Shown: positions 1 through 64,000 of the stretch, one piece after another | Numbering within the stretch: the first letter of the stretch is position 1 | Layout of the letters: every line of letters starts with the position of its first letter | Source: Verrucomicrobiia bacterium | Lineage (GTDB): Bacteria > Verrucomicrobiota > Verrucomicrobiia > Limisphaerales > UBA1319 | Assembly (NCBI GenBank): GCA_963664225.1 | Contig: OY760937.1 | Location: 5,134,744 to 5,198,743 of the forward strand | Direction of reading: 5' to 3' | Length of the DNA: 64,000 nt | The notes under the pieces: model-generated | What the model saw: only the letters and a program-made list of their open reading frames with translations | What the model was told of the DNA's origin: nothing | Databases searched by the model: none | Program-made: the position numbers and the translations under genes

Positions 1-117
1 AGTTTTTTTGCAATGTCGTAAATCCGAACGGGCATATATTCCTTCGCGTCTCGCTCTTAACCACCTGGAGTTCATGGATGCTGACTTATTGTAGCTGGCA
101 CCAGGCGATTTTAAAAA

Positions 118-1395
118 TTAAGCGGTTGTGGTTTCTCCATTCCCGGGTTCACGACGCGCGATTTCCGCGCGCACAGCCCCAATAATGGCACCCGCTTGGT
201 CTCCGATCTGCGTAATGGCAGCCAAATCGCTTTCCTCGGCTTGAGATAAATCGTCCAGACTGAGAAAACCGGCATGGACGAGTGCGTTGGCTTGTGGTGG
301 CAGGATGCCTGGAATGGCGGCGATATGTCTTACCGCTTCCGCCACCTTCTCATCAAAACCCATCTTTGCAGCCACTTCCGGTTCGATGTCCACCTGCCAA
401 CCGCAGAGTCTGGACGTCAATCGGGCGTTTTGGCCACGCTTGCCAATGGCCAGGGAAAGTTGATCCTCCGTGGTCTGAACAATCACGCGCTTGCGGTCGG
501 CATCCACCAAGAAACTCTTCAATTTGGCTGGAGCCAAGGCATTGGTGACATAAATGCGGATGTCCGGATCCCATTTAATAATGTCGACCTTTTCATTGTT
601 CAATTCGCGAACGATGTTTTTGACCCGCTGCCCACGTAATCCGACGCATGCGCCAACCGGGTCCACCTTTTCATCGCGTGAATAGACCGCAATCTTGGTG
701 CGAAAACCCGGCTCGCGGGCAATGCCCTTGATCTCAATGGTGCCATCGTTGATTTCCGAGACTTCCAATTGAAACAATTTGACTACAAATTGGGGGTCCG
801 CACGGGACAAGATGATTTCAGGACCGTGGGCTGTGTTTTCCACAGCTTTAACATAACAACGCAAACGTTCACCGACCTGGTATTCCTCCGTTGGCACGCG
901 TTCGCGACTGGGCAATAAGGCCTCGTAGCGTCCCAGATCGATGCTTACATCCGAACGCTCGAAGCGCCTCACAATGCCGCTGACAATATCCCCGGCGCGA
1001 TCTTTGAATTCGTTGTAAATCAGATCTTTTTCGGCCCGGCGGATGTGTTGCATCAAGGCTTGCTTGGCATATTGAGAGGCGATACGGCCAAAATTGGCCG
1101 GCGTGACTTCAATTTCGAGCTCTTGACCCAATTCCGCATCGGGCTTGGAACGCCGGGCGTCGATCAAACTGACCTGATCGTGTTTGGAAGCCACTTTTTC
1201 AACCACTTCCAGGCTCGCAAAGGCCTTGATATCGCCTGATTTGGGATCAATGGTGCAGCGCAGGTTGCGAGCAGGTCCAACCGCCTTTTTCGCGGCTGAG
1301 ACCAGTGCTTCCTGTACAGCCCCAAGGAGAACATCCTTTCGGATGCCTTTTTCTCTTTCCCAGTAGTCCAAGACGGCTATAAATTCTGCGTTCAT
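118..1395 (-). CDS. nusA: Transcription termination/antitermination factor NusA
   Basis: 425-aa ORF with a NusA N-terminal domain (MNAEFIAVLDYWEREKGI...), S1 and KH domains, and an acidic C-terminal repeat region. Confidence 0.9.
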   Translation of the reverse strand: MNAEFIAVLDYWEREKGIRKDVLLGAVQEALVSAAKKAVGPARNLRCTIDPKSGDIKAFASLEVVEKVASKHDQVSLIDARRSKPDAELGQELEIEVTPANFGRIASQYAKQALMQHIRRAEKDLIYNEFKDRAGDIVSGIVRRFERSDVSIDLGRYEALLPSRERVPTEEYQVGERLRCYVKAVENTAHGPEIILSRADPQFVVKLFQLEVSEINDGTIEIKGIAREPGFRTKIAVYSRDEKVDPVGACVGLRGQRVKNIVRELNNEKVDIIKWDPDIRIYVTNALAPAKLKSFLVDADRKRVIVQTTEDQLSLAIGKRGQNARLTSRLCGWQVDIEPEVAAKMGFDEKVAEAVRHIAAIPGILPPQANALVHAGFLSLDDLSQAEESDLAAITQIGDQAGAIIGAVRAEIARREPGNGETTTA

Positions 1396-1647
1396 AACTC
1401 AATTCCGCATTCCCACTTGGGGAATAAAAAAGTCGGTAGATGATTCTCTCCGACTTCGGCGCGCTGGCTGACCAGCCCAAGTTTCCATTGCTAACACAAA
1501 AATAGAGGCAGCCAAGAAATGAGTCAAGCTTCAAAAACTCAAAACTCGGTGCCTAAATACAGTACCAATGCCGATGAAATCTCGAAAAACCAATCAACGC
1601 GCTCTGCAGGACTGCCCGTCCCTTAAAACAGTGCTTGATCGATATTT

Positions 1648-2526
1648 CTAAAAATCCACAGCTTCGATTGCCGTTAAAGTTACATGAAGCTGCGCCGTAA
1701 GCAACTCCACATCCCGCTGGTCCAAAACCAGCGTCTTCCCGCCTTCGATCGCCAGAACCCGGATTCCCACTTTGGCGCAGGTTTCGATGGTTTTCGGTCC
1801 GGTGCAGGGGATGTCAAACCGCATGTCGTGGTTTTTTTTGGCCACCTTGATTGCAACAGCGCCGCCTTCCTTGCCTGCCAGTTCACCTCCCCGGGCCAGA
1901 CAGGCATCTGTCCCTTCAAAGCCCTCAACAGCAAGCACAACGCCATTCTTAACCACCACAGTCTGGCCGATATCCAGACGGGAGATTTCTTTGGCGATTC
2001 GCAGGCCAAATGCCACATCCTCCGTTTGGTCGTTGGTTAATGGCCTGCCGAGTCGGAACCCCTCTTTTGGCATCAAGGGTTTGAGCCAGGGAAGGGCCGG
2101 AATGAGTGTGACACCACCTTTTTGAAGTTCATCGGCAACAGCTCCAAAGATGGTGTGCGCATTTTTTTCCTTCAAGCGGAGAAGCAAACTCAAGGCTCGC
2201 AGGTCCGGCCGCAAGTCAAACAGGTTTTTCGGGGCGATTTGGCCCGCCATGACGCATTGAGTGATTTTGCGATCTCGAAATGCGGCAATGAGCTTTGAAA
2301 GTTGGCCGATCTTCAGCCATACAATCTCATCGACGAACCGCGCCAGTTCGGGATTGGTTTCGCCATCGAAGGCGACAGCCACTAACCGCCGCACTCCCAT
2401 GCGCCTGGCCTGTTCGCAAAGCAGCATGGGCAGGTTCCTGTTTCCCGCAATCACACCGAGTGAATCCGGCTGGTCCGGGCCTGTCTGAATGTTATTTGAA
2501 GCAGCGCTCGCTCTAGGCTCGTTCAT
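1648..2526 (-). CDS. DUF1009 / LpxI-family protein (UDP-2,3-diacylglucosamine hydrolase-like)
   Basis: 292 aa; N-terminal LGVIAGNRNLP motif and overall layout match the LpxI_N/LpxI_C family; no other lpx genes nearby. Confidence 0.55.
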   Translation of the reverse strand: MNEPRASAASNNIQTGPDQPDSLGVIAGNRNLPMLLCEQARRMGVRRLVAVAFDGETNPELARFVDEIVWLKIGQLSKLIAAFRDRKITQCVMAGQIAPKNLFDLRPDLRALSLLLRLKEKNAHTIFGAVADELQKGGVTLIPALPWLKPLMPKEGFRLGRPLTNDQTEDVAFGLRIAKEISRLDIGQTVVVKNGVVLAVEGFEGTDACLARGGELAGKEGGAVAIKVAKKNHDMRFDIPCTGPKTIETCAKVGIRVLAIEGGKTLVLDQRDVELLTAQLHVTLTAIEAVDF

Positions 2527-3035
2527 GTTTGGTATCGTTTGTAATGGATGAATAACCGACCGGATGATGCGAATTCAATGTTTATTGGTGGGATCGATCT
2601 GCGATGGGGGGATTGCGCGACCTGGTTTGCAGTTGCTTCTATTATTCGCATTTTTTGTTGGACGATTCAAAGCGCATCAACTGAATATTTTGGCAAAAGT
2701 GTGCCGGATAACCTGTCACAGTAAAGATTCCAGTGTGACAGACTGACTCAAATGGCACAGGTTGGAATTCGCGATTGATGGCTTTAATAAAAACGTAAGT
2801 AGTTTAATCGGAATTAATTATATATAAATATACTCCAATGGCATCTTAATTGCTGGAAGGGTGCCAGTTACGGATGAGCGGTTAGGGTATTACTATGGAA
2901 GCCGCCACTGGTGCCTGAAGGCCGAATTGGATTGGGATCCCAAAAAAGGATTCCCATGACGATGAGGGCTTCGGGCTGAATATGTGGTGGGATGGGTTCA
3001 GTTCATCGTTGGATTGAAAAATTTATATAAAGAAT

Positions 3036-4976
3036 ATGGCAAAGGTACTTGGCATTGATTTAGGGACAACCAACTCTTGTATGGCGGTCATGGAGGGTGG
3101 AGACCCAGTGGTGCTTGAAAATTCCGAGGGCAAGCGCACCACGCCATCGGTGGTGGCATTTACAAAGACAGGCGAACGTTTGGTGGGTGAGGCGGCCAAG
3201 CGCCAGGCTGTGACCAATTCGCGCAATACGATTTATTCCATCAAGCGATTCATGGGGCGCAAGTTTGACGAGGTCCAGGAAGAGATCAAACGCATCCCCT
3301 ACAAGGTCGTGCGCGCCAGCAATGGAGACGCCGCGGTGGAAGTGGAAATCGACGGCCAGCCCAAACTGTTCAGCCCGCCCGAGATTTCGGCGATGATTCT
3401 GGCCAAGCTCAAAGCCGATGCGGAGATGCGCCTGGGCGAGAAAATCACGCAGGCGGTGGTTACTGTTCCCGCCTATTTCAACGATTCTCAACGCCAGGCC
3501 ACCAAGGATGCCGGTCGCATCGCGGGTTTGGAAGTGCTGCGTATTATTAATGAGCCGACGGCCGCATCACTCGCCTACGGTTTGGACAAGAAAAAGGACG
3601 AGAAGATCGCGGTTTACGATCTGGGCGGCGGCACATTCGACATCTCAGTGCTCGAAATTGGCGATGGCGTTTTCGAGGTCAAGGCGACCAACGGGGATAC
3701 GCATTTGGGCGGCGATGACTGGGATAACCGGATCATGGATTGGATTCTGGATGAATTCAAGAAGGACCAGGGAATTGATTTGCGCAAACAGCCAGACGCC
3801 TTGCAACGCATCAAGGAGGAGGCTGAAAAGGCCAAGATCGCGTTATCGAGCGCGCAGCAATATGACATCAACCTGCCTTTCGTGACGGCGGATGCCTCCG
3901 GGCCCAAGCACATTTCAACCAAGCTGACCCGGGCAAAAATGGAGCAGTTGTGCGACGATTTGTTTGAGCGCACGGTCATTCCGGTGAAGAATTGTCTGCG
4001 GGATGCGGATCTAAGCGCGGCCAAGATTGACGAGTTGGTGCTGGTGGGTGGCATGACCCGCATGCCGCGCGTGGTCGAGACGGCGCATACGCTGGTGAAC
4101 AAGGCCCCGCATCAGGGAGTGAACCCGGACGAAGTGGTGGCCGTGGGCGCCGGCATTCAAGGCGGCGTGCTCAAAGGCGACGTCAAGGACGTGCTGTTGC
4201 TCGATGTGACCCCGCTGTCGCTGGGCATCGAAACGTTGGGCGGAGTATTCACGCGCTTGATCGAGCGTAATACGACTGTTCCCACGCGCAAATCAGAGAT
4301 TTTCTCCACGGCATCGGACAACCAGCCCGGGGTTGAAATTCATGTGCTGCAAGGAGAGCGGCCGATGTCCCGGGACAATAAGACGATCGGTAAATTCCAA
4401 TTGACGGACATTCCTCCGGCCCCTCGCGGCATGCCGCAGATTGAGGTGACTTTTGACATCGATGCCAATGGCATCTTGCATGTCAGCGCCAAGGATCTGG
4501 GCACGGGCAAGGAGCAGAAAATCACGATCACCGCCAGCAGCGGCCTGAGCAAGGACGAGATCGAGAAGATGCGCAAAGAGGCGGAACTCCATGCGGAGGA
4601 TGACAAGCAGCAACGTGAATCCATTGAGGCGCGCAATGAAGCCGATAATGGGGTTTATCGCTCGGAAAAAATGCTGCGCGATAATGCGGATAAGATTTCA
4701 GCGGGTGACAAGGAGAAGATTGAGAAGGCGGTGGTTGCGGTCAAGGAGGCGCTCAAAGGCACTGATGCCGCGGCGATCAAGACTGCGAGCGAGAAACTCA
4801 ACGAAGCCTGGCAATCTGTTTCCGCGGAACTTTACAAGGCGGCGGCGGACAAGGCCCGCGCTGAGAAACCTTCTGCGGGTGGACCTGATCCCGCATCCGC
4901 TCCCAAGGATTCGTCCGGCAAGAAGGATGACGGTCCCATCATCGATGCGGAAGTGGTCGATGACAAAAAGAATTAA
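3036..4976 (+). CDS. dnaK: Molecular chaperone DnaK (Hsp70)
   Basis: 646 aa; [11 protein letters not shown] and DLGGGTFD motifs; full Hsp70 architecture. Confidence 0.97.
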
Positions 4977-5114
4977 CGCCCGCATGGCCGCGCCGCTCCT
5001 GAACGGAGGGGCGCGACCCGGGCAAATTTTAACCAGTCATAATCAAGTTCTCCCGGCGGGTGCGCGGGAGGAAAAACACTCGGTTAAACAACCAACAACA
5101 AAGGAAATACCAAC

Positions 5115-5408
5115 ATGGCTATGAACCTTAAACCGCTCGGAGATCGTATCCTCGTGGAACTGGTCGAAGAGAAGGAAGTTAAGAAGGGTGGCATCATCAT
5201 TCCCGATGCCGCGAAGGAAAAACCGACCGAAGCGACCGTTGTGGCGCTGGGCACGGGCAAGTTAGACGATCAGGGCAAGAAGATCGCTTTTGAAGTCAAA
5301 AAGGGCGACCGGGTGCTGATCAGCAAATATGGCGGTACGGATGTCAAAGTCGAGGGCAAGGAATACAAGCTGCTCAATAGCGACGACATCCTGGCGATCA
5401 TCGATTAA
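5115..5408 (+). CDS. groES: Co-chaperonin GroES
   Basis: 97 aa; typical Cpn10 sequence ([10 protein letters not shown]...GDRVL). Confidence 0.95.
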
Positions 5409-7094
<1,686 letters not shown>

Positions 7095-7127
7095 GTCCAA
7101 CCATCATTTCATCAAAATCGAATTCAC

Positions 7128-7157
7128 GAGGCTGGCTTCATGCCAGCCTCTTTTTTT
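7128..7157 (+). terminator. Rho-independent terminator after groEL
   Basis: GAGGCTGGC-ttcat-GCCAGCCTC hairpin followed by TTTTTTT. Confidence 0.7.
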
Positions 7158-7493
7158 GTACTAATGGGCGCGCGATGGGAATCTTTAGAAGTCGCCGGGA
7201 AGGGGAGGAAGGTGCTTGAATTGTGACGCACGATGTTGAAGCAGGATTCACGTAGAATTTCAAAAACGCGTAACGTGATTGTTTGACCCTGTGGATTGCT
7301 CTGATTCAATATCCAGGGTTGCAGTTCGCTTTTATGCGGAGGATTCCTGATGGCTTCTCCAGTACATGTTACCCGCCCCAAGAGCGCTGATTACGTTAAC
7401 TGCCAGCGGGCTTGAGGCGGGAAAGAGAGAGCGAAGTTCTCTCAAATTAGCATCGGGTGCCGCCCTGTTTGGGCAGCGCCCTGACTGTCTTGA

Positions 7494-8291
7494 TTATTTA
7501 GGCTCGGACACGACATTCATCTGCAATGTGACCGCAGTCTGGGCCAGCGCCCGGCCTTCCAGAGAGGCGCCGGTTTGCATTGCAATCGCGGTCTGGCACA
7601 AGATGATTCCCTTGAACTGAGCCGTCGTTCCAATGGTCGTTGCGCCGGCTATCTGCCAGAAGACGTTCTTGGCCTGGGCGCCGCCGGTCAGGGTGACAAT
7701 GGCCCCGTTGCCGACGGTCAGCCCCTGCGCTATCTGGAAGATCCAGACCGCATTAGCGTCCCCTTGGGCGTCGAGTGTGACCGCGGTGGGAATGAGCACC
7801 GGTGTGGCCCATTTGTAGAGGCCCGGAGCGATTCGCATCCCGTCAATATTTCCGGCCCCGAGTTCAACGGCAGCGGGTAACGTCCGGCCCGCAGCGTCAG
7901 TGTATGCGGTTTCCATGGCGCTGACCGCCGCAGTCAATAAAACGGGGTAGGTCACCTTGCAAGCGGGACCCGCAGCGTCCACGGTGTAGATGGTCCCGGT
8001 TACTTCCGCGCAGCCCAGGCCCGTAATGGCAGCACCGGTGATTGGACTTGTTCCAATATTGCCAGTGATGGCAGAGGAAGGAACATCGGTGACTCCTGTT
8101 TTGGAGAGAATCGCAAAACTGCCGGCCCAACCGAGATCAACCGGCGCCAGAGCAGCCATTCCTGCGGAGGCACTGGAGAGCAACGCCAAGAGGGCGGCCA
8201 TCAAACTGATGGAGATTTTATTATTCGACGCTGTGCAGATAAGCGGCGCGGGTGCGCCTACGGTTTGTTTTACCTCTTGATTGTTATGCAT
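7494..8291 (-). CDS. Secreted ice-binding-like protein (DUF3494 family)
   Basis: 265 aa; signal peptide; Thr/Gly/Ala-rich beta-solenoid-like sequence with a VTLDAQGDANAVWIFQI motif typical of the DUF3494 ice-binding family. Confidence 0.6.
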   Translation of the reverse strand: MHNNQEVKQTVGAPAPLICTASNNKISISLMAALLALLSSASAGMAALAPVDLGWAGSFAILSKTGVTDVPSSAITGNIGTSPITGAAITGLGCAEVTGTIYTVDAAGPACKVTYPVLLTAAVSAMETAYTDAAGRTLPAAVELGAGNIDGMRIAPGLYKWATPVLIPTAVTLDAQGDANAVWIFQIAQGLTVGNGAIVTLTGGAQAKNVFWQIAGATTIGTTAQFKGIILCQTAIAMQTGASLEGRALAQTAVTLQMNVVSEPK

Positions 8292-8742
8292 GTGATTTTT
8301 TTGTTTTGATGATTAATTATTTAACCAACTGCATGAGAGTGGACCGGGAGGCGCGCGGGGTCTATTCAGGGGTATACCCCGGGGGACTTCCCCCCATCGG
8401 AGGTTTGCTCAAGGATCGCGAAACCGCGACGCGAGTGTTCACCCCATGGTTTGATGCGGTTCTGATCATCCTTGTTTGCAGTGATAGCATCCCTGAATCC
8501 TGAAGTTTCGACAAAAAGGGCTGAAGTTCCATCCTCAGAAGGCACCGCTTATAAATCAACCGGAACATCCGACATGCATATTTCAGAATCGAGAGGACTT
8601 CCAATTCTGAACTTTGGCGTCCTTTATTTTGAGATAACCCGCTTTTTTTGGAATAAAGCGGGTATTGACACATTTAGACAGGTTCTATACCATGTCCAAG
8701 CTTGTCCAAATAGTGGGACAAAAAGTCTTAATTTAAGAAAAA

Positions 8743-9450
8743 ATGCAGCTCACGGTAAGAGATGTCGCTGAATTGCTGAACGTTTCCGAAAAAAGCGTTT
8801 ACCGATGGATTACAGACGGGAATTTGCCCGCCTATCGCGTCAGCGGGCAGTACCGTTTTAACCGCGCAGAGCTGTTGGAATGGGCCACTGCAAAGAAGAT
8901 TAACGTTTCTCCCAAAATATTTGAGGAGAGCGAGGCGGGGGCCGGGGAGTTGCCTGATTTGGCGGATGCTTTGCAGGCAGGCGGGATTTACTACCGCATG
9001 GGCGGCAACGACAAGGCAGGCGTCCTGCGGGGGATTGTGGACGCAATGCGATTGCCCGATGAGGTGGACCGCAATTTCCTGTTGCAGGTTTTGATGGCGC
9101 GCGAGGCGTTGGAATCGACGGCGATCGGGGATGGAATCGCGATTCCACATGTGCGAAATCCGATTGTTCTGCATGTGGCCAAACCGATGGTGATGCTGAG
9201 CTTTCTTGAAAAGCCGGTGGCTTTTGGAGCGTTGGACGGGCAGCCGGTCCACACGCTTTTCTCCCTGGTAAGTCCCACCGTGCGGTCACATTTGCATTTA
9301 TTATCGCGGATAGCGTTTGCGCTCCGGGACCCGGGATTTAAGGAAATCGTTCTGCGACAGGGAAGTCGGGAAGAAATCCTGGAAGGGGTAAAGCGGGTTG
9401 GAAGTGGGAAGAAGACTCCCACTGAGGTTGTCAGCCAGGAGCGTCAATGA
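8743..9450 (+). CDS. Putative transcriptional regulator: HTH (MerR/excisionase type) + PTS EIIA type-2 domain
   Basis: N-terminal VRDVAELLNVSEKSVYRWI HTH; C-terminal domain with EIIA-2/EIIA-Ntr signature GDGIAIPHVRNP (phosphorylatable His). Its stop overlaps the start of hyfB-like gene. Confidence 0.65.
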   Translation: MQLTVRDVAELLNVSEKSVYRWITDGNLPAYRVSGQYRFNRAELLEWATAKKINVSPKIFEESEAGAGELPDLADALQAGGIYYRMGGNDKAGVLRGIVDAMRLPDEVDRNFLLQVLMAREALESTAIGDGIAIPHVRNPIVLHVAKPMVMLSFLEKPVAFGALDGQPVHTLFSLVSPTVRSHLHLLSRIAFALRDPGFKEIVLRQGSREEILEGVKRVGSGKKTPTEVVSQERQ

Positions 9451-11441
9451 GCCTTTTGTTGCTGGCAATGGGGATTTGGGTGGGAAGTGGGCTGATGGCC
9501 TTGTTTTTTCCACATAATCCCAAACTGGCAACGGCAGTGGGCGCTTGGGGGTTGATTGCGGGCGCGATTTTGGCGGTTTTTCCTGTAGTTCGTGTTCTCA
9601 TGGGGGGGGCGGTTGGAGAGAGCCGCCTCCCGATGAGCCTGCCTGGAGGCAGTTTTTTCATTCAGTTGGACGCGCTTTCCGCGTGGTTCATTCTTCCAAT
9701 GCTGTTGCTTCTAGTTGCAGCCGCCCTCTATGCCGTGGATTACATGGCCGCGTTTCGAGAACGGCACTTGGGGGTTCCCGCCTTATTCTTTAACCTGCTG
9801 GCCACCAGCATGGTGATGGTCGTTTTGTCCCGCAACGCGGTGCTCTTCCTGATGTCATGGGAGGTGATGTCGGTGACCTCTTTTTTCCTGGTAACCTTCG
9901 AAGATGAAAAGCCCAAAGTGCGCGAGGCGGGTTGGGTGTACTTGATCGCAACCCATTTGGGGACGGCTTCCATTTTTGTCCTTTTTGTCTTGATGGGTCG
10001 CGAGGCTGGCTCGATGGATTTCGATAAGTGGGCGGCGATGGGGACAATTGGAACATGGCCCGGAGGAATGGCGGGGTCGATGTTTATTCTGGCGGTGATC
10101 GGGTTCGGCACCAAGGCGGGTTTCATGCCTTTTCATGTGTGGCTGCCTGAGGCGCATCCGGCGGCGCCAAGCCATGTCTCGGCCGTCATGTCTGGAGTGA
10201 TGATCAAGACGGGGGTTTATGGGGTATTGCGGATGCTCACGTATTTGGGAACGCCCGCCGCATGGTGGGGCTGGTTACTTTTGGGGGTGGGTCTGGTGTC
10301 GGGAATATTGGGGGTGATCAATGCGCTCGCGCAGCACGACTTGAAGCGGTTGCTGGCGTATAGCAGCGTGGAGAATGTGGGGATCATGACCATCGGCATG
10401 GGTATCGGAGTCCTGGGCATTTCGATGGCGGCCCCTGCGGTTGCGATTTTGGGCTTCAGCGCCTGTCTGCTTCATTTTGCGAATCATGCCATGTTCAAGG
10501 GCCTTCTGTTTCTGGGGGCTGGCAGCATTTTGCACGTGACTGGCACGCGGCAAATGGATCGGCTGGGCGGTTTGCTGAAAAAAATGCCGGTGACGGGTTT
10601 ATGCTTTTTGCTGGGGGTGGTGGCAATCTGCGGGCTGCCGCCGATGAACGGATTTATTGGGGAGGTCGTTCTTTTCATGGCGGGATTCAAGGCGGCAACC
10701 TCGCTGGAGCTGTCCAGGGCGATTGCGGGTGTGGCGGTGATTCTGGGAATGGGCTTGATCGGCGGTCTGGCCGTGGTCTGTTTTACTAAAGCCTTCGGAA
10801 TCGTTTTTCTCGGGGAACCGCGGGGCGGGGAGGAACAACATGCCCACGAGAGTGGAAGGTGGATGCAGACGGGCATGGCGATCCTGGTTTGCGCCTGCAT
10901 TTGCGCCAGTCTGGCAGCGCCCATCCTCATCCGCAAAGCCAGTGAGATCGCGGCTGGAATGGGGCGGTACGATCACAACGCTGCAGTGTTGAATCTGGCG
11001 GCGTTTTCGAATGTCATGAACCTGGTGGTCCTGGTTTTTCTCGTCCTCGGATTGCTTATTGCGTTGTTGGTCTGGATGCGTTCACGTTTGCTGTCAGGTC
11101 GCAAGATTGAATCGGCCGCCACATGGGGCTGCGGTTACGTGGCGTCCTCGTCACGGGTGCAATACACTGGCTCCTCGTTTGTTCAGCCGGCAACCATGCT
11201 CTATCGGTTGGTGCTAAGGATGCGACGCCGTTATTCCACGCCGAAAGGTTTTTTCCCGAGTCATTCCTCGTTTTTAAGTGAAACTCCGGATGTCTGGCAA
11301 CGGGTTATTTACGGACCGGCTTTTGCAAGCCTGGCAGCATGGTTGTCCAAGTTGCGATGGCTGCAACAGGGCCAGGTGCAGCTTTATGTGCTGTATATGG
11401 CGGCGACTTTGCTGGCGCTGCTGATCTGGAAGTTGGGCTGA
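9447..11441 (+). CDS. Formate hydrogenlyase subunit 3 / hydrogenase-4 component B-like antiporter subunit (NuoL/Mrp-like)
   Basis: 664 aa polytopic membrane protein; WLPEAHPAAPSHVSAVMSG and LLAYSSVENVG motifs of the complex I antiporter-like family. Confidence 0.85.
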   Translation: MSLLLLAMGIWVGSGLMALFFPHNPKLATAVGAWGLIAGAILAVFPVVRVLMGGAVGESRLPMSLPGGSFFIQLDALSAWFILPMLLLLVAAALYAVDYMAAFRERHLGVPALFFNLLATSMVMVVLSRNAVLFLMSWEVMSVTSFFLVTFEDEKPKVREAGWVYLIATHLGTASIFVLFVLMGREAGSMDFDKWAAMGTIGTWPGGMAGSMFILAVIGFGTKAGFMPFHVWLPEAHPAAPSHVSAVMSGVMIKTGVYGVLRMLTYLGTPAAWWGWLLLGVGLVSGILGVINALAQHDLKRLLAYSSVENVGIMTIGMGIGVLGISMAAPAVAILGFSACLLHFANHAMFKGLLFLGAGSILHVTGTRQMDRLGGLLKKMPVTGLCFLLGVVAICGLPPMNGFIGEVVLFMAGFKAATSLELSRAIAGVAVILGMGLIGGLAVVCFTKAFGIVFLGEPRGGEEQHAHESGRWMQTGMAILVCACICASLAAPILIRKASEIAAGMGRYDHNAAVLNLAAFSNVMNLVVLVFLVLGLLIALLVWMRSRLLSGRKIESAATWGCGYVASSSRVQYTGSSFVQPATMLYRLVLRMRRRYSTPKGFFPSHSSFLSETPDVWQRVIYGPAFASLAAWLSKLRWLQQGQVQLYVLYMAATLLALLIWKLG

Positions 11442-11444
11442 ACC

Positions 11445-12353
11445 ATGAACATCAGTGCGATACTTTCACTTCTGGTGGGTCTGGCTCTGGCGCCTTTGTT
11501 GCCGGGGATCATTAACCGCGTGAAGGCGAAGTTTGGCGGGCGGCGGGGCCAGCCCATTCTTCAAATGTATTTCGATCTCTGGAAGCTTCTTCACAAAGGC
11601 GCGGTTTACAGCCGCACGACAACCTGGGTGTTTCAGGCGGCGCCCATTGTTGGCCTGGCCGCGGTGATTGCAGCCATGCTGATTGTTCCCTTTGGAGGCG
11701 CGAACGCCCTGGTTGGTTTTCCCGGGGATCTGGTGCTCATGGCGGGGTTGCTGGGCCTGGGCCGGTTCTTCACGATGATTGCGGCATTGGATACAGGATC
11801 CAGTTTCGAGGGAATGGGGGCCAGCCGCGAAGCCCATTTTTCGGCGCTGGGGGAACCGGTTTTGCTCCTGGCATTGGCGGTCGTGGGACGCAAAACGGTT
11901 AGTTTTTCACTTTCCGACATATTTGGCGCGCTGACACCCTGGCACTGGGCGCAAAGCTTTGTGCCTCTGGCCCTGGTGGTGACGGTTCTTCTGGTGGTGA
12001 TGCTGGCGGAAAATGCGCGCATTCCCGTGGATGATCCCAATACCCATCTGGAGTTGACCATGATCCACGAGGTGATGGTGCTCGATCATGGCGGTCCTGA
12101 TTTTGCGTTTATCGTTTATGGAGCGGCCTTGAAACTCTGGCTGATGGGCGCGCTCTTGGTGAATGTGCTTCTGCCTATTCATTCAGGGCATCTCTGGATC
12201 GATCTGGCGGTGGGTGTCATCGGCATGTGTGGTGTGGCGGTGGTGGTCGGCATCATTGAGTCGATCATGGCACGATTGCGCTTGTTATTTGTGCCCCAGT
12301 TGTTGGTTGGGGCGGGGGTCATGGCGGCGGTGGCCTTGGTGGTGATGCAATAG
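11445..12353 (+). CDS. Hydrogenase-4 component C / HycD-like membrane subunit (NuoH family)
   Basis: 302 aa; NuoH/HycD-like hydrophobic profile, and its position after the B-like gene. Confidence 0.8.
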   Translation: MNISAILSLLVGLALAPLLPGIINRVKAKFGGRRGQPILQMYFDLWKLLHKGAVYSRTTTWVFQAAPIVGLAAVIAAMLIVPFGGANALVGFPGDLVLMAGLLGLGRFFTMIAALDTGSSFEGMGASREAHFSALGEPVLLLALAVVGRKTVSFSLSDIFGALTPWHWAQSFVPLALVVTVLLVVMLAENARIPVDDPNTHLELTMIHEVMVLDHGGPDFAFIVYGAALKLWLMGALLVNVLLPIHSGHLWIDLAVGVIGMCGVAVVVGIIESIMARLRLLFVPQLLVGAGVMAAVALVVMQ

Positions 12354-12360
12354 GCCCTGT

Positions 12361-12996
12361 ATGGTTGATTTTATACTAATTTTGGTGGTGTTGACAAACT
12401 TCTGGCTCTTGGGGACGAGCCGGCTGGGTTCAAGTATTCGTGTGGTGGCTTTACAGGGTGTCCTGTTGGGCCTTCTGCCATTGGCGGCACATCTCCATGC
12501 CACTCCCATGCGTGTGATGGCTTTGGCGGCCGGGAGTATTCTGCTCAAGGGCATGGTTTTCCCACGGTTATTGTTTCGGGCCTTGCGCGAGGCGGATGTG
12601 ACGCGTGAAGCGGAGCCTTTTGTCGGTTACGTCCTCTCCCTTCTCATTGGGGTGATGGCGCTGGGTCTGTCGTTTTGGATGGGCGGCCGGTTGCGGATGG
12701 AAAGTCCGGTGGTCTCCGCCATGATCCTTCCCGTGGCCTTCTTCTCCCTCATGGCGGGATTCTTCCTGATTGTGGCGCGCAAAAAGGCGGTGCATCAGGT
12801 TCTTGGCTTTTTGGTGTTTGAAAACGGGGTTTACACTTTCGGTATTGGGGCGATGCAGGAAGCCACACTGCTGGTCGAACTGGGCATTCTACTGGATGTC
12901 TTCGTGGGTGTGTTTGTCATGGGTATCGCCATTTTTCACATCAGCCGCGAATTCGATCACACCGAGACGGATCGTTTGTCATCCCTGAAGGACTAA
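12361..12996 (+). CDS. Hydrogenase-4 component E-like membrane subunit
   Basis: 211-aa small polytopic membrane protein placed between the C-like and F-like subunits, as in hyf operons. Confidence 0.65.
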   Translation: MVDFILILVVLTNFWLLGTSRLGSSIRVVALQGVLLGLLPLAAHLHATPMRVMALAAGSILLKGMVFPRLLFRALREADVTREAEPFVGYVLSLLIGVMALGLSFWMGGRLRMESPVVSAMILPVAFFSLMAGFFLIVARKKAVHQVLGFLVFENGVYTFGIGAMQEATLLVELGILLDVFVGVFVMGIAIFHISREFDHTETDRLSSLKD

Positions 12997-12998
12997 GA

Positions 12999-14477
12999 AT
13001 GATCCCGGCATTGATACTGATTCCATTTTTCGCCGGTCTGGCGGCTTTTGCGCTCAGAATGACACAGGTGCGCCGGGGGTTGTTGGTCCTGGTGGCCGTG
13101 GTGCACTCCGCGCTGGTTCTATCCTGCTGGTTGCATCGGCCGGAGGCGGCATTGGGTGGCGGGCTGCAACTCGATTCGCTGGGCTTGATATTCCTATCCA
13201 TTGCCAGCGGGGTCTTTTTGGTGGCTTCCATTTACGCGCTAGGGTATTTGCGCATGCAACCTCTCCATCCGGAACCCGATCCAGAGGAGGGGCGGCTGTT
13301 CACCAACGCGCCCGAGGGGGTGTTTATTGGATGTTTGCTGATGTTTTTGTCCGCCATGACCCTGGTCACCACGAGCGAGCATTTGGGTTTGTTATGGATC
13401 GGGGTGGAAGCGACCACGCTGGCCAGCGCGCCGTTGATTTATTTCCATCGTCACCATCGGTCATTGGAAGCGGTGTGGAAGTATCTGTTGATTTGTTCAT
13501 TGGGCATTGCCCTGGCCTTGCTGGGCAATTTCTTTCTGGGTGTGGCGGGAACCCGTTTGCCCGATGGCGAGGACTCAATGATGGTTTCGGTCCTCGTCAA
13601 GAATGCCAGCCTGTTGCACGCGCCCTGGTTGCGCGCGGCGTTCATCCTGTTTTTAGTCGGTTACGGAACGAAGATGGGACTGGCCCCGCTGCACACATGG
13701 CTGCCGGACGCCTACAGCGAAGCCCCCTCCGTGGTCTCCGCGTTGCTATCCGGGGCGTTGTCGAATTGCGCTTTCCTGGGAGTCCTCCGGGTGCTGCAAA
13801 TCTGCGTGGCCGCGAACCAGGGCGATTTCGCCCGGGAATTGATGGTGATCATGGGACTGCTCTCGATGGGCGTGGCGGCAGTGTTCATTCTCAAACAGGC
13901 CGATTACAAGCGCCTTCTGGCTTATTCCAGCGTCGAGAACATGGGGATCATGAACCTCGGCGTGGGATTGGGCGGGGTGGGGGCCTTTGGTTCCATGCTT
14001 CACGCCGTGAACCATTCGCTTATCAAGACGATGCTGTTTTTGGTCGCGGGAAACATTCTGATGGTTTTCAAATCCAAATCCGTAAGCGCCGTTCGTGGCA
14101 TGTTCCGCGTAATGCCCGCATCCGGTGTTTTATGGATTGCTGGATTTTTGGCCATCACGGGCACGCCACCGTTCGGACCGTTCTTGAGCGAATTTACGAT
14201 TCTAAAAGCGGCCTTTGCGAATGGACGTTTTGTGGTGGGCGGCTTGTATATGTTTCTGTTGGCGGTGATTTTTATCGGTATGTCCACTGTCTTTCTGCGC
14301 ATGGCGCAAGGCACTCCTGATGCCTCCAATGCGGCGGACCGGGGCAGCCTTCATCCATTGATGATCTGGCCGCCGGCCGTGCTGTGCGTCGCGGTTTTGA
14401 TGTTGGGAGTCTATATTCCGCCAGCGTTGGCAGGTGTATTGATGGAGGCTGCAAAGACTGTGGGAGGCTTGGTATGA
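12999..14477 (+). CDS. Hydrogenase-4 component F-like antiporter subunit (NuoN/NuoM family)
   Basis: 492 aa; WLPDAYSEAPSVVSALLSG and LLAYSSVENMG antiporter-family motifs. Confidence 0.85.
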   Translation: MIPALILIPFFAGLAAFALRMTQVRRGLLVLVAVVHSALVLSCWLHRPEAALGGGLQLDSLGLIFLSIASGVFLVASIYALGYLRMQPLHPEPDPEEGRLFTNAPEGVFIGCLLMFLSAMTLVTTSEHLGLLWIGVEATTLASAPLIYFHRHHRSLEAVWKYLLICSLGIALALLGNFFLGVAGTRLPDGEDSMMVSVLVKNASLLHAPWLRAAFILFLVGYGTKMGLAPLHTWLPDAYSEAPSVVSALLSGALSNCAFLGVLRVLQICVAANQGDFARELMVIMGLLSMGVAAVFILKQADYKRLLAYSSVENMGIMNLGVGLGGVGAFGSMLHAVNHSLIKTMLFLVAGNILMVFKSKSVSAVRGMFRVMPASGVLWIAGFLAITGTPPFGPFLSEFTILKAAFANGRFVVGGLYMFLLAVIFIGMSTVFLRMAQGTPDASNAADRGSLHPLMIWPPAVLCVAVLMLGVYIPPALAGVLMEAAKTVGGLV

Positions 14478-15949
14478 GCAGCACCTCGGCCTGTGTGACG
14501 CATAACGCGGTGCCCGTGAAGTGGGTGGATATTTCCGTTCTGCCCATTGCGGATTTTCGCGCGGCCATTCTCCGGGAAGCCAGCCTCGGAAACCGAATGG
14601 CGGCTTTGTTTGGAATTCCATCGAAAGAGGGCGGTCTTAGATTGCTGGGTGTCATGGCCAATGGCGGTTCCAGCGCGTTATCGTTGTATTCGACACCGGT
14701 CAAGGATCGGTATCCATCATTGACTCCTGAGTGTCCTCAAGCGCAGGGGTTTGAGCGGGAGATATTCGAGCAATGGGGAGTGATGCCAGAGGGCCATCCG
14801 TGGCTTAAACCCGTGCGCGCCACCTCTTCTGCGACTTCGGCATCGCCGTTTTTTGTCGTGGATGGTGTTGAGGTTCATGAAGTGGCAGTTGGGCCGGTCC
14901 ATGCCGGAATCATCGAACCCGGTCATTTCCGTTTTCAATGCCACGGCGAGCAGGTGTTCCACCTGGAAATATCGTTAGGCTATCAACACCGGGGCATTGA
15001 GCGGCGCCTGGTCGGCGGGCCTGACCGTCGGACGATGCATTACATGGAGACCGCCGCAGGCGATACGACGGTCGGTCATGCCAGCGCCTATTGCCAGGCT
15101 GTCGAGGCGCTATCGGGATGCAACGTGTCAGCACGAGCCCAGGTTTTACGGGCCGTCGCGTTGGAACTGGAGCGTCTGGCCAATCATACCGGAGACCTCG
15201 GTGCAATGGCCGGGGACATCGGTTTTCTGCCCACCTCGTCGTTTTGCGGTCGGATTCGTGGCGATTTTCTCAATATGACCGCGCTGCTGTGCGGGAGTCG
15301 GTTTGGTCGGAATTTGGTGCAGCCCGGGGGTTTGGGATTCGAGGCGGAGCCGGAACGATTGGAAAAACTGGGCGCTCAATTGGACCGCGCATTGAAGGAT
15401 GTCACGGTTGCGTGTAACCTTCTTTGGAATACCACTACTGTGCGCGCGCGTTTTGAAAATACAGGCACCCTGAAAAATCAGGATTGTCTGGATCTGGGTC
15501 TGGTAGGTGTTGCGGCCAGGGCCTGCGGTGTCGAACGGGATGTGAGGCACGAGTTTTCCGGGGGAGCGTATCGGTTTTTCCAATTGCCTGTTTCGACCTT
15601 TAACTCCGGCAACGTATTCGGACGTGCATACGTCCGCTGGATGGAAATTCAACGTTCGATCGCCTTCATTAAGGATATGATTCGAACGATGCCTGGCGGC
15701 GAAATTCGTCAGCCGATGGATGAATTGGCGGCCGGTTCTCTGGTGGTTTCGATGGTTGAAGGATGGCGTGGGGAGATCTGCCATGTCGCCACCACGGACG
15801 ATGCGGGACGGTTCCGACATTATAAGGTAATCGATCCGTCCTTTCATAATTGGATGGGGTTGGCTTATGCAATGCGCGATCAGCAAATCTCCGATTTTCC
15901 GCTGTGTAACAAGAGTTTCAATCTTTCCTACTGTGGCCACGATCTTTAA
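14474..15949 (+). CDS. NuoC-NuoD-like 'large subunit' homolog (HycE/HyfG family) lacking the NiFe-binding cysteines
   Basis: Aligns to the HycE core (GPVHAGIIEPGHFRF ... LELERLANH), but the L1 motif RxCGxC is replaced by DTTV and the C-terminal DPCxxC is degenerate (NLSYCG). Start taken at the ATG overlapping the previous stop. Confidence 0.8.
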   Translation: MSSTSACVTHNAVPVKWVDISVLPIADFRAAILREASLGNRMAALFGIPSKEGGLRLLGVMANGGSSALSLYSTPVKDRYPSLTPECPQAQGFEREIFEQWGVMPEGHPWLKPVRATSSATSASPFFVVDGVEVHEVAVGPVHAGIIEPGHFRFQCHGEQVFHLEISLGYQHRGIERRLVGGPDRRTMHYMETAAGDTTVGHASAYCQAVEALSGCNVSARAQVLRAVALELERLANHTGDLGAMAGDIGFLPTSSFCGRIRGDFLNMTALLCGSRFGRNLVQPGGLGFEAEPERLEKLGAQLDRALKDVTVACNLLWNTTTVRARFENTGTLKNQDCLDLGLVGVAARACGVERDVRHEFSGGAYRFFQLPVSTFNSGNVFGRAYVRWMEIQRSIAFIKDMIRTMPGGEIRQPMDELAAGSLVVSMVEGWRGEICHVATTDDAGRFRHYKVIDPSFHNWMGLAYAMRDQQISDFPLCNKSFNLSYCGHDL

Positions 15950-15955
15950 GAGGAC

Positions 15956-16759
15956 ATGATTAAAGCGCTTTTAGCACGAAAACAGCAGGGATGCCGAACA
16001 ATCGGTTATCCTGATTCCGCGCCGGTATTGCCGGAGCGTTTTCGCGGGCGGCCGTTGGTGGATGCCAACCTGTGCGAGCTGCAGTGTCACTCCTGCGTGG
16101 AGGCTTGTCCCACGGGCGCCATCGCCCTTTCCGGAAATCAATTGGAGTTTGATTTGGGGCGCTGCCTCTTTTGCCTGGATTGCTCAGAAGCATGTCCGAA
16201 AGGCGCGATCCAACATTCCAAGGATCACAGCATGGCTGCGCGGCGCCGGTCGGATTTGGTCGTCCGCAACGGGACGACTCAGGCCCTGGCAAAGGCTTTG
16301 GACGCCCAGTCTCAAAAGGTCTTCGGACATTCCCTGAAGCTGCGCCAGGTCAGCGCTGGTGGATGCAACGCGTGCGAGGCGGATGTCAACGTTTTGGGAA
16401 CCGTTGTGTTCGATCTGGGGCGTTTTGGCATTCAATTTGTGGCCTCGCCCCGTCATGCCGACGGTATTCTGGTGACAGGTCCGGTAACAGCTAATATGCG
16501 TCTGGCGCTGGAAAAGACCTTTGAAGCCATTCCGTCCCCGAAATTTGTGATTGCCGTTGGCGCATGCGCGATTTCTGGAGGCCCTTTTGTGGATCATAAG
16601 GAAGTGAATAACGGCGCGGAAAATGTGATTCCGGTCGATTTGTTCATACCTGGCTGCCCGCCGCATCCCATCACCATTTTGGATGGTTTATTGCGGTTGC
16701 TTGGGCGATTGCAGGAGCCCGCTCAGGCGGTTTCCAGCGAAAAGGCGGCTCTGACATGA
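15956..16759 (+). CDS. Fused 2x[4Fe-4S] ferredoxin (HycF/NuoI-like) and small subunit (HycG/NuoB-like)
   Basis: N-terminus has two CxxCxxCxxxCP motifs; C-terminus has NuoB-like GGCNAC...SPRHADGILVTG...GACAISGG...PGCPP cluster-binding motifs. Confidence 0.8.
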   Translation: MIKALLARKQQGCRTIGYPDSAPVLPERFRGRPLVDANLCELQCHSCVEACPTGAIALSGNQLEFDLGRCLFCLDCSEACPKGAIQHSKDHSMAARRRSDLVVRNGTTQALAKALDAQSQKVFGHSLKLRQVSAGGCNACEADVNVLGTVVFDLGRFGIQFVASPRHADGILVTGPVTANMRLALEKTFEAIPSPKFVIAVGACAISGGPFVDHKEVNNGAENVIPVDLFIPGCPPHPITILDGLLRLLGRLQEPAQAVSSEKAALT

Positions 16760-16844
16760 GGCGCTGTAATTTAAAAAAACTGACTTTAGCCGTGGTTGGG
16801 CTTAAAACTGAGCCTTACCCGGTTATTTATCCGAGTTGTTTGTG

Positions 16845-17252
16845 ATGAAAAATGTAATCGAAATTTTGTATAGCCTTCAACAGTTGGAACTGGGAGGTGA
16901 GTCTGATTCTCCGAAGACAGCGGAGGAGATTAGTAATTTGCGCAAAGGCGTGCCAACGCCGATCATGGGGCATTACGACCGGTTGAGGGCTCGTGGAAAG
17001 AAAGGAGTGGCGATTGTCCGCAATTCCGTCTGCACCGAGTGCCATATGAAGCTGGCCACCGGCATTAATGCCGAACTGATTCGCGCCGAAGACATTCTGA
17101 TCTGCGATAGTTGCGGGCGTTACTTGCTGGCCGCAAACGAATCGGCGGAATCCTCCGTCGAAGTCGCGCCTCCGGTTGAAACAGCGCCGGTCGCCAAGAA
17201 GAAAGCCGTTCGCAAACGGACCAAGAAATCCGAACTTCCTGCCGCATCTTGA
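16845..17252 (+). CDS. C4 zinc-ribbon domain protein
   Basis: About 135 aa; CTECHMKL...CDSCGRYL paired Cys motifs (zf-RING_7-like); Lys-rich C-terminus. Confidence 0.5.
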   Translation: MKNVIEILYSLQQLELGGESDSPKTAEEISNLRKGVPTPIMGHYDRLRARGKKGVAIVRNSVCTECHMKLATGINAELIRAEDILICDSCGRYLLAANESAESSVEVAPPVETAPVAKKKAVRKRTKKSELPAAS

Positions 17253-17492
17253 AATAGCTGCGATTTAAGAAGAAGGCTCGCCGGGCGGGCAACGATCAAT
17301 GTCGTTTCCCTGCGGAGTTGTTTTTGCAGTTTCTTCAGTTGTTGATGGCTGCTTTTGCGCTTTTGGAGCGCAGTTGTGCCGCATTTGATTCAAAACTCAG
17401 GCTTCAACAGCCATTCCTGATCCACACGGCCCGTCGCTAATGCTGCTGCTCCAGTAATGCAGACAATCTAATAATAGGTATTACTCTAAATA

Positions 17493-17520
17493 TTGACTTT
17501 GGCGCATTCACCCTTATATT
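17493..17520 (+). promoter_or_regulatory. Sigma-70-like promoter (TTGACT-N16-TATATT), with an overlapping AT-rich near-palindrome as a candidate Fur box
   Basis: Near-consensus -35/-10 elements about 60 nt upstream of the Fur-family gene; TAATAGGTATTA imperfect palindrome just upstream. Confidence 0.45.
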
Positions 17521-17578
17521 GCCCCAAGGTGAATACGAGTCGGAATGATGAGTTGACTGGAACTGAGGGTCGCGAGCG

Positions 17579-18065
17579 AATGGCCACCAATGGTTACCGC
17601 TTGACGCCACAGCGCAGACAGGTTTACAGCATTCTGCTGAACCAGAGGGATCATCCCACCGCCAACGAGGTTTTCCTCAGGGCCAAGCAGGTCATGCCCG
17701 ATATCTCCATGGCCACGGTTTATAACTGTCTCGACGCGCTGGTGGAATGCGGTTTGGTGCGCCAAGTCAATCTGGACCGGTCGGCAACCCGTTTTTGTCC
17801 GAATATGGATCCGCATTGTCACTTCTTTTGCGAGAAGTGCGGTCACATATTTGACATCGATTTCGATCCTCAATCCATGCGCACCGAGGTGAGCATTCCG
17901 GCAGGATTCGAGGTGACGCATTTTGGACTGGCCTTGCGCGGGAAATGCCCTCAATGCGCGGCGACGGCGCACCCGCAACCGACCCGCAAAGATCAGGGTC
18001 CGACCGATGAACCTTCAATGGCTGCCAACGAGACAGCCCTTGGCAATGGCGCCCGAGGCGATTAA
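17579..18065 (+). CDS. Fur-family metalloregulator (Fur/Zur/PerR)
   Basis: YRLTPQRRQVYSIL winged-helix, HCHFFCEKCGHIFD metal-binding region; sits immediately upstream of sufB. Confidence 0.8.
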
Positions 18066-18181
18066 GTCGGTTCCAATGCAAATACTTGGGCGGAATTTTG
18101 ACAAACCTCTGAAGTGCGTTAAGTTAACATTGGAATGAGAATTAGTCTCAATATTGAATCACGGAAGCATTTTGAAATCGC

Positions 18182-19639
18182 ATGAACTCTGGCACTGAAA
18201 GCACTGAAACCATCGATCAATTCGTTCAAGGCGAGTATAAATTTGGCTTTGTTACGCAGATTGATTCGGACGCGGCACCCATCGGCCTGACCGAAGACAC
18301 GGTTCGGTTTATTTCGGCCAGGAAGAACGAACCGCCGTTTCTGCTGGAGTGGCGTCTGAAAGCTTACCGGCACTGGCTGACGATGAAACCGCCGGTGTGG
18401 CCGAATGTTCAATTTCCGCCGATCGATTATCAGAAAATAATTTTCTATTCGGCGCCCAAGCAGGCGAAGCCGGGACCCAAGAGCCTGGACGAGGTGGATC
18501 CCAAGCTGATTGAAACCTACAAGAAACTCGGCATTCCCTTGCATGAGCAAATGCGTCTGGCCGGAGTGGCCGTGGATGCGGTGTTCGATAGCGTGAGCGT
18601 GGCCACCACGTTCAAGGAAAAGCTCAGCGAGCTTGGAGTCATCTTTTGTTCCTTCTCCGAGGCGGTGCGCGAGCATCCCGACCTGGTGCGCAAGCATTTG
18701 GGATCGGTGGTTCCGCACACGGATAATTATTATGCGGCCTTGAATTCGGCGGTATTCAGCGACGGCTCATTTTGTTACATCCCCAAGGGGGTGCGATGCC
18801 CGATGGAACTCTCCACCTATTTCCGCATTAACGCGGCGAATACAGGACAGTTCGAACGCACTCTCATCGTCGCCGAGCCGGGAAGCTATGTGAGTTATCT
18901 GGAGGGTTGCACGGCGCCCATGCGGGATGAAAACCAACTGCACGCCGCCGTGGTGGAATTGGTCGCGATGGACGATGCGGAGATCAAATACTCCACGGTG
19001 CAGAACTGGTATCCAGGCGATGAGCAGGGCAAGGGCGGCATCTACAATTTCGTGACCAAACGCGGCATGGCCCGGGGACGGAACTCGAAAATATCGTGGA
19101 CTCAGGTCGAGACGGGCTCGGCGATTACATGGAAATATCCGAGTGTCGTTCTCCTGGGCGACAATTCGACAGGTGAGTTTTACTCGGTGGCCCTGACCAA
19201 TCATTACCAGCAGGCCGACACGGGAACCAAGATGATCCACATTGGCAAGAATACGCGCAGCACCATAGTCTCCAAGGGTATTTCCGCCGGTCATGGCCAG
19301 AACAGTTACCGGGGACTCGTGAAGGTGATGAAAGGCGCCGATGGGGCGCGCAATTATTCGCAATGCGATTCGCTGCTGCTGGGCGACAAGTGCGGCGCGC
19401 ATACGTTCCCCTATATCGAGACCATGAATCCGACCGCGCAGGTGGAGCACGAGGCCTCCACATCGAAGATTGGCGAGGACCAGATCTTTTATTGCAATCA
19501 GCGCGGCCTGGATACCCAGGATGCGGTAAGCATGATTGTCAATGGATATTGCAAGGAAGTGTTCAAGCATCTGCCGATGGAGTTTGCGGTGGAGGCCCAG
19601 AAGCTTCTCGGGGTGAGTTTGGAAGGCAGCGTGGGTTGA
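18182..19639 (+). CDS. sufB: Fe-S cluster assembly protein SufB
   Basis: 485 aa; strong SufB similarity throughout. Confidence 0.93.
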
Positions 19640-19672
19640 CGCAGAAAGAAATTACAGAAGGAAAATTGAATT

Positions 19673-20431
19673 ATGTTGGAAATCAAGAATCTGACGGCGC
19701 GAATCGGCGATAAGGAAATTTTGCGAGGCATTAATCTCTCGGTGAAACCCGGAGAAGTGCATGCGATCATGGGGCCCAATGGCAGCGGTAAAAGCACGCT
19801 GGCACAGGTGTTGGTTGGGCGTCCCGAGTATCAGGTGACCGCCGGAGAAGTCGTCTATCAGGGGAAGGATCTCTTGGGATTGAAGCCCGAGGAACGCGCG
19901 CGGGAAGGGGTATTTCTCGCTTTCCAGTATCCGGTGGAAATTCCTGGAGTGAACTGCACCTATTTTTTGAAAACGGCATTGAATGCGGTCAGAAAACATC
20001 GCGGGTTGGAGCCTTTGGACGCCATCGATTTTCTGGCCCACATCAAGGACAAGATGAAGCTGCTCGAATTGGATCAGGCGCTGTTGAACCGCCCGGTCAA
20101 CGAGGGTTTCTCCGGCGGCGAGAAGAAGCGCAACGAAGTGTTTCAGATGGCTGTTCTCGAGCCTTCGCTGGCGATCCTGGATGAAACAGATTCCGGCCTG
20201 GACATCGATGCCTTGCGGATTGTGGCCGAGGGCGTCAACCGCCTCAAGCGGCCGACTCAGGCTCAGATCGTCATCACGCACTATCAACGCCTGCTCAACT
20301 ATATCGTGCCCGATTTTGTGCACGTGCTTTACAACGGGCGCATCGTCAAGAGCGGCGGCAAGGAACTGGCTCTGGCCCTTGAGGAAAAGGGTTATGACTG
20401 GATCATTGATGAAGTCGGTGTGAAGAATTGA
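19673..20431 (+). CDS. sufC: Fe-S cluster assembly ATPase SufC
   Basis: 252 aa; Walker A GPNGSGKST; SufC family. Confidence 0.93.
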   Translation: MLEIKNLTARIGDKEILRGINLSVKPGEVHAIMGPNGSGKSTLAQVLVGRPEYQVTAGEVVYQGKDLLGLKPEERAREGVFLAFQYPVEIPGVNCTYFLKTALNAVRKHRGLEPLDAIDFLAHIKDKMKLLELDQALLNRPVNEGFSGGEKKRNEVFQMAVLEPSLAILDETDSGLDIDALRIVAEGVNRLKRPTQAQIVITHYQRLLNYIVPDFVHVLYNGRIVKSGGKELALALEEKGYDWIIDEVGVKN

Positions 20432-20437
20432 TCCGGC

Positions 20438-21868
20438 GTGAAACCAACAGACGCTTTTATGAATTCGACAGGCACATTGGAAGCAACGGGAGTGAGGGAA
20501 TCGGATTATTTCCTGACGGAGTTCGAGCGGTTGCTTGCTTTGGAACCCCGTGAGACTCCGCTTTGGCTGCGCGCGATTCGCAAGTCAGGAATCGCCCATT
20601 TCGCGGATTCCGGTTTTCCAACCATGCGGGATGAGGAATGGAAATACACCAATCTGGAGATCTTGCGTGACAGGCAGTTTTTGACCGCTGTAAGTGATTC
20701 GGCATTGGAACCTACCGCCGCCGTTCTCGCGCGTGTGCCCTGGTTTAACACCATTCCACGGCGCGTTGTTTTTGTGAATGGACATTTTGCGTCCGGTTTA
20801 TCCAACTGCCCGGAGACTGATGGCGGACTTAAGATCTCGAGTTTGCGCAGGGCCATTCAGGAGGATCCCCGCGCGATCGAACATCATCTGGCCCGGTACG
20901 CTCTGCCATCGGACCAGCCATTCGTCGCCTTGAACACGGCCTTTTTCCAGGACGGCGCGTTCATTCACGCGGGAAAAAGCGTGGACGACCGGGTCCCGGT
21001 GCATTTGATATTCATTGCGACTCGTCCAGATGCTGGAGTGGCATTTCAAACCCGGAATTTGATTGTCGCGGAGGCGGACAGCCGGCTGGCGGTTGTGGAA
21101 ACCTATATCAGTCTGGGCGCTGAGCAGTATTTTACAAACAGCGTAAGCGAGATTGTTTTGGGCGAAAATGCGACGGTGGAGCATTTGAAAATCCAGCAGG
21201 AGAGCGCCGCAGCTTGTCACATGGCAACCATTCAGGCGCATCAAGCCGCAAACAGTCATTTTACATCCCATTCCATCGCGCTTGGCGCGCGGGTGGCGCG
21301 CAACGATATTCGCGCCGTTTTCGATGGATCCGGCGCGGAGTGCCTGATGAACGGACTCTACATTGCCTCGGATCATCAACTGACCGATCACCATACTGTG
21401 ATCGATCATGCGAAACCCAATTGCTCCAGTCATGAGCATTATCAGGGCATCATGGCGGGTTCGGCCCGTGGCGTGTTCAATGGAAAAATCTTTGTCCGCA
21501 AGGACGCCCAAAAAACGGACGCCAAACAGACCAATCGCAATCTGCTCCTTTCAGAAAACGCGGTGATCGATACCAAGCCCCAATTGGAAATCTTTGCCGA
21601 CGACGTGAAATGCACGCATGGCGCGACTGTGGGGCAACTGTCCCAAGAGGCGCTGTTCTATTTGCGTTCGCGGGGCATTGGCATCGAGGAGGCGCGGCGC
21701 ATGTTGATTCAAGCTTTTGCAAGCCAGGTATTGGGCCGCATTGGCATTCAAGGGGTGGTGCCGCTGTTGGAGAAGTGCATTTTGGAGATCATCGGCAGGA
21801 TCGAATTGCCGGACAACGCGACTAGTCATAAGAACGCCGTTTCCGATGAAAGGAGTTCCCATGCCTGA
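20438..21868 (+). CDS. sufD: Fe-S cluster assembly protein SufD
   Basis: 476 aa; SufB/SufD fold; gene order between sufC and sufU. Confidence 0.85.
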   Translation: MKPTDAFMNSTGTLEATGVRESDYFLTEFERLLALEPRETPLWLRAIRKSGIAHFADSGFPTMRDEEWKYTNLEILRDRQFLTAVSDSALEPTAAVLARVPWFNTIPRRVVFVNGHFASGLSNCPETDGGLKISSLRRAIQEDPRAIEHHLARYALPSDQPFVALNTAFFQDGAFIHAGKSVDDRVPVHLIFIATRPDAGVAFQTRNLIVAEADSRLAVVETYISLGAEQYFTNSVSEIVLGENATVEHLKIQQESAAACHMATIQAHQAANSHFTSHSIALGARVARNDIRAVFDGSGAECLMNGLYIASDHQLTDHHTVIDHAKPNCSSHEHYQGIMAGSARGVFNGKIFVRKDAQKTDAKQTNRNLLLSENAVIDTKPQLEIFADDVKCTHGATVGQLSQEALFYLRSRGIGIEEARRMLIQAFASQVLGRIGIQGVVPLLEKCILEIIGRIELPDNATSHKNAVSDERSSHA

Positions 21869-22313
21869 CGATCTGAACGAGCTTTATCAGGAGGTGATTC
21901 TTGACCACAGCAAGAACCCCAAGAATTTTGCGCCTTTGGATGATGCCAACCGCATGGCCCAGGGTCGAAATCCGGTTTGCGGTGATCAGGTGACCATCTT
22001 CATGAATGTGGAAGAGGGCGTGATCAAGGACATCACCTTTCAAGGCTCGGGTTGCGCCATTTCCAAGGCTGCGGCCTCGATGATGACCTCAAGCCTGAAG
22101 GGCAAGTCCATCGCCGAAGCCAAAACATTGTTCGATAAGGTGCAGGAGATTGTCACGACAGGGGAAGGCAACCTGGACGAAGTGGGCAAGCTGGCCGCGT
22201 TTGCCGGTGTGCACAAATTTCCGGCCCGCGTGAAGTGCGCCATGCTGCCATGGCGGGCGGCCATCGCGGCAATGGAGCACCCCGAAATCAAGGAGAATGT
22301 TACAACCGAGTAA
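21861..22313 (+). CDS. sufU: SUF-system NifU-like scaffold protein SufU
   Basis: 150 aa; NPVCGDQVTI...GSGCAISKA...AMLPW motifs with three conserved Cys; start overlaps the sufD stop. Confidence 0.85.
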   Translation: MPDDLNELYQEVILDHSKNPKNFAPLDDANRMAQGRNPVCGDQVTIFMNVEEGVIKDITFQGSGCAISKAAASMMTSSLKGKSIAEAKTLFDKVQEIVTTGEGNLDEVGKLAAFAGVHKFPARVKCAMLPWRAAIAAMEHPEIKENVTTE

Positions 22314-22316
22314 ATC

Positions 22317-22871
22317 ATGGATACGGATGCTCCCATCACATTAAAGCGCGACTGCGAAGCGGTGATGATCCCGTCTGGCACGCCTTTGCTTCTAAAGGCG
22401 GGTGATCAGGCCTCGATCACGCAATCGCTGGGCGGTAGTTATACGGTGTATTCGAATGGCCTGCTGGCGCGCATCGAGGGCAAGGATGCCGATGCGCTGG
22501 GTTTGGAAACCGCCGTTTCAAGTGAAATTGAAAAAGACGCCAAGCCTCCCGCGGGTCCGGTTAACGAGGAATTGATCTGGAAGCAGATGCGGACCTGCTT
22601 CGATCCGGAGATTCCGGTCAATATCGTGGACTTGGGTTTGATCTATGATTGTTGCATCAATCCATTGCCGGATGGCGGAAATCTGGTGTTGGTTAAAATG
22701 ACGCTGACCGCGCCCGGCTGCGGCATGTCCGAATTTTTGAAAGCAGACCTCGAGGCCAAAATTCGGAATGTTCCAGGCGTGACGGACGTCCAGGTGGAAG
22801 TGGTCTGGGAACCCCCGTGGAACCAGGGGATGATTTCAGAGTCGGCGAGGCTTGAATTGGGACTCATGTAG
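22317..22871 (+). CDS. DUF59 / SufT-like Fe-S assembly protein with an N-terminal extension
   Basis: C-terminal about 100 aa match DUF59/MIP18 (FDPEIPVNIVDLGLIY...TLTAPGCGM); an extra roughly 80-aa N-terminal domain. Confidence 0.7.
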   Translation: MDTDAPITLKRDCEAVMIPSGTPLLLKAGDQASITQSLGGSYTVYSNGLLARIEGKDADALGLETAVSSEIEKDAKPPAGPVNEELIWKQMRTCFDPEIPVNIVDLGLIYDCCINPLPDGGNLVLVKMTLTAPGCGMSEFLKADLEAKIRNVPGVTDVQVEVVWEPPWNQGMISESARLELGLM

Positions 22872-22912
22872 CGGAGACGCATTGGAATGCGGGGGAATAT
22901 TACATTGAATCT

Positions 22913-24181
22913 ATGATAACGGAACAAACATTGGCGGCAAAAGGCACATTCGGCATCAACGAGGAACGTCTGCGGAGCGAGTTTCCAATTCTCGCCCAGA
23001 GCGTTCATGGACACCCGTTGGTCTATCTGGATAACGCCGCCACCAGTCAGAAACCGCGGGCGGTGCTCGACGCGATCCGGCATTACTATGAGAACGACAA
23101 TAGCAATGTGCATCGCGGGATCCATGAATTGAGCAATCGTGCGACAGCCGGTTTTGAAGCCGCGCGCAAACGCTCCGCTCAATTTATCAACGCGCGCAGC
23201 GAACAGGAGATCGTTTTTACACGGGGCACCACCGAAGGCATTAATCTGGTGGCCCAGGCGTGGGGTCGGCGTCATCTCAAAGCGGGCGATCAGATTCTTC
23301 TGACCGAAATGGAGCACCACAGCAATCTGGTGCCGTGGCAACTGCTCGCGCACAGCACAGGCGCGCAATTGCGCTTTGTTCCAGTCACAGGAGACGAGGG
23401 ACTTCTCAACATGCAGCGCTTGGACGAAATGCTCACTTCGAAGGTGAAGCTGTTTGCGTTCACCCACATTTCAAACACCCTCGGGACGGTGAATCCAGCA
23501 GCCGAACTATGCGCACGCGCGCGTAAATTAGGCATTGTCACGCTGGTCGATGCGGCACAAAGCGCGGGACATCGTGTTTTGGACGTGCAGGAAATCGGGT
23601 GCGATTTTCTGGCGTTTTCCGGTCACAAAATCTGCGGACCCACCGGGATTGGAATTCTTTACGGCCGGCAGGAGAGGCTTGCTGACATGGATCCCTATCA
23701 GGGCGGCGGCGAGATGATTCTCACGGTCGATTTTGAGCAAAGCACGTGGAAGGATGCGCCCCATAAATTCGAGGCGGGTACTCCCAATATTGCCGGCGCC
23801 GTCGGATTGCACGCGGCCATGGATTATCTGGATGGCATAGGTCGGACAAACATTTTCAACCACGATCAGGCCCTGGCGACTTATGCGTATGAACAGTTGG
23901 CCAGATTGGGCGGGGTGCGCTTGTTTGGTCCTCGCACGGGACGCGCGGGTCTGGTCAGTTTCCTGCTTGATGATGTTCACGCGCACGACCTGGTCACAGT
24001 GGCCGATCAGCGGGGCGTGGCCCTGCGGGGTGGCCACCACTGCAATCAGCCGCTGATGAAGCGGCTGGGTGTGATTTCCACCGCGCGTGCCAGTTTTTAT
24101 TTCTACAACACGTTTTCAGAGGTTGACCGGCTTGTGGAAGTGCTGAGCGAAATCAAAAAGTTTTTCGGCGCTTCCAAATAG
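22913..24181 (+). CDS. sufS: Cysteine desulfurase SufS
   Basis: 422 aa; class V aminotransferase; SGHKICGPTGIG PLP-Lys motif; RGGHHC active-site Cys. Confidence 0.93.
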   Translation: MITEQTLAAKGTFGINEERLRSEFPILAQSVHGHPLVYLDNAATSQKPRAVLDAIRHYYENDNSNVHRGIHELSNRATAGFEAARKRSAQFINARSEQEIVFTRGTTEGINLVAQAWGRRHLKAGDQILLTEMEHHSNLVPWQLLAHSTGAQLRFVPVTGDEGLLNMQRLDEMLTSKVKLFAFTHISNTLGTVNPAAELCARARKLGIVTLVDAAQSAGHRVLDVQEIGCDFLAFSGHKICGPTGIGILYGRQERLADMDPYQGGGEMILTVDFEQSTWKDAPHKFEAGTPNIAGAVGLHAAMDYLDGIGRTNIFNHDQALATYAYEQLARLGGVRLFGPRTGRAGLVSFLLDDVHAHDLVTVADQRGVALRGGHHCNQPLMKRLGVISTARASFYFYNTFSEVDRLVEVLSEIKKFFGASK

Positions 24182-24208
24182 CAATTGCCCATCCGTCCAA
24201 GAAGAAAA

Positions 24209-24233
24209 GGCACCGGTTCCCGGTGCCTTTTTT
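24209..24233 (+). terminator. Rho-independent terminator after sufS
   Basis: GGCACCGG-ttcc-CGGTGCC hairpin followed by TTTTTT. Confidence 0.75.
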
Positions 24234-24937
24234 GCGTGGAGCCAGGAAATCAGCGCGATTTAGAATTGTTAGTTTGCCATTCACTCTTCGCCAGGTTCAG
24301 CCAAGCCAGCAGAAATGGCTTCCCAGAAGATACACTGGGTGACTTGAAGAAGGATTTGGCGCGGAGTGCCAAGCGTGCTGAATCTAAAGAGTCGGCGGTG
24401 TTTCAGTTGATCATCCCGGTCCCGAGGCATTTCTTACAATCTCCAACCCCATTGCACTTTGTGCATATCTGGCGCCGCAACGCATACAAGGGAAAACCCC
24501 AGGATAAATTGGCAAGCTACTTTGCTGTCCGCTTCCATTACATGGCTCGCAGACTGATTTAAACGACGCCGTAAGCCATACTCCCCATGTATGAGGATCG
24601 TTGGAGTTGCAATGACCGAACGGGACTCGGGACAAAAAGGTTCATATACTATTATAATAGCGGAATGTCCATTGTAATAAAACAAATCAACACCAGGCAC
24701 ATTGGCCGGGTCAAACGCGGGATTGGAAGCGGCAAAATTAGAAATCCTTTATCGAGCGGGAGGATGAATAAGATATGATTCTGAGGGTTAAAATAAGCCC
24801 AATTGGATTGAAATTTGAGGGTCGCAAATTGGTATCGACAGGGAAGATGGCCCGGTATATTCAGAGCGCCGGAACCATGCATTTTCCGCCTAACAAAATT
24901 GGCCATTGGTCCGCTTGCACCGGTGTCGTCTTGATGA

Positions 24938-26374
<1,437 letters not shown>

Positions 26375-26402
26375 CCAATCCTGCTGTTGCTCGTTGTTGG
26401 GG

Positions 26403-26434
26403 TGGCGTTGCTTTCTCAGCGCCACTCTTTTTTA
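26403..26434 (+). terminator. Rho-independent terminator after gdhA
   Basis: GTGGCG-ttgctttctcag-CGCCAC hairpin followed by TCTTTTTT. Confidence 0.65.
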
Positions 26435-26585
26435 ATGGTCTTCCGCTCATTTTGTCGGTTCTGCCCATCATTCTCGCCGACATCTCACTCCTGTAAGTAT
26501 TGATTCCGTTGCTTTCTTGAGGGCGCAGCCATCGAAAGGGGGCTGGTGCTCCCAAAATGTGTGCAAACCGAAAGTGTGGAGCTGC

Positions 26586-28620
26586 GTGCGGATGGGTATT
26601 GATCACAGGGGTTCTTGCGGTATGCTTGAAAACGGCACCGGTACGGTGTTCTTTTTGAGAGTGCTTTTGGAAAGCGCCAAGCAAAGTTTGGTGGCTGTAG
26701 TCAAATGCAACGAGTTGATCATGATAACAGGTCGAGAGTCATGTAGCCGCGTCCAAAGCGTGGTGGGGCGACCCGCCGCGTTCAAGCTGGGCAAGGCAAA
26801 GGTGCGAGCCGTAGCGTCTGCGAACTCGATTCAGCCTCGTTACTCTAAAGCGGGAGTGGCCAGCCTGTCAGAGAAGGTGAAGCCAGCATTGGAGGGGAAG
26901 ATTCGACCAGAAGCACCCTTCAAGCTCCCCGGGGTCAGAGGAGACAGCGCGTACCCAAACAACCATCAGGAACTTGGGAGACCCTGCCTGAACCTCGGTC
27001 CCGAGACCGGGGAACGCACGTCGGGAAGCCATAACCGGCGGGCGCTCAGGATCAGGGAGTCGGACGGGCTCATAGTAGCTGCGAAATCCCGGTCAAGCCG
27101 GGATGGAGCCAAGGAGCCCTGGCCAGAGTCAAGCCGAGTCAGAGGGAACTGGAGCTGATTGAAGTGAAAACTTCCACGACAGAACAAGCGGTGGAGGAAC
27201 TTTCCTTTCGGGAAGCGATCCTGCCGCCCAAACTTCAGGAACTGAGACAGAAGCTGGGCCGGAAAGCCAAACAAGAGAAGCGATTCCGCTTCTACAGCCT
27301 CTACGGACTGGTGTTCCTGCCGGAGGTGCTGCAAGCGGCATGGGCTGCGGTGCGGCGCAATGGCGGGGCACCGGGCGTGGACGGAGTGAGCATCGACCAG
27401 ATCACCGCGACACCTGAAAGTGAAGCGGCGTTTCTGGGAACGATCAGGCAGAGCCTGCGGGACAAGACCTACCGCGCCCAACCGGTGCGGCGGGTCTATA
27501 TACCGAAGGCAAACGGAAAACTGCGGCCACTGGGAATCCCGACGGTGAAGGACCGGGTGGTGCAAGCGGCGGTATTGCTGATTCTGGAGCCCATCTTCGA
27601 AGCGGACTTTGAGGATTGTTCCTACGGGTTTCGGCCCGGACGGTCGGCGCACGACGCATTGCAAACCCTCCAAAAACACCTGAAGGAGGGGAAGAACGCA
27701 GTGTATGACGCGGACCTGTCCGGATACTTCGACAGCATCCCTCACGACAAGCTTCTGGCTTGCGTGCGGATGCGCGTGGTGGACGGCGCGGTTTTGGGAC
27801 TCATCCGGCAATGGCTGGCGGCCCCCGTGGTGGAACCTCCCCAAGGAGAGGAACCGCCTCGGGTCAACCGCCGGGATCGGGGCACGCCGCAAGGCGGAGT
27901 CCTCTCTCCGTTACTGGCCAACATATACCTGCACTGGTTCGACCACCTGTTCCAAAGGGCGGATGGACCGGCGCACTGGGCGGATGCCCGGCTCGTTCGC
28001 TATGCGGACGACTTTGTGGTCATGGCCCGGTATATGGGTCCCAAGCTGCGAGCATGGATTGAGGAAAAGCTGGAGGGCTGGCTCACACTGGAAATCAACC
28101 GGGACAAAACCCGGGTGGTCAACGTCAACGAGCAAAGCCTGGACTTTCTGGGCTACACCTTCCGGTATGACCGGGATCAATTCGGCAGGGCGTTTCACTA
28201 CCTCAACCTGTGTCCTTCGGGCAAGGCGATGGAACGGGAGAGGCAGGCGTTGCGACTGCTGATCAATGCCGGGCAAAGTCATACGCCGCTGCCGGAGTTG
28301 ATCGGGCGGATCAACCGTCATTTGCGGGGTTGGAGCAACTACTTCAACCTCGGACAACCCCGACGGGCCTTTCGCCAGATCAACCACTTCGTGAGAGTGC
28401 GGCTGGGCAAACACCTGCGACGACGAAGCCAGCGGGGCTGGCGCGTCCGTCAGGGAGTCACGCTCTATGCCCATCTCGAAACACTGGGTCTGAAGGCATT
28501 GTGAATGCAATCTGGAAAAGACGACTCTGGCGAAAGCCGGATGTGGGAAATCTGCATGTCCGGTTTGACGAGGGAGAGGTGAGCGGCGGTCATTGGCCTT
28601 TGCGCCTTTCATCCCGTGCT
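26586..28620 (+). mobile_element. Group II intron (boundaries approximate)
   Basis: A GTGCG 5' motif lies about 580 nt upstream of an RT/maturase ORF. A domain-V-like hairpin (AGCCGGATGTG...CATGTCCGGTT, with the AGC triad) follows about 30 nt after the ORF stop. The element sits between gdhA and a MATE transporter gene. Confidence 0.6.
27164..28504 (+). CDS. Group II intron-encoded reverse transcriptase/maturase (no endonuclease domain)
   Basis: 446 aa; RT domains with RYADDFVV; C-terminal maturase (X) domain; ends without an HNH region. Confidence 0.9.
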
Positions 28621-28700
28621 CTCCTCTCTACTCTACTGGATTCTTTGCAAAAAATGCCAATGGCCTTCAGAATTTGGCCAGCTTCCTGTTGCCCGTATTA

Positions 28701-30113
28701 ATGACGATGTCTAAACACAAATCCAGTGAGGCTGGAATGGCTGAGGTGCTTGCCATCTCGTTGCCGATGGTCGTTTCACAGGCCTGTGACACGGTCATGG
28801 TGTTCACGGACCGTTTGTTTCTTGCGCGGTTGAAACCGGAGTTGATGAACGCGGTTTTGGGAGGCGGCTTGACGGCGTTCATGATGATGTCGTTTTTCTT
28901 TGGGTTGCTGGGATTCACCACCGCGCTGGTGGCCCAACATCTGGGAGCCAGTCGCAAGAGGGATTGCGCTGTGGTTTTGACGCAGGCGCTGATTTTCGCC
29001 TGTATCGCGTATCCGCTCATTCTTGCGTTGCGGCCGGCCGGACATGGCTTGTTCCAGATCATGGGGGTGAAGGGGGAACAGCTTGGTCCGCAGATCGAGT
29101 ATTTCGATATCCTCCTCTATGGATCGCTCATCAGTCTGGTTCGTTTGTGTCTGAGCGGCTATTTCTCCGGTATCGGGCGCACGCGGATTGTCATGATTGC
29201 GTCGTTTGCCACCATGCTCATCAATGTCGGACTGGGTTATGCGTTTATTTTCGGAAAAATCGGCATTCCAGCGATGGGAATCCGGGGCGCGGCCTTTGCA
29301 ACGTTGATAAGCGGGGCCGTCGGACTGGTGATTCTGGCGCTTGCTTACTTTGGTGAAGGTAATCGCAAGGAATTCGGCGTGATGCGGGCATTTCATTTTG
29401 ACCGGCCGCTGGCGGGTAAACTTCTTCGGTATGGTTCACCGACCGGTTTTGAGATGTGTCTGAACATCCTGGCGTTTAATGTCATGGTGATGATGTTTCA
29501 CGCCATGGGGGCATCGACAGCCACGGCGGCCACAGTGGTTTTAAACTGGGACTTTGTTTCGTTTGTTCCGTTGATTGGCATCGAGATTGGCGTTACCAGT
29601 CTGGTAGGCCGATACATGGGCGCCGGAGAACCTGACAAGGCGCATCAATCGGTGATGTCCGGCTTGAAACTGGGGTTGTTCTATTCGGCCATTGTGTTTG
29701 TGTTTTTTGCCGGATTCCCTGGCATGCTGGTGGATGTGTTTCGGCCAGTGGGCCAAAGTCTGGTATTTGATGCCGCAACGCCCACGGCAATTTTCATGGT
29801 GCGAACGGCCTCGGTATATGTGCTGGTCGAGGCCATGCTGTGCGTATTTATCGGGGCTCTGCGTGGTGCGGGGGATACCTTTTGGGCGATGCGGATGTCA
29901 GTCATCCTCCACTGGACCACGGCGGTTGTGTTGGTGTTGCTTTTGAGGGTTCTTTATCTGTCCCCGGAAGTGGGCTGGCTGGCGATGGTGTGCTTTTTCC
30001 TCGTCTTTTCGGTGGTTGTGTTCAAGCGATATCGCGAGGGAAAGTGGAGAGGTATCCGTCTGGTGGAAGGGACGGTTGCGGCGCATGCCGGGCCAGTCAA
30101 CGAGAACATCTGA
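28701..30113 (+). CDS. MATE-family multidrug/efflux transporter
   Basis: About 470 aa with 12 TM segments; MATE (NorM/DinF-like) sequence pattern. Confidence 0.8.
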   Translation: MTMSKHKSSEAGMAEVLAISLPMVVSQACDTVMVFTDRLFLARLKPELMNAVLGGGLTAFMMMSFFFGLLGFTTALVAQHLGASRKRDCAVVLTQALIFACIAYPLILALRPAGHGLFQIMGVKGEQLGPQIEYFDILLYGSLISLVRLCLSGYFSGIGRTRIVMIASFATMLINVGLGYAFIFGKIGIPAMGIRGAAFATLISGAVGLVILALAYFGEGNRKEFGVMRAFHFDRPLAGKLLRYGSPTGFEMCLNILAFNVMVMMFHAMGASTATAATVVLNWDFVSFVPLIGIEIGVTSLVGRYMGAGEPDKAHQSVMSGLKLGLFYSAIVFVFFAGFPGMLVDVFRPVGQSLVFDAATPTAIFMVRTASVYVLVEAMLCVFIGALRGAGDTFWAMRMSVILHWTTAVVLVLLLRVLYLSPEVGWLAMVCFFLVFSVVVFKRYREGKWRGIRLVEGTVAAHAGPVNENI

Positions 30114-30404
30114 TTTCAACGGCCACACTTGATGACCGGGGCAGGGGCATTCCGATCCCTGTCCCGATCAAAATCCATGATTTACAAAACAAAGCTCGTT
30201 TTATAATCAACAAAAGTCCCGTGGCATGTATCTTGTTTGTGACGGGTTGCCTGAATTGCAGAGTCCACCAGGCCTGCGCCTGGCTCCAGGAATAGTTGAC
30301 AATATTTGGCATTTATACAGACTGTCTTGACAGACAATATCAGCTTTTCTTTGATGCTTTGGAACAGTGCGTTTCAATTTAGAGGTCGGTAAACCAACGA
30401 TAAT

Positions 30405-31016
30405 ATGACAACGACAATTCTCGCAACAACGCTGGTCGAAGGGTTGCTCGTGTCAATGCAGTTCCTGGTGTTCCTGTCGATGGCCATTGGGGGGCTAATA
30501 TGTCTTGGTTTTGCGGCCATTTTTGGAGGACACCACGATGGCGAAATGGGACACGATATCGGCCATGTGGATCATGCCGGTGATCATGCCAGCGAACATG
30601 GCACTGGCCCGTCTTTTTTGTCGCCAAGGGTGTTTCTGGCGTTCCTGACGGGTTTCGGTGTGGCCGGAGCCATTGCCACGGTATATGGAGCGGGTCCCGG
30701 CCTGGCGACCGGCATCGGCTTTATTCCCGGTTTGGTCATGGCAATCCTTGCATGGTTTGTCGCATATTACCTTTTCAAGGAGCAGGTCAACTCCAGCATT
30801 CGTCCGGGACAGGTCGTCGGTTCCATCGGAACCGTTGTCACAGCGATTCAGGCTGGTGGTCTCGGCGAAATCAATGTTTCGGTGAATGGCCAGATTGTGC
30901 CGTACACGGCCGTGGCCGAAGATGGTGAAACTCCTTTTCGGGTTGGAACCCGCGTCAAAGTGATCCGTGACCTTGGCGACAAAGTTTCGGTAATCAAGGA
31001 GACGGGTGGCATTTAA
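30405..31016 (+). CDS. NfeD-family membrane protein (partner of SPFH/flotillin)
   Basis: 203 aa; N-terminal TM helices plus a C-terminal OB-fold-like soluble domain; directly upstream of the flotillin gene. Confidence 0.6.
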   Translation: MTTTILATTLVEGLLVSMQFLVFLSMAIGGLICLGFAAIFGGHHDGEMGHDIGHVDHAGDHASEHGTGPSFLSPRVFLAFLTGFGVAGAIATVYGAGPGLATGIGFIPGLVMAILAWFVAYYLFKEQVNSSIRPGQVVGSIGTVVTAIQAGGLGEINVSVNGQIVPYTAVAEDGETPFRVGTRVKVIRDLGDKVSVIKETGGI

Positions 31017-31075
31017 GGTGACGGCACCAAGGCACCGTGAAACGCAAAGGGAATTAAAACAGCGAAAGGAAGACT

Positions 31076-32911
31076 ATGATCATTCATTCAATGTTGGCGG
31101 AAATAAATTACGCCAGGGCGGTTGTTCCAGCGCTAATTGTGGGGTTTTTCATTGGCATGCTCTTCATCGTGTGGGCCATGACCAAGCGCTACAGGCGCAT
31201 TCCCCCGAATGCAATTGGCGTCATCTATGGCAAACGCCGCACTCAGATTACCGGTCCTGACGGCCAGAAATCGGAAGTGGGCTTCAAATTGGTATCCGGC
31301 GGCGCGGTCTTCATTTGGCCGATCGTTGAGGAATACGCGGAAATGTCCACCGAAGCGTTTCAGATTGAAATCAGTGAGGATAATATCCCATCGAAGAAAA
31401 ACGTTGGCGTCACTGTCTCGGGTGTCGCCACCTGTCGCATTTCTCCGATTCCCGAAGAGCAGATGAACGCCGTTCAAAACTTCCTGGGAAAAACGTTGGA
31501 GGAAATCAAGGGGATGATCGGTCAGATTCTCCGTGGTCACTTGCGTTCGATTGTCGGTGGTCTCGAAGTCGAGGAACTGCTGCGCGAACGATCCAAGTTT
31601 AACGAGATGGTCGTCAAGGAATGCTCGCCCGAACTCTCCCGCATGGGCATCCGGATTCTGACTCTGGTCATTCAGGATGTTAAGGACAAGGAGGGCTACA
31701 TTGATGCCCTTGGAAAACAGGCGGTCGCCATCGCCAAGCGGGATGCGCAAATTGCCACCGCCGAGGCGGAGCGGGAAACGAAGGTCAAGACCAGCGATGC
31801 CATACGCACGGCAGCCGAGGTCACGGCGCAAAACGATGCCTTGATCAAGGAGGCGGAAAAGAAGCGCGACATTCAAGTGGCTCAATTCCGGTTGGAGACG
31901 GCCACCAAGCAGGCTGAAGCGGACATGGCAGGCCCCCAGGCCAAAACCAGGCAGGAGCAAATCCTCGCAGTCCTGGAAGCCCAGAGGGACAGTGCCGCCA
32001 CCGAAGCTCGCACGAAAGTGCAGGAACTCGAGGCGCAGCGCAAACAGAAGGAATTGGAGGCAACCACCATTGTCACCGCCCAGGCCACAGCGAAAGCTTC
32101 AGTCATCAAATCCGAGGGAGAACGCAGCGCCGCGACGGTTCAGGCCGAAGCGCGCAAAAAAGTCGCCGAGCTTAATGCCGATACCGCCCGGCTTGAAGCC
32201 GAGGGACATCGCAACGCCCTCATTCTTGAGGGCGAAGGCGAGGGAAAGAAGCTTCAAACCATAGCCGAGGCCCAGGCCATTGCCACGCAAAAGACGAAGA
32301 CTGCGGAAGCCGAGGGCGAACGTGCCAGCCTGCTGGCCCAGGCGGATGGAACTAAAGCGGCCAGACTGGCCGAGGCGGCCGGTCGTGAACAATTCCTTCT
32401 CGCGGAAGCCAAAGGGAAGCAAAGCATGCTTCTGGCTGAGGCGGATGGTGCTGATAAAATGGCCGAGGCCATGAAAAAATTGTCCGAACAGGGCAAATTG
32501 ATCCTGGTTCTCGATCGTCTGCCCCACCTGCTCGAAGTCGGCGGCGAAGCGGGGCAGAAGATCGCCAAGGCGGTTTTCGATCCCATCGGCGTGGGTGTCA
32601 GCAAAATCGGCAATGTGACCATCACCGATCTCGGCGGCGGCAACACGGCGAAGAATGGCTTGTCCGCCATTGGGAACCTCGTTCCTCAAATCGTGGTGGA
32701 CTTCTTCACGCAGGCGAAAGCGCGTGGCATAGATCTCACGGAGCTTCTCAAGGCTTTGAAGATGGATCCGGCCCAATTGACCAGCATGCTCAATCCAACC
32801 GCGGAATCACAGCTTCCAACAGATGGTGCTGCTGAGGCTGCGGACTCTGCGAATCGGACTTCGGCACACAAGAGTGCCGGCGGCAACGCCACAAGCACCG
32901 AGGCCAATTAG
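31076..32911 (+). CDS. Flotillin-family SPFH/band-7 protein (FloT/YqiK-like)
   Basis: 611 aa; N-terminal TM segment, SPFH domain, long Ala/Glu-rich coiled-coil flotillin region. Confidence 0.85.
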   Translation: MIIHSMLAEINYARAVVPALIVGFFIGMLFIVWAMTKRYRRIPPNAIGVIYGKRRTQITGPDGQKSEVGFKLVSGGAVFIWPIVEEYAEMSTEAFQIEISEDNIPSKKNVGVTVSGVATCRISPIPEEQMNAVQNFLGKTLEEIKGMIGQILRGHLRSIVGGLEVEELLRERSKFNEMVVKECSPELSRMGIRILTLVIQDVKDKEGYIDALGKQAVAIAKRDAQIATAEAERETKVKTSDAIRTAAEVTAQNDALIKEAEKKRDIQVAQFRLETATKQAEADMAGPQAKTRQEQILAVLEAQRDSAATEARTKVQELEAQRKQKELEATTIVTAQATAKASVIKSEGERSAATVQAEARKKVAELNADTARLEAEGHRNALILEGEGEGKKLQTIAEAQAIATQKTKTAEAEGERASLLAQADGTKAARLAEAAGREQFLLAEAKGKQSMLLAEADGADKMAEAMKKLSEQGKLILVLDRLPHLLEVGGEAGQKIAKAVFDPIGVGVSKIGNVTITDLGGGNTAKNGLSAIGNLVPQIVVDFFTQAKARGIDLTELLKALKMDPAQLTSMLNPTAESQLPTDGAAEAADSANRTSAHKSAGGNATSTEAN

Positions 32912-33063
32912 CTCCGATCCAACGTTCATAATTCAAACCGGCTGTCGTGAAATGACGCAGCCGGTTTTTTATGAAGTTTGGAAACGGATATCCTCAGAAC
33001 TTTTTCTGCCAATTTGAAATACTTTGTCACGTCTTCGCACTTTTCAACCACTGATGCGACGAT

Positions 33064-35268
33064 ATGATGATAGCCAGAATGACTCCCGAGGCCACCAGTG
33101 AGGATGCGGAATTGGTCAACGCCAGCCTCGCGGGCAATCGCGAGGCGTTCGGACAGATTGTTTCGCGCTATCAGTCGCTCGTCTGTTCGCTGGCTTACAG
33201 CGCCACTGGCAGTCTAAGCCACAGTGAAGATCTGGCGCAGGAAACCTTTCTCACCGCGTGGAAACACCTGGCCGAATTGCGCGAACCGGCGAAGCTGCGC
33301 GCGTGGCTTTGCGGGATCGCGCGCAATCTCATCAATAGTTCGCTGCGAACACAAGTACGCGAGCCAAGCCATCGCGCCGAATCGCTGGATGTAATCACCG
33401 AATCGCATTCGCCTGAACCATCGCCCGTCGAACGCGCCATCAGCCAGGAGGAGGCGGATATTCTGTGGCGCTCGCTGGAGCGGATTCCGGAAAACTATCG
33501 TGTGCCGCTCGTCCTGTTTTATCGGGAACACCAATCCGTCGAAGCCGTTGCTCAAAATCTGGAATTGGAGGAGGACGCGGTGAGACAGCGCCTGTCGCGC
33601 GGGCGAAAACTGCTGCAGGAGGAAATACTGGCATTTGTGGAAGGCGCGCTGGAAAAGACTTCGCCGGGCAGGACGTTCACCCTGGCGGTAGTCGCCGCGC
33701 TGCCGATCGGTGTCACTTCGGCCACAGCGGCAACGGCCAGTGTCGCCGTGGCCAAAGGCGTGACGGGTGCAAAAAGCACCTTTGCGCTGGGCGCGTTGGT
33801 CGGATTGATGGCGATGCTGGGGGGTATTGCGTTCTCATGGAAGACAGCCGTGGAGGACTCAAAATCTCTGCGCGAAAGACGCTTCATGGTCCGAATGGGC
33901 TGCTTTCAGCTCGCTTTTTTCGTGGTTTCGATGGGAGCGGCCATGTATTTGCTTCCGAAACTTTCCGAGCGGCCTTGGACTTTCGGCCTCTTTCTGGCTT
34001 TGCTGATTGCAGCCAACGTCGTCAACGGGGTTGTTGTGCTTACCTATATGGTCCGCAGGCGGCTGGAAATCGGCATGGAAGAGGGCACATGGACCGAGTC
34101 GCTTGCGGGTGGACCGGATAATGTGAACAGGCCCAAAGCGGTTCGCAGGGCATTCAAATTGACGATTCCATTTCTGATCATGCTGGCGGGCATGGTTGTC
34201 GCGCTGCCGTGGAAACAGCATTGGATCAGAAGCGCCATCGTGACGGGGGCGGACGTTCTGATCATCCTTTGGTTTTTTCGCCGGACTCTGCGGCAACTGT
34301 GTTTCCAGAATCAGCCGCGCCTGAAATCCAAGCTTCCGGAGTTTATGCAAAACCCTTTCATCAAGCTTTCCTTCATGCTCTTTATCACCATGCTCGTCGC
34401 GGGTGTTGGTGGAATTCTGCTGCCGTTTTTTCTGAATCCCGAGGCGATGAAATCGGGTATCCCTGTTGCGACATGGCTGCGTCCGTTTGGCCTCTATTTT
34501 TTGGTCGCCGTCCTCGTCTATGTCATCGTGGCCCTGATCTTCTTTCGACGGCGCCAAATCCTCCCGAACTGGAAATGGCTCGCCGGCAAGTTGGACATGC
34601 CGTTTTTGAATCAACTTCAGGCAATGACCCAGGGACCGGACGCCGTCTTCAAGAAGACTTATGCGCCGCTCTTCCAGCAACTCAATCTTGGGCAGGACCA
34701 ACGCGTTCAATTGAAGGATTTGGTCCTTAAGCGGACCATGGTCGGCGTTCGCGTGGGCATGACCCTGATGAATTCGAAGCTCGACGCGGCAAAGCGCACC
34801 GAACTCGCACAGGAAACCAAACGCGAAACCGATGGTTGGAATACGAAGATCAAGGAATACTTGGGCGCGGAGAATTATGCGCAGTTTCAGCAATTCGAAA
34901 AGACAGTTCCCGACCGGACGATGCTCAATATGTTCGCCAAACGGTGTGACAAAACCGCTACAGCATTAAGTCCGGAGCAACAGGCGCAACTGCTGCAGGC
35001 GCTGACGCAGGCTCGCGAGGAATACCCATGGACCACGGAGTTAAGCCGTCGGAACCAGAACGCCGGCGATTACGAAGGGTTGTTCACGGAAGCCAATATG
35101 AGCACCTTCGCATTGGAGGAGGAGCAGTTCGACCGCCAATTTCTCGCACAGGCACAACTGATTCTGAACCCGGAACAACTCGCGGCGTTTGAAAAACACC
35201 AGCAACGTCAGCGCCAATCCCAGGTTGCCCAATTCAAAATGGCCGCAAAACTGTTCGTGCCAAAATGA
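33064..35268 (+). CDS. ECF sigma factor fused to a polytopic membrane domain and a periplasmic LTXXQ (CpxP/Spy-like) domain
   Basis: The N-terminal 190 aa carry sigma-70 regions 2 and 4 (DLAQETFLTAWKHL; [19 protein letters not shown]). About 7 TM helices follow. The C-terminal roughly 200 aa contain LSPEQQAQL and LNPEQLAAF LTXXQ-like repeats. Confidence 0.75.
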   Translation: MMIARMTPEATSEDAELVNASLAGNREAFGQIVSRYQSLVCSLAYSATGSLSHSEDLAQETFLTAWKHLAELREPAKLRAWLCGIARNLINSSLRTQVREPSHRAESLDVITESHSPEPSPVERAISQEEADILWRSLERIPENYRVPLVLFYREHQSVEAVAQNLELEEDAVRQRLSRGRKLLQEEILAFVEGALEKTSPGRTFTLAVVAALPIGVTSATAATASVAVAKGVTGAKSTFALGALVGLMAMLGGIAFSWKTAVEDSKSLRERRFMVRMGCFQLAFFVVSMGAAMYLLPKLSERPWTFGLFLALLIAANVVNGVVVLTYMVRRRLEIGMEEGTWTESLAGGPDNVNRPKAVRRAFKLTIPFLIMLAGMVVALPWKQHWIRSAIVTGADVLIILWFFRRTLRQLCFQNQPRLKSKLPEFMQNPFIKLSFMLFITMLVAGVGGILLPFFLNPEAMKSGIPVATWLRPFGLYFLVAVLVYVIVALIFFRRRQILPNWKWLAGKLDMPFLNQLQAMTQGPDAVFKKTYAPLFQQLNLGQDQRVQLKDLVLKRTMVGVRVGMTLMNSKLDAAKRTELAQETKRETDGWNTKIKEYLGAENYAQFQQFEKTVPDRTMLNMFAKRCDKTATALSPEQQAQLLQALTQAREEYPWTTELSRRNQNAGDYEGLFTEANMSTFALEEEQFDRQFLAQAQLILNPEQLAAFEKHQQRQRQSQVAQFKMAAKLFVPK

Positions 35269-35308
35269 CGGGGAACGGTTTGCCATCACGCGGCAAAACT
35301 GGAATGCG

Positions 35309-38173
35309 TTATTTCGCCACTTTGCCTGGGTCATCCCATCGCACGGTGCGCAGCTCATACGGATGCAGTGAGAGTTCCAGTTTATCACCTTGCAAGGGCA
35401 GGGGACTGCCGGTCACGGCATTATAAGGCGTGCCGGAATTCAACAGACGGATTTTGATGCCGTTCTTTTGTTTGCTGCTCGTGTTCACCACCGCCATCCA
35501 TGCGCCTTGCTGCTCCGTGCGGATGACGCGCACAGCGATGTCGTTGTCGTCGCAGGCGTCCGTGATTCTCTTGCTGGGCAATGCGGGCAATGCGAGATAA
35601 TTGGCGTTGAACTCCCGCACGTAGATGGGAAAGCCGCGTCCGAGATTGTTGCCGAGCAGGTAGCCCAGCATGCTTGGATCGCCATTGGCCATGGCCAGCG
35701 CCTCGGCCATCATGCAGGCGGGGCCGGCCCGTTCGAAATCGGCCACGAAATAGCCAAGCTTTTCCCCGTCCCTGGTATCGAACATCATGTTTTCGTTCAG
35801 TGAATAATGCCGCACAAGTGCCAAACCCGCAGGACCGCGAAAGGCATCGAATGTCGCAGACGATTTCACCGTGTAGCTTCGATTAAAGCAATGGGTCATG
35901 AGCACTCCGGGCGTCTCACGGTAGCGTGCGGGATCGGCGGGTGGATTGCCGTGATTGATCTCCCATGCGCCCCAATTGAGCGGCGCTGCCTGCAGGGCCT
36001 CCAGATACAGATTCCCATCCAGGACACTTTGCACACTGATCGGCCGGATGGCTTTGCCGTCCACGATTTGACCCGGTGCATTGAGTATGCCGCGCCAGCC
36101 TTCCACATCGTCGGTCACCAGTTTCTTTTCCCAGGTTGGAAAGGCCGGACCCGGCTCGCCCGCTTCAGCGGTAAACAGCACCGCAGCCTCCGGGAGACCA
36201 TTGGCGCGCAGATAATCGCGAATGGCGGCGAGAAATTCGCGGCGTTTTCCAAACCACCACGCCTCGTATCGCTCCAGCAACTTTTTGTCGGCGATGAGTT
36301 CGGCGCGCGTCACTGCATGGCCGTCGTTTCCTTCCCGGGCAAACCGTCCGCGCGTTGACTCGCCAAAGCCCATCGGCAATTGCCAGCGCGGCCGCAGCCA
36401 GATGCCGTCGAAGCGGCACTTGTCTTTGAGCCGGACCACGGTGACATCGAGCATCTTCTGGAAATCCGCCAGTGTATCCGGATCGGTGATGTCCGCGTTC
36501 GCACTTTCGACCCACGAAATGGCTGTAAACGCATCGTCGCGTGTGAGCGGCTGGCAGCGGCGCTCGTAACCCAGACCCCGGCCTCCCTTGCTTCCCGCGT
36601 ATTCGTAATACGGCATCAACTCAAGACCGCAGTCGCCCATCAGCGAAACTATCTGCTCCCACAAATCCTTCGTGCCCGAGGCGAAATGGATCCAGTCGTT
36701 TCCGCCGTGGGGCGTCGGATCCCAGTGCTGGCACGCGCCAAATTCCAAGAGGTCCTTGCTGAAGGTGTTCATGCCCAGAAACCGCATCTGGTTTGCCTTG
36801 TAGCGATACCAGTCGAGGCGTTCTTTAACACCGCGCTCCGTGAGTTTGTCGCTCTCAATGACTCCATCAGCCATTTCTTCGCGCCAGGTAATATGACGTC
36901 GCGGGAGTGGCTCTGGCGGCAATCGAAGCGGTTGGGTGAGCGCCGTTTTATTGGGAACTTCCAGCAGTCGGATGCGCGACACCGCCGCTCCATGTGACGT
37001 GGGATCGTTCGGCGCGGAGAATTGCGCGATCACCACATCAAAGCCGTCCTCGATGCCCAACTTGCGTTCCCCGGGTCCTCGAATGAAGGCGAGATCAGGG
37101 AAGCGATCATGAAGGTTAAAATAAAGCGACCAGGTTTCATGGCCCCCGGAAAGCGGAATTTGCAACGACTCGGGATTGCCGTTCACATACTTGGCGTTAA
37201 GGGCGTCGCCGATGGTGTTACCGGTATGAAACCCACGCGATGTCTCGTTTCCGCCGTTCATCACCACATAACTGCGCGGTTGATCCTCTGGATATTCGAC
37301 CGCCAGCACATACGCCGCGCCCGGTTTGAGAAGTTTCCACTGGCCGATGCGAAACGCCATGTAGCTGCTCTGGTTGGTGGCCGGTTGCAGCACCCGGTAG
37401 GGGCGACCCAGAATTGTTTCGACACGGCTTGCGCCAGCCGGGTTCTCGCGAAACAAATGCCCCGGCGCCGCACTCCCACAATCCACCTCATCCACCACCT
37501 GAACACGACCGAACGGGGGCATTTCCACCCACGGCCGTCGCGCGACTTCCTCCCTTGCTTTCGCCAGTGCCGCTTCACGTTCCGCGCGCGCGGCAGCCTC
37601 AGCGGCCAATTGCGCCTGACGTTTTTGGAAACCCTCAGGGGTGAATTCGTACACGGCCAACCCGGTGAAATTTGCCCCGGCCGATTCCAGTTCAATCCTC
37701 AAATAACGTGATGTAACTTCAAGGGGGCAATGCACCCATTGCTGATAAAGACCACAATCGTTTGTGAGAACCTTTTTCCAATTCCCCGGTTCGCCGGTCG
37801 CCACAGTCCAAACGCCTGTGCCGTGCGTGTCATAAAACCACAGGGAGGACAGGTGCCGCGTCTGCCCCAGGTCGAGCGTGGCACTAAAGGGAAATTGGTT
37901 CCAATACTGTGCCGAAATGTTCCATCCTCGCCCTCCATGCTTTGGCGCGGCATTGGTGGTGCCGGGAGTGAAATCCTGTTCCTCGCAAAAACCCGAGAAA
38001 TCCGCCTGCTCCGAACTGCTGCGGATCATTTGTGGCATCAGCGGAATCCTCGCCTCCTGGGCATAAAGACTGCTCGTGGCCAGCACGTTGACCACAATGG
38101 CCAGACTGGCCAGCATGGGCCAACTGCAATTTTGCCAATTTGACATGGGCGGAATGTATGGCAGGCGCGGCAT
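35309..38173 (-). CDS. Large secreted protein with an N-terminal discoidin (F5/8 type C)-like domain; possible glycoside hydrolase
   Basis: 954 aa; signal peptide; an N-terminal galactose-binding-like domain of about 150 aa; a long uncharacterized catalytic-looking body. The true start is probably one of the internal Met residues before the signal peptide. Confidence 0.5.
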   Translation of the reverse strand: MPRLPYIPPMSNWQNCSWPMLASLAIVVNVLATSSLYAQEARIPLMPQMIRSSSEQADFSGFCEEQDFTPGTTNAAPKHGGRGWNISAQYWNQFPFSATLDLGQTRHLSSLWFYDTHGTGVWTVATGEPGNWKKVLTNDCGLYQQWVHCPLEVTSRYLRIELESAGANFTGLAVYEFTPEGFQKRQAQLAAEAAARAEREAALAKAREEVARRPWVEMPPFGRVQVVDEVDCGSAAPGHLFRENPAGASRVETILGRPYRVLQPATNQSSYMAFRIGQWKLLKPGAAYVLAVEYPEDQPRSYVVMNGGNETSRGFHTGNTIGDALNAKYVNGNPESLQIPLSGGHETWSLYFNLHDRFPDLAFIRGPGERKLGIEDGFDVVIAQFSAPNDPTSHGAAVSRIRLLEVPNKTALTQPLRLPPEPLPRRHITWREEMADGVIESDKLTERGVKERLDWYRYKANQMRFLGMNTFSKDLLEFGACQHWDPTPHGGNDWIHFASGTKDLWEQIVSLMGDCGLELMPYYEYAGSKGGRGLGYERRCQPLTRDDAFTAISWVESANADITDPDTLADFQKMLDVTVVRLKDKCRFDGIWLRPRWQLPMGFGESTRGRFAREGNDGHAVTRAELIADKKLLERYEAWWFGKRREFLAAIRDYLRANGLPEAAVLFTAEAGEPGPAFPTWEKKLVTDDVEGWRGILNAPGQIVDGKAIRPISVQSVLDGNLYLEALQAAPLNWGAWEINHGNPPADPARYRETPGVLMTHCFNRSYTVKSSATFDAFRGPAGLALVRHYSLNENMMFDTRDGEKLGYFVADFERAGPACMMAEALAMANGDPSMLGYLLGNNLGRGFPIYVREFNANYLALPALPSKRITDACDDNDIAVRVIRTEQQGAWMAVVNTSSKQKNGIKIRLLNSGTPYNAVTGSPLPLQGDKLELSLHPYELRTVRWDDPGKVAK

Positions 38174-38272
38174 GGGTGAGAATCTCTTTTTGCACCTTTT
38201 CCATTCATGGCCATTTTGTTACGCATATTTCTTTAAGGTGGAAAGCGAAGGATTTTGAGCTTAGTATGAAGC

Positions 38273-39709
38273 TTGAAATTGAACAGGATGGGCATGATTA
38301 ATAAAAGACGTTTCATGTTGCTGCAGCGCAATTGTCTGCTTCAGGCAGGAGCATTCTTTTTGTGGCTCACGATTTCCGCCGCCACGGCTGCAAGTTCATT
38401 GGTATGGAGCAACACCCAAAAACGTGTCGATGCCGATATCAACGGCTGGAGCCTTGAGCACGTATTGGAGCAGATCGCGGGAGCGACCGGCTGGCAGGTT
38501 TTTGTGGAACCGGACTCAGGCAAAACCGTTTCGCTCAAGTTTCGCAATTTGCCTGTGGATGAAGCGATGAGCAGGCTTTTGGAGGGCATGAATTTCGCGC
38601 TGCTGCCTCAAACCAATGCCAGTTCCAAGCTGTTCGTTTTTAGCAAATCCATTAACGAAGCCACGCTCAGGGTGAAGCCCGCGGAAAATGCCAGCTTCAA
38701 ACCATCTGGCACCAACGCCATTCCCAACGAATTGATCGTCACGCTCAAGCCGGGATCCAAGCAGTCGATTGACGAATTGGCCCGTTTGTTGGGCGCAAAG
38801 GTCACGGGTCGGATCGACGAACTGGGCGCCTATAAGCTGCAGTTCAACAGCGAAGCCGATGCCACGGCCGCGCGCAGATTGCTCGCAGGCAATCCCGATG
38901 TTTCTGGCGTGGAATCCAATTACTCCATTGCACGGCCCACTCGCGCCGATGCCCTTTCGATGAGCGGATCGCTTGCCGGGAATTTGCAGCCAGCCAAGTC
39001 TGGGAACCAGTTTATCATTGGAATCGTGGATACCGGGATTCAAGCCCAGGAACCGAGCATCAGCAAGTTTCTGCTGCCCGGAGTCTCTTTGGCGGGGGAT
39101 ACGACGCTGCCCACGGATACCCCTACGCACGCGACCATGATGGCTGAGACGATCTTGAACGGAATATCGCAAATCATGGGCGGTTCCGGTGGCGAGGTGC
39201 CGGTGAAAATTTACAGCGTGAATGTTTTCGGCAACAACGAATCGACCACGACTTTCGATGTTGCCAATGGGATTCTTGCTGCGTTGAGGGCGGGTGCCAG
39301 TGTCATTAATGTCAGTCTGGCGGGTCCTGGAGACAGCCCGGTGCTGCAAAGGGTGACGGATATGGTTCATCAGCAGGGCGGATTGGTGGTTGCCGCCGCT
39401 GGAAATGACCCGACCGGCCAACCGGTGTATCCCGGGGCGGATCCGAACGTACTGGCGGTTACCGCTGGCGATCGGAATGGAAATCTGGCGTCTTACGCGA
39501 ATTGGGCCCCTTTTGTGGATATCATTGCCCCCGGCAACAACATTGTGAGCTTCGACAACAAACATTATCTGGTGTCCGGCACCTCGGTTTCCACAGCCTA
39601 TGTGAGCGGTTATGCCGCGGGATTGACTTTTAAGAACGGATCTTCGCTTGCTTCCGCCGTGACTGAAATCAAGAGTCGCTTGTCAACGGCTGCGAAAAGC
39701 TCATTTTAA
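38273..39709 (+). CDS. Subtilisin-like serine protease (peptidase S8) with an N-terminal propeptide-like domain
   Basis: Catalytic triad contexts IGIVDTGI (Asp), THATMMAE (His) and GTSVSTAYVSG (Ser); signal/TM segment at the N-terminus. Confidence 0.75.
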   Translation: MKLNRMGMINKRRFMLLQRNCLLQAGAFFLWLTISAATAASSLVWSNTQKRVDADINGWSLEHVLEQIAGATGWQVFVEPDSGKTVSLKFRNLPVDEAMSRLLEGMNFALLPQTNASSKLFVFSKSINEATLRVKPAENASFKPSGTNAIPNELIVTLKPGSKQSIDELARLLGAKVTGRIDELGAYKLQFNSEADATAARRLLAGNPDVSGVESNYSIARPTRADALSMSGSLAGNLQPAKSGNQFIIGIVDTGIQAQEPSISKFLLPGVSLAGDTTLPTDTPTHATMMAETILNGISQIMGGSGGEVPVKIYSVNVFGNNESTTTFDVANGILAALRAGASVINVSLAGPGDSPVLQRVTDMVHQQGGLVVAAAGNDPTGQPVYPGADPNVLAVTAGDRNGNLASYANWAPFVDIIAPGNNIVSFDNKHYLVSGTSVSTAYVSGYAAGLTFKNGSSLASAVTEIKSRLSTAAKSSF

Positions 39710-41722
39710 TCAAATCTTGGGCGTGGGTTGGCCGACTGTAGGTTGATGCAGCACCCGATGAAGCGCTTCCAGCAGGGGGGCGGTGGAGAATGGCTTTGCC
39801 AGGGAAATCCCAACGCCAAGATCCTTGGCTTCAATGGCTTTAGTTTTTGAGACGGCACCGCTTATGGTGATAACCTTGATTTCCGGGCGAATCTGTCGCA
39901 AAGCACGGATGGTTGCGATGCCGTCCATCATTGGCATGGCCAAATCAGTTAATACCACTTGAATTTCCGCCTGGTGTTGTGAAAATATTTTGAGGGCCTC
40001 AATTCCATCATTGGCAGTGACAACTCGATAATTAAATTGCTGGAGTGTTTCCCGCGTGATGTCACGGACCAGAGGTTCGTCTTCGACCAGCAGGATCAAT
40101 TCATTGGAACCATGCGGTAATAGATCCCCAACCGTGTGTTTATCGATGGGGGTTTGACTGGGAATAGAGTCGGGCATGGCGGGCAAATACACACGCATGC
40201 TGGATCCCTGGCCGGGCTTGCTGTCCACCTGGATAAAACCCGCGTGATTTTTAATCAGACCAAGAGAACTGCTTAAACCCAGGCCGCTGCCCTGGCCGAT
40301 GCTTTTGGTGGTAAAGAACGGGTCGAATATTTTGTCCTGGATTTCCGGCGCCATCCCGATGCCGGTATCGGCTACCTCGATCATCACATACGATCCGACA
40401 CGGGCTTCGGGATTTACCTGGACGAATTTCTCGTCCAATTCAACATTCGCGGTTTTGATGGAGAGTACTCCGCCTTGAAGCATGGCATCGCGGGCATTGT
40501 CGCATATGCTGGTAAGAATCTGTTGAAGATGGCTGGCATTTCCATAGAAAGGCCAAAGATCTTCGTTGATGGCGGTTTGTATCTTTATGTTTTCGGGGAA
40601 AGTTTCCCGGATCAGGATGATGACGTTCTCCACCACATGACGTGTTTGAATAAGGGCGTAATCCATTTCCGCCCCTTTGCTGAATGTGAGCATCTGGCGA
40701 ATCACATCTGCGCTGCGCCGCACACTGGTTTCGATTTGATTCAAAAGATGTTCCCTGGCTGCGTCATTGGTGGACTCGTGTCGGAGGAGGTCCACACCTA
40801 TGGCGATGGGCGCCAGGGCGTTGTTGAGGTCATGAGCGATACCGCCAGTCAGGGTGCTGATGCTCTCCAGCCGTCGGGCGCGTTGATACCGGGCCTGAGC
40901 CATTTTATGCTCGGTCAAATCTGTGTTAATAACGAGAATGGATTTTGCGGTGCCACTGCTGTCACGAATCAATGTCCAGCGGCTGTAAACATATAGGTCG
41001 CGCCCGTTTCTGCTGTTCAGGCGCAATTCGCCGGCCCATTGACTGGTTTGCAAAACCTGGCCATGAAGACTGGCCAGATGCGGAATTTCGTCCGGGTGAT
41101 ACATTTGTTCCACGCCAGCGCTGGACGCTTCGCCGACAGTCCATCCAAACATGCGCTGCGCGCCAATGTTCCAATAGCTGAGCCGCGAATCCAATTCGCG
41201 CACATAAATCGCATCGGGCACCAGGTCGAGCAGGGCGGCCTGCTCGCGGATGCGGTCTTCGGCTTGAATACGCTCGACCATTTGGTTGCGGAGTTTCAGA
41301 TTCGCGTTTGCCAGGTCGGCGGTGCGCTCGTTGACGCGGGTTTCGAGAGCATCACGACCCTGCTGTAAATCGGCTTCCACCTGATGCCGCACTTTGATTT
41401 CATCCCGGAGACGATTGTTTGCGGACTCCAGTTCGCTGGTTCGGGTGTCTATTTCATTTTGGATTTCTCTGCGCTGATGGCGCAATTGGATGGCGTAAAG
41501 GGTCAGGATGAGGGTCCATATGAGGCCCACGACAAACAGGAGCCAGACCGGAAGTTCGGAAGCGGTGGCGCTGAAAAACGCCGCTAAAAAACTGGAGGCA
41601 GCGAAATACGGTTCCGCCCAAGTGTTGTAGGAAATCCCGAAAACACTGGCGGCGATCAGAATAAACCCGGCTATTCGGCTCCCGGGTCCGAAGTCTCCGG
41701 CGTGATTCTTCGAATTCTTCAT
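39710..41722 (-). CDS. Hybrid sensor histidine kinase/response regulator (TM-PAS-HisKA-HATPase-REC)
   Basis: 670 aa; H-box GIAHDLNNAL; G-boxes; C-terminal receiver domain (LLVEDEP...DLAMP). Confidence 0.88.
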   Translation of the reverse strand: MKNSKNHAGDFGPGSRIAGFILIAASVFGISYNTWAEPYFAASSFLAAFFSATASELPVWLLFVVGLIWTLILTLYAIQLRHQRREIQNEIDTRTSELESANNRLRDEIKVRHQVEADLQQGRDALETRVNERTADLANANLKLRNQMVERIQAEDRIREQAALLDLVPDAIYVRELDSRLSYWNIGAQRMFGWTVGEASSAGVEQMYHPDEIPHLASLHGQVLQTSQWAGELRLNSRNGRDLYVYSRWTLIRDSSGTAKSILVINTDLTEHKMAQARYQRARRLESISTLTGGIAHDLNNALAPIAIGVDLLRHESTNDAAREHLLNQIETSVRRSADVIRQMLTFSKGAEMDYALIQTRHVVENVIILIRETFPENIKIQTAINEDLWPFYGNASHLQQILTSICDNARDAMLQGGVLSIKTANVELDEKFVQVNPEARVGSYVMIEVADTGIGMAPEIQDKIFDPFFTTKSIGQGSGLGLSSSLGLIKNHAGFIQVDSKPGQGSSMRVYLPAMPDSIPSQTPIDKHTVGDLLPHGSNELILLVEDEPLVRDITRETLQQFNYRVVTANDGIEALKIFSQHQAEIQVVLTDLAMPMMDGIATIRALRQIRPEIKVITISGAVSKTKAIEAKDLGVGISLAKPFSTAPLLEALHRVLHQPTVGQPTPKI

Positions 41723-41904
41723 GAATAATGAGCGTGCCGAACCGAAGCCGTAATGCCTGTTGATTCAAAATTCAGAATGCTGGCACCGGGCGGGCAAGGC
41801 CGCTCCCTGTAAGCTCATCCAAAACGAGCCTTGTCATTTTTATATATCAATGGATGTCAACTCCGCAAGATAAACTGTAGAACTTATGCGTGGCGTGTCA
41901 GGCA

Positions 41905-42603
41905 TTAACGCAGAGATCGGCCATAGTGTCGCAACCAATTTTCGGCCTCCAGATAATGGGGATCCATGGTTTCGACAAGCCGCCAGTAGGCGGCGGAGTG
42001 GTTCATTTGACTGAAATGAGCCAGTTCGTGAACGATGAGGTAATCCCGCACGGATGGCGGCATCTGAATCAGACGCCAATTGAGGCTGACTGTGCCGCGT
42101 GACGAGCAGGAACCCCAGCGCGAACGTTGGTTGCGCACGCAGATCCGGCGCAGGGGGGCTTGGTGCAGCCTGGCCAGCTCGAAAGCGCGGACCGCGATCT
42201 CCCTTTTTGCAAGACGCCAGAGATGGGTTTCAATGATTGTCCGAAAATCCTGCAGGTCCACTGGGGCGCTCAAATGTTGATCGGCAAACTTTATAATCTG
42301 ACCCTCGAGGGTTGCCTCACAACAAACATGCTCTGGCAAACCCCGAAAAAGAATCTCAGTTCCCTGCCGCCAGCCGGTGAATGCGGCCATCTGTGTGAGA
42401 CGCTGCTCGCGTTGGCGCAGGATCCAATCCTTCTTGCGTTGCGCAAAGGCCATGGCCTCGGAGCGATTGCCTCCGCGCGGAATGGTCACATGCAGCGTCC
42501 CGTCCGCTTTTACCCTGAGTATGTAACGCCTGGCCCGCGCGTTGTGGCGCAGTATTGTGGGCACATTCTCAAGAGCGAATGGTTGCAGCAGAGCTTCAAC
42601 CAT
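41905..42603 (-). CDS. YgjP/DUF45-family metal-dependent hydrolase (HExxH)
   Basis: 232 aa; HELAHF zinc-binding motif characteristic of COG1451/WLM-like hydrolases. Confidence 0.7.
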   Translation of the reverse strand: MVEALLQPFALENVPTILRHNARARRYILRVKADGTLHVTIPRGGNRSEAMAFAQRKKDWILRQREQRLTQMAAFTGWRQGTEILFRGLPEHVCCEATLEGQIIKFADQHLSAPVDLQDFRTIIETHLWRLAKREIAVRAFELARLHQAPLRRICVRNQRSRWGSCSSRGTVSLNWRLIQMPPSVRDYLIVHELAHFSQMNHSAAYWRLVETMDPHYLEAENWLRHYGRSLR

Positions 42604-42605
42604 GA

Positions 42606-43109
42606 CTAAGGGGTCTGGATCATCACCCCCGCTTCGCCTTTCGCTGTCTGCGCCTTGCGAAAATTTTCCCAGGCTGTGCGAAATTCCGGGTATTTATTTC
42701 CAAGAATGGCGGTGGCCAGAAGGGCGGCGTTTATGGCACCTGGTTTGCCTATGGCCAGCGTGCCCACCGGAACCCCGCCAGGCATCTGTACCATCGACAA
42801 TAAACTATCCATTCCATGCAGGGATTTCGTTTCCATCGGCACGCCAAGAACGGGAAGCAGGGTCTTTGCCGCAGTCACCCCGGCCAGATGCGCGGCACCT
42901 CCTGCTGCGGCGATGATTACCTCCAAACCGCGTTCTGCTGCGCCGGAAGCATAACTGAACAGCAGGTCGGGCGTTCGGTGTGCGGAGATGATGCGCACCT
43001 CATGGGGGACACCCAGTTGCTCGAGTTGCCGGGCTGTGAATTGCATGATTTCCCAGTCCGATTGACTGCCCATGATGACGCCAACCAGGGGTTTCTTGAT
43101 ATCTGCCAT
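42606..43109 (-). CDS. purE: N5-carboxyaminoimidazole ribonucleotide mutase PurE
   Basis: Start at MADIKKPLVGVIMGSQSD; classic PurE sequence. Confidence 0.9.
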   Translation of the reverse strand: MADIKKPLVGVIMGSQSDWEIMQFTARQLEQLGVPHEVRIISAHRTPDLLFSYASGAAERGLEVIIAAAGGAAHLAGVTAAKTLLPVLGVPMETKSLHGMDSLLSMVQMPGGVPVGTLAIGKPGAINAALLATAILGNKYPEFRTAWENFRKAQTAKGEAGVMIQTP

Positions 43110-43382
43110 AGTTTTGCAGTGTGATATACATTTCAAACCGGCTTCTGGCAACCGTGGAACTTTTTTTGCGACCGATATTTTTGGGTCATCGCGGGTCGTT
43201 CGTGGCGAAGTGCAGCGAGGCAATGAGTCGCAATGGATTGACGGCGGAATATTATTAATTGTGGAAGAAATGGGGGCTGTGAGGATAGACTGTATTCACC
43301 TGCGTCAAAGCTTACCATTGACAATGAATTGCCTGCTTATTTACTTGCGTGCTGTCTCCAATATCATAGCCTTTTATCAATT

Positions 43383-44423
43383 ATGGCGGCCATAACAAAA
43401 ACCAAGAAACGCCTTTCTGCCACTGGCAAGACAGCAAAAAAACCGATAAAGGCCCAAAAGCAGGAAGCCGTGGACGAAAAAACCACGAAGTCCAAAGCTG
43501 ACGAGTCTTTCGAGGCTGAAGCTGCGTCCATTGCTCCGGTTCGGGCTGCCCATGTGGAAAGAACCGTCCCGGCCGAGGAAAAAGAGGAGCGCACCTCTTA
43601 CGATGCCGATACCGCCATCAAACTTTATTTGCGGGAGATCGGCCAGGTCAAATTGCTCACACCTGCCGAGGAGGTGGAGTTGGCGGCCAGGATTAAAAAA
43701 GGGGACAAAAAGGCTCGCGAGCAGATGATCAAGGCGAACCTGCGTCTTGTCGTCAAAATCGCGCATGACTACGAGGGCCTTGGATTACCGCTGCTGGATT
43801 TGATCAGTGAGGGAAATATCGGGTTGATGAAGGCGGTCGAGCGGTTTGATCCGGCCAAAGGCGGAAAACTCTCCACTTACGGTGCCTGGTGGATCAAGCA
43901 ATCGATCAAACGGGCTCTTGCCAACCAATCCAAAACCATCCGCCTGCCGGTGCATTTGGTGGACAAAATTTCAAAGATGCGCCGTCTTTCGTTAAAGCTT
44001 CAGGAAGAGTTGGGACGTGAGCCTACCGATGAAGAGTTGGCTGAAGAATTGGGCATGACCGCCAGCCGGGTGACCCAGTTGCGGACGGCTGCAATTCGTC
44101 CGGCCTCGTTGGACGCGCCCATTGGGGACGACGAGTCGAATAATTTTGCCGAGATCGTCCAGGACGAGAACGCGGAAACGCCTTATCAGGAGTTGGAGGA
44201 CAAGACAGTCACCAAAATGTTGCAGGAAATGGTCAAAACTCTCGATCCGCGTGAGGCCACCATTTTGCGTTATCGTTTTGGATTGGATGGCGGCACTGAA
44301 AAGACCCTCGAGGAAGTGGGCGCCAAATTCGGCGTAACTCGCGAGCGTGTGCGGCAGATTCAAAATATTGCACTGACCAAACTGCGCAAAATGATCCAGA
44401 AACTGGAGGTTGTTCGCAAATGA
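43383..44423 (+). CDS. RNA polymerase sigma-70 family factor, group 1/2 (RpoD/SigA-like)
   Basis: Regions 1.2, 2, 3 and 4 present (DLISEGNIGLMKAVERFD; region 4.2 HTH GVTRERVRQI); Lys-rich N-terminal extension. Confidence 0.88.
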   Translation: MAAITKTKKRLSATGKTAKKPIKAQKQEAVDEKTTKSKADESFEAEAASIAPVRAAHVERTVPAEEKEERTSYDADTAIKLYLREIGQVKLLTPAEEVELAARIKKGDKKAREQMIKANLRLVVKIAHDYEGLGLPLLDLISEGNIGLMKAVERFDPAKGGKLSTYGAWWIKQSIKRALANQSKTIRLPVHLVDKISKMRRLSLKLQEELGREPTDEELAEELGMTASRVTQLRTAAIRPASLDAPIGDDESNNFAEIVQDENAETPYQELEDKTVTKMLQEMVKTLDPREATILRYRFGLDGGTEKTLEEVGAKFGVTRERVRQIQNIALTKLRKMIQKLEVVRK

Positions 44424-44956
44424 TACCCGGAAAAGTCACAGTCGAGGAGTTGGCGCAGGCGGTGCGGAATATCCCTGACTTTCCCACACCGGGAATTCAG
44501 TTTAAGGACATCACCCCCATTTTGGGCGATGCCCGGTTGTTTGCGGGCTGCATCGATTTGCTTGTTGGGAATTATAAACCAGGCATGGTCGATGTCGTCG
44601 CGGGCATTGACGCACGCGGTTTTATTTTTGCCGGCGCCGCCGCCATCAAGTTGAATGCGGCTTTCGTGCCGATTCGCAAGAAAGGCAAATTACCCTTTCA
44701 GACATTCGAGCAAAGCTACAGCCTTGAATACGGGACAAGCACGGTCGCCATTCATACCGATGCGGTCCAACCGGGGGCGCGGGTGCTTTTGGTGGATGAC
44801 CTCCTGGCTACGGGAGGCACTGCCGCTGCTGCCGCTCAACTGCTTAATAAGTGCGGGGCGAACATTCTCGAAATGTGCTTTGCGATCGAACTGAAATTTT
44901 TGGATGGGCGAAAACGCCTTTCCGGCGTTCCTGTTCGCTCCCTGGTGCAATACTAA
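44420..44956 (+). CDS. apt: Adenine phosphoribosyltransferase
   Basis: 178 aa; PRPP-binding VLLVDDLLATGGT; overlaps the rpoD-like stop by 4 nt. Confidence 0.9.
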   Translation: MIPGKVTVEELAQAVRNIPDFPTPGIQFKDITPILGDARLFAGCIDLLVGNYKPGMVDVVAGIDARGFIFAGAAAIKLNAAFVPIRKKGKLPFQTFEQSYSLEYGTSTVAIHTDAVQPGARVLLVDDLLATGGTAAAAAQLLNKCGANILEMCFAIELKFLDGRKRLSGVPVRSLVQY

Positions 44957-45024
44957 TGGAGCGACCAGCCCTGTTCGCATTACGGTGCATGTTGCAAGGC
45001 CCCATATCCTGAGACCTTCAGACG

Positions 45025-47184
45025 ATGTCTTTTTTATCCGCCATCGATGTTAGCCTCTTTCGTTGGATCAACCAGGGGTTGACCAATCCCATATTCGATT
45101 GGCTGATGCCCATTCTGAGCGGTAATTCGTTCTTCAACGCGGCGGTTGCGATTCTGGTTTTGGCGCTATTGGTCAAGGGCGGGGCGCGAGGACGCATCTT
45201 CGTAATCACCATTCTCTTTTCATTGGTCGTGGCGGACGGTCTTCTGAGCCACACCATCAAAGATCTCGTGGCGCGTCCCCGGCCCTTTCTGACCTTGACC
45301 GACACGCGGCTGCTGGTGGGGCGGGGGGGGAGCTTTAGCATGCCATCGTCGCACGCGGCGAATTGGTTTGCCGCTCTGATGGTCACTTTTGTGTTTTATC
45401 GAAAAGCCGTGTGGGTCGTGGCGCCGCTGGCTGTGGGAGTCTCTTTTTCGCGGGTGTACAATGGAGTGCATTATCCCAGCGATGTTCTGGTTGGAGCCAT
45501 AATGGGCGCGGGCGCGGGCGCGGCCGTCATTTGGACGATGCAAATGGCATGGCGCACCGTTGGTCGTCGTCTGTGGCCGCTGTGGTGGGAAAAACTCCCG
45601 GTGCTTTGTCAGGCGCCTGGCGGACGCCAAAAGCAAGCTTCGCAGCCCATGCCAGCCAGTGACGATGCGGCTCGTCTTGACCGCCATTGGCTCAATCTAG
45701 GGTATGTCCTTATACTGGTGGTGCTAGCGGCCCGCTGGATCTATCTGGCAGGGGGCAGCATCGATTTAAGCGAGGACGAGGCGTATCAATGGCTGTGGTC
45801 CAAACATCCCGCCCTTTCTTATTACAGCAAGCCGCCATTGATCGCCTACACACAACTTGCGGGCACTTCGATTTGGGGGGACACGGAATTTGGCGTTCGT
45901 TTTTTTTCGCCGCTCATCACGGCGGGACTATCCTTGATTCTGCTCCGTTTCATGGCTCAGTTGGCCAGCGCACGGTTGGGGCTCTGCCTGGTTTTGGCGG
46001 CCACCGCGACGCCTCTATTTGCGGTGGGGGGCGTCTTGATGACCATCGATCCACTGTCCGTTTTGTTTTGGACCGCAGCCATGATCAGCGGATGGCGGGC
46101 GGTGCGTGAGGATTCCACACGCTGGTGGCTCTGGACCGGTCTATGGATGGGGCTGGGTTTCCTGAGTAAATATACCTCCCTGTTCCAATGGTTATGCTGG
46201 GCTGTTTATTTTGTCCTGTCACCGGCCGGGCGCCGGCAATTGAAGCGCCCCGGATTGTACCTCGCTCTGGGAATCAATTTGCTTCTGGCGACCCCAGTGC
46301 TCCTGTGGAATGCCCAGCATGATTGGATCACGGTCTTTCATGTGGCGTCGGATGGCGGCCTTCAAAAAGAATTCCAGCCTACCTTGCGTTACATTCGTGA
46401 ATTCATCCCCATCGAAATCTTTCTCCTCAACCCGGTCTTCTCGCTGGCCACCTTGTGGGCCTTAGTGGCGTTCTGGCGGCAAAAACCAAGGGATGAGCGT
46501 CTGGTCTATTTGTTCTGCATGGGCGCCCCGGAACTCATTAGTTACACGCTGCTTTCGATTCATTCGCGGGTTTTGCCCAACTGGATTGTTCCGGCAGTCG
46601 TTCCGTTATTCGCCTGTGCCGCCCTTTATTGGGATAAAAAGTGGCGCGACGGATTCAGACCCGCCCGGACCGGGCTGTTGGCGGGATTGTTTATCGGCGT
46701 TCTGGCGGTGGTCCTGATGCACAATCCAAACATTGTCACCAAAGTCACGCACTACCAGATTCCGCCCCGTTTCAATCCCCTGCGTCGTGTGCAAGGTTGG
46801 AAGGAAACCGCCTCCATGGTGGGAGAGGCCCGCAATCACCTGCTCCAGGAGGGCAAGCCTGTTTTCATTGTGGGGGATCACTATGGCATCACAAGCCAGA
46901 TTACATTTTATCTGCCCGAGGCCAGGGCCTGTGTCAGACAAATTCCGTTGGCCTATTATCAAACGTCCGCCCATCCTGAAAATCAGTTCTTTTTCTGGCC
47001 CGGCTACAAAGATCGCAAGGGCCAGAACGCCATTTATGTCAGGATTACTGAGGAACCGGGGGCTGCGCCGGAGAGGTTGGCGAAGGAATTTGCGTCGGTG
47101 ACGGACTTGGGAATCCACGAGGTGCTTTTCAAGGGGAATGTCTGGCGGCACCTGCAACTTTTCGAGTGCCGTGATCTGCATTAA
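45025..47184 (+). CDS. Fusion protein: PAP2-family lipid phosphatase + ArnT/PMT-like (GT83/GT39) membrane glycosyltransferase
   Basis: The N-terminal roughly 170 aa carry the PAP2 motifs KDLVARPRP, PSSHA and SRVYNGVHYPSD. The C-terminal roughly 540 aa form a polytopic membrane protein with an ArnT/PMT-like DE loop (LSEDEAYQW...YYSKPPL). Confidence 0.7.
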   Translation: MSFLSAIDVSLFRWINQGLTNPIFDWLMPILSGNSFFNAAVAILVLALLVKGGARGRIFVITILFSLVVADGLLSHTIKDLVARPRPFLTLTDTRLLVGRGGSFSMPSSHAANWFAALMVTFVFYRKAVWVVAPLAVGVSFSRVYNGVHYPSDVLVGAIMGAGAGAAVIWTMQMAWRTVGRRLWPLWWEKLPVLCQAPGGRQKQASQPMPASDDAARLDRHWLNLGYVLILVVLAARWIYLAGGSIDLSEDEAYQWLWSKHPALSYYSKPPLIAYTQLAGTSIWGDTEFGVRFFSPLITAGLSLILLRFMAQLASARLGLCLVLAATATPLFAVGGVLMTIDPLSVLFWTAAMISGWRAVREDSTRWWLWTGLWMGLGFLSKYTSLFQWLCWAVYFVLSPAGRRQLKRPGLYLALGINLLLATPVLLWNAQHDWITVFHVASDGGLQKEFQPTLRYIREFIPIEIFLLNPVFSLATLWALVAFWRQKPRDERLVYLFCMGAPELISYTLLSIHSRVLPNWIVPAVVPLFACAALYWDKKWRDGFRPARTGLLAGLFIGVLAVVLMHNPNIVTKVTHYQIPPRFNPLRRVQGWKETASMVGEARNHLLQEGKPVFIVGDHYGITSQITFYLPEARACVRQIPLAYYQTSAHPENQFFFWPGYKDRKGQNAIYVRITEEPGAAPERLAKEFASVTDLGIHEVLFKGNVWRHLQLFECRDLH

Positions 47185-47215
47185 CGCGCCTGGAGCCGGG
47201 CTTCGGAGCCAATGG

Positions 47216-48055
47216 AAGGTGGCGGATTACGACCTGAACGCCACCATCGAGTCGGGGCAGGCTTTTCGATGGAAACCCCACGAGGCCGGATGGGTCGGCG
47301 TGGTCGATGGCCGCTGGGTCCGTTTGAAAACCAGCCACGGACGCATCGAAGCAGAAGTCGCTCTTCCCTGTGGTAACTGGCGATGGCTTGAGGAATATCT
47401 CCAACTGGATGTGGATTATGCCCAGGTGATCCGCAGTCTGCCCGGAGACGAGCCGATGCGGCGCGCCGTTGAATGCTGCCACGGGCTGCGACTCTTGCGG
47501 CAGGATCCGTGGGAATGCCTGGCCTCGTTCATTCTTTCGTCCACCAAGCAAATCGTCCAAATCCAACAAGTCATTGAGTTGTTGTGTCAACGGTATGGCG
47601 CGCCAATTCCAGTGCCTGCGGGCTGGCCGAAGGTGAACGCTTTTCCCACAGCCGAGCGATTGGCGGCTGTTTCCGAGGCGGATTTGCGATCCTGCAAAAT
47701 GGGCTTTCGCGCTCCGTACTTGCGGGAGGCCGCGCGTCAAATCGCTTGTGGCAGCCTGGATCTGGGTGCGTTGACCGGGCTGCCCATGATTGAAGCGCGT
47801 AATCGATTGATGGAATTGCCGGGGGTTGGCAGAAAAATTGCCGATTGCGCGCTGCTTTTTTCATTGGGTTTCGCGCAGGCTTTTCCGGTGGACGTCTGGA
47901 TTCAGAAGGCCTTGCAGGAATGTTATTTTTCCAAACGGCAAAAAATTCCGCTCGCCCGGATGCACGCGCTCGTGGAGACTCAGTTCGGACCGTGGGCCGG
48001 TTACGCGCAACAATACTTGTTCCATTATTTCAGGGTGATTCAACGTAACCATTGA
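47216..48055 (+). CDS. ogg: 8-oxoguanine DNA glycosylase, OGG1 type (HhH-GPD)
   Basis: LPGVGRKIADCALLFSLGFAQAFPVDVW closely matches the OGG1 HhH-GPD motif, including the catalytic Lys and Asp; the start codon is uncertain (GTG proposed). Confidence 0.7.
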   Translation, partial: KVADYDLNATIESGQAFRWKPHEAGWVGVVDGRWVRLKTSHGRIEAEVALPCGNWRWLEEYLQLDVDYAQVIRSLPGDEPMRRAVECCHGLRLLRQDPWECLASFILSSTKQIVQIQQVIELLCQRYGAPIPVPAGWPKVNAFPTAERLAAVSEADLRSCKMGFRAPYLREAARQIACGSLDLGALTGLPMIEARNRLMELPGVGRKIADCALLFSLGFAQAFPVDVWIQKALQECYFSKRQKIPLARMHALVETQFGPWAGYAQQYLFHYFRVIQRNH

Positions 48056-48082
48056 TCGAACGACCGCCTGTCTCTTGGATTT

Positions 48083-48835
48083 ATGAATGCAACACTTCAA
48101 GTTCTTTTCAGCCCGGCGGAGTTCGCCGCGCTTTCAAGCTGGGAATTGTCCCGCACCACCTGCGTGGTCTTCGATGTGCTCCGGGCAACCAGTTCGATGA
48201 CAACGGCACTGGTCAACGGCGCAACCGCTGTTTACCCGGTGGCGGAAATCGGGGAGGCGCTGGCTATTCGGCGGGACCACCCTCAATCCCTGCTTGCGGG
48301 GGAACGAAACGGTTTGCGCATTCGCGCTGAACAAAGCGGCGGCATCGATTTTGATCTGGGGAACTCACCGCGTGAATTCACCCGGGAACGCGTGGCTGGA
48401 CAAGCCATTGCCATGACCACAACCAATGGCACGCGGGCGCTGCGTGCGTGTCGCCACGCAAAAGCGGTGCTGGCCGGAAGTTTTCTGAACCTCGGCGCCA
48501 CTGTGGAGTGGATCAGGAGAAATTCCGTGGAGAACCTTTTGCTGGTTTGCGGTGGGACTTTTGAAGAGGCTTCCTTTGAAGATGCGTTGGCGGCCGGAGC
48601 GGTGTGCGATCTGGTTTGGTCTGAATTCGAGCGCGCGTCTGATTCAGCCCAGATGGCACGTCTGCTTTACCAGGACTCCGCCGCCGACCTGATGCGGGCC
48701 ATGCAACATGCGCGCAACGGCAGGCGTTTACTGGAAAATCCGGAATTGCGGGACGATGTTGCTTTTTGCATGCGCGTCAATGCCATGAACGTCGCCGCAG
48801 TGCTGCAAGAAAACGGAGCGTTGATACGCGGGTAA
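48083..48835 (+). CDS. 2-phosphosulfolactate phosphatase (ComB) family protein
   Basis: 250 aa; VFDVLRATS and TTNGT motifs of the ComB family. Confidence 0.6.
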   Translation: MNATLQVLFSPAEFAALSSWELSRTTCVVFDVLRATSSMTTALVNGATAVYPVAEIGEALAIRRDHPQSLLAGERNGLRIRAEQSGGIDFDLGNSPREFTRERVAGQAIAMTTTNGTRALRACRHAKAVLAGSFLNLGATVEWIRRNSVENLLLVCGGTFEEASFEDALAAGAVCDLVWSEFERASDSAQMARLLYQDSAADLMRAMQHARNGRRLLENPELRDDVAFCMRVNAMNVAAVLQENGALIRG

Positions 48836-48869
48836 ATGGGCCAGTCGTGGACTTACACGCCGCGGAATG

Positions 48870-49007
48870 TCAGCGTTTGTTGAGAATGTAGATCAACACC
48901 CCGAAAGCGATGGAGATGAAGATGCCAACCACCACCGCCCATCGAAAGATTTGTTGGTGGCGTCGCCGGTTGCTGCGGCCCATTCCAGGCAGCAGGTAAT
49001 ACCGCAT
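48870..49007 (-). CDS. Possible 45-aa hydrophobic small protein
   Basis: Minus-strand ORF MRYYLLPGMGRSNRRRHQQIFRWAVVVGIFISIAFGVLIYILNKR with one predicted TM helix; no homology inferred. Confidence 0.25.
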   Translation of the reverse strand: MRYYLLPGMGRSNRRRHQQIFRWAVVVGIFISIAFGVLIYILNKR

Positions 49008-49173
49008 CTCCTCTTTGTTTTTCTTCTCCCAAAACATAATCTCGAGGTGCGATCACCCGGCCCGGTTTAAATAGGAAATCCAACCCATAAGTTCTTTTGA
49101 TTCGCTGTGGCTATGTTATGAAGGCAATTCCGGAGGATGGCAAATCCTAAATCCTCTTAAGCCTCAGCCCTTT

Positions 49174-49740
49174 CTATTTGCTGCCGGGTTTGGATGTGGG
49201 CATGGCTGCCAGGTCCGGTGGCAGGCGGTCTGGATCGAAAGTCTCGATGTTCATGGCGATTACGCTGAATGTGGGCACTCCGATTTGCAGCGCGCCGCTC
49301 GAACGGTCCACCAGCATCGCCACGCCCGCCACGATGCCTTCATGAGAACGGACGATATCGATGGTTTCCTGCACACGCCCGCCTTTGGTCACCACATCCT
49401 CAACCACCAGGAGTTTCTCGCCCGGCGCAATCTTGAACCCACGCCGTAACACGAGCTTGCCATCCTCTTTCTCCGCAAAAATGAACCGGATGCCCAGTTG
49501 ACGGGCCACTTCCTGGCCCAAAACCAGTCCGCCCATGGCGGGGGAGATGACCGTTTGCGGTTTCAAATGGCGAACCTTGTCCGCCAGCTCCGCGCCAAAC
49601 CGCTCAACGATGGGCATTTGTTGAAGCGCCAATGCGCATTGAAAATATTGCCGGCTGTGCAAACCACTGCGCAAAACAAAGTGGCCGCTCAGTAACGCTC
49701 CGGTCTGCTTAAACAGGTCAAACGCTTCGCTGTTCGTCAT
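49174..49740 (-). CDS. pyrE: Orotate phosphoribosyltransferase
   Basis: From MTNSEAFDLFKQTGALLSGHFVLRSG; PRPP motif LLVVEDVVTKGG; the upstream part of the listed six-frame ORF is a spurious extension. Confidence 0.8.
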   Translation of the reverse strand: MTNSEAFDLFKQTGALLSGHFVLRSGLHSRQYFQCALALQQMPIVERFGAELADKVRHLKPQTVISPAMGGLVLGQEVARQLGIRFIFAEKEDGKLVLRRGFKIAPGEKLLVVEDVVTKGGRVQETIDIVRSHEGIVAGVAMLVDRSSGALQIGVPTFSVIAMNIETFDPDRLPPDLAAMPTSKPGSK

Positions 49741-49829
49741 GTGCAGATCAAAACATGGATCGCGTTCATGTGGCAATGATGAAACATTCCAAAACCGGGA
49801 TTCGCCCTCCGCCGCACCGGTTCTGCGGT

Positions 49830-50843
49830 TCAGGCGCTGGTGGTGGGCGTTTGGATATCCGCAAAGATGATGACTCCCGCGCCCGTTTGCAGAAGGCTGA
49901 TCACATGCACCGGAATTTGCTGGCCCACCAGGTTTTGGGCCTGGTTGACAACCACCATGGTGCCATCCGCCATATAGCCGACTCCCTGACCCTTGTCCTT
50001 CCCTTCGCGGACGATCCGCAGATTGAAAGTCTCTCCTGGCAGGATCACAGGCTTGAGCACCTGGGCCAGCTCCGTCATGTTGACGCACTGAACGGATTGC
50101 AGTCCCGCGATTTTGGTCAGATTATAGTCGTTGGTGTAGAGCTTGGCGTTGAGTGCCTTGGCCAGACGCACCAGTTTGGCGTCCACCTGGGTTTCCTCTG
50201 GAAAATCGCCTTCGTGGATTTTTACCTCGTTTCGGGTATTCTTTCGAATGCGCTCCAGCATGTCCATACCCCGGCGTCCGCGAGCCCGTTTGATCGCATC
50301 GTTGGAATCCGATATCTGGTGTAATTCCACGAGCACGAATCGCGGCACCACAATGATTCCCTCCAAAAAACCCGACTCGATAAGGTCGGCAACGCGTCCA
50401 TCCACGATGGCGCTGGTGTCGAGCAAAAGCAGGTTTTCGGGCTTATTCTGAGAGGCAAACCGCACAAAGGGAATGATGAGATAGAAATCCTCCTTGTTGC
50501 TGCGCATGGCCAGAATCATCCCGATATAGCCGAAGGAGACAAACAGGCTCAGGCGGATGATCCAGCGCGTGGATTCATCGACCCAGATGAATAATTGCGA
50601 GCGGTCCAGCATCCAGGCAATCAAGGTGCCGAGAAACAAACCGAACGTTGTCGCTGAGAAGGCGCGCAGGGAGAATCCTTTGATCATCTCGTCGATGGCG
50701 ATCAGCAGGCCCCCCAATCCGAAACCAATCATGATGCCAACGATCGGTCCGTTGGTGATGAGGTCGGGCCGCACCTGCGTAATGGCATAGCCGCTCAGCG
50801 TGCAGAGCCCCAAAAAAAACAATCGAATAACCCACAGAGCCAT
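49830..50843 (-). CDS. Membrane-anchored PIN + TRAM domain protein (YacL-like)
   Basis: 337 aa; N-terminal TM helices, central PIN domain (LLLLDTSAIVDGR), C-terminal TRAM domain. Confidence 0.7.
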   Translation of the reverse strand: MALWVIRLFFLGLCTLSGYAITQVRPDLITNGPIVGIMIGFGLGGLLIAIDEMIKGFSLRAFSATTFGLFLGTLIAWMLDRSQLFIWVDESTRWIIRLSLFVSFGYIGMILAMRSNKEDFYLIIPFVRFASQNKPENLLLLDTSAIVDGRVADLIESGFLEGIIVVPRFVLVELHQISDSNDAIKRARGRRGMDMLERIRKNTRNEVKIHEGDFPEETQVDAKLVRLAKALNAKLYTNDYNLTKIAGLQSVQCVNMTELAQVLKPVILPGETFNLRIVREGKDKGQGVGYMADGTMVVVNQAQNLVGQQIPVHVISLLQTGAGVIIFADIQTPTTSA

Positions 50844-50846
50844 ATT

Positions 50847-51827
50847 TTATTGATCCATGCCATTGCCTGATCGCAGGCGGGTCCGATAAACTACCATGGG
50901 TTTTACCGGCTTTGGTTTATAGAGCAAGCCGTATTTGGTTAAGTTGCTGCTTAATACCGTTAAATTGCTAACCGCGTGATTGAAATTCCCGCTCAGTTCC
51001 TCGTTTTTGAATAATTGTCCCGCAAGACCATTCCCGGCTTGGAGATCAGCAAGCAATTTGCGGGTATCGCCACTGGCCGACTCAAGGTTGATGACCATGT
51101 TATGAATCCCCGATTCGTTGGTTTGAATGATCGTCTGGATTTTTTCCGTCAGGCGGTTGGCCTCCGTGGAGAAGGCCACCAGGTTGCTCAAGGCGGTTTG
51201 CACCTGGAGGCTGTTGGTGTGGATCAATTCATTCATGCCCGCCGCCATGGAGGTGAAATTTGTAGACATGCCGTGCAGGTTATCCAGTGTGTTGGTCAAT
51301 TTAATGAGGGTTTGCTCGCCGAGCAGAACCCGGTCCACCCGCTCCACAGATTTGTTGACCAGGTTGACGGTCGATTCGAGCTTTTTCATCAGGTTATCGG
51401 CTGAACGCGCCGTGTCCTGGATGTTGAAGGGTTCCCGGCATTGGACCACGGCGCCGTTCTCAAGCGGGGTGCCATTGTTGGCCCCCGGTGTGATCGATAT
51501 GAACATGTCGCCAAGGAATCCTGATTGATCGATTTCAAACATCGCATCCGGGTGAATGCGGTATCTTTTGAAAATCCGGGCGCGAATGGTGACCGACTTG
51601 CCGTCTGGATTCAATTCCGCGCCGATCACCCGCCCGATTTGTATTCCCGACATCAGCACGCCCGAATTCGGCTTGATGGCCCCGACGTTCGAGGCGGTAA
51701 GCCGGATTTCATAGGAGGGTTTGAAAAAACTGCTTCCCTTGGAGAACTGCAGCAGCAGCGAGGCCAGCAACACCAGGCCGGTTAATACAAATAACCCAAC
51801 TTTCCATTCGGATCGCGATGTGTTCAT
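50847..51827 (-). CDS. mlaD: MCE-domain protein MlaD
   Basis: 326 aa; N-terminal TM helix + MCE domain; follows mlaE-mlaF. Confidence 0.8.
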   Translation of the reverse strand: MNTSRSEWKVGLFVLTGLVLLASLLLQFSKGSSFFKPSYEIRLTASNVGAIKPNSGVLMSGIQIGRVIGAELNPDGKSVTIRARIFKRYRIHPDAMFEIDQSGFLGDMFISITPGANNGTPLENGAVVQCREPFNIQDTARSADNLMKKLESTVNLVNKSVERVDRVLLGEQTLIKLTNTLDNLHGMSTNFTSMAAGMNELIHTNSLQVQTALSNLVAFSTEANRLTEKIQTIIQTNESGIHNMVINLESASGDTRKLLADLQAGNGLAGQLFKNEELSGNFNHAVSNLTVLSSNLTKYGLLYKPKPVKPMVVYRTRLRSGNGMDQ

Positions 51828-51837
51828 GTGACAGGTT

Positions 51838-52569
51838 TCAAGGTGTGGAAATGCCGTTGACGAATCGATACAGTATCGGATCGGTGGACTTGAACAACTC
51901 CGCCGTGGGCCCGCAGAAATAAATGCGTCCCTCGTGCAGCATCAGGATTTTACGACTGATCCGCTGCGCGCTGCGCATGTCATGAGTCACCGCAATGCTG
52001 GTAACCTTGAGTCGCTCGGAAACACGCACAATAAGCCGGTCTATGCTGTCGGCCACGATGGGGTCCAGACCCGTGGTTGGTTCGTCATAAAGAATGATTT
52101 GAGGCTGGTAAATGATCGCGCGCGCCAGTCCCACGCGCTTGCGCATGCCGCCGGATAATTCCGACGGTTTTTTGGATTCCACCCCGCTTAACTCCACCAT
52201 CTCCAGTGTTTCGGCCACTTTGCGCGCCATCTCCTCGGCGGTCAGGCGTTTTTCACGCCGGAGCATGAAATTGACATTGTCAGCCACCGTGAGCGAGTCG
52301 AACAGGGCCGCCCCCTGAAAGAGCATGCCAAATTTGCGGCGTATGGGCAGAAGCTCCCGTTCGGACAAGCAGGCAAGATTTTGGCCATCGACGAGCACCT
52401 CCCCGGAGTCAGGCTGGATAAGTCCGATCAAGTGTTTGAGCAAGACACTTTTTCCGCCGCCGCTGCGTCCGAGGATGACCACAGCCTCGCCGGGTTCAAT
52501 GGAGAAGCTGACCCCATCCAACACCCGGTTGGTGCCAAAGCGCTTTTCCAGTTGGCGAACCTCAATCAT
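51838..52569 (-). CDS. mlaF: Phospholipid ABC transporter ATP-binding protein MlaF
   Basis: 243 aa ABC ATPase (GRSGGGKS; LSGGMRKRVGLAR). Confidence 0.85.
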   Translation of the reverse strand: MIEVRQLEKRFGTNRVLDGVSFSIEPGEAVVILGRSGGGKSVLLKHLIGLIQPDSGEVLVDGQNLACLSERELLPIRRKFGMLFQGAALFDSLTVADNVNFMLRREKRLTAEEMARKVAETLEMVELSGVESKKPSELSGGMRKRVGLARAIIYQPQIILYDEPTTGLDPIVADSIDRLIVRVSERLKVTSIAVTHDMRSAQRISRKILMLHEGRIYFCGPTAELFKSTDPILYRFVNGISTP

Positions 52570-52572
52570 GCT

Positions 52573-53346
52573 TCAATGGAGGAGATGGGTTAGCGTCATG
52601 GTCATGAAAAAATTGCTGATCAGCACACTGATGGAAGCATAGACCACCGCTTCGGTCGTGGCACGGCCCACGCCTTCAGCGCCTTCGCCGCAATACATGC
52701 CCTTGTAACAGCCGATGAGCGCGATCAATCCTCCGAAAATGAAACTCTTGGTCAGGCCCATGATCAGGTCTCCCGGACTGGTGTAGCGAATCATGTTGTA
52801 ATAGGCGTATGCGGGATCGATTCCCAGCAGGTAGGTGCCCACAATGTAGCTGGCCAGAATTCCCAGGGCGATCGATTCAGCCGTCAGCAGGGGCATGGCC
52901 AGAACGGTTGCCAGAAATCGCGGCGCCACAAGGTAATCGACTGGATGCGCCGCCAGTGTGCGCAAGGCATCGATTTGCTCGGTCACCTTCATCGTGCCCA
53001 GCTCCGCCGCCATGGAAGCCCCAACCCGTCCCGCCACCATCAACGCCGTCAACACCGGTCCCAGTTCGCTGCACATCGACACGCTGACCACCGCCAGCGT
53101 GGCCGTGTCCATTTTGACTTTGTGAAATTGGAAATAGGTCTGCGCGCAAAGGACCATCCCTGTAAACGCGCCTGTGATCAGCACCACCGATTGGGATTTG
53201 ACCCCAATAAAATAAAGCTGATCGAGCAGGCTCAGGCCTTCCCATCTTTTTTTGGCGATGGATGATAGGGTCTCAATCCCGAGCAGCACGACCCGCCCAA
53301 GTCCCTCGATCCAATCGTTGATCCACTTCTTTGCCAGTCCTTGCAT
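52573..53346 (-). CDS. mlaE: Phospholipid ABC transporter permease MlaE
   Basis: 257 aa; MlaE/YrbE-family permease. Confidence 0.85.
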   Translation of the reverse strand: MQGLAKKWINDWIEGLGRVVLLGIETLSSIAKKRWEGLSLLDQLYFIGVKSQSVVLITGAFTGMVLCAQTYFQFHKVKMDTATLAVVSVSMCSELGPVLTALMVAGRVGASMAAELGTMKVTEQIDALRTLAAHPVDYLVAPRFLATVLAMPLLTAESIALGILASYIVGTYLLGIDPAYAYYNMIRYTSPGDLIMGLTKSFIFGGLIALIGCYKGMYCGEGAEGVGRATTEAVVYASISVLISNFFMTMTLTHLLH

Positions 53347-53418
53347 GATTCAACCAATACTCCCAAGCACTCCCAAGCATTAACCGGCGGGGGATGGACG
53401 GTCAAAAGAAAAGGGTCA

Positions 53419-53652
53419 CGATTCCAGATGCGTATCATCCAGCCCCGATTAACCAACCGCACCCGAATTTCGCAATCGTCCAATCCGCATAATCCTGTAG
53501 GGATTGCAATCTTTCAGCCCCGGGTCGCGAGGAGCGAGCCACCCGGGGTCATCGACCACCCTCCATAATTTCCCCAACGCTGTCGGCGTTGCATCAAATT
53601 CGCATCCGGCATTACAACACGGTCCGAGTCGGCCCGGGGACGTGCTGATGGT
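53419..53652. repeat. Copy 1 of a roughly 234-bp repeated intergenic element (candidate leader RNA of the mla operon)
   Basis: About 87% identical by eye to the copy at 54581..54814. Contains conserved hairpins GCAATCG...GATTGC and CCCCGGGT...ACCCGGGG. Confidence 0.7.
53514..53552 (-). other. Candidate leader mini-ORF (MTPGGSLLATRG) with a GGAGG Shine-Dalgarno
   Basis: On the minus strand, GGAGG-N7-ATG followed by a 12-codon ORF whose coding region forms the CCCCGGG...CCCGGGG hairpin; conserved in the second repeat copy. Confidence 0.35.
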
Positions 53653-53837
53653 CAATCTGTATGAAGACGGCAACGGTGGCGATGACACCGCCGATGCGCT
53701 GCGATACCTGATCGCGAGCAAGGGAAGGACGGTGGCGCTCTGGAAATTGGTGGGGGTGTGATCAACGACCGGGCTCAACGAAGGATCGCAGAGGGCATTC
53801 GATTTCAACTTGGACACGATGGCCGGGTTCCTTGCAG

Positions 53838-54428
53838 TTATACCGCGCCCGGTGCGGGTTCCCCACGCGCGGCTTTCCGAAACAACCACGCCGACCCGGC
53901 AAACAGCATCGCGTCAAACGCATTCCCAACAAACCCGCGCAATACAGCCGCTGACCACGGCGTAGCCTGGGGATTTCGAATAATCAGCACAATCACCAGG
54001 ACCAACGCTTGAACGAGCGCTGTCACGAACAGGACGCGGGCCATGCCATTTGGCTGGAAGCGCGCCATGGCGGCACCAATGATCCCCACCATGGGCACCA
54101 CGAAATAGCCGAAGGCCGCAGGATTAACGTCGTCAGCACCCTGGACAAAGTTCCCCCAGACGAGCAGAAACACCGTCACAAGCGCAACGCCAACGGCGGC
54201 TCGGTACACCGGTGTGCCAAGCTTCCTGATTACCATCTGAAACGTCAGACCGATGCTGAAGAGCAGAGTGCCGACAGCGCCGACAAGAAGAAAGGCGCGG
54301 ATATCCCAGCCCCATTCACCCGCAAAAAGGCTCCGCAGCAAGGGCACCCCCAGGAGGAGCGCAGTGATCACTGCCGGGGTCTTCCAGAGGCTCCTGCGCC
54401 GTCCACCGTCGTGCGTTTTTGTGTTCAT
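53838..54428 (-). CDS. Hypothetical polytopic membrane protein
   Basis: 196 aa with about 5 TM helices; no family recognised; flanked by the two repeat copies. Confidence 0.55.
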   Translation of the reverse strand: MNTKTHDGGRRRSLWKTPAVITALLLGVPLLRSLFAGEWGWDIRAFLLVGAVGTLLFSIGLTFQMVIRKLGTPVYRAAVGVALVTVFLLVWGNFVQGADDVNPAAFGYFVVPMVGIIGAAMARFQPNGMARVLFVTALVQALVLVIVLIIRNPQATPWSAAVLRGFVGNAFDAMLFAGSAWLFRKAARGEPAPGAV

Positions 54429-54580
54429 CTGGCCCTGTCAAGGTTGCTTGCTTTGTGACACAAAGTTACTTTATGATGCAAAGCTGCGCAAGCTTGAAAC
54501 AGCGCGGCGTTGCAGGCGAGGCTCCCGCCGAGCCATCCTATTTTGCCGGTTTGTTGATGGAAGGCCCGGCGGGAGCGCCA

Positions 54581-54814
54581 CGATATCGGATGCGTATCAT
54601 CCAGCCCCGATCAACCAACCTCACCCGAATTTCGCAATCGTCCCGTCCGCTCAATCCTGCAGGGATTGCAATCATTCAGCCCCGGGTCGCGAGGAACGAG
54701 CCACCCGGGGTCATCGTTCACCCTCCATATTTTTCCCAACGCTGTAGGCGTTGCATCAATTTCGCATCCGGCATTGCAGCACGATCCCAATCGTCCCGAG
54801 GACGTCCTGAAGGT
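54581..54814. repeat. Copy 2 of the roughly 234-bp repeated intergenic element (candidate leader of the membrane-protein gene)
   Basis: Direct repeat of 53419..53652; same hairpins and the same minus-strand mini-ORF. Confidence 0.7.
54676..54714 (-). other. Candidate leader mini-ORF (MTPGGSFLATRG) with a GGAGG Shine-Dalgarno
   Basis: Same GGAGG-N7-ATG + 12 codons architecture as in copy 1; it differs at one codon, the seventh (Leu to Phe). Confidence 0.35.
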
Positions 54815-55431
54815 GGATGTGGATGACGTCTGCGGCACCGGTCCTCTCCCTCGCCTTCATGCCAATGGAGGGCTGGGATAGGTTCAATAATATTGGGTCC
54901 TTTCTCTTTGGCCGTAAGACAAAATTCTTCAGCGCCAGGAAAAAGCCAATAAATGCGCATGGAAATATATACGTAACGATGATAGCAGGAATTTAACGAT
55001 GGTTGTTGGCCGGAAACCGGACGCCGCACGAAGGTGCGTGGCATACAACATATTCAGGCGCATCACCTGTTGGCCCAGTGCCCTCACCGGGCGTCTTTCG
55101 CGTTTTCGTCCTTTATGCTTTTGCCGCCTACCTGAATTTTGTCATGCACCCCAGCTTAGCGACATTAAACCGAACATCGATTCATGGCATGACAACAACG
55201 CCGAACCTCAGGCCCGAAGGGCCGCAACATGATAGCCTGGGCTGGAGCGAGTCTTCGAGCGGAGGCCCAGGTAATCAACACACCAACAAAAACAGCCCTG
55301 TATGGGCGTCACACAAATACCAGGCATTGTTCCTTGGACAGCACCCCTCTCAACACAAACCATCCGTCCTGCATTCATTCTCTTCGCGTCTTCGCGTGAG
55401 CATTTTTCCGCTCTCAAACCCCATGTGTCCA

Positions 55432-56511
55432 TTATCCATTCCCCCCGCCAACCCCACGCAGTGGCAACTCGCGGGCCGTCCAAACCGTCAGCGGCATCTG
55501 GCGGTCATGTGACAAAAACTCTGCACAAAGATCCTGGAACTCGTTTTCCGCTGCCATCCGGCGCGCGCGAAAAATGAATTCGCCATTCGGATCGATCGCC
55601 GGCCCAATGAAATTCAGGTATTTCTTGAACTTTTCGATATGCGCCCGGGGATGGATACGCGCGGGCCCTACGGCTTCAAACAGACCCTTCAAAAAATCTC
55701 CCACCTCCCGCCCGGTGGGTTGCGTGGGGATTTCTCCACGCAGGACCTGCCGAATCTGATTGAATATCCACGGATTGCGCACCGCTCCGCGCCCGATCAT
55801 GACACCCGCCGCTCCAGTCTGCGCCAGAACCGCAACTGCTTTTTCCGCCGTATCCAGATCCCCATTCACCAACACGGGACAGCGTAGTGAAGCGACCGCC
55901 TGGCCGATCAGGTCGTAACGGACCTCGCCTCCATACATCTGCCGAACCGTGCGCCCATGCACCGTGACGAGATCAAGCTGATGTTTGGAAAAGATATCCA
56001 GAAGCGCGGAAAATTCATCCGGCGATTCCCAGCCCAGTCGGCATTTGACCGTGAATCGAATTTTAATCGCCTCCCGCAATGCTCCCAAAATGGCATCGAC
56101 CTTGGGCGGATTCCTCAAAAGACCACCTCCCGCATTCTTGCGGCACACGATGGGCGCGGGACAACCCAGGTTCAAATCGATGGCGGCCACAGGATAAGCC
56201 TGAAGGGCTCGGGCGATTCTCACCAGGGAGGGAATGTCCTCTCCGGCGATTTGCGCGACGACCGGCTTGCCAGTCGTATTCTCCGTGACTCCGCGCAGGA
56301 TGTCCTTATCCAGACGCGAAACCGCATGCACTCGGAAATATTCGGTGAAAAACAGATCAGGCCCGCCATAAGCCGACTGCAGCTTCCAAAAGGGAAGGTC
56401 GGTTACATCCTGCATTGGAGCCAGCGCCAGCCAGGGAGTCGCCTGCGGCCAGGTAATTGGATGTTGTGCGTTCAAAAGGCGTTGCAGCACCATTCCATCC
56501 AAGGGGAGCAA
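55432..56511 (-). CDS. tRNA-dihydrouridine synthase (Dus family)
   Basis: 359 aa; LAPMQDVTDLPFW, NLGCPA and TVHGRT motifs of the Dus TIM-barrel. Confidence 0.85.
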   Translation of the reverse strand: MLPLDGMVLQRLLNAQHPITWPQATPWLALAPMQDVTDLPFWKLQSAYGGPDLFFTEYFRVHAVSRLDKDILRGVTENTTGKPVVAQIAGEDIPSLVRIARALQAYPVAAIDLNLGCPAPIVCRKNAGGGLLRNPPKVDAILGALREAIKIRFTVKCRLGWESPDEFSALLDIFSKHQLDLVTVHGRTVRQMYGGEVRYDLIGQAVASLRCPVLVNGDLDTAEKAVAVLAQTGAAGVMIGRGAVRNPWIFNQIRQVLRGEIPTQPTGREVGDFLKGLFEAVGPARIHPRAHIEKFKKYLNFIGPAIDPNGEFIFRARRMAAENEFQDLCAEFLSHDRQMPLTVWTARELPLRGVGGGNG

Positions 56512-56680
56512 ATCAAATGCCAGCTCGCGCCTTCACCGACTGCGGCGCGGGAGCATGATGAGATAAATGTCACCATGCAAACAGGATAGAGGCCGATGGT
56601 TTGGGGGTCAATATCTCAACTTTTTTTTGGAGGGAATGGCGTGATTGACAAGGACCGGGCCATGGGACACTCTCCACGGC

Positions 56681-57613
56681 ATGTCAAAATCAGCCTTGGG
56701 ACGTGGTTTGGGCGCGTTGCTGGGGGGTGGCCAGCCTTCCAAACCCGCTGCGCCCAAGCCCATTACAAACGCATCACTAACGCCCACGCCATCGGCGCCG
56801 ACGGGGCCCGGTGATACGCGCAAGGTTGCCATTACCCGGATTCATCCGAGTGTATTGCAGCCGCGCAAAGATTTTACTCCAGAGGCATTGCAGGAGCTGG
56901 CGGATTCCATTCGTTCCCAAGGTGTTATACAACCGCTGGTGGTGCGGCCGAAGGAAGGGGATTTTGAGTTGATCGCCGGCGAACGGCGCTGGCGCGCATC
57001 GCAAATGGCTGGCCTGACGGAAGTTCCAGTGGTTGTCCGTGAAGCCAACGACGCAGCCGTTCTCGAAATGATGCTCATCGAGAATCTTCAGCGAGAAAAT
57101 CTCAATCCCATCGAAGAAGCGCAGGGTTATCAGCAATTGATCGCCCAGTTCGATTTAAGCCAGGAAGAGGCGGCGGTGAAGGTGGGGCGAAATCGTGCCT
57201 CGGTGGCCAACGCATTACGGTTGTTGAAGTTACCGGATGAAGTGCGGGAGCTTATCCGCAAGGGGGAGATTACCGCCGGGCATGCCAAAGTGATTCTGGG
57301 TCTGGAAACGGCTGCTGACCAGGTGCTGGCGGCGCATGAAACCATCAACAATGGATTGAGTGTCAGGGCGTTGGAAGAATGGTTGGAGCGCCTGAAAAAT
57401 CTGTCCACAGATGTGTCCAAAGTACCCAAACCTGGCCATTTGAAGGCGCCATTGGACGCGAATGCCTCAGACATCCAGGTGCTTCTGCAGCAACGGTTTG
57501 GCGCGAGAGTTAAGCTGCGTTACCGCAAGGGCAAGGGAGCCATCACTATCCATTTCATGAACAACGACGATTTGGAGCGGATTCTGGAGATTTGCGCTGT
57601 GAAGGTGGACTGA
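56681..57613 (+). CDS. parB: Chromosome partitioning protein ParB/Spo0J
   Basis: ParB box (LIAGERRWRAS), HTH, C-terminal dimerisation domain; no parA adjacent. Confidence 0.88.
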   Translation: MSKSALGRGLGALLGGGQPSKPAAPKPITNASLTPTPSAPTGPGDTRKVAITRIHPSVLQPRKDFTPEALQELADSIRSQGVIQPLVVRPKEGDFELIAGERRWRASQMAGLTEVPVVVREANDAAVLEMMLIENLQRENLNPIEEAQGYQQLIAQFDLSQEEAAVKVGRNRASVANALRLLKLPDEVRELIRKGEITAGHAKVILGLETAADQVLAAHETINNGLSVRALEEWLERLKNLSTDVSKVPKPGHLKAPLDANASDIQVLLQQRFGARVKLRYRKGKGAITIHFMNNDDLERILEICAVKVD

Positions 57614-57711
57614 AACCGACTTCAAATCAGTATTTTACCTCAATTCTGCGGATTTCGGGTTGAACTTTCCTCCGGTTCATGCCAGAACCTTGGTCGATTC
57701 AAGACAATATT

Positions 57712-58836
57712 ATGATCAATTCACCTGAACTGCGGAAAAAATGTGCTCAAGAGCTTCTCAGCGCGATTGATCGCGCGGGTAAAATGGCGGCTTTCGTCGG
57801 CCTCGATGGATTTGTTGACGAGATCATCCACATGGTGGACAGCCGACAAAGCGCGAAAGCTTTCACACGGATTCCCACCATTACAAAATTGGCTGAACGG
57901 ATTGCAGCGGCGGCCAACAAAAGCGCGAATATCGAGATGGTCACCAAAATGACCAAGCTCGGTGGCAATGGTCCGATCATGGCCAACGCCTTGAGCAGCT
58001 TTGGCATCAAGGTCACCTATGTCGGTGCCTTGGGCTTTCCAAACTTGCATCCGGTGTTCCAGGAGTTTGCGCGCAAGGCGGATGTGCATTCGATTTGCGA
58101 GGCGGCGCATACCGACGCCCTTGAATTCGAGGATGGCAAACTGATGCTTGGCAAGATGACGCAGTTGAACGACGTCAATTGGGCCAATATCAAAGCGAAC
58201 TATGGCGAGGCGAAGTTTGCGGATAAATTCAACAAGTGCGCCCTGGTGGGATTCGTGAACTGGACGATGATTCCCTACATGAGCGAAATATGGGAGGCGA
58301 TGCAGAAGGAGTTGTGTCCCAAGCTGACCGGTCCGCGCCGGAAGATGTTCTTTGATCTGGCTGATCCCGAGAAGCGTTCCGCGAAGGAAATCGCGCGCGC
58401 GCTCAAATTGATGAAGGGATTTGAGAAGTATTTCGATTGCATCCTGGGTTTGAACGAGAAGGAAGGGTTTGAAATCGCCGAAGTGCTGGGCCTGGAAATG
58501 AAGGATCATTCGGCTGAAGGTATTGCGGCGCTCGCGGCGGAAATTCAGAAACAGGTGAAGATCAACACGGTTGTGATCCATCCCGTGGCTTTTGCCGCGG
58601 CCGCGAGCAAGGACGATGTGCAGGTGGTGAAAGGGCCGTTCTGCGCCAAGCCGTTGATCAGCACCGGCGCGGGCGATCATTTTAACTCGGGCTTCTGCCT
58701 GGGCAAGATGCTCGGATTCGATAACGCCATGAGCTTGATGACGGGCGTGAGCACCAGCGGCTATTATGTGCGGACGGCCAAGAGCCCGAACATGAAGGAG
58801 TTGAGTGGCATGTTGACGAAATGGCCCAAGGAATAA
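57712..58836 (+). CDS. Ribokinase-superfamily (PfkB-like) sugar kinase
   Basis: About 375 aa; C-terminal TGAGDHFNSGF resembles PfkB signature 2; substrate unknown. Confidence 0.5.
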   Translation: MINSPELRKKCAQELLSAIDRAGKMAAFVGLDGFVDEIIHMVDSRQSAKAFTRIPTITKLAERIAAAANKSANIEMVTKMTKLGGNGPIMANALSSFGIKVTYVGALGFPNLHPVFQEFARKADVHSICEAAHTDALEFEDGKLMLGKMTQLNDVNWANIKANYGEAKFADKFNKCALVGFVNWTMIPYMSEIWEAMQKELCPKLTGPRRKMFFDLADPEKRSAKEIARALKLMKGFEKYFDCILGLNEKEGFEIAEVLGLEMKDHSAEGIAALAAEIQKQVKINTVVIHPVAFAAAASKDDVQVVKGPFCAKPLISTGAGDHFNSGFCLGKMLGFDNAMSLMTGVSTSGYYVRTAKSPNMKELSGMLTKWPKE

Positions 58837-58864
58837 CGTTATCCAGACGGATGGTCTAAATGAC

Positions 58865-58893
58865 GGGCCGGAACGTTCTCCGGCCCGTTTTTA
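58865..58893 (+). terminator. Rho-independent terminator after the kinase gene
   Basis: GGGCCGGA-acgttc-TCCGGCCC hairpin followed by GTTTTT. Confidence 0.7.
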
Positions 58894-59056
58894 ATGTCCC
58901 GGGATGGTTTTATCTCGCCTTCAGGACATCAGGACGTTTGGACGTGTCTGTATTTGCCAGCGCGCTGAGGGTGGCTATATTGGTCTGGATTTGAGCGCGC
59001 ATCGGCAATCCCATGGGTTGAGATGCGGCATTGGTTTTGTTAGACGGAATAAGAAA

Positions 59057-59626
59057 ATGATTTTACCGATAGTCAAATATGGACATCCCGTTCTGCGCAA
59101 GAAGGGTGCCAGAGTCGAGTCGCTGACACCGGATATTGTTCAGTTGATCACGGATATGTACGAGACCATGGAGTCTGCCAAAGGCGTTGGCCTCGCCGCA
59201 CAACAAGTGGGCCGCGCGCTGCAATTGGCGGTCATCGACGTGCGCGACATGGAGGATCGTCCCTCCACGCTAAGCTTCAAAGGGGAGTCGGTGGATGTGG
59301 ATGCATTCATGCCCATGGCATTGGTGAATCCGGAAATTCGACCATTGGGGGATTGCGTGGCCGGGCCGGAAGGCTGCCTGAGTTTCCCTGAAATTTATGC
59401 GGATGTGGTGCGCCCGGAGCGTATCGCAGTCAAAGCCCTGGATCAAAAGGGAAGGACGCAGGAATTTGAATGCGGCGGTTTGCTGGCCCGCGCCATCCAG
59501 CACGAGTACGACCATCTACAGGGGATCCTGTTCATCGACCGAATGTCCACCCAGGAAAAAATGGGGATCAAGCCCGAATTGGACGATTTGCAGAGCGAAA
59601 CAAAGGCGGAATTGGCCGCAAAATAG
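59057..59626 (+). CDS. def: Peptide deformylase
   Basis: GVGLAAQQVG, EGCLSFP and HEYDHLQG motifs. Confidence 0.92.
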   Translation: MILPIVKYGHPVLRKKGARVESLTPDIVQLITDMYETMESAKGVGLAAQQVGRALQLAVIDVRDMEDRPSTLSFKGESVDVDAFMPMALVNPEIRPLGDCVAGPEGCLSFPEIYADVVRPERIAVKALDQKGRTQEFECGGLLARAIQHEYDHLQGILFIDRMSTQEKMGIKPELDDLQSETKAELAAK

Positions 59627-59673
59627 CTTAAAGCCCCAATAAAACGAATTGCGATGGGGATTCCCGATTTTAC

Positions 59674-59715
59674 GGGATTGTGGTCGTAATGGCCATAATC
59701 CCGTTTTGCTTTTTT
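59674..59715 (+). terminator. Rho-independent terminator after def
   Basis: GGGATT-gtggtcgtaatggccat-AATCCC hairpin followed by GTTTTGCTTTTTT. Confidence 0.6.
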
Positions 59716-59823
59716 GACCACTGAGCTAGACAAGCGGCACAGGGGAAATTGGTCAGGGTACAATTCAGTTACAACCACGTTCCTGCAATGCATCGATAGG
59801 CACAGGGCAAAAAGCCCATGGGC

Positions 59824-61365
59824 TTATTCCCACTCGATGGTCGCCGGTGGTTTACTCGAAATGTCGAGGCAGACACGGTTGACGCCTTTAACCTCGTTGA
59901 TGATGCGGTTGGAAATTTTTTCAAGCACATCGTAGGGGAGTTTGGCCCAGTCGGCGGTCATGCCGTCCTGGGATTCCACCGCCCTGACGGCTATGGTGTA
60001 ATCATAGGTGCGTTCATCGCCCATTACGCCCACGCTGCGGACTGGCAACAAAACCGCGAAGCTTTGCCAGATCTTGTAATACAAGCCGGCGTTCTTGATT
60101 TCTTGCACAACTACAGAATCGGCGTTGCGCAGAATTTCCAGACGTCGGGCGGAGACTTCGCCCAGTATGCGAACCGCCAGACCGGGGCCGGGGAAAGGCT
60201 GGCGAAAAACGATCTCCTTGGGCAATCCCAGTTCCAAACCCAATTGGCGGACTTCATCTTTGAAGAGACAGCGCAATGGCTCGACCAACTGCATCCTCAT
60301 TTTCTTGGGTAGACCGCCCACGTTGTGGTGGCTCTTGATCATCGAGGCGGGATTGCCGGCAATGGGCACGGATTCGATGACGTCCGGATACAGGGTGCCT
60401 TGGGCCAGAAAGCGCGCTTTGCCCACTTTCTGAGTCGATTTCTGAAAAACATCAATGAAGGTGCCGCCAATGATTTTTCGTTTTCGCTCTGGATCGGTGA
60501 CTCCTTTAAGTTTTCGCAAAAACAAGGCAGAGGCATTCTCGTACTTGAGGCGGATCTTGAAATTCCTGCCAAAAACCTCCTGAACCGTATCCGCCTCGTT
60601 GGCCCGTAAAAGGCCATTATTGACGAAAATGCAGGTCAATTGATCGCCGATGGCCTTGTGCAGCAATGCCGCAGCCACACTGGAATCCACACCGCCGCTC
60701 AAGCCCAGGATCACATGTTCCTTGCCCACCTGCGCGCGGATTTGTTCCACCGCCTGGTCCACATAATTGCGCATCGTCCAATCCCTGCCGCAGCCGCAGA
60801 TGTCATGAACGAAATTGCTGATGATGACCGAGCCTTTCGGGGTATGGACCACTTCCGGATGGAACTGGAGTCCAAAAATGGATTTTTTCCGCTCTTCAAT
60901 GGCGGCAAAATCGGAGTTTTCCGTGACGGCCACGGATTTGAAACCTTTGGGCAGCTTGGTAATCTTGTCGCCATGCGAATTCCAAACCTGAAGTTCACCG
61001 GGCAGATTTTGGAAGAGCACGCAGGCTGGATCGGTGATCTTGAGCTGTCCTTTGCCGTACTCGCGCTTGGTGCCGGACTCGACTTTGCCGCCCATGAATT
61101 GGGCGATCAATTGCAGCCCGTAGCAAATCCCCAAAATTGGAACGCCCAACTTGAAAATGGCCGGGTCGGGCAGCGGCGCGCTCGCAGCATACACACTGGC
61201 TGGACCGCCGGACAGAATGATGCCGCGAGGCTTCAATTCAGCGATTTTTGCCGCCGGTGTGCTGAAGGGCAGTATGACGCAATACACGTTGCATTCCCGA
61301 ATGCGACGGGCAATGACCTGCGTGTACTGCGATCCAAAATCCAATATGATTATCTGGTCGATCAT
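59824..61365 (-). CDS. guaA: GMP synthase (glutamine-hydrolysing)
   Basis: 513 aa; GATase domain (GICYG, HGD), ATP-PPase SGGVDSS, C-terminal dimerisation domain. Confidence 0.95.
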
Positions 61366-61544
61366 TCGAAAGATTTACAAACCCTAATGGAGAACACAAC
61401 AGTTTTGCCAGACCAAAATTCCGGGAGTAACGAATTTTGTCGATAAGCAAGCACCCCGAGGGAAGATGCTCGCAAAACGAGTCTTCGCCGATACGGCATC
61501 GCCTTCAAACGCCAGCCGGAATCATCAATGGACGATGCAAAAGA

Positions 61545-61907
61545 TTACTGCGTCTTCAGCACCTTTATAGCGCCTGTCTTGGGATCGTAATCATACTCCG
61601 TCCCGCGCGGCAGCTTTGGGAGTTCAGGCAGATAATGCTTGGCGATCAATTCGTTCAAATCCTTGGGGTAACGATCTTCCTGTGCATAAAAAAGATCGAT
61701 ATTCTTTCTGAGTGATGCTGTGTCGATAGTCTTTATGGCGACCTTCTGAGCCCGATTGATGGCTCCGAGATAATCGGCTGGCAGTGTTAAAGGGTTTCCA
61801 ACTTCGGAAGTGGTATTTGTGGCGGGTGGTTTGGGGGTTTCCGCTTTTTTCCCGCAACCCGTCATCGCCAACCCTGTGGCCACCAAAACGATCGCAAGTC
61901 TCTTCAT
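61545..61907 (-). CDS. Hypothetical lipoprotein
   Basis: Signal peptide with an LAMTGC lipobox; about 120 aa; no family recognised. Confidence 0.5.
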   Translation of the reverse strand: MKRLAIVLVATGLAMTGCGKKAETPKPPATNTTSEVGNPLTLPADYLGAINRAQKVAIKTIDTASLRKNIDLFYAQEDRYPKDLNELIAKHYLPELPKLPRGTEYDYDPKTGAIKVLKTQ

Positions 61908-62008
61908 GCGACAATCTATAGCAGATTCCATTGAATATCCAAGTCCTATCGGAACGCGCGGATTTTGCGCTTTTCAAGTCAAGTTCAAGATCGACGCTGA
62001 TGACGCTT

Positions 62009-63616
62009 CTATTTTTCGCGCGCATCGAAGAGTCTCGAATCCTCCAGGTCCAGACGATACATGACCTGGTTATAATCGTAGCGTGGTGTTGCTTCTGGGT
62101 TGCCGGAAAATTCCTTGGTGTATGTCCCTTCAAAGTAAATCACGCGGCCTTCCTCCTGGTCCAGGAAGGCATGGTGAATGGGATTATAGAAGGTGTAACG
62201 ATCGTGGGTGACGATCTTTCTGGCTTTAAGCCATGGGCCGGTGGGCTGTTTTGCTTCCGCATACCAAACCTCGCCCAGAAAAGAAGTGCCGTCCTGCTGA
62301 ACCGCGATGAGAATCCAACGTTGCCTCCATGGATTCCAGCGCACCGAGCCTCCGTGCATGCGAATGGTTTTGCCCGAAACGGCATCGATTGGTGAAAAAT
62401 GGGCCTCCTCGTTTTTCATCAGGCCGCTCTTAATCAATGCTCTTTCCTCGACAGGCCCGGTGGGTGGCGCGTTGGTGGTCCATCGATAAATCAATTGCCC
62501 GTTGGAGTCGCGCTGCAAATGTGCTTTTGCTGCATCTGAGGCGCTGCCCTCCGCAAGGCAGGTCCACGCTTCGTATGAACAGGGATTGACCATGCATTTG
62601 AGTTCGGCACGCACTCGGACATTGGGGAATGGCGTGCAGAAATAATAATAATCGCAGTCCTTTTCGCGGTGTTTGAAAACAGGTCCACGCGGACATTGCC
62701 AGGATTCCTCAATTTTGAATGCGGCATGGCGTTCAAATTCCTCCTTGTCGTCATTGTATATGGCCAACCCATGTTCCAGCAAGGCTCCGAGTCCTTTTAA
62801 TCGGGCAAAATGCGTGATCAGGCGTTCCCGACCCGTATCGTCAGCAACCGTGAGAAGACCGTCGATCCAGACCACACCCTCCGGGGGTTCGAACGGGCAA
62901 ATGCCTTTGGAAAAACCGTCCGCATTGCTGAAGTATTGGAAGTTAATGCCTGATGAGGGATCGAGACCACCAGACGCCGGCAAAAGAGACGTGGCGCCAC
63001 TGGTTCGAAAGTTTCCCAAGGGATAACTCAGGCGGGCTGTATCGCCCCAAAACCAATAGATCCGACCACGATAGAGTACGGATTGAACGCTATCCTGGCC
63101 GACAACCTGGGCGTTGAGCAAAGGTTGAGCCAATGGCGCGGATTCACCGACGAGCACGCTATCCCGGTAAATCCCCGCGCCGGTGGTCCGATAGAGGCGT
63201 TCCGCAATGTTTACCCGTTTGATTTTTACGATGGTCTTTCCTCCAGGCTTGGTTTCAACACGGGTTCCTACAATCCCAAAGCCGTCCGGCGCCAGTTCAT
63301 AACCATGGCTGCGCACGGAGAAAAAGACCGTTTGATTCATTAAACCCGGTTCCTGAAACGCAATGCGTCCGGCACTGTCGGTTACGTAACGAATGCGATC
63401 CACCGTATCCAATTCGACCAATGGAACCCCTCTGCCGGTTTGGGAATCCACGACCTGGATTTGATGGCAACCTTGCGCGGGGGAGGCAGCGTTTAAAAGT
63501 GGTTTTGTGCTAAAGAGTGCGACCGCAACGACCAAAGTTGCCAGGGCATGACGAACGCCCTGAGCGCCGCACAGGTTCATTAGGATTGAGCGTGGTGAAA
63601 ACAAAAGGATGCGCAT
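62009..63616 (-). CDS. Hypothetical exported protein (possible glycan-active enzyme)
   Basis: 535 aa with a signal peptide; beta-rich; divergently adjacent to a GH42 beta-galactosidase gene. Confidence 0.45.
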   Translation of the reverse strand: MRILLFSPRSILMNLCGAQGVRHALATLVVAVALFSTKPLLNAASPAQGCHQIQVVDSQTGRGVPLVELDTVDRIRYVTDSAGRIAFQEPGLMNQTVFFSVRSHGYELAPDGFGIVGTRVETKPGGKTIVKIKRVNIAERLYRTTGAGIYRDSVLVGESAPLAQPLLNAQVVGQDSVQSVLYRGRIYWFWGDTARLSYPLGNFRTSGATSLLPASGGLDPSSGINFQYFSNADGFSKGICPFEPPEGVVWIDGLLTVADDTGRERLITHFARLKGLGALLEHGLAIYNDDKEEFERHAAFKIEESWQCPRGPVFKHREKDCDYYYFCTPFPNVRVRAELKCMVNPCSYEAWTCLAEGSASDAAKAHLQRDSNGQLIYRWTTNAPPTGPVEERALIKSGLMKNEEAHFSPIDAVSGKTIRMHGGSVRWNPWRQRWILIAVQQDGTSFLGEVWYAEAKQPTGPWLKARKIVTHDRYTFYNPIHHAFLDQEEGRVIYFEGTYTKEFSGNPEATPRYDYNQVMYRLDLEDSRLFDAREK

Positions 63617-63791
63617 GACCTATTTTCTGCCTTCTTCAGAAAGAATTGTCACGGGATAGTTGAAGGGATTTGGGAGGCGTCTTCGAGTGGATGCAATGGT
63701 TGTGTGGCTGCAAAATGTCCCTACAACATTATTGACTTTATTCTTGCATAATTCACTAGAACCAATATATTGGGTTAAACCCAACTGACTT

Positions 63792-64000
63792 ATGTATTTT
63801 GGAGTCGATTACTACCCTGAACATTGGACCTTCCCTTACGCAGGAACTCCTGAAGAACCCGAGAGCCGTTGGGAAACGGACGCTCTTTTGATGGAGGAAG
63901 CGGGGATTAATGTGGTGAGGATGGGCGAATTTGCCTGGGGCATGTATGAGCCAAGCGAGGGCGATTTTCATTTCGATTGGATGCGGCGGGCCATGGACAC
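63792..64000 (+). CDS. Beta-galactosidase, glycoside hydrolase family 42 (5' partial)
   Basis: MYFGVDYYPEHW...RMGEFAWGMYEPSEGDFHFDW matches the GH42 N-terminus; truncated by the window end. Confidence 0.7.
   Translation, partial: MYFGVDYYPEHWTFPYAGTPEEPESRWETDALLMEEAGINVVRMGEFAWGMYEPSEGDFHFDWMRRAMD

Follow-up and report, generated by a model that had tools for sequence, protein, structure and literature searches.

The seven genes at positions 8743-16759 on the forward strand of the window (the whole 64-kb stretch of DNA that we analysed) form an intact operon which, in our best explanation, specifies an Ehr-type (energy-converting-hydrogenase-related) complex. This would be a small membrane machine of the complex-I kind that arose from a group-4 [NiFe]-hydrogenase and has lost NiFe binding. 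We consider this explanation as a whole, including the working proposed below, somewhat likely to be right; that the complex is Ehr and not a NiFe hydrogenase is held with high confidence. The locus is a typical member of the already known and widespread Ehr family. New here is that Ehr turns out to be accompanied by a dedicated gene for a PtsN-like regulator and by a DNA repeat conserved at the promoter, and that a sister subfamily, the rhizobial hyqRBCEFGI "endo-hydrogenase", has the pocket signature in common with it.

A first-pass annotation of this DNA had described six packed genes at 9447-16759. Open reading frames were found exactly there and their subunit types were borne out by Pfam and NCBIfam, but the conserved unit comprises seven genes and starts at 8743. 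The features are as follows.

8665..8693, + strand: sigma-70-like promoter candidate, TTGACA-17 nt-TACCAT (consensus scan, 10/12 matches)
8693..8709, + strand: direct repeat TGTCCAA-GCT-TGTCCAA, candidate operator (10-bp period; overlaps the -10 element and transcription start)
8743..9450, + strand: regulator, HTH_17 plus PTS EIIA-2, PtsN-like (PF12728 7e-17; PF00359 4e-22; TIGR01419 2e-16)
9447..11441, + strand: EhrA, HyfB/NuoL-like antiporter-like subunit, 664 aa (Proton_antipo_M PF00361 1e-55; NCBIfam HyfB)
11445..12353, + strand: EhrB, NuoH/HyfC/HycD-like, 302 aa (NADHdh PF00146 7e-31)
12361..12996, + strand: EhrC, HyfE-like, 211 aa, with a NuoK-like C-terminal half (NCBIfam HyfE 1e-21; PF00420 4e-5)
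12999..14477, + strand: EhrD, HyfF/NuoM/N-like antiporter-like subunit, 492 aa (PF00361 2e-48; NCBIfam HyfF 365 bits)
14474..15949, + strand: EhrL, NuoC::NuoD/HycE-like large subunit, 491 aa (Complex1_30kDa and Complex1_49kDa)
15956..16759, + strand: EhrS, fusion of a NuoI/HycF-like 2x[4Fe-4S] ferredoxin and a NuoB/HycG-like domain (Fer4 families; Oxidored_q6 PF01058 7e-28)

All seven reading frames are intact and of full length. The regulator stop overlaps the start of the HyfB-like gene (ATGA), and the gaps between the six complex genes are, in order, 3, 7, 2, -4 and 6 nt. NCBIfam equivalog scores of the complex subunits all stay under their cut-offs: EhrA matches the HyfB profile over its full length with about 597 bits (cut-off 667), and the HyfF score of EhrD and the HyfE score of EhrC are likewise too low. 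The Pfam match of EhrC to PF00420 is also under its cut-off. As had been claimed for hyp and formate dehydrogenase genes, none of hyp, hycI, fdh or another hydrogenase occurs among the approximately 50 window ORFs scanned; hyp or maturation protease genes are not conserved nearby either. No conserved partner gene was found near the complex: no extra gene family reaches more than 6 of 80 loci, and only 4 of 110 flanking ORFs belong to the commonest Pfam family.

Large subunit, its pocket and the partner subunits

The top PDB sequence match of EhrL (1e-36) and its top fold match (TM 0.78) are the same HycE chain, 7z0s_E. When EhrL was aligned to E. coli HycE and HyfG, all four NiFe cysteines were found to be replaced, by Ala/Ser, Thr/Ser, Ser and Gly, in the motifs ETAAGDTTVGH and PLCNKSFNLSYCGHDL-stop. 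The loss of the L1 motif RxCGxC noted in the first-pass annotation is thus evident (HycE has DRVCGICGFAH), although AGDTTV describes the replacement better than its wording "DTTV", and its degenerate C-terminal DPCxxC also holds, as DPCYSCTDR of HycE faces NLSYCGHDL-stop with Ser and Gly at the two L2 Cys positions. No alternative alignment placing four Cys at L1/L2 is possible: the L1 stretch has no Cys, and the single Cys of the tail lies one position off the ligand site. EhrL ends at TAA after NLSYCGHDL, where HycE carries a 32-residue C-terminal extension; alignment to HycE and HyfG, with the stop codon checked, leaves no extension for processing. The start ATG at 14474 is consistent with homologue N-termini. 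The two complex-I residues that hold the quinone head group are also absent (T. thermophilus Nqo4 His38 and Tyr87 correspond to Ile147 and Gly196 of EhrL), and this counts against a quinone. The beta1-beta2 loop (HAGIIEPGHFRF) is hydrogenase-like and keeps the Glu of hydrogenase proton transfer, which speaks against our best model.

The replaced pocket is itself strictly maintained, with invariant Gly-Asp-Thr/Ser in place of CGxC and Asn-Leu-Ser-Tyr-x-Gly in place of DPCxxC. These motifs do not vary in an alignment of 20 homologues 61-97% identical to EhrL, and the signature extends superfamily-wide: of the 150 best cluster representatives, nearly all that are full length carry it. EhrL is 50-62% identical to proteins in >600 species genomes, and its homologues span at least ten phyla at 50-97% identity with dozens of invariant residues. 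The tail Cys is variable among relatives (C/S/A at position 487, C/I/N/V at 478); most subfamilies have one or two, at shifting positions. The nearest canonical relatives carry ERVCGACSFSH and NLCYSCTDR. In an AlphaFold model of EhrL, the loops of the pocket (residues 138-150, 367-379 and 471-491) have pLDDT <50, so that pocket geometry is not readable from it.

In a neighbour-joining tree with E. coli HycE and HyfG as outgroup, EhrL branches together with its homologues in Geomonas limicola, Geothrix, Desulfovibrionaceae and Verrucomicrobia; clustering with bona fide H2-evolving enzymes was not seen, HycE and HyfG falling outside. Because the large subunit is group-4-related, has neither NiFe nor quinone ligands, and is accompanied by NuoB-like, NuoH-like and antiporter-like partners, the earlier Ehr interpretation is supported; every literature-defining Ehr feature is present, and EhrL groups with Geobacteraceae Ehr. 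The accompanying remark that the substrate and physiological role of Ehr are unknown agrees with the publications found, which reach up to 2026.

All 12 Fe-S cysteines are kept in EhrS: eight invariant ones in the ferredoxin domain (residues about 1-105; CxxxCxxCxxxCP and CxxCxxCxxxCP) and four invariant NuoB-type ones in the NuoB/HycG-like domain (about 125-255; GGCNAC, GACA, PGCPP), the latter as previously read. The ferredoxin::NuoB fusion had been recognised correctly, with the refinement that its N-terminal ferredoxin domain is itself the HycF/NuoI equivalent; in the nearest NiFe-retaining relative, by contrast, the two parts are separate adjacent genes. The pump residues of EhrA (Glu139 in TM5, Lys223 in TM7, Lys254 in TM8, Glu406 in TM12) and EhrD (Glu137, Lys225, Asn256 as in HyfF, and Glu398 in the same helices) are kept. 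In EhrB, R33, G35, Q40, D44, E137, D196 and E203 are invariant and common to HycD, HyfC and NuoH; an insertion of 3 residues (HLELTMIHE), by contrast, recurs only in other Ehr sequences and rhizobial HyqC.

Regulator gene and promoter repeat

The first-pass account contained neither the regulator gene and the promoter repeat nor the published work on the rhizobial Hyq sister subfamily. The N-terminal HTH_17 domain of the regulator is of the excisionase/BldC type and matches models of both; the PtsN-like EIIA-2 domain is C-terminal. The top PDB matches of the regulator are PtsN proteins, with which the phospho-histidine motif GIAIPH aligns; His136 is at least 95% conserved (31 homologues). Of 60 genome loci, about 45 have the regulator gene immediately before the complex, with a median identity of 53%, and reciprocally the HyfB-like gene comes next in 59 of the 63 metagenome loci found with the regulator.

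Roughly half of the loci carry TGTCCAA-N3-TGTCCAA approximately 50 nt ahead of the regulator ATG, and about half lack the strict repeat. Against a background of 0.002 per 180 nt, TGTC-N6-TGTC occurs at about -49 from the regulator start in 15/32 genome loci and 42/78 metagenome loci. The repeat at 8693-8709 is the only match within the window, and in the subset of loci examined for it a stricter pattern was present solely at the promoter position (8 loci). Taken alone, the promoter consensus scan lacks significance, with 7 sites against 5.4 expected; however, a TTGACA box about 25 nt before the repeat is present in the window and in loci L001, L002, L003, L006 and L076. NifA or sigma-54 promoter elements were not found at this operon.

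Direct repeats are the binding sites of HTH_17 relatives such as BldC and the excisionases. The co-conservation described above suggests that the HTH_17-EIIA regulator and the TGTCCAA repeat probably form a regulatory circuit. The repeat could instead be the site of another direct-repeat-binding regulator, such as one of the PhoB/OmpR type, since it resembles the Pho box, a direct repeat of TGTCA-type heptamers bound by such a response regulator, in being tandem and containing TGTC. We regard this as rather unlikely: the period is 10 bp and not the 11 of the Pho box, the unit is TGTCCAA, the distance from the regulator start codon is fixed across very different phyla, the repeat occurs nowhere else in the window or loci, and the N-terminal domain of the regulator itself matches models whose relatives are direct-repeat binders.

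Proposed working and its alternatives

We infer that the best model is a ferredoxin-linked, ion-translocating oxidoreductase. Because there is no other input module, the donor would be a soluble low-potential carrier, probably ferredoxin or flavodoxin, docking on the exposed NuoI-like 2x[4Fe-4S] domain of EhrS; a donor that is soluble or unlinked also follows from the lack of a conserved partner gene nearby. Electrons would pass to the NuoB-type [4Fe-4S] cluster, whose ligands are present, and then to an acceptor in the altered polar pocket where EhrL, EhrS and EhrB meet. The membrane quinone pool would be the most likely acceptor, and we name quinone as the redox partner tentatively; the reaction may be reversible, from quinol to ferredoxin, driven by the proton-motive force. 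The redox step would drive ion translocation via EhrB, EhrC and the two antiporter-like subunits, whose key Glu/Lys residues are intact. Judging from the known energetics of Ech/Mbh and complex I, two to three antiporter-like subunits would fit the large span from ferredoxin to quinone better than that from ferredoxin to protons. The co-encoded regulator would bind the repeat over the promoter and control expression, its activity being set by phosphorylation of the conserved His via the nitrogen-type PTS, as co-conservation suggests. The sister Hyq complex has been linked to the respiratory membrane (PMC3357923), and Ehr subunits of G. sulfurreducens have been detected as proteins whose abundance shifts with the electron donor (PMC7894505).

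The complex could instead be an ion pump that is driven by ferredoxin, or only gated by redox state, and whose acceptor is neither quinone nor protons but a small oxidant handled in the polar pocket; we estimate this to be unlikely. The oxidant might be, for example, sulfane sulfur, a disulfide or another compound, soluble or membrane-associated. MBS of Pyrococcus, a hydrogenase-derived complex with sulfane sulfur as new acceptor, is a precedent, but its proximal cluster is site-differentiated and here the four NuoB-type ligands are all present. The pocket is unlike that of hydrogenases and also unlike that of complex I but is nevertheless invariant, and one or two tail Cys are kept in most subfamilies; these, however, are not universal and shift in position, and no sulfur- or thiol-metabolism gene was found as a conserved neighbour. 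Ehr has also been reported in Riflemargulisbacteria, which are without identifiable quinone biosynthesis (PMC6349859), a point against a quinone acceptor.

Less probable still is that the complex is a genuine hydrogenase whose catalytic site is unconventional, either free of NiFe or ligated in another way. For Hyq of Azorhizobium caulinodans, H2 oxidation/evolution at the cytoplasmic face, coupled to the quinone pool, was claimed, as hyq deletion slowed diazotrophic growth and comparisons of mutants led the authors to ascribe the high H2 evolution under microaerobic conditions to Hyq (PMC2650096, PMC3357923). HyqG has the same pocket signature as EhrL (GDST and PLCNKSFNCSYSGHDL), and the proton-transfer Glu retained in EhrL would also suit a hydrogenase. 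However, the four ligand positions of EhrL are all devoid of Cys and it has no maturation extension, hyp and protease genes are neither in the window nor conserved nearby, a NiFe site is "uncertain, if not unlikely" in the Hyq authors' own words (PMC3357923), and the accessible text of the Hyq publications (PMC2650096, PMC3357923) yielded no enzyme assay of isolated protein; the H2 phenotypes could be indirect, e.g., via electron supply to nitrogenase. That the operon is a decaying, non-functional remnant, as a 2026 paper holds for ehr of G. sulfurreducens KN400, free to accumulate mutations (PMC13194489), agrees with the lost metal ligands but is almost certainly wrong and is already contradicted by the conservation pattern, because a family >50% identical across >600 species is under strong selection, all seven ORFs are intact, Fe-S ligands, pump residues and even the replaced pocket residues are invariant, the dedicated regulator and repeat are co-conserved, and the subunits have been detected as proteins (PMC7894505).

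Comparison with known systems

Complex I (NuoA-N, with its ferredoxin-dependent NDH-1/Fpo-type relatives) has the NuoB, C, D, H, I and L/M/N-like core in common with the window complex, together with the N2-type cluster ligands and the antiporter Glu/Lys, and NuoCD ends at the residue equal to the end of EhrL. The window complex differs in lacking NuoEFG, NuoA and a separate NuoJ, in the replaced quinone ligands His38 and Tyr87, and in the first two N2 ligands, which are a tandem CC in NuoB but CxxC in EhrS, as in hydrogenases. E. coli hydrogenase-4/FHL (HyfBCDEFGHI, HycBCDEFG; 7z0s) resembles the window complex in that HycE tops both the structural and sequence matches of EhrL, the loop EPGHFR is common to both, and the membrane subunits best match HyfB, HyfE and HyfF profiles; however, its four NiFe Cys, C-terminal extension and HycI processing are absent here, the window has no HycB/HyfA, FdhF, HyfD, hyp, hycH/hyfJ or hycI, and HycF and HycG are separate proteins in E. 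coli but fused here.

Hyq of A. caulinodans and other diazotrophic alpha-proteobacteria (PMC2650096, PMC3357923) likewise has seven genes whose starts overlap, in the matching order R, B, C, E, F, G, I, as well as the large-subunit signature GD[ST][ST] and PLCNKSFNxSYxGHDL-stop and the equal 3-residue insertion in its NuoH-like subunit. It differs in a large-subunit identity of only 33% with the tail Cys at another position, in HyqI (NuoB-only, 177 aa, without the ferredoxin domain of EhrS), in HyqR (a 129-aa HTH protein without EIIA and with no detectable similarity to the window regulator), and in a promoter dependent on NifA and sigma-54.

A further close system is Ehr (Ech-hydrogenase-related or energy-converting hydrogenase-related) of G. 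sulfurreducens, GSU0739-0745 (Coppi 2005 and Marreiros et al. 2013, as cited in other papers). Geobacteraceae differ in having a second HyfB-like gene (ehrA-2), in the inversion of the regulator and ehrA-1 relative to the remaining genes in some loci, and in that the strict TGTCCAA repeat is not seen upstream. In common are the antiporter-like EhrA and EhrD, NuoH-like EhrB, HyfE-like EhrC, the NiFe-less large and the Fe-S small subunit. The Geomonas locus starts with the HTH-EIIA gene and has the order R, A-1, A-2, B, C, D, L, S, which matches the G. sulfurreducens names ehrA-1/ehrA-2/ehrB/C/D/L/S (PMC7894505, PMC13194489), and EhrL is 53-56% identical to its Geobacteraceae homologues, on which the sequence comparison rests.

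The seven-gene unit and its surroundings

The first-pass annotation had placed six packed genes in this region, and ORFs were found on the plus strand at exactly those positions. Its description as a six-gene unit holds for the structural genes and misses two things, namely a regulator gene that makes a seventh member at the 5' end and a promoter element in front of it. Subunits were assigned with Pfam and NCBIfam profiles.

Features of the operon (window coordinates)
8665-8693: promoter-like TTGACA-17-TACCAT, followed immediately by the direct repeat
8693-8709: direct repeat TGTCCAA-GCT-TGTCCAA, 50 nt 5' of the regulator ATG
8743-9450, + strand: regulator, HTH_17 domain fused to a PTS EIIA-2 domain
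9447-11441, + strand: EhrA, antiporter-like, HyfB profile matched over the full length
11445-12353, + strand: EhrB, NuoH family
12361-12996, + strand: EhrC, HyfE-like
12999-14477, + strand: EhrD, antiporter-like, HyfF the top match
14474-15949, + strand: EhrL, Complex1_30kDa plus Complex1_49kDa, i.e. NuoC::NuoD
15956-16759, + strand: EhrS, 4Fe-4S dicluster domain plus NuoB domain

The six structural ORFs are spaced by 3, 7, 2, -4 and 6 nt in order, the regulator ORF overlaps EhrA by 4 nt, and the cluster encodes a NuoH-like subunit together with antiporter-like subunits of the Mrp/NuoL type. Because every match of the six proteins to curated NCBIfam equivalog models scores under its cut-off, we regard them as relatives of Hyf/Hyc/Nuo subunits and not as members of those families.

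The regulator joins an HTH domain of the excisionase/BldC type to an EIIA-2 domain (PF00359 at 4e-22) whose top PDB matches are PtsN structures, with the GIAIPH phospho-histidine motif aligned. With its predicted EIIA-2 fold and a phosphorylatable-type His in GIAIPH, this domain fits the PtsN (EIIA-Ntr) family, and the histidine, His136, is kept in at least 95% of 31 homologues. Among 60 genome loci examined, about 45 have such a regulator directly 5' of the complex, with a median identity of 53%. In the reciprocal test, in which the regulator was the query against metagenome contigs, a HyfB-like gene came next in 59 of the 63 loci having enough downstream sequence to be counted, and in a pair of the remaining four EhrL and EhrS do follow farther along.

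The direct repeat occurs once in the window, and in the related loci it is confined to this one place. The background rate of TGTC-N6-TGTC is 0.002 per 180 nt; in the loci compared, the pattern sits near -49 in 15 of 32 from genomes and in 42 of 78 from metagenomes. We infer that the repeat is a candidate operator for the regulator encoded with it; BldC and excisionases, which are relatives of HTH_17, bind direct repeats. As operator we also considered the inverted repeat at 8701-8720 (TTGTCC-N8-GGACAA) and rejected it, because it is not kept in other loci whereas the direct repeat is. An Rfam scan of the window for a riboswitch or leader gave as its sole match a group II intron elsewhere, which occupies 26500-28700 between genes for glutamate dehydrogenase (24950-26374) and a MatE transporter (28593-30113) and is composed of RF02005 (26711-26944), a reverse-transcriptase/maturase ORF (27164-28504) and RF00029 for domains V/VI (28532-28636). 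Separately, a Geopsychrobacteraceae chromosome (L076) apparently has two divergent HTH-EIIA regulator paralogues at about 1320-2950, with a TGTCCAA repeat between them at 2238-2254.

A conserved neighbour was sought among about 1,140 ORFs of 80 loci, and when these were clustered all against all none proved recurrent. Nor did any recurrent family, or FDH, NuoEF, Hdr, hyp or nif, emerge when 110 of the flanking ORFs were classified by Pfam. The scan of the 64-kb window bore out the annotation's statement that formate dehydrogenase, a HycB-like subunit and hyp genes are lacking, and hycI, nuoEFG and a second hydrogenase were equally not found there. Across the 80 related loci, neither formate dehydrogenase nor the HycB/HyfA ferredoxin was present, and hyp or hycI did not recur beside the homologues. 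Since no neighbour recurs, the cassette appears to be self-contained, and its electron donor would be soluble or encoded elsewhere.

In the window itself, housekeeping genes (nusA, lpxI, dnaK, groES/EL) lie 5' of the operon, and a Zn-ribbon gene, a Fur/PerR-like gene and sufBCD-sufS lie on its 3' side. We considered the Zn-ribbon gene and the Fur/PerR-suf cluster as parts of the system and rejected both, as they are not conserved beside Ehr elsewhere. The small Zn_ribbon_9 (CdsZ-like) gene (16836-17252) starts 76 nt past EhrS, is followed by a terminator-like hairpin at 17310-17329, and may be co-transcribed with the operon here and in the close relative L081; since just 4 of the 80 related loci have a homologue, the gene falls outside the conserved unit. 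Directly 3' of the operon, 17493-24181 encodes a Fur/PerR-family regulator and then sufB, sufC, sufD, FeS_assembly_P and sufS, so that a suf cluster adjoins an operon needing clusters for 12 Fe-S cysteines, an adjacency not kept in other genomes. Among further observations, a gene for an ice-binding-like (PF11999) protein lies just 5' of the operon on the opposite strand (7494-8291, -), a 734-aa protein with an N-terminal ECF-type sigma factor domain (regions 2 and 4) and a long C-terminal extension is encoded at 33064-35268, and two large ORFs are without a Pfam match (35309-38173, -, 954 aa; 62009-63616, -, 535 aa).

The large subunit and its former NiFe pocket

EhrL is homologous to the group-4 [NiFe]-hydrogenase large subunit/NuoD (PF00346 at 1e-33), and its closest solved relative by sequence is E. 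coli HycE (7z0s_E, E = 1e-36), followed by Thermus Nqo4 and Pyrococcus MbhL. When aligned with E. coli HycE, HyfG and NuoCD, the first NiFe-binding motif (L1), DRVCGICGFAH in HycE, reads ETAAGDTTVGH in EhrL, and the second (L2), DPCYSCTDR in HycE, reads NLSYCGHDL, so that the four ligand positions are Ala, Thr, Ser and Gly and the proposed loss of the NiFe ligands is confirmed. The stop codon TAA stands exactly at the end of mature HycE, which is also the end of NuoCD; HycE and HyfG have 32 further C-terminal residues that are cut off in maturation, and because EhrL lacks them nothing is left for a HycI-type protease to cleave. An alternative alignment with hidden ligands was sought and none exists: the L1 stretch is free of Cys, so re-alignment cannot rebuild a NiFe site, and the nearby tail Cys are at non-ligand, subfamily-variable positions. 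Selenocysteine read-through can also be set aside, since the gene stop is TAA and the L2 positions precede it.

The beta1-beta2 loop (HAGIIEPGHFRF) is hydrogenase-like and keeps its Glu. In complex I, Nqo4 His38 and Tyr87 are the two residues holding the quinone head-group, and these correspond to Ile147 and Gly196 of EhrL in a phmmer alignment to 2fug_4. An AlphaFold2 model answered the proposal of structure modelling only in part: the overall fold is confident (pTM 0.82, with HycE as the first fold match at TM 0.78), but pLDDT is below 50 in all three pocket-forming loops.

The cysteines expected for electron transfer are retained. As the annotation had noted for the NuoB-like part, EhrS keeps all four NuoB/HycG-type Cys (GGCNAC, GACA and PGCPP, invariant alongside HycG, HyfI and NuoB), and its N-terminal NuoI/HycF-like domain keeps eight (CxxxCxxCxxxCP and CxxCxxCxxxCP). 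On the pattern of these residues, the predicted chain has three Fe-S sites and ends at a remodelled, invariant pocket in the NiFe position. In the membrane part, TM5 Glu, TM7 Lys and TM12 Glu are kept in both EhrA and EhrD, the TM8 position is Lys in EhrA and Asn in EhrD, the latter matching HyfF, and the NuoH-like EhrB retains its invariant acidic and basic residues.

We also checked how widely this arrangement is maintained. In a word-indexed protein search with EhrL, at least 8,000 candidates were scored and every one was significant; identity to EhrL is 60-97% in the top 120. ETxAGDTTxGH and DFPLCNKSFNLSYCGHDL are invariant among 20 aligned homologues (61-97% identical). A separate search with two peptide signatures gave at least 600 species genomes, with Verrucomicrobiota, Planctomycetota, Geobacteraceae, Desulfovibrionaceae, Acidobacteriota, Spirochaetota, Elusimicrobiota and Chlamydiota among the matches listed, the closest of these being Verrucomicrobiota MAGs (61-62%). 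At the level of 50%-identity cluster representatives, 837 proteins scored below 1e-30; a derived signature, ExxxGD[ST].. and then P[LIV]xNKSFxLSY[C/S/A]GxDL-stop, occurs in nearly all full-length sequences among the best 150, and both CxxC motifs are likewise missing in nearly all aligned representatives.

The nearest relatives with all four Cys among these representatives (ERVCGACSFSH / NKSFNLCYSCTDR) are 37-39% identical to EhrL. The nearest of them, P0276, lies on a metagenome contig (L167) with otherwise the same gene order (394-4950), in which ferredoxin (114 aa) and NuoB (158 aa) are two separate adjacent genes; EhrS is thus a fusion of both, and the contig likely represents the state before Cys loss and gene fusion. 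Plasmid 3 of Variovorax sp. PBL-E5 (L086) carries two Ehr/Hyf-like clusters side by side (3857-11141 and 14553-19380), the first having a Cys-less large subunit 41.6% identical to EhrL, a fused 4Fe-4S::NuoB and no HTH-EIIA regulator. Clustering with bona fide H2-evolving enzymes had been named as a counter-indication; in a neighbour-joining tree, EhrL groups with Verrucomicrobia, Geothrix, Geomonas (Geobacteraceae) and Desulfovibrionaceae, and E. coli HycE and HyfG, used as the outgroup, stay outside.

Proposed function of the complex

A 2026 paper called the Geobacter Ehr a non-functional, decaying relic (PMC13194489). The degree of conservation of EhrL is incompatible with a decaying relic. 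Judged from the sequences, the ion-translocation residues are intact and a dedicated regulator is present, and the fact that pocket, Fe-S chain and pump residues are all conserved speaks strongly for an active pump driven by redox reactions.

In such a pump, a ferredoxin-type donor would bind to the NuoI-like domain, which is exposed, in the manner of Ech, Mbh and photosynthetic NDH-1, and the electron acceptor would most probably be the quinone pool. We favour this acceptor because the NuoB/NuoD/NuoH interface forming the quinone chamber is kept, because the number of antiporter-like subunits, two to three, fits a large redox span, and because the physiology of the rhizobial Hyq complex is tied to the respiratory membrane; against it stand the missing canonical complex-I ligands and the report that some Ehr hosts lack quinone synthesis (PMC6349859). 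The reverse reaction, producing reduced ferredoxin, may be possible. Less likely alternatives to this model are a hydrogenase of unconventional type, a different small molecule as acceptor, and the relic discussed above.

A more far-reaching proposal, which we think unlikely, is that the invariant pocket (Gly-Asp-Thr/Ser, Asn-Leu-Ser-Tyr-x-Gly and the kept proton-transfer Glu) would serve a complex-I-like ion pump as a new site of catalysis or coupling, that its substrate would be neither H+/H2 nor a quinone bound in the manner of complex I, and that the nitrogen-type PTS would act as the switch of the whole by way of a dedicated PtsN-HTH fusion binding TGTCCAA repeats. If so, the carbon/nitrogen status of the cell would be coupled to its membrane energetics and to how low-potential electrons are supplied, and the PTS switching of this operon would parallel the NifA control of the sister Hyq operon. 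The regulator and the repeat provide handles on the conditions under which the complex is used, e.g. nitrogen/carbon status signalled by the PTS.

Comparison with known systems

Group-4 [NiFe]-hydrogenases (Hyf/Hyc/Ech/Mbh) have four Cys ligands of the NiFe(CN)2CO centre, which EhrL lacks, and their maturation involves a cleaved C-terminal extension (HycE/HyfG) and hyp genes, neither being found in the window. Formate hydrogenlyase differs by its formate dehydrogenase and HycB/HyfA, absent from the window and the 80 related loci, and respiratory complex I by the NADH-oxidising module NuoEFG and the NuoD quinone ligands, both lacking in the cluster.

For some 20 years Ehr complexes have been recognised in genome sequences, and evolutionary schemes set them midway from membrane hydrogenases to complex I. 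Marreiros and co-workers (2013) reportedly found that the quinone head-group ligands of complex I are absent in Ehr. The assignment to Ehr proposed in the first-pass annotation is upheld by the missing NiFe and quinone ligands, the presence of NuoB, NuoH and antiporter subunits, and the grouping with Geobacteraceae; the Geobacteraceae sequences compared are homologues from Geomonas limicola and Geobacter MAGs, whose gene order corresponds to the published ehr names. The interpretation of the operon as a typical, intact Ehr member is therefore supported. Ehr was first described in Geobacter sulfurreducens (GSU0739-0745) and generalised later, and its function is treated as unknown (PMC6349859, PMC10284858, PMC7894505, 10.1101/765248); in our literature search no biochemical function or structure was assigned to it. 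In G. sulfurreducens, the subunits are found in greater abundance with formate than under conditions that include hydrogen (PMC7894505).

The rhizobial hyqRBCEFGI is the only member of the Ehr-signature superfamily with genetic work. It comprises seven genes under NifA induction, diazotrophic growth is slower when they are deleted, and the authors propose a bidirectional 'endo-hydrogenase' while deeming a NiFe site unlikely (PMC2650096, PMC3357923). The window operon has the same seven-gene R-B-C-E-F-G-I order and pocket signature, and HyqC and EhrB have a 3-residue insertion in common. HyqG of the Rhizobium leguminosarum plasmid copy, 33% identical to EhrL, carries this signature (GDST; PLCNKSFNCSYSGHDL), and its Cys positions agree with the published Cys-491 and Cys-497. 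Three differences nevertheless make Hyq a sister subfamily and not the same family: HyqI is NuoB-only, whereas EhrS adds a 2x[4Fe-4S] ferredoxin domain; HyqR is a short HTH-only protein without the EIIA domain of our regulator, and a relationship between the two was rejected as no similarity was detectable; and hyq has a NifA/sigma-54 promoter. A promoter of this type, as in A. caulinodans hyq, was considered for the window operon and dismissed, there being no -24/-12 element or NifA UAS upstream.

The window adds no new kind of system. The comparison sharpens the question of the role of Ehr on four counts: the conservation that speaks for an active pump, the place of Hyq, the only member with genetics, in the same signature-defined superfamily, the lack of a recurrent partner gene, which points to a soluble donor, and the complex's own regulator and promoter repeat. 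The analysis contributes a definition of the unit as seven genes, a PtsN-like regulator together with its promoter repeat, a pocket signature that spans the superfamily, and a link to Hyq.

Follow-up and report, generated by a model that had tools for sequence, protein, structure and literature searches.

The window analyzed in this study, a stretch of DNA of 64,000 nucleotides, carries on its plus strand a regulator gene at 8743..9450, with an ATG start and a product of 235 aa combining an HTH_17 and a type-2 EIIA domain, for which EhrR is used here as a working name. It is followed on the same strand by the genes for a HyfB-like antiporter-type membrane subunit of 664 aa (9447..11441), which matches Pfam Proton_antipo_M and the NCBIfam model of hydrogenase 4 subunit B with 597 bits, a HyfC/NuoH-like subunit (11445..12353, Pfam), a HyfE-like subunit (12361..12996) and a HyfF-like antiporter-type subunit (12999..14477), the latter two assigned by both Pfam and NCBIfam. 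A NuoC/D-like large subunit of 491 aa without NiFe cysteines is encoded at 14474..15949 and displays the signature ETAAGDTTVGH ... KSFNLSYCGHDL; its start at 14474 is confirmed by an exact database match to the 491-aa product. The last subunit gene (15956..16759) encodes a fusion of a 2x[4Fe-4S] ferredoxin (HyfH/NuoI-like) with a NuoB-like small subunit, in which none of the cysteines of the three clusters is missing. A Zn_ribbon_9 gene at 16836..17252, also on the plus strand, is a possible accessory gene and was found 3' of the operon in many loci, Verrucomicrobial ones only. The stop codon of the regulator gene (TGA, 9448-9450) overlaps the start codon of the HyfB-like gene (ATG, 9447-9449), as the initial annotation had stated.

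The subunit set of the operon (HyfB, C, E, F, NuoC/D-like and NuoI+NuoB-like) is that of a group-4-hydrogenase-like complex with antiporter-type subunits. In an alignment with HycE (7z0s_E), however, Cys241, Cys244, Cys531 and Cys534 correspond to Ala, Thr, Ser and Gly in the large subunit of the window. Since all four NiFe cysteines are replaced, the downstream complex is of the Ehr type (energy-converting hydrogenase-related, as defined in PMC6349859), and the label "Ehr-like" given to it at the outset was appropriate. A true Hyf/Hyc group 4 [NiFe] hydrogenase was rejected by the absence of both the L1 motif RxCGxCxxxH and the L2 motif DPCxxCxxR. The large-subunit homologues of the surveyed loci display similar replacement motifs and lack the CxxC pairs, and the subfamily shares the signature AGD(T/S)(T/S)(I/V)GH at the former active site. 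No dedicated regulator of Ehr is named in the Ehr literature examined (e.g. PMC6349859), and our literature search found no paper describing either the HTH_17 + EIIA family or Ehr regulation.

Domain make-up of the regulator

Residues 3-51 of EhrR (8749..8895, plus strand) form a winged helix of the HTH_17 or excisionase type, matching Pfam HTH_17 (PF12728) with an E-value of 7e-17 and 61.8 bits (cut-off 27) and the NCBIfam model TIGR01764 "excisionase family DNA-binding" with 53.8 bits (cut-off 28.8). The recognition helix reads SEKSVYRWI and is invariant among close homologues. Residues 87-216 (9001..9390, plus strand) constitute a type-2, PtsN-like EIIA domain that matches Pfam PTS_EIIA_2 (PF00359) with an E-value of 4e-22 and 79.2 bits (cut-off 27), covering profile positions 13-141 of 144. 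The AlphaFold2 model of EhrR has a pLDDT of 93.9, and its top PDB fold matches found by Foldseek are four EIIA(Ntr)/PtsN structures with target-normalized TM-scores of 0.72-0.81; SLC4/band 3 transporters are also among the fold matches. The fusion of an HTH with a complete type-2 EIIA domain described in the initial annotation is thus borne out by domain, family and fold comparisons.

The same annotation had pointed to a phosphorylatable His in the motif GIAIPH. This residue, His136 (codon CAT at 9148..9150, plus strand), is retained on a phmmer alignment of the domain and pairs with the phospho-acceptor His73 of E. coli PtsN (1a6j), while Arg120 and His183 pair with Arg57 and His120, so that the full set of catalytic-site residues is present. 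His136, Arg120 and His183 are invariant in 50 close EhrR homologues and were kept in 69/77, 70/77 and 74/77 distant representatives, respectively (90-96%). In eight of the 77, His136 is replaced by Gln (two), Glu (two), Asn, Gly, Leu or Tyr, and therefore phosphorylation is not essential for every member of the family.

Several known classes were rejected for EhrR. It is not a PtsN (EIIA-Ntr) equivalog, with 60.3 against 138.7 bits required by TIGR01419 and 56.7 against 221 bits by NF008145, nor PtsN itself by form, being a 235-aa fusion instead of a free-standing protein of about 160 aa. Classical MerR regulators possess a C-terminal coiled coil and effector domain and recognize a palindromic operator in a promoter spacer of 19-20 bp. 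EhrR scores 18 bits with PF00376 (cut-off 28.2), and its C-terminal EIIA domain, direct-repeat operator and 17-bp spacer also speak against a MerR-type regulator or activator. Moreover, no PRD or EIIB match was obtained from Pfam at E <= 0.01, which rejects a PRD-type PTS regulator such as MtlR, LicR or ManR.

Pairing with the ehr operon and PTS genes nearby

More than 7,700 matches to the EhrR family were found. At E < 1e-30 the family comprises 404 clusters of 50% identity, and it occurs in no fewer than 596 GTDB species. A metagenome scan for the family used four of the closer members as queries. The pairing of regulator and operon, for which the initial annotation had raised the question of conservation, is near-obligate by comparison of loci: a HyfB-like gene lies no more than 4.5 kb downstream of EhrR on the same strand in 116 of 118 testable loci. 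These come from Verrucomicrobiota, Planctomycetota, Acidobacteriota, Binatia, Myxococcota and others, and the pairing is also present in a branch with only 41-55% identity to the EhrR of the window. Altogether EhrR heads this operon in hundreds of species of more than ten phyla. In the reverse test, with loci chosen through the large subunit, EhrR was present in all three. The regulatory logic had been called unusual for a complex I-like module; this holds for complex I in general but not for this Ehr subfamily, where the pairing is the rule.

In 136 loci the HyfB-like gene is adjacent to EhrR; stop and start overlap by 1 or 4 nt in 75 of them, and a gap of 0-20 nt separates the genes in 45. 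Between loci the regulator is equally or better conserved than the enzyme, with 65-77% for EhrR versus roughly 50-65% for the enzyme subunits. In locus L149 EhrR is divergent from the operon, and therefore it need not be co-translated with HyfB. Our census found that the genes flanking the module are heterogeneous between loci; neither the genes around the module in the window nor those in the gene-annotated loci include an integrase. A Rex-like gene recurs near the module in a subset of Verrucomicrobia. Two EhrR paralogues are encoded in loci L042, L049, L062 and L039, each copy directly 5' of a PF00361 antiporter-type or SulP-STAS transporter gene, and in L076 a CNNM-CBS-EIIA fusion was found, i.e. 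an EIIA joined to a transporter in the same lineages.

PTS genes immediately beside EhrR were found in three of about 155 loci (rough chance estimate ~0.2): an HPr gene directly upstream in L055, a divergent Enzyme I gene adjoining it in L061, and a PtsN-like EIIA gene directly upstream in L150. The HPr of L055, when used as query, retrieved 16 homologues only, and the two homologue contexts examined are ordinary hprK/EIIA(Man)/HPr/EI clusters without a link to EhrR, one of them also with rpoN. Within the 64-kb window, the part of the genome searched, tblastn found no match for HPr, NPr, EI, HprK, RapZ or EIIA(Man), using E. coli and B. subtilis HPr and NPr together with HPr, EI, HprK, RapZ and EIIA(Man) from L087/L089 as queries. 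The sole tblastn result in the window was a weak RpoN-like match at 42327-42458. The ptsP-type EI(Ntr) is reported to be restricted to Proteobacteria, while Planctomycetes and Chlamydiales have a different regulatory EI, and Planctomycetes are reported to possess a regulatory PTS only, without permeases (PMC2405797). Control by a PTS(Ntr)-type phosphorelay, as claimed in the initial annotation, is only partly upheld. The complete EIIA domain, its catalytic residues and the PTS neighbors in three loci favor a phosphorelay, but the term PTS(Ntr) is too specific because EhrR falls far under the PtsN equivalog cut-off and the ptsP-type EI(Ntr) is confined to Proteobacteria (PMC2405797).

Promoter and candidate operator

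The intergenic region 8292..8742, singled out earlier as a possible target of the HTH domain, contains a conserved operator on a sigma-70-type promoter. In a promoter scan the ehr promoter consists of a -35 box TTGACA (8665..8670), 17 nt, and a -10 box TACCAT (8688..8693), with 10/12 matches, both boxes lying on the plus strand. The proposed operator TGTCCAAGCTTGTCCA (8693..8708, plus strand) is a TGTCCA-N4-TGTCCA direct repeat with a 10-bp period that spans the expected transcription start, and the first base of the repeat is the last base of the -10 box. It is the only exact match to this pattern within the 64-kb window. A second, inverted tandem pair, TGTCTAAATGTGTCAA, lies on the minus strand at 8665..8680 with two mismatches, over the -35 box and spacer, and on the minus strand the -35 box itself reads TGTCAA, a degenerate half-site. 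A candidate extra inverted half-site in the leader (8715..8720, minus strand; GGGACA on the plus strand) was read from the sequence. No credible Rfam match to an RNA element was found in 8100-8900.

The operator is found, with up to two mismatches, in 62 of 82 upstream regions, where about one would be expected from the background rate (192 matches in 1.36 Mb of locus sequence, both strands counted), and has the consensus aTGTCCAaagaTGTCCAa. The N4 spacing is kept in all 88 operator sites found. A TTGACA-like hexamer precedes the first repeat by 28 nt in 47 of 73 aligned loci, and the position of the operator relative to the -35 box is fixed. TGGACA-type copies after the -35 box, like the inverted pair of the window, occur in other loci too, and a TGGACA copy at the position matching 8715..8720 recurs in many Verrucomicrobial loci. 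The operator accompanies EhrR proteins with the recognition helix SEK[TS][IVL]YRW in 84 of 96 cases, versus 3 of 60 with other helices, in counts that ignore phylogenetic relatedness; no obvious shared operator was seen among members with other recognition helices. This co-variation of operator and helix across loci gives DNA binding good comparative support, and EhrR itself is probably the operator-binding protein.

Proposed regulation and known systems

In the explanation that we favor and consider reasonably probable, EhrR is a one-component autoregulator, probably a repressor, dedicated to the Ehr operon, with its DNA binding set by regulatory-PTS phosphorylation. The HTH_17 winged helix would bind the tandem TGTCCA repeats head-to-tail, one helical turn apart, and also the nearby inverted TGTCCA copies. 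The operator-type sites occupy either the spacer between the -35 and -10 boxes or the stretch from the -10 box over the start site; since these positions are over the core of a sigma-70-type promoter, bound EhrR should block RNA polymerase, and the sign of regulation would be repression. The EIIA(Ntr)-like domain, whose acceptor site of Arg120, His136 and His183 is intact, would most likely be phosphorylated by HPr/NPr~P, with phosphate passing from PEP via EI and HPr to EhrR through the regulatory PTS of the cell, and the phosphorylation state may switch oligomerization or DNA binding. In that case the cell would make this redox-driven, ion-translocating complex in step with the PEP/pyruvate status, i.e. 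carbon and energy supply, which is the physiological signal that EhrR presumably reads. The carbon/nitrogen or K+ status proposed in the initial annotation as the signal reported is a speculation. As the first cistron of the operon and tightly coupled to hyfB, EhrR is expected to be made together with the complex and to feed back on its own promoter.

An autoregulator of the operon could also be built with an EIIA-like domain that senses a ligand or partner (for example a metabolite or an ion, or else the state of the Ehr complex) and accepts no phosphate from the PTS. We give this some weight but consider it improbable. It is in line with the loss of His136 in eight of the 77 distant members, Gln and Glu being among the replacements, with an EIIA domain score well under the PtsN equivalog cut-offs, with the lack of any PTS gene within the 64-kb window, and with the SLC4/band 3 transporters found in the fold search, where EIIA-like folds act as regulatory domains without being phosphorylated. 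However, the triad of Arg120, His136 and His183 is invariant in close and nearly so in distant homologues, and a sensor without catalysis is hard to hold because the full type-2 EIIA catalytic triad is conserved; the HPr, EI and PtsN-like genes immediately adjoining EhrR in three genomes point the same way. The HTH of EhrR matches the excisionase family model TIGR01764, which would suit a mobile element lying next to the operon by chance, with EhrR as its excisionase or recombination directionality factor. Such an origin is extremely unlikely: neither an integrase nor element borders were seen in the flanks surveyed, the HTH is joined to an EIIA, and in more than 100 loci whose flanks otherwise vary the gene stays with the ehr operon. 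This EhrR-ehr synteny refutes it for practical purposes.

The high conservation of EhrR and its coupling to a membrane subunit are unusual for a plain transcription factor and hint at a further role at the protein level. EhrR might act mainly by docking on the membrane protein of the next gene, HyfB-like or SulP, and gating the activity or assembly of the complex, with DNA binding secondary, or with membrane sequestration of a repressor that would make EhrR a dual-function "tethered" regulator. This possibility, modeled by analogy on EIIA(Ntr) acting on TrkA or KdpD, seems to us unlikely. Conservation of EhrR above the enzyme subunits, the stop/start overlap or near-zero gap to the next gene as the norm, the paralogues that directly precede antiporter-type or SulP-STAS genes, and the CNNM-CBS-EIIA fusion in the same lineages would all agree with it, but a conserved operator embedded in the promoter and co-varying with the recognition helix points to genuine DNA binding, and translational coupling is absent from the divergent arrangement of L149. 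A dual switch is likewise doubtful, in which phosphorylation of His136 would decide between operator-bound shut-off and docking on the HyfB-like or SulP-type protein to tune ion translocation, EhrR being part of a self-contained seven-gene module spread over more than ten phyla. If true, it would link the PTS directly to a respiratory complex, through transcription as well as through protein contacts, and explain why EhrR is better conserved than the enzyme.

Complex I and membrane-bound hydrogenases have widespread relatives in the Ehr complexes. EhrR and its operator provide a first regulatory handle on Ehr, its substrates and its physiological role. This role becomes testable because in this subfamily a dedicated PTS-type sensor-regulator and a recognizable operator accompany the complex: conditions that phosphorylate or dephosphorylate EhrR should be those that need the complex, the operator offers a direct assay, and a cultured carrier exists in Fontivita pretiosa. 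HTH_17 + EIIA without PRD would also be a new minimal architecture for PTS-dependent transcription control and extend such control to phyla like Planctomycetes, where the targets of the regulatory PTS are poorly known. The paralogues preceding SulP-STAS or extra antiporter-type genes suggest a wider role in the control of ion and anion transport.

Among known systems, EIIA(Ntr)/PtsN (E. coli 1a6j; Burkholderia 3urr and 4gqx; Neisseria 2a0j) is the best sequence and fold match to residues 87-216 of EhrR, with His73, Arg57 and His120 all conserved, and is an EIIA that serves regulation, not transport. Its targets include the ion-transport systems TrkA and KdpD. PtsN is free-standing, about 160 aa long, usually encoded in the rpoN cluster and works by protein contacts, whereas EhrR is a DNA-binding fusion heading an Ehr operon. 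In MtlR, LicR and ManR (HTH-PRD-PRD-EIIB-EIIA), PTS-dependent His phosphorylation, including that on a type-2 EIIA-like domain, sets the activity of the regulator. They are 600-700 aa long, contain PRD and EIIB-like domains besides HTHs of the DeoR/Mga type, and have sugar-PTS targets, unlike EhrR with its 235 aa, HTH_17 and neither PRD nor EIIB. Moreover, EhrR is paired with a respiratory-type complex, and its lineages reportedly have no PTS permeases (PMC2405797).

The closest solved sequences to the HTH of EhrR are RacA and BldC, both weak matches (E 0.002-0.03), and the NCBIfam BldC model scores 28 bits on EhrR, below its cut-off of 77. The HTH of EhrR resembles BldC of Streptomyces, Xis, TorI and RacA, all of them MerR-like winged helices that lack the coiled coil of MerR. 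Cooperative multimers of BldC occupy direct repeats head-to-tail (PMC5859096), which matches the geometry of the proposed EhrR operator. With 60-70 aa, BldC and Xis consist of a DNA-binding domain and have no sensor domain, while EhrR has the EIIA. The operon of the window shares the Hyf B, C, E, F, G, H+I set with Ehr complexes and Hyf/group 4 [NiFe] hydrogenases, and with Ehr complexes also the lack of Ni-Fe ligands; from Ehr complexes in general its subfamily differs by its own AGD(T/S)(T/S)(I/V)GH signature and a dedicated regulator.

Domain composition of EhrR and the downstream operon

The regulator gene (8743-9450, +), named EhrR here as a working name, has an ATG start and a product of 235 residues. 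Two Pfam domains score over their curated cut-offs, HTH_17 at the N-terminus (aa 3-51, E 7e-17) and PTS_EIIA_2 at aa 87-216 (E 4e-22, profile positions 13-141 of 144). The NCBIfam model TIGR01764 for excisionase-family DNA-binding domains also matches above cut-off, and PtsN models are the top-scoring EIIA families, yet far under their equivalog cut-offs. When phmmer aligns the protein with E. coli PtsN (1a6j), His136 of the GIAIPH motif (codon 9148-9150) falls on the phospho-acceptor His73, while Arg120 and His183 fall on Arg57 and His120, respectively. These catalytic residues show no variation across 50 close homologues. Of 77 representatives with 38-65% identity, 69 keep His136, 70 keep Arg120 and 74 keep His183; the eight without His136 have Gln (2), Glu (2), Asn, Gly, Leu or Tyr at this position. 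The initial annotation of an HTH joined to a complete EIIA domain with a phosphorylatable His is thus confirmed, and the His is retained in the domain alignment. An AlphaFold2 model from an alignment of 77 family members reached a pLDDT of 93.9 and a pTM of 0.79. Its top PDB matches are four EIIA(Ntr) structures, and no solved chain among its PDB matches spans both domains. Databases label EhrR proteins only as 'PTS sugar transporter subunit IIA' or 'nitrogen regulatory IIA component'.

The EhrR stop codon TGA (9448-9450) overlaps the ATG (9447-9449) of a HyfB-like gene (9447-11441), as had been claimed. HyfC/NuoH-like (11445-12353), HyfE-like (12361-12996) and HyfF-like (12999-14477) genes follow, then a NuoC/D-like large subunit (14474-15949), whose start is supported by an exact database entry, and a fusion of 2x[4Fe-4S] ferredoxin and NuoB-like parts with every cluster cysteine kept (15956-16759). 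Aligned to HycE of E. coli formate hydrogenlyase (7z0s_E), the large subunit has Ala, Thr, Ser and Gly in place of the four Ni-Fe cysteines. Energy-converting hydrogenase-related (Ehr) complexes are by definition group 4 hydrogenase relatives without metal ligands (PMC6349859), and the window operon therefore falls under this definition. In place of the NiFe motifs stand E(T/S)xAGD(T/S)(T/S)(I/V)GH and a C-terminal KSFNLSYCGH; both are conserved, apart from small differences, in the homologous large subunits of the EhrR-linked loci examined. This conservation denotes a distinct, constrained Ehr subfamily, and a decayed hydrogenase was rejected on the same ground. The replacement motifs suggest that the former active site hosts some conserved chemistry. 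Where Thermus Nqo4 has its quinone-binding Tyr87, the window large subunit has Gly.

Conservation of the regulator-operon pairing and its neighbors

More than 7,700 database matches to EhrR were found, the best 120 of which are all two-domain proteins of about 235 aa with 65-93% identity. An exhaustive profile-free search gave 404 clusters (50% identity) at E < 1e-30, and scanning one genome per GTDB species gave at least 596 carriers. The best 80 carriers include Verrucomicrobiota, Planctomycetota (among them the cultured Fontivita pretiosa), Acidobacteriota (Thermoanaerobaculia), Binatia, Myxococcota, Elusimicrobia, Methylomirabilota, Krumholzibacteriia and Omnitrophota. By tblastn with the window Ehr proteins, the full subunit set lies behind the regulator in every such locus with enough downstream DNA, and the flanks outside the module vary. 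A second scan, seeded from a branch about 41% identical to the window EhrR, returned the same pairing in metagenome contigs. The pairing is conserved in relatives: of the 118 loci whose downstream sequence extends for 1.5 kb or more, 116 have a HyfB-like gene within 4.5 kb downstream on the same strand. The remaining two are L149, with a divergent operon, and L150, without ehr. Conversely, when loci were chosen only by their large subunit, all three (Gemmatimonadota, Phycisphaerae and one other) started with HTH_17+EIIA. The HyfB-like gene is adjacent to the regulator gene in 136 loci; 75 of them show a possible stop/start overlap of 1 or 4 nt, and another 45 a gap of 0-20 nt. Identity to the window proteins is 65-77% for the regulator, about 50% for HyfB and about 60-65% for other subunits; EhrR conservation matches or tops that of every enzyme subunit.

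Some loci have, in this order, a close EhrR copy, extra genes and a second, divergent HTH+EIIA paralogue before the Ehr genes. The extra genes are one or two of antiporter type (PF00361) in L049, L062 and L039, and a SulP-STAS anion transporter between the two paralogues before hyfB in L042 (2084-7489). A SulP-STAS gene also lies near the EhrR-like gene of L150, which has no ehr operon (6219-10885). These neighbors hint that the family is functionally tied to anion or bicarbonate-type transport. Directly after the ehr operon of L076 (Planctomycetia) lies a CNNM-CBS-EIIA fusion (8487-10049), a putative Mg2+/cation transporter whose C-terminal part is an EIIA type-2 domain. EIIA-type modules are repeatedly fused to, or precede, ion-transport proteins in these lineages. 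Such pairings, the unusually high conservation of EhrR and the translational coupling keep open a protein-level role besides DNA binding.

Other neighbors are more local. The window operon is followed by a C4 zinc-ribbon gene (16836-17252; Zn_ribbon_9, distantly CdsZ-like), found behind the operon in many Verrucomicrobial loci but not in loci of other phyla; in several of the former, the gene after it, on the opposite strand, encodes a Rex-like redox-sensing repressor (L003, 18470-19153). A Fur/PerR-family regulator downstream of the module with a full suf cluster for Fe-S assembly (sufB, sufC, sufD, nifU-like, sufT-like, sufS; 17493-24181, +) and a divergent upstream gene for an ice-binding-like protein (7494-8291, -; PF11999, E 1e-67) are conserved on neither side in other loci. 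A weak match to the C-terminal part of RpoN lies at 42327-42458 (-; tblastn, E 5e-4). In L004 (Methylacidiphilales), hypC, hypD and hypE are located upstream of the module (191-2615) and NuoE-like and NuoG-like genes downstream (11162-13448); its large subunit is 61% identical to the Cys-less window homologue.

Promoter and candidate operator

The 450 bp upstream of EhrR hold one good sigma-70-type promoter, with TTGACA at 8665-8670 (+) and TACCAT at 8688-8693 (+) separated by 17 nt. The proposed operator, TGTCCAAGCTTGTCCA (8693-8708, +), begins on the final base of the -10 box and is the sole exact TGTCCA-N4-TGTCCA match within the 64-kb window. Over the -35 box and spacer lies a degenerate inverted pair, TGTCTAAATGTGTCAA (8665-8680, -), and an additional inverted half-site, GGGACA on the plus strand, is present at 8715-8720. 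The tandem repeat recurs upstream of the regulator gene across phyla: searched over 200 nt of plus strand per locus, it occurs with at most two mismatches in 62 of 82 upstream regions, where about one is expected from 192 matches on both strands of 1.36 Mb of loci. Its consensus is aTGTCCAaagaTGTCCAa, and N4 spacing in all 88 sites on either strand gives a 10-bp period. A TTGACA-like hexamer begins 28 nt before the site in 47 of 73 aligned loci, which makes the site start where the -10 box ends. The hexamer begins 6-7 nt before it in 11 others, mostly from Binatia, delta-proteobacteria and Methylomirabilota, so that the repeats occupy the 17-bp spacer. Several Planctomycetota carry the repeats in reverse orientation. 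A hairpin with a 9-bp stem (ACCCGCTTT ... AAAGCGGGT, 8637-8663) is found directly 5' of the -35 box, with a clean T-tract on neither strand and no Rfam match in a scan of 8100-8900; it may serve as insulator or terminator for a small ORF (about 8309-8503), or be another protein-binding site.

The site is present in 84 of 96 loci with the helix SEK[TS][IVL]YRW versus 3 of 60 with another helix, counts uncorrected for shared ancestry. Since site and helix track each other and the recognition helix is invariant within the close family, EhrR is by far the most likely protein to bind the operator. The nearest solved relatives of its HTH are RacA and BldC. BldC forms cooperative multimers head-to-tail on direct repeats (PMC5859096). 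This binding mode is a good analogy for the direct repeats of the candidate operator, with their one-turn phasing.

Bound EhrR would block the core promoter. Repression by occlusion is the most likely sign, because in either layout operator and core promoter overlap, and because the spacer measures 17 bp, not 19-20 bp. Spacers of 19-20 bp are typical of MerR-type promoters, and 17 bp is optimal.

Possible links to the PTS and relation to known systems

No further PTS genes were found within the 64-kb window. A PTS component directly adjoins the regulator gene in 3 of about 155 non-redundant loci; our own rough estimate, assuming 4-5 PTS genes in a genome with about 4,000 genes, is about 0.2 cases by chance. 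In L055 (Planctomycetia; 2606-6871), EhrR and, after it, ehr are preceded by genes for a HisKA kinase, then an NtrC-type sigma-54 activator and then an HPr homologue. This HPr is unusual in keeping His15 with Arg17 replaced by Leu and without Ser46, and its gene is preceded by a near-consensus sigma-54 promoter sequence, TGGCAC-N5-TTGC (about 5704-5719). L061 (Thermoanaerobaculia) has a complete Enzyme I with PEP-utilisers N, mobile and C domains, divergent from EhrR (7893-9806, -); a MazF/RHH toxin-antitoxin pair lies behind the Enzyme I gene. The third, L150, has an NtrC-type activator, then a PtsN-like EIIA and then the EhrR-like gene.

The initial annotation proposed control by a PTS(Ntr)-type phosphorelay, an interpretation that is supported in part. 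The intact EIIA site and the three PTS neighbors make control of EhrR by a PTS phosphorelay plausible, but the 'Ntr' label is too specific, as ptsP-type EI(Ntr) is confined to Proteobacteria (PMC2405797). Planctomycetes and Chlamydiales possess a regulatory, permease-less PTS, the 'EI-R' group (PMC2405797), and 'regulatory PTS' is thus a safer term than 'PTS-Ntr'. Overall, sequence comparison strongly supports that EhrR is a dedicated regulator, that its EIIA phospho-site is intact and that the gene pairing and the candidate operator are conserved, whereas phosphorelay control is plausible. We found no description of the EhrR family or of any Ehr regulator in the literature. Transcription factors controlled by the PTS are of a known kind; what appears to be new is the minimal HTH_17-EIIA architecture, together with its operator and its near-obligate association with a complex I-like module.

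Follow-up and report, generated by a model that had tools for sequence, protein, structure and literature searches.

Genomic context and identity of the element

The window, by which we mean the whole 64-kb stretch of DNA analysed here, carries on its forward strand a group II intron of 1967 nt at 26670-28636, in place of the interval 26586-28620 given in the preliminary description. The element and its neighbours are the following:

25037-26374, + strand: gdhA, NADP-specific glutamate dehydrogenase, upstream neighbour (NF006929, 773 bits; 445-aa called gene on record)
26399-26434, + strand: intrinsic terminator of gdhA, a 12-bp stem followed by TTTTTT (terminator scan)
26670-28636, + strand: complete group II intron (1967/1967 nt identical in locus L083, 2507-4473; empty-site paralogues fix both ends)
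27164-28504, + strand: intron-encoded protein, 446 aa, GTG start, in domain IV (exact protein on record, P0001)
28701-30113, + strand: MATE efflux transporter gene, downstream neighbour (TIGR00797, 189 bits; 470-aa form on record)

The MATE gene starts 64 nt past the intron end, and the element is intergenic and interrupts no coding sequence, lying, as first described, between the gdhA terminator (gdhA stop at 26374) and the MATE gene.

Two covariance models match the element and are the sole Rfam matches across the 64-kb window: RF02005 (domains I-IV) at 26711-26944, with 70.4 bits (E 1e-17, gathering score 49), and RF00029 (domains V/VI) at 28532-28636, with 43.4 bits (gathering score 40). 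The 446-aa ORF is recognized by the NCBIfam equivalog for group II intron RT/maturases, TIGR04416, with 387 bits for a cut-off of 300, and contains in Pfam only RVT_1 (2.4e-35) and GIIM (2.3e-13). The reverse transcriptase occupies residues 113-333, with its YADD motif at nucleotides 28001-28012, and the maturase domain X residues 360-427; about 19 residues follow domain X, and no HNH or other D/En endonuclease domain was found in the protein by domain search. Its best solved relatives are group II RTs, the top one being the RT of the class C intron GsI-IIC (208 bits; RT domain 45% identical), and the protein family, which numbers several thousand proteins at 78% identity or more, is centred on Verrucomicrobiota, Acidobacteriota, and Planctomycetota. 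Retron and defence RT models reach 20-52 bits for cut-offs of 200-600, and such an origin is rejected. The preliminary description, which had recognized a group II intron with an endonuclease-less RT/maturase in a 446-aa ORF with YADD motif and X domain, had proposed scoring the domains with covariance models and had named a retron or other RT as the finding that would speak against it; on all these points its reading is borne out.

We therefore consider, with a probability of about 0.93, that 26670-28636 is an intact, recently mobile bacterial group II intron, composed of a six-domain ribozyme and an endonuclease-less RT/maturase encoded in domain IV. The element has a domain V/VI, a domain I-III fold, an RT/maturase ORF in domain IV, pairings between EBS sites and exons, and a 3' AY end; it departs from the 5' consensus GUGYG, which does not disqualify it from membership since the other group II features hold. 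Its mode of insertion is likewise that of group II introns, without target duplication, with copies at different loci and with empty sites (in L083). It is of a known kind, an ordinary mobile retroelement with a modestly unusual 5' end.

Ribozyme anatomy and exon recognition

The RNAalifold consensus of 16 family members has 121 pairs, 80 of them with compensatory changes. The parts of the ribozyme are:

26670-27163, + strand: non-coding 5' part of the intron, 494 nt, beginning with GAAAGCG
26677-26977, + strand: domain I, closing stem CCAAG with CTTGG (consensus fold; RF02005 match at 26711-26944)
26980-27061, + strand: domain II (consensus fold)
27065-27120, + strand: domain III (consensus fold)
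28534-28566, + strand: domain V, AGC catalytic triad at 28535-28537 (RF00029; invariant in relatives)
28570-28633, + strand: domain VI, with an internal extension and a bulged A at 28630 (fold)

The domain-V-like hairpin with AGC that had been reported after the ORF is thus found at 28534-28566 and is followed by domain VI, in which the bulged A28630 lies 7 nt from the intron 3' end in the fold and is the predicted branch point. The 3' end itself, ...CUACUCUAC (...CUAC at 28636), agrees with the consensus AY, and this 3' motif is kept in all relatives. For annotation, a 213-aa open reading frame at 26517-27158 is ribozyme sequence and no gene.

Covariation with the exons at about 40-60 distinct insertion sites revealed the exon-binding sites, which are listed here with their partners:

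26869-26873, + strand: EBS1 (CAGAG), in the loop 26868-26873; covariation in about 58 relatives fixes the IBS1 register
26665-26669, + strand: IBS1 (TTTTG), last 5 nt of the 5' exon; pairs with EBS1
26842-26846, + strand: EBS2 (ACTCT; ACUCU in RNA), in the loop after the conserved CCUCGUUA
26658-26662, + strand: IBS2 (AGAGT), 5/5 Watson-Crick pairs with EBS2; covaries in the family
26937, + strand: EBS3 (A), pairs with the first 3'-exon base T28637
28637, + strand: IBS3 (T), first base of the 3' exon; covaries with EBS3

EBS1 pairs on average at 5.5 of 6 positions with its own exon versus 3.9 with foreign exons; for EBS2, 65% of the sites have at least 4 of the 5 positions paired, versus 35% in mismatched controls. 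A26937 is the single domain I column whose partner is the first 3'-exon base (95% Watson-Crick over 41 distinct sites). At the window locus, IBS2 and IBS3 fit EBS2 and EBS3 perfectly and the IBS1-EBS1 pairing consists of 3 Watson-Crick and 2 G-U pairs, a dependence on wobbles that counts against an intact, mobile intron. At L083, IBS1 (CTCTG) is perfect, IBS2 is paired at 3/5 positions, and IBS3 (C) is mismatched. The covariation indicates that the insertion site is read by base pairing.

Class of the intron

Judged by its pairing elements, the RNA is IIB-like and not IIC, because EBS2 and EBS3 are present, which excludes IIC. The protein is provisionally nearest to class F in the broad sense (F plus g2-g4 of PMC3552965), whose features, namely absence of an endonuclease domain, an IIB-like RNA, and a length of about 1.9-2.0 kb, are all found here. 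Placing the protein on a phylogeny that would assign it to class C, D, E, or F had been proposed with the preliminary description. An RT-domain tree was built by neighbour joining (275 columns, 300 bootstraps) with Ni.ha.I1 (class F/g3), Sr.me.I2 (g1), two class D introns, two class C RTs (from PDB alignments), and LtrA as outgroup. All sampled family loci form a clade in 66% of the bootstraps, and the family core (without L068, L069, and L079) in 90%. Class C is recovered in 99% of the bootstraps and class D in 100%, but the family joins the former in only 3.7% and the latter in 4.3%; the tree thus speaks against both of them and leaves class F as the nearest, the family joining Ni.ha.I1 with a bootstrap of 51% in a neighbour-joining tree that holds a single class F reference and no class E. 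The assignment to class F in the broad sense is provisional, since the references span class C, class D, g1, and a lone class F member but stop short of class E, of A, B, and CL, and of the endonuclease-bearing classes.

It is possible, although we regard it as unlikely, that the intron belongs instead to class D, class E, or an unnamed lineage. The 51% support with a single class F/g3 reference and class E unsampled leaves room for this, Zimmerly and Semper mention further, unpublished classes (PMC4424553), and the window intron matches the Rfam subtype D1D4-6, which scores 189 bits, far above the window score, on another intron, in L020, with a protein that clusters with class D. Against it, direct grouping with class D is seen in only 4.3% of the bootstraps, and the RT domain of the intron protein is 47% identical to that of Ni.ha.I1 versus 36-38% to class D. 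Furthermore, Ni.ha.I1 shares the 5' GUGCGCC-stem and the 3' ...ACUCUAC, is found by the 5' profile of the family (E 6e-8), and matches D1D4-4, as family members other than the window intron do. The D1D4 subtype was rejected as a class label, since family members match D1D4-6, D1D4-4, or nothing. A class F-like intron is the reading that we provisionally retain.

Second copy, boundaries, and non-canonical 5' end

An exact-protein look-up retrieved the same protein on the ENA contig ERZ21878371:contig_9 (locus L083), in a neighbourhood unrelated to the flanks of the intron in the window, where an IS3-family transposase lies upstream. Over 26668-28636 the two copies do not differ at all; the first difference is at 28637, T in the window versus C in L083. 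The L083 copy sits inside a tandem array with units of about 390-445 bp, of which two downstream units carry the unoccupied site ...TTTGAGCTCTCTG^CGGTTGATTAATTCC; these empty sites (...GAGCTCTCTG^CGGTTGATT...) agree at 235/240 positions with the two exons of the occupied unit placed end to end. Because the two empty sites stand beside the occupied unit, both intron ends are fixed to the nucleotide, and the element is GAAAGCG...CUACUCUAC, with no target duplication. With occupied and empty sites within one tandem repeat, L083 is a clean natural experiment.

The relatives are in agreement with these limits. BLAST similarity to the closest relatives from GTDB genomes (77-78% nucleotide identity) extends from about 26665-26669 to 28639, and the second copy and at least 15 relatives share no sequence upstream of 26668. 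A 1945-nt contig made up solely of intron has its first base at window position 26668, as is typical when assembly collapses a repeat. A 5' splice site at GTGCT 26661 was rejected, since identity between the copies does not begin until 26668 and positions 26665-26669 hold the complement of EBS1. An empty counterpart of the window's own locus was not found by MATE and gdhA exact-protein look-ups, among cluster members, or with the junction pattern in the metagenome collection, and this too counts against an intact, mobile intron. Among the relatives at the window locus, the L085 contig breaks at the intron and L086, L088, and L089 are without the whole 8.9-kb block.

The 5' end thus fixed is unusual:

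26670-26676, + strand: 5' terminus GAAAGCG (alignment of 5' ends)

In most relatives, IBS1 is followed by GUGCG and then directly by the domain I stem. The GAAAGCG end is common to a whole subfamily (window, L083, L001, L002, L012, L076, and L093-L103) at 10 or more different insertion sites. Relative to GUGCG, the end G-AAA-GCG retains G1 and the GCG before the domain I stem, and U2 is replaced by AAA. The other 5' ends in the family are GUGCG, GUACG, GAGCG, GAGUG, and GUAGCG, a variety which argues that position 2 is plastic in this lineage. GUGYG is furthermore a consensus with published exceptions, such as a 5'-UUGCG intron (PMC7923331). The GAAAGCG end appears compatible with recent mobility, and we infer that, beyond a DNA boundary, it is also the RNA splice site.

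That the window element might be a dead or immobilized copy, in which the odd 5' end and the weak IBS1 pairing reflect a loss of splicing and movement, is improbable. Such a reading draws on the GAAAG end in place of GUGYG, a departure that does count against an intact, mobile intron, on the 2 G-U among the 5 IBS1 pairs, and on the position of the intron behind two hairpins, so that transcription may be poor. It is opposed by the copy that is 100% identical at another locus beside unoccupied sites, by an ORF that is full-length with all motifs present, and by the perfect fit of EBS2 and EBS3 to the window site. The same GAAAGCG end is moreover found in relatives whose proteins are 78-85% identical, and one unchanged protein among these relatives occurs at 6 or more different sites, all with the same end and a matching IBS1. 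An intact and recently mobile intron therefore remains our reading of the locus.

Structured 5' exons and target choice

The 5' exon of the window intron is itself structured:

26619-26665, + strand: 5'-exon RNA hairpin, 20 pairs of which 7 are G-U (RNA fold)

The 3' arm of this hairpin spans IBS2 and reaches into the first part of IBS1, leaving 4 nt between the hairpin and the splice site. The RNA form has a folding energy of -18.9 kcal/mol (z -3.05; 1 of 200 shuffles as good), and folded as DNA the hairpin has no significance at the window locus. In the family as a whole, the 60 nt of 5' exon next to the intron have a mean z of -2.06 versus -0.12 in controls 300 nt upstream, and structure below z -2 is seen at 43% of the family sites versus 6% of the controls. 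In about a quarter of the sites (L005, L031, L036, L048/65, L050), the insertion point coincides with the end of a long near-perfect palindrome, and many family targets consist of tandem repeats of a 9-13 nt IBS-like unit, with the array running on into the 3' exon. At L083 the structure signal is weaker (z -2.26) and the splice site is not bordered by a hairpin; a hairpin is therefore not required.

A role of upstream structure is described in a 2021 paper as unreported for IIB introns (PMC7923331). We propose, tentatively and with the balance of our judgement on the other side, that the Verrucomicrobiota-centred GAAAGCG subfamily splices and moves with that end instead of the nearly universal GUGYG and that the wider family, which pairs through EBS1, EBS2, and EBS3, prefers 5' exons with hairpins or tandem 9-13 nt IBS-like repeats, the 3' foot of the hairpin often falling right at the point of insertion. 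If true, this would be a structure-assisted target choice, which has so far been described only for class C introns. A structural bias in target choice is a possible lead at the level of the family, which would then consist of IIB-like introns with unusually frequent hairpin targets, a modest refinement of a well-known system. A link of the family to the Acido-Lenti-1 RNA motif was rejected, the motif having a lone match (L001, 2947-2992), with the 44 further loci in the scan, relatives or references, all negative.

The hairpin also brings to mind a class C (IIC) intron that would recognize a terminator stem-loop and insert after it, which we hold to be very improbable here. The best solved relative is indeed the GsI-IIC RT, a hairpin with a U-rich 3' arm lies just upstream of the intron, and 5'-exon hairpins are enriched in the family. 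However, an EBS2-IBS2 pairing exists and covaries, EBS1 comprises 5-6 bp rather than 3-4, the triad of the window intron is AGC versus CGC in IIC introns, the family groups with class C in 3.7% of the bootstraps although that class is recovered in 99%, and many relatives, as well as the L083 copy, are without a significant upstream hairpin. The gdhA terminator, for its part, lies about 236-240 nt upstream and is not the target of the intron. The homology of the window with the relatives L086, L088, and L089 ends at 26432-26434. Of the homing to a terminator-proximal site that had been put forward, what stands is that a hairpin abuts the site, a separate one from the gdhA terminator; the terminator itself is not the target, and the rationale is that of class C, to which the intron does not belong.

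There is hardly any chance that the intron instead runs from the GTGCG at 26586 to near 28620, as first described, for although GTGCG fits the textbook 5' consensus and the implied length of about 2 kb is plausible, the identity with the second copy and the similarity with all relatives run from 26668 to 28636, the L083 empty sites join the base before G26670 to the base after C28636, the EBS1 complement at 26665-26669 must be exon, and GTGCG occurs 133 times in the window, fewer than the 179 expected from shuffling. The pentamer at 26586 matches by chance and belongs to the 5' exon, 84 nt ahead of the intron. The preliminary description was thus 84 nt off at the 5' end, which the L083 copy and the relatives place at 26670, and 16 nt off at the 3' end, which the second copy and the empty sites place at 28636; its non-coding lead of about 580 nt starting with GTGCG becomes one of 494 nt (26670-27163) starting with GAAAGCG.

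Proposed life cycle

The sequence analysis itself establishes the layout of the intron, its DNA limits, its covarying pairings with the exons, and a recent second copy beside empty sites. By analogy with known group II biology (PMC4424553), splicing, branching, and the priming route would be as follows. The intron would be co-transcribed with its flanks, and the protein would bind its own RNA and aid splicing between G26669 and G26670 and between C28636 and T28637, with lariat branching expected at A28630. The predicted ligated exons would read ...GAGAGTGCTTTTG joined to TGGATTCTTTGC. The lariat-protein particle would then reverse-splice into DNA by means of the EBS1-IBS1, EBS2-IBS2, and EBS3-IBS3 pairings and, because the protein is without an endonuclease, cDNA synthesis would be primed by the nascent strand at the replication fork. 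With its start 64 nt after a mobile element, the MATE gene may depend for its expression on splicing or on an intron-borne promoter.

Comparison with known systems

The closest known systems are bacterial class F introns in the broad sense, among them Ni.ha.I1 (g3), from plasmid 1 of Nitrobacter hamburgensis, and Ge.ur.I1 and Pe.th.I2, which have been studied biochemically. With these the window intron shares an RT/maturase without endonuclease and an IIB-like RNA with EBS1, EBS2, and EBS3. Class F/g introns are about 1.9-2.0 kb long, encode a protein of 430-446 aa, and usually lie in non-coding DNA (Toro and Martinez-Abarca, Table S2, PMC3552965), and the length and ORF size of the window intron match those in that table. 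Ni.ha.I1, the nearest sampled protein with 47% identity in the RT domain, starts with GUGCGCC followed by the domain I stem and ends with ...ACUCUAC, as the family does. In Ge.ur.I1, repeated IBS1-like motifs in the 5' exon lead to alternative 5' splice sites 9 and 19 nt upstream (PMC3753933), and repeated IBS1-like 5'-exon motifs are also present in many relatives of the window intron. On the other hand, the protein identity to class F is only about 45%, the bootstrap is 51%, the window intron starts with GAAAGCG and not GUGYG, and its family is centred on Verrucomicrobiota, Acidobacteriota, and Planctomycetota.

Class C introns (B.h.I1, GsI-IIC) likewise are without endonuclease, small, and intergenic, and their RT domain, with 45% identity, is about as similar as that of class F. 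They have a stem-loop in the 5' exon adjoining the insertion site (PMC1702495, PMC4424553), as the window intron also does. While IIC introns use a 3-4 bp EBS1 and a hairpin without EBS2, the window intron has all three EBS pairings, and in the tree its family stands apart from class C.

RmInt1 (class D, Sinorhizobium meliloti) is the model for endonuclease-free mobility, with reverse splicing into single-stranded DNA of the replication fork and nascent-strand priming (PMC4424553), and the window intron presumably follows a route of this type. The two differ in their protein class, the window protein being 36-38% identical to class D references and grouping with them in 4.3% of the bootstraps, and in their targets, since RmInt1 homes into an insertion sequence and not into hairpins or intergenic repeats.

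Insertion sites of the intron family

Long near-perfect palindromes are found in the 5' flanks of introns related to the group II intron of the window, and the 3' foot of each palindrome coincides with the exact insertion point (loci L005, L008, L022, L027, L031, L036, L048, L050, L065, and L066). The stems comprise 17–30 matched pairs, with 1–4 mismatches allowed, in L005, L031, L036, L048, L050, L065, and L066, and are shorter in L008 and L022 (9–12 matched pairs). The palindrome arms are made of tandem units of 9–10 nt resembling the IBS, the exon sequence paired by the EBS of the intron, and 5' exons across the family show significantly more structure than controls. In L094 and L096 (1–548), one insertion site of a subfamily member adjoins a gene with a weak match to Y1_Tnp, the IS200/IS605 or REP-associated transposase; this neighboring gene may have a bearing on what the hairpin targets are.

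Genomic context of the window intron

In two relatives, L088 and L089 (81–89% identity), sequence matching window position 35309 follows almost immediately on the end of gdhA (26432), so that, compared with these loci, the stretch in between forms an 8.9-kb indel, whose left edge lies 237 nt from the intron. An ORF of 213 aa also overlaps the 5' part of the intron.

Features around the intron (window coordinates)
26433–35308: 8.9-kb block containing the intron and the genes for MATE, a 203-aa protein, Band_7, and a sigma-70-like protein
26517–27158, + strand: 213-aa ORF overlapping the 5' exon and intron domains I–III

The equivalent stretch is called as a gene in L083 and L084, with no Pfam match; the ORF is almost certainly not a gene.

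Related introns at other loci

At a contig end, L034 (5430–5507) displays an intron 3' end (terminating in CUACUCUAC) followed by 8 nt (CGCCTTTG) and the 5' end of another copy, an arrangement which reflects either two introns placed head to tail or a repeat wrapped around during assembly. L020 carries, just upstream of its family member, a second and different group II intron (1483–3350) that scores 189 bits with the Rfam D1D4-6 model and whose protein groups with class D, which suggests that class D-type introns underlie this model. The closest relative, L001, harbors an Acido-Lenti-1 RNA motif (RF01687, 2947–2992, 46.4 bits) ~500 nt upstream of its intron; a scan of 44 other loci, related or reference, gave no match to this motif.

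A GC-rich repeat shared with L083

The window contains two instances of a hairpin-containing GC-rich repeat of ~110 nt. The repeat shares ~74% identity with part of the tandem unit (about 390–445 bp) into which the second copy of the intron is inserted in L083, a locus on another contig.

Occurrences of the GC-rich repeat
Window 53501–53607: hairpin-containing repeat
Window 54652–54769: hairpin-containing repeat
L083 2327–2436, 4685–4794, and 5130–5229: counterparts, part of the tandem unit

This repeat of the window and L083 may be REP-like.

What the first reader, a model, noticed from the sequence alone, without database searches (positions are those of the whole stretch)
33064..35268. One-polypeptide ECF sigma factor, 7-TM membrane domain and periplasmic LTXXQ (CpxP/Spy-like) domain
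The 734-aa ORF starts with complete sigma region 2 and region 4 and continues through about seven TM helices. It ends in a roughly 200-aa periplasm-facing domain with repeated L(S/N)PEQ motifs reminiscent of CpxP/Spy envelope-stress sensors. It would combine the sigma factor, anti-sigma membrane tether and stress-sensing domain in one chain. That implies regulation by proteolytic release or by membrane-tethered transcription.
Basis: partly seen in the sequence, partly recalled or inferred. Interest (0 to 1): 0.6.

Follow-up and report, generated by a model that had tools for sequence, protein, structure and literature searches.

The report
Membrane-embedded sigma factor with helical tail
This gene encodes a real, evolutionarily conserved transcription-initiation (ECF sigma) factor built into a membrane protein with eight predicted membrane helices, but its helical tail is not a CpxP/Spy stress sensor and most likely faces the cytoplasm, not the periplasm.

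Summary
The 734-aa ORF (33064-35268, +) is real. It carries intact ECF sigma regions 2 and 4 and a polytopic membrane region. About 35 full-length homologues (38-85% identity) share the fusion, so it is not a frameshift artefact.

The tail belongs to a large unannotated helical family (3,178 representative clusters). Most members are about 330 aa: one TM, a coiled coil, then the domain. Their genes sit beside sigma-polyTM genes of this subfamily in 8 of 35 long loci.

A bipartite promoter-like box, TGTCAC-N17-CCAC, lies 12 nt before the start codon of the window gene, of its homologues, and of a subset of stand-alone tail genes.

Most likely this is an autoregulated, membrane-embedded ECF sigma factor whose cytoplasmic tail is a fused partner or regulator. 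It is a new variant of ECFs with C-terminal extensions. The mechanism is inferred.

The parts
32935..32973 (+). Intrinsic terminator ending the upstream SPFH/flotillin gene. It makes the sigma-fusion gene a separate transcription unit.
   Evidence: Hairpin AAACCGGCUG...CAGCCGGUUU followed by a U-run. RNA fold -21 kcal/mol, z = -6.15, 0 of 200 shuffles fold as well. Sequence read. The consensus scanner missed it because the loop is longer than 8 nt.
33025..33051 (+). Putative ECF-type promoter: -35-like TGTCAC (33025-33030), 17-nt spacer, -10-like CCAC (33048-33051). The ATG follows 12 nt downstream, so the leader is very short or absent.
   Evidence: Only copy in the 64-kb window. The same boxes and spacing lie upstream of family genes L001-L007 and L009, of CTD-less sigma-polyTM genes and of about 13 stand-alone CTD genes. 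In a 15-sequence alignment only TGTCAC, CCAC and the start codon region are invariant, and the spacers are unrelated between gene classes. There is no Rfam match. The -35 TGTCACA with N16 spacing is experimentally established for ECF41 (PMC3426412). Function here is inferred.
33064..35268 (+). Complete ORF of 734 aa, stop codon included: sigma, 8 TM, then the helical C-terminal domain.
   Evidence: Family of about 35 full-length homologues. A conserved second Met at residue 6 (ATG 33079) is an alternative start.
33160..33360 (+). Sigma-70 region 2 (residues 33-99).
   Evidence: Pfam PF04542, 58.7 bits. Majority-residue frequency 0.87 across the family.
33460..33615 (+). Sigma-70 region 4 (residues 133-184).
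   Evidence: Pfam PF08281, 34 bits. Conservation 0.90.
33628..33777 (+). Conserved junction (FVEGALEKTSPGR), the Ala/Thr/Ser-rich segment A (residues 205-227, marginally hydrophobic; predicted first membrane crossing or hairpin arm) and the Lys-containing loop 1 (228-238).
   Evidence: Conservation 0.79-0.81, far above TM3-8. Invariant F205, L213, P214, K237. Shared by all sigma-polyTM relatives. Simple Hessa dGapp +3.1 kcal/mol. Low pLDDT in the AF2 model.
33778..34542 (+). TM2-TM8 (residues 239-493). The K/R-rich loops 2, 4 and 6 are predicted cytoplasmic, including the conserved SLRERRF motif after TM2. The short loops 3, 5 (PWKQH, conserved) and 7 are predicted periplasmic.
   Evidence: Hydropathy and K+R counts. 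Helices in the AF2 model. Conservation per region.
34543..34653 (+). Poorly conserved, low-confidence linker (residues 494-530) that begins with FRRRQ.
   Evidence: Conservation 0.42. pLDDT below 50 at 505-524 and in the first roughly 28 residues of the CTD-only model.
34654..35265 (+). C-terminal all-helical domain (residues 531-734) of an unannotated, widespread family. Predicted cytoplasmic.
   Evidence: AF2 CTD model pLDDT 82.9, pTM 0.76. Profile search: 3,178 representative clusters at E<=1e-3 and 1,304 at E<=1e-10. No Pfam or NCBIfam family. No PDB relative by sequence or fold.

Best explanation
The ORF encodes a genuine member of a conserved subfamily of membrane-embedded ECF sigma factors.

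Anatomy. An intact sigma2-sigma4 module in the cytoplasm is joined, through a highly conserved junction and a marginally hydrophobic segment A, to seven further membrane helices. The chain returns to the cytoplasm and ends in a roughly 200-aa helical domain (CTD). The CTD belongs to a large, unannotated family and is not a CpxP/Spy (LTXXQ) domain.

Transcription. The gene is monocistronic. It is preceded by a bipartite ECF-type promoter, TGTCAC-N17-CCAC, with an almost leaderless start. This implies positive autoregulation (inferred).

The CTD as a partner. In other genomes the CTD is a separate protein (one TM, a coiled coil, then the CTD). That protein is often encoded directly beside sigma-polyTM genes of this subfamily, or behind the same promoter box. 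So the CTD is a regulon member and functional partner of this sigma subfamily, and in the window's lineage it has been fused in cis.

Most likely mechanism (inferred, not shown). The CTD acts on the cytoplasmic face as a feedback or inhibitory module for the tethered sigma domain, in the way an anti-sigma does. The polytopic domain senses a membrane or envelope cue that relieves this inhibition. Relief could come from a conformational change or from cleavage at the conserved segment A.
For: Shown:
- Sigma regions 2 and 4 pass the curated thresholds.
- The fusion is conserved in about 35 homologues down to 38% identity.
- There are eight hydrophobic segments. K+R inside/outside is 23.4/5.4 under N-in/8TM/C-in, with 33 of 33 members agreeing. 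The alternatives give 7.1/21.7 (segment A not a TM, 0 of 33 agree) and 15.4/14.4 (TM6 not a TM, 13 of 33 agree).
- The CTD is a confident helical bundle with no LTXXQ membership and no solved relative.
- The CTD family is large. Its dominant architecture is MK + one TM + coiled coil + CTD. A third architecture, sigma + segment A + TM + coiled coil + CTD, has the same sigma subfamily (P0170).
- In all three architectures the TM preceding the CTD is followed at once by R or K.
- Gene adjacency: 8 of 35 loci of at least 5 kb, plus one shorter locus, have a sigma-polyTM gene of this subfamily (296-355 bits, against about 50 for other ECFs) next to the stand-alone CTD gene. In 5 of them the sigma gene is immediately upstream.
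- The promoter box is shared with fixed geometry by fusion genes, CTD-less sigma-polyTM genes and stand-alone CTD genes, with unrelated spacers.
- There is one copy of the box in the window, and a terminator lies upstream.

Precedent:
- The TGTCACA -35 with N16 spacing has been validated experimentally for ECF41.
- C-terminal extensions are the second most common mode of ECF regulation.
Against: - The topology rests on the positive-inside rule only. No dedicated predictor or experiment was available.
- Segment A is only marginally hydrophobic: dGapp +3.1 kcal/mol here, family mean +4.6. It has pLDDT 31-42.
- The single-TM relatives begin with 'MK' and look like classical N-in signal anchors. 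Their net-charge difference (-0.59) would favour a periplasmic CTD, although the K+R count favours a cytoplasmic one (68 of 81).
- The link to the stand-alone CTD gene is facultative. None of 4 loci selected through CTD-less sigma-polyTM proteins has a CTD gene nearby.
- The CTD shows no detectable similarity to any solved anti-sigma domain.
- No sigma-CTD contact was shown.
- Stand-alone CTD genes also carry other ECF-like promoter classes. That fits a general stress-effector role as well as it fits a regulator role.
- Weak echoes of LTXXQ exist: 4 of 17 CTDs at E>=0.081, and CpxP in Foldseek at E 1.9.
Confidence: 0.5

Rival explanations
1. Sigma (cytoplasm), seven TM helices, then a periplasmic CpxP/Spy-like stress-sensing domain. 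Activation is by regulated intramembrane proteolysis.
For: - The helix-start motifs LSPEQ and LNPEQ resemble LTXXQ.
- 4 of 17 CTDs give sub-threshold LTXXQ hits, and CpxP appears in Foldseek at E 1.9 with 28% identity over 102 columns.
- The single-TM relatives start with MK + TM like signal anchors, and their net-charge difference favours N-in.
- If segment A is not a TM, all three architectures consistently place the CTD outside. Segment A is marginally hydrophobic.
Against: - With segment A not a TM, K+R would be 7.1 inside and 21.7 outside, in 33 of 33 members.
- None of 147 representatives has a cleavable signal peptide.
- R or K immediately follows the TM before the CTD in every architecture.
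Confidence: 0.12
2. The CTD is a membrane-proximal stress effector or scaffold, comparable in logic to PspA/LiaH-type targets of envelope-stress regulators. It is the main regulon output of these sigma factors rather than their regulator. In this lineage it became fused to the sigma-polyTM protein for co-expression and co-localisation.
For: - The CTD family is about two orders of magnitude larger than the fusion family.
- Stand-alone CTD genes sit behind at least three different ECF-like promoter classes.
- They also sit next to PadR or ArsR-SdpI modules.
- Adjacency to the sigma gene is facultative.
- ECF41 provides a precedent for a sigma whose only target is one neighbouring gene with no regulatory role.
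Against: - A covalent 1:1 fusion of an effector to its own sigma factor is unusual.
- In 5 split loci the CTD gene lies immediately downstream of the sigma gene. That is the canonical anti-sigma position.
Confidence: 0.22
3. IutY-like pro-sigma. The membrane part is only a tether. The highly conserved segment A and loop 1 are a protease recognition site (site-1 and site-2 cleavage) that releases a soluble sigma of about 200 aa. The CTD serves as a sensing or degradation-control module.
For: - Segment A and loop 1 are as conserved as the sigma domain (0.79-0.81, against 0.5-0.6 for TM3-8). P214 is invariant and helix-breaking, and K231 and K237 are conserved.
- Segment A would have the N-in/C-out orientation that site-2 proteases use (established knowledge of RseP substrates).
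- The sigma/anti-sigma fusion IutY is activated by Prc and RseP (PMC8999054).
Against: - No protease gene is conserved near family members, and no S2P-motif ORF lies in the window.
- No evidence of processing is available.
- This explanation is compatible with, rather than exclusive of, the best explanation.
Confidence: 0.15
4. Artefact: a frameshift or mis-assembly has joined separate sigma and membrane genes.
For: In two MAG loci (L006, L007) the homologous gene is split over two reading frames.
Against: - The single uninterrupted frame is found in the window and in about 35 independent homologues from NCBI, ENA, JGI and Logan assemblies, all with both sigma domains.
- The junction is among the best conserved parts.
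Confidence: 0.01

Closest known systems
ECF263 (Casas-Pastor et al. 2021 classification): ECFs with a polytopic C-terminal extension
   Same: An ECF sigma fused at its C-terminus to several TM helices: 5 TM in about 230 aa, or 7 TM in about 330 aa in subgroup s3. Some members come from Verrucomicrobia and Planctomycetes. None has been characterised experimentally.
   Different: - ECF263 is 90% proteobacterial and has a DUF2007 anti-sigma at -1.
- Its promoter is TGCAC(A/C)-Xn-CGTC, and some members show desaturase homology.
- Its authors doubt that the extension is regulatory.
- Here the extension is about 540 aa (8 TM plus a helical domain), the promoter box is TGTCAC-N17-CCAC, and the upstream gene is an SPFH protein behind a terminator.
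- Whether the CTD-less tier equals ECF263s3 could not be tested.
IutY of Pseudomonas putida (ECF243) and the ECF48/52/53 sigma/anti-sigma fusions
   Same: One polypeptide holds the sigma and a membrane-spanning C-terminal part. IutY is released by Prc and RseP proteolysis (PMC8999054).
   Different: - Those fusions have 1-2 TM helices and recognisable anti-sigma modules (FecR-like or zinc-finger), with the sensory domain outside the cell.
- Here there are 8 TM, no anti-sigma Pfam domain, and the extra domain is predicted to be inside.
ECF41/ECF42-type C-terminal regulatory extensions
   Same: A sigma regulated in cis by a fused cytoplasmic C-terminal domain. ECF41 uses a TGTCACA -35 with N16 spacing and has one dominant target gene.
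   Different: - The ECF41 and ECF42 extensions are soluble (SnoaL-like, TPR) and follow sigma4 directly.
- Here an 8-TM domain separates the sigma from the CTD, and the -10-like box is CCAC, not CGTC.
CpxP/Spy/ZraP (Pfam LTXXQ, PF07813; Metal_resist, PF13801)
   Same: All-helical proteins whose helices start with L-(S/T)-x-x-Q type capping motifs. They are stress-regulon members that also feed back on their regulator (established knowledge for CpxP).
   Different: - No HMM, profile-profile or fold support.
- No signal peptide in the family.
- Predicted cytoplasmic location.
The ECF241-associated two-TM protein with occasional PF13801 hits (a prediction in Casas-Pastor et al. 2021)
   Same: A membrane protein linked to an ECF whose N-terminus is too short for an anti-sigma domain. 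An anti-sigma function was proposed for its cytoplasmic C-terminal part, which shows weak similarity to the CpxP clan.
   Different: It belongs to a different ECF clade (FecI-like) and has two TM helices. It is only a bioinformatic prediction, and no homology to the CTD was tested or shown here.

Membership tests
ECF (group 4) sigma-70 factors | Sigma region 2 and region 4 present above curated thresholds, with no region 3 or region 1 | tested here: met
   PF04542 58.7 bits (cut-off 24). PF08281 34 bits (cut-off 25.7). TIGR02937 87.8 bits (cut-off 42.9). No Sigma70_r3 or r1 hit.
ECF (group 4) sigma-70 factors | A cognate bipartite promoter, usually autoregulatory, upstream of its own gene | tested here: inconclusive
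   The conserved TGTCAC-N17-CCAC lies at a fixed distance from the ATG across the subfamily. Promoter activity was not measured.
LTXXQ / CpxP-Spy family (PF07813) | A match to the family HMM above the gathering score | tested here: not met
   No hit for the window protein at E<=10. 4 of 17 family CTDs hit at E>=0.081. The E. coli CpxP control scores 78.3 bits.
LTXXQ / CpxP-Spy family (PF07813) | Profile or fold similarity to solved CpxP, Spy or ZraP structures | tested here: not met
LTXXQ / CpxP-Spy family (PF07813) | Periplasmic location (signal peptide, or an outside-facing topology) | tested here: not met
   K+R topology scoring puts the CTD inside in 33 of 33 members. No cleavable signal peptide in 147 representatives. 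This is a prediction only, with no experiment.
ECF263 | C-terminal extension with 5 or 7 TM helices (about 230 or 330 aa) | tested here: inconclusive
   The extension is polytopic but has 8 segments plus a 240-aa domain, about 540 aa in all. The CTD-less relatives of about 500 aa could correspond to subgroup s3.
ECF263 | Group promoter TGCAC(A/C)-Xn-CGTC and a DUF2007 protein at -1 | tested here: not met
   The box here is TGTCAC-N17-CCAC. The upstream gene is an SPFH protein followed by a terminator. No DUF2007 appears in the homologues' contexts.
ECF263 | Assignment by the ECF-classification group HMM | not testable with these tools
   The group HMMs (ECF Hub) are not available here.
Sigma/anti-sigma fusions (IutY-like, ECF48/52/53) | A recognisable anti-sigma module (FecR, ZAS/zinc-finger, RskA) C-terminal to the sigma | tested here: not met
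Sigma/anti-sigma fusions (IutY-like, ECF48/52/53) | Activation by regulated proteolysis | not testable with these tools
   Requires protein-level experiments. No conserved protease neighbour was found.

The most novel reading that the evidence does not exclude
The helical CTD family (more than 3,000 representative clusters, no annotation) is a new class of cytoplasmic ECF regulator placed C-terminal to its membrane anchor. It would be an 'inverted' anti-sigma. The window protein would then be a true one-component transmembrane sigma factor, in which sigma, an 8-TM sensor and this regulator work in one chain. It may act while still embedded in the membrane, from a leaderless autoregulated promoter.
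Probability: 0.2. Interest if true: 0.8.

Novelty: new variant of a known kind. Interest (0 to 1): 0.5.

Why it matters
ECF sigma factors with fused extensions are regarded as the 'one-component systems' of the sigma world. The polytopic ones have only been catalogued, never explained.

This case gives that class several concrete, testable features:
- a strongly conserved junction (segment A) that is a candidate cleavage or docking site;
- a family promoter box, TGTCAC-N17-CCAC, with a near-leaderless start;
- a link by fusion, adjacency and shared promoter to a very large unannotated helical protein family in soil and peat bacteria.

If the tail proves to be a cytoplasmic regulator, it would define a new anti-sigma type and annotate thousands of hypothetical proteins. 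If it is an effector, it identifies the main output of an uncharacterised envelope-stress regulon.

The work also corrects a tempting but unsupported CpxP/Spy annotation.

Tried and rejected
- **Frameshift artefact.** Rejected by the conserved intact frame.
- **Conserved operon partners or a site-2 protease.** Contexts of P0014, P0003, P0033 and P0038 share nothing beyond the closest relative. No S2P-motif ORF lies in the window.
- **The 954-aa neighbour as a target.** It has no promoter box and no Pfam domain. It is syntenic only in the closest relative.
- **RNA element in the 5' region.** No Rfam family. The conservation pattern is two boxes with a free spacer, not paired columns.
- **Calibrating the topology with a relative carrying a domain of known compartment.** None of the variable C-terminal modules has a Pfam assignment.
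- **TM-less CTD proteins as a compartment test.** Most look like truncated gene calls.
- **Reciprocal adjacency test.** 0 of 4 loci, so the pairing is facultative.
- **Not available.** The AFDB50 fold search was not on the machine. P0001 is not in the contig index. The organism's name was not established; one related locus is labelled Verrucomicrobiota.
Full report

The ORF 33064..35268 (+) of 734 aa is present exactly as described. Pfam finds Sigma70_r2 at residues 33-99 (58.7 bits, cut-off 24) and Sigma70_r4_2 at residues 133-184 (34 bits, cut-off 25.7). NCBIfam's general ECF model TIGR02937 scores 87.8 bits against a cut-off of 42.9.

A search with only the non-sigma part (residues 200-734) returned about 35 full-length proteins of 719-773 aa at 38-85% identity. 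All carry both sigma domains. They align end to end with the window protein. The fusion is therefore under selection and a frameshift artefact is excluded. Two MAG loci (L006, L007) do have the gene broken into two frames. That looks like an assembly or pseudogene matter in those records only.

**2. Membrane topology**

Kyte-Doolittle scanning gives eight hydrophobic segments, not seven, at roughly 205-227, 239-261, 274-297, 308-326, 363-381, 387-405, 439-457 and 475-493. Most homologues show the same eight.

Using alignment-based loop boundaries for all 33 members, the mean K+R counts are:
- loop 1: 2.0
- loop 2: 4.6
- loop 3: 1.1
- loop 4: 7.8
- loop 5: 1.0
- loop 6: 6.1
- loop 7: 1.3
- the first 15 residues after TM8: 3.2

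Three topologies were scored on these counts:

| Model | K+R inside | K+R outside | Members with inside > outside |
|---|---|---|---|
| N-in / 8 TM / C-in | 23.4 | 5.4 | 33 of 33 |
| Segment 205-227 not a TM (7 TM, C-out) | 7.1 | 21.7 | 0 of 33 |
| TM6 not a TM (7 TM, C-out) | 15.4 | 14.4 | 13 of 33 |

The sigma domain must be cytoplasmic. The highly charged, conserved motif after TM2 (SLRERRF here, with E271, R272 and R277 invariant) fixes that end of TM2 inside. The position of the C-terminal domain then depends only on TM3-TM8, which is six helices. It is therefore predicted to be cytoplasmic whether segment A fully spans the membrane or forms a hairpin with TM2.

Caveats:
- This is the positive-inside rule, not an experiment.
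- Segment A and TM6 are marginally hydrophobic. Simple Hessa sums are +3.1 and +4.2 kcal/mol, and the family mean for segment A is +4.6.
- AF2 models residues 191-242 with low confidence.

**3. What is the C-terminal domain?**

Modelled alone with 17 family sequences, it is a confident helical bundle (pLDDT 82.9, pTM 0.76). Four helices start with related capping motifs: LNLGQDQ, LGAENY, LSPEQQ and LNPEQL.

It is not an LTXXQ/CpxP/Spy member:
- No Pfam hit for the window protein at E<=10.
- LTXXQ is touched by only 4 of 17 family CTDs, best E 0.081. Genuine E. coli CpxP scores 78.3 bits in the same test.
- The CTD profile against all PDB sequences finds no CpxP, Spy or ZraP and no anti-sigma domain, even at E<=10.
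- hhalign against CpxP gives probability 4.4%, aligning only 30 residues around one motif.
- Foldseek has no hit at E<=1e-3. CpxP 3itf_A is rank 15 at E 1.9.
- NCBIfam has nothing.

**4. The CTD is a large, unannotated family with its own typical architecture**

A profile search of 1.84 billion representative proteins found 3,178 clusters at E<=1e-3 and 1,304 at E<=1e-10. Among the best 147:
- 84 are proteins of about 320-350 aa with one N-terminal TM, a coiled coil of about 70-100 aa, then the CTD.
- A few are sigma + segment A + one TM + coiled coil + CTD. One of these, P0170, has a sigma domain and junction of the window's subfamily.
- The rest are the 8-TM fusions or fragments.

In 81 single-TM members the N-terminus is 'MK', followed by about 21 uncharged residues and then almost always R or K. 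K+R is higher on the C-flank in 68 of 81 proteins. The net-charge difference slightly favours N-in, at -0.59. These proteins alone are therefore ambiguous.

No member has a cleavable signal peptide. Applying the K+R rule uniformly puts the CTD inside in all three architectures. The rival reading (segment A not a TM, CTD outside in all three) is internally consistent too. It is contradicted by the 8-TM loop statistics.

**5. Link between the CTD and this sigma subfamily**

Eighty metagenome loci encoding stand-alone CTD proteins were fetched. They were scanned with an HMM of the window's sigma subfamily. Eight of 35 loci of at least 5 kb, plus one shorter locus, have a sigma-polyTM gene (387-661 aa) scoring 296-355 bits next to the CTD gene. 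Other ECFs score about 50 bits.
- In L056, L060, L074, L076 and L095 the sigma gene is immediately upstream.
- L076 has three such sigma genes in tandem.
- In L065 and L078 the sigma gene lies downstream.
- L011 has one three genes upstream, 50% identical to the window protein over residues 11-326.

All these sigma proteins share the junction FVEGALEKTxPG-FTLGVxAALP...SAKAAT...AKGGAAAK, then TM2, then SPRER. After that come variable modules.

The reciprocal test was negative. Four loci chosen through CTD-less sigma-polyTM proteins (P0043, P0044, P0046, P0055) have no CTD gene within 5 kb. The pairing is enriched but facultative.

**6. A shared promoter box**

The window gene is separated from the upstream SPFH/flotillin gene by a strong terminator (-21 kcal/mol, z -6.15).

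Directly upstream of the ATG, homologues whose proteins are only about 50% identical share YTTGTCAC-N16-ACCAC-N~10-GATATG. Where the motif occurs:
- The exact pattern occurs once in the window, at 33024-33051. With up to one mismatch 0.18 matches are expected by chance, and 16 of 100 shuffles gave at least one.
- It lies upstream of all family genes with upstream sequence, L001-L007 and L009.
- It lies upstream of CTD-less sigma-polyTM genes: L056, L060, L065, L079, L095, L011 and L101 exactly. L078 and L096 are one-mismatch variants, and L076 is more divergent in the -10 region. An unrelated ECF gene in L045 lacks it.
- It lies upstream of about 13 stand-alone CTD genes: 10 by regular expression plus 3 variants.

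In a 15-sequence alignment only TGTCAC, CCAC (17 nt apart) and the start codon region (11-12 nt after CCAC) are invariant. The spacers are unrelated between the two gene classes. That pattern is what a bipartite promoter gives, not an RNA structure, and Rfam has no match.

A TGTCACA -35 with N16(+/-1) spacing has been demonstrated experimentally for ECF41 (PMC3426412). More distant subfamily members keep TGTCAC but have TCTA at the -10 position. Other stand-alone CTD genes carry different ECF-like boxes, TTGTCAT-N~17-CATTATC and TGTAAC-N16-GTCGTAG.

Inference: the sigma subfamily autoregulates from a near-leaderless promoter, and the CTD gene is a recurrent ECF target. Promoter activity was not measured.

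**7. Context**

Beyond the closest relative, neighbours are not conserved. P0003 is 69% identical in the search with residues 200-734 and 75% over the full-length alignment. Its locus L002 keeps the 943-aa convergent gene, the S8 peptidase and the hybrid kinase.

The window holds no second sigma of this subfamily, no second CTD, no ORF with site-2 protease motifs and no second promoter box. The 954-aa neighbour has no Pfam domain. There is no sign that it is a target.

**8. Mechanism**

Shown:
- the domain composition;
- the conservation of the fusion;
- the non-membership in LTXXQ;
- the size and architectures of the CTD family;
- the adjacency statistics;
- the shared boxes.

Inferred:
- the C-in topology, about 0.75-0.8;
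- autoregulation from TGTCAC-N17-CCAC, about 0.75;
- the CTD as a functional partner of the sigma subfamily, about 0.7;
- the CTD as a cis-acting inhibitory or feedback module, about 0.4.

Segment A and loop 1 are unusually conserved (0.79-0.81, against 0.5-0.6 for TM3-8). This points to a sequence-specific role, such as a protease site as in IutY or a docking element. The conserved periplasmic PWKQH loop (0.89) is a candidate sensing site.

They are listed with their evidence in the rival explanations.

**9. Comparison with what is known, and novelty**

ECFs with C-terminal extensions are the second most common regulatory type. A group with a polytopic extension, ECF263, is catalogued. It differs from this family in taxonomy, promoter, partner gene and length, and its extension was considered possibly non-regulatory. 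No group in that classification combines a TGTCAC...CCAC box with a polytopic extension. Full-text searches found no characterised polytopic membrane-bound sigma factor.

The object is therefore a new variant of a known kind. The link to a very large unannotated helical family is the new element.

**10. Verdict**

Interest is moderate (0.5). The system is clean and testable, and it would matter to specialists in ECF signalling. Its mechanism remains inferential.

Noticed in passing
window 30405-32911 (+): A 203-aa membrane protein with no Pfam hit, followed by a 611-aa SPFH/Band-7 (flotillin-like) protein with a long Ala/Glu/Lys-rich tail. The pair ends at the strong terminator at 32935-32973. 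It is not conserved next to homologues of the sigma fusion.
   Followed up: partly
window 35309-38173 (-), 38273-39709 (+), 39710-41722 (-): A convergent 954-aa protein with an N-terminal signal-like segment and no Pfam domain. Next come a subtilase (Peptidase_S8 plus a fervidolysin-like prodomain and a weak STN hit) and a PAS-HisKA-HATPase-receiver hybrid kinase. The same trio follows the closest homologue (L002) but not more distant ones.
   Followed up: partly
L076 3-7774: Three tandem paralogous sigma-polyTM genes of the same subfamily (546, 564 and 497 aa), followed by a single stand-alone CTD gene.
   Followed up: no
L060 5221-6381; L095 4831-6813: Members of the sigma subfamily that end in a different soluble domain of about 120 aa, finishing ...NLAVRQDNPE(G/Q)KWY(F/W)DGG(F/L). 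It has no Pfam match. So the conserved sigma-junction unit is combined with several alternative C-terminal modules.
   Followed up: partly
L016-L095, 75 nt upstream of the stand-alone CTD genes: Besides TGTCAC-N17-CCAC there are at least two other recurrent ECF-like upstream classes: TTGTCAT-N~17-CATTATC (about 12-14 loci) and TGTAAC-N16-GTCGTAG (about 7 loci). This suggests that different ECF groups drive CTD genes in different lineages.
   Followed up: partly
L010 183-3392; L011-L014 (e.g. L011 2938-5008): Some stand-alone CTD genes lie downstream of small membrane-linked regulator modules. One is PadR plus three small unknown proteins. Another is an ArsR-type HTH plus an SdpI-like membrane protein.
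   Followed up: no
L006 4071-6720; L007 4445-6690: In two MAGs from one study the homologous sigma-8TM-CTD gene is split over two reading frames. These correspond to fragments P0039 and P0024. The cause is probably assembly errors, or possibly pseudogenes.
   Followed up: no
window 34207-34221 (residues 382-386, PWKQH): A five-residue loop between TM5 and TM6, predicted periplasmic, is nearly invariant across the family (P382 and W383 invariant; conservation 0.89). The flanking helices are poorly conserved.
   Followed up: no
L021, L026, L028, L030, L035, L039, L047: about 20-35 nt upstream of TGTCAC: Class-1 stand-alone CTD genes share a further conserved block (GGGTCCGTGATGAAT) upstream of the -35-like box. 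Its meaning is unknown; it could be shared ancestry or a second binding site.
   Followed up: no
window 33064-33081: The ORF starts ATGATG...AGAATG. A Met at residue 6 is the first position conserved across the family, and the database copy (P0001) starts at the second ATG. With CCAC only 12 nt upstream of the first ATG, the mRNA may be leaderless, and the true start codon is uncertain.
   Followed up: partly
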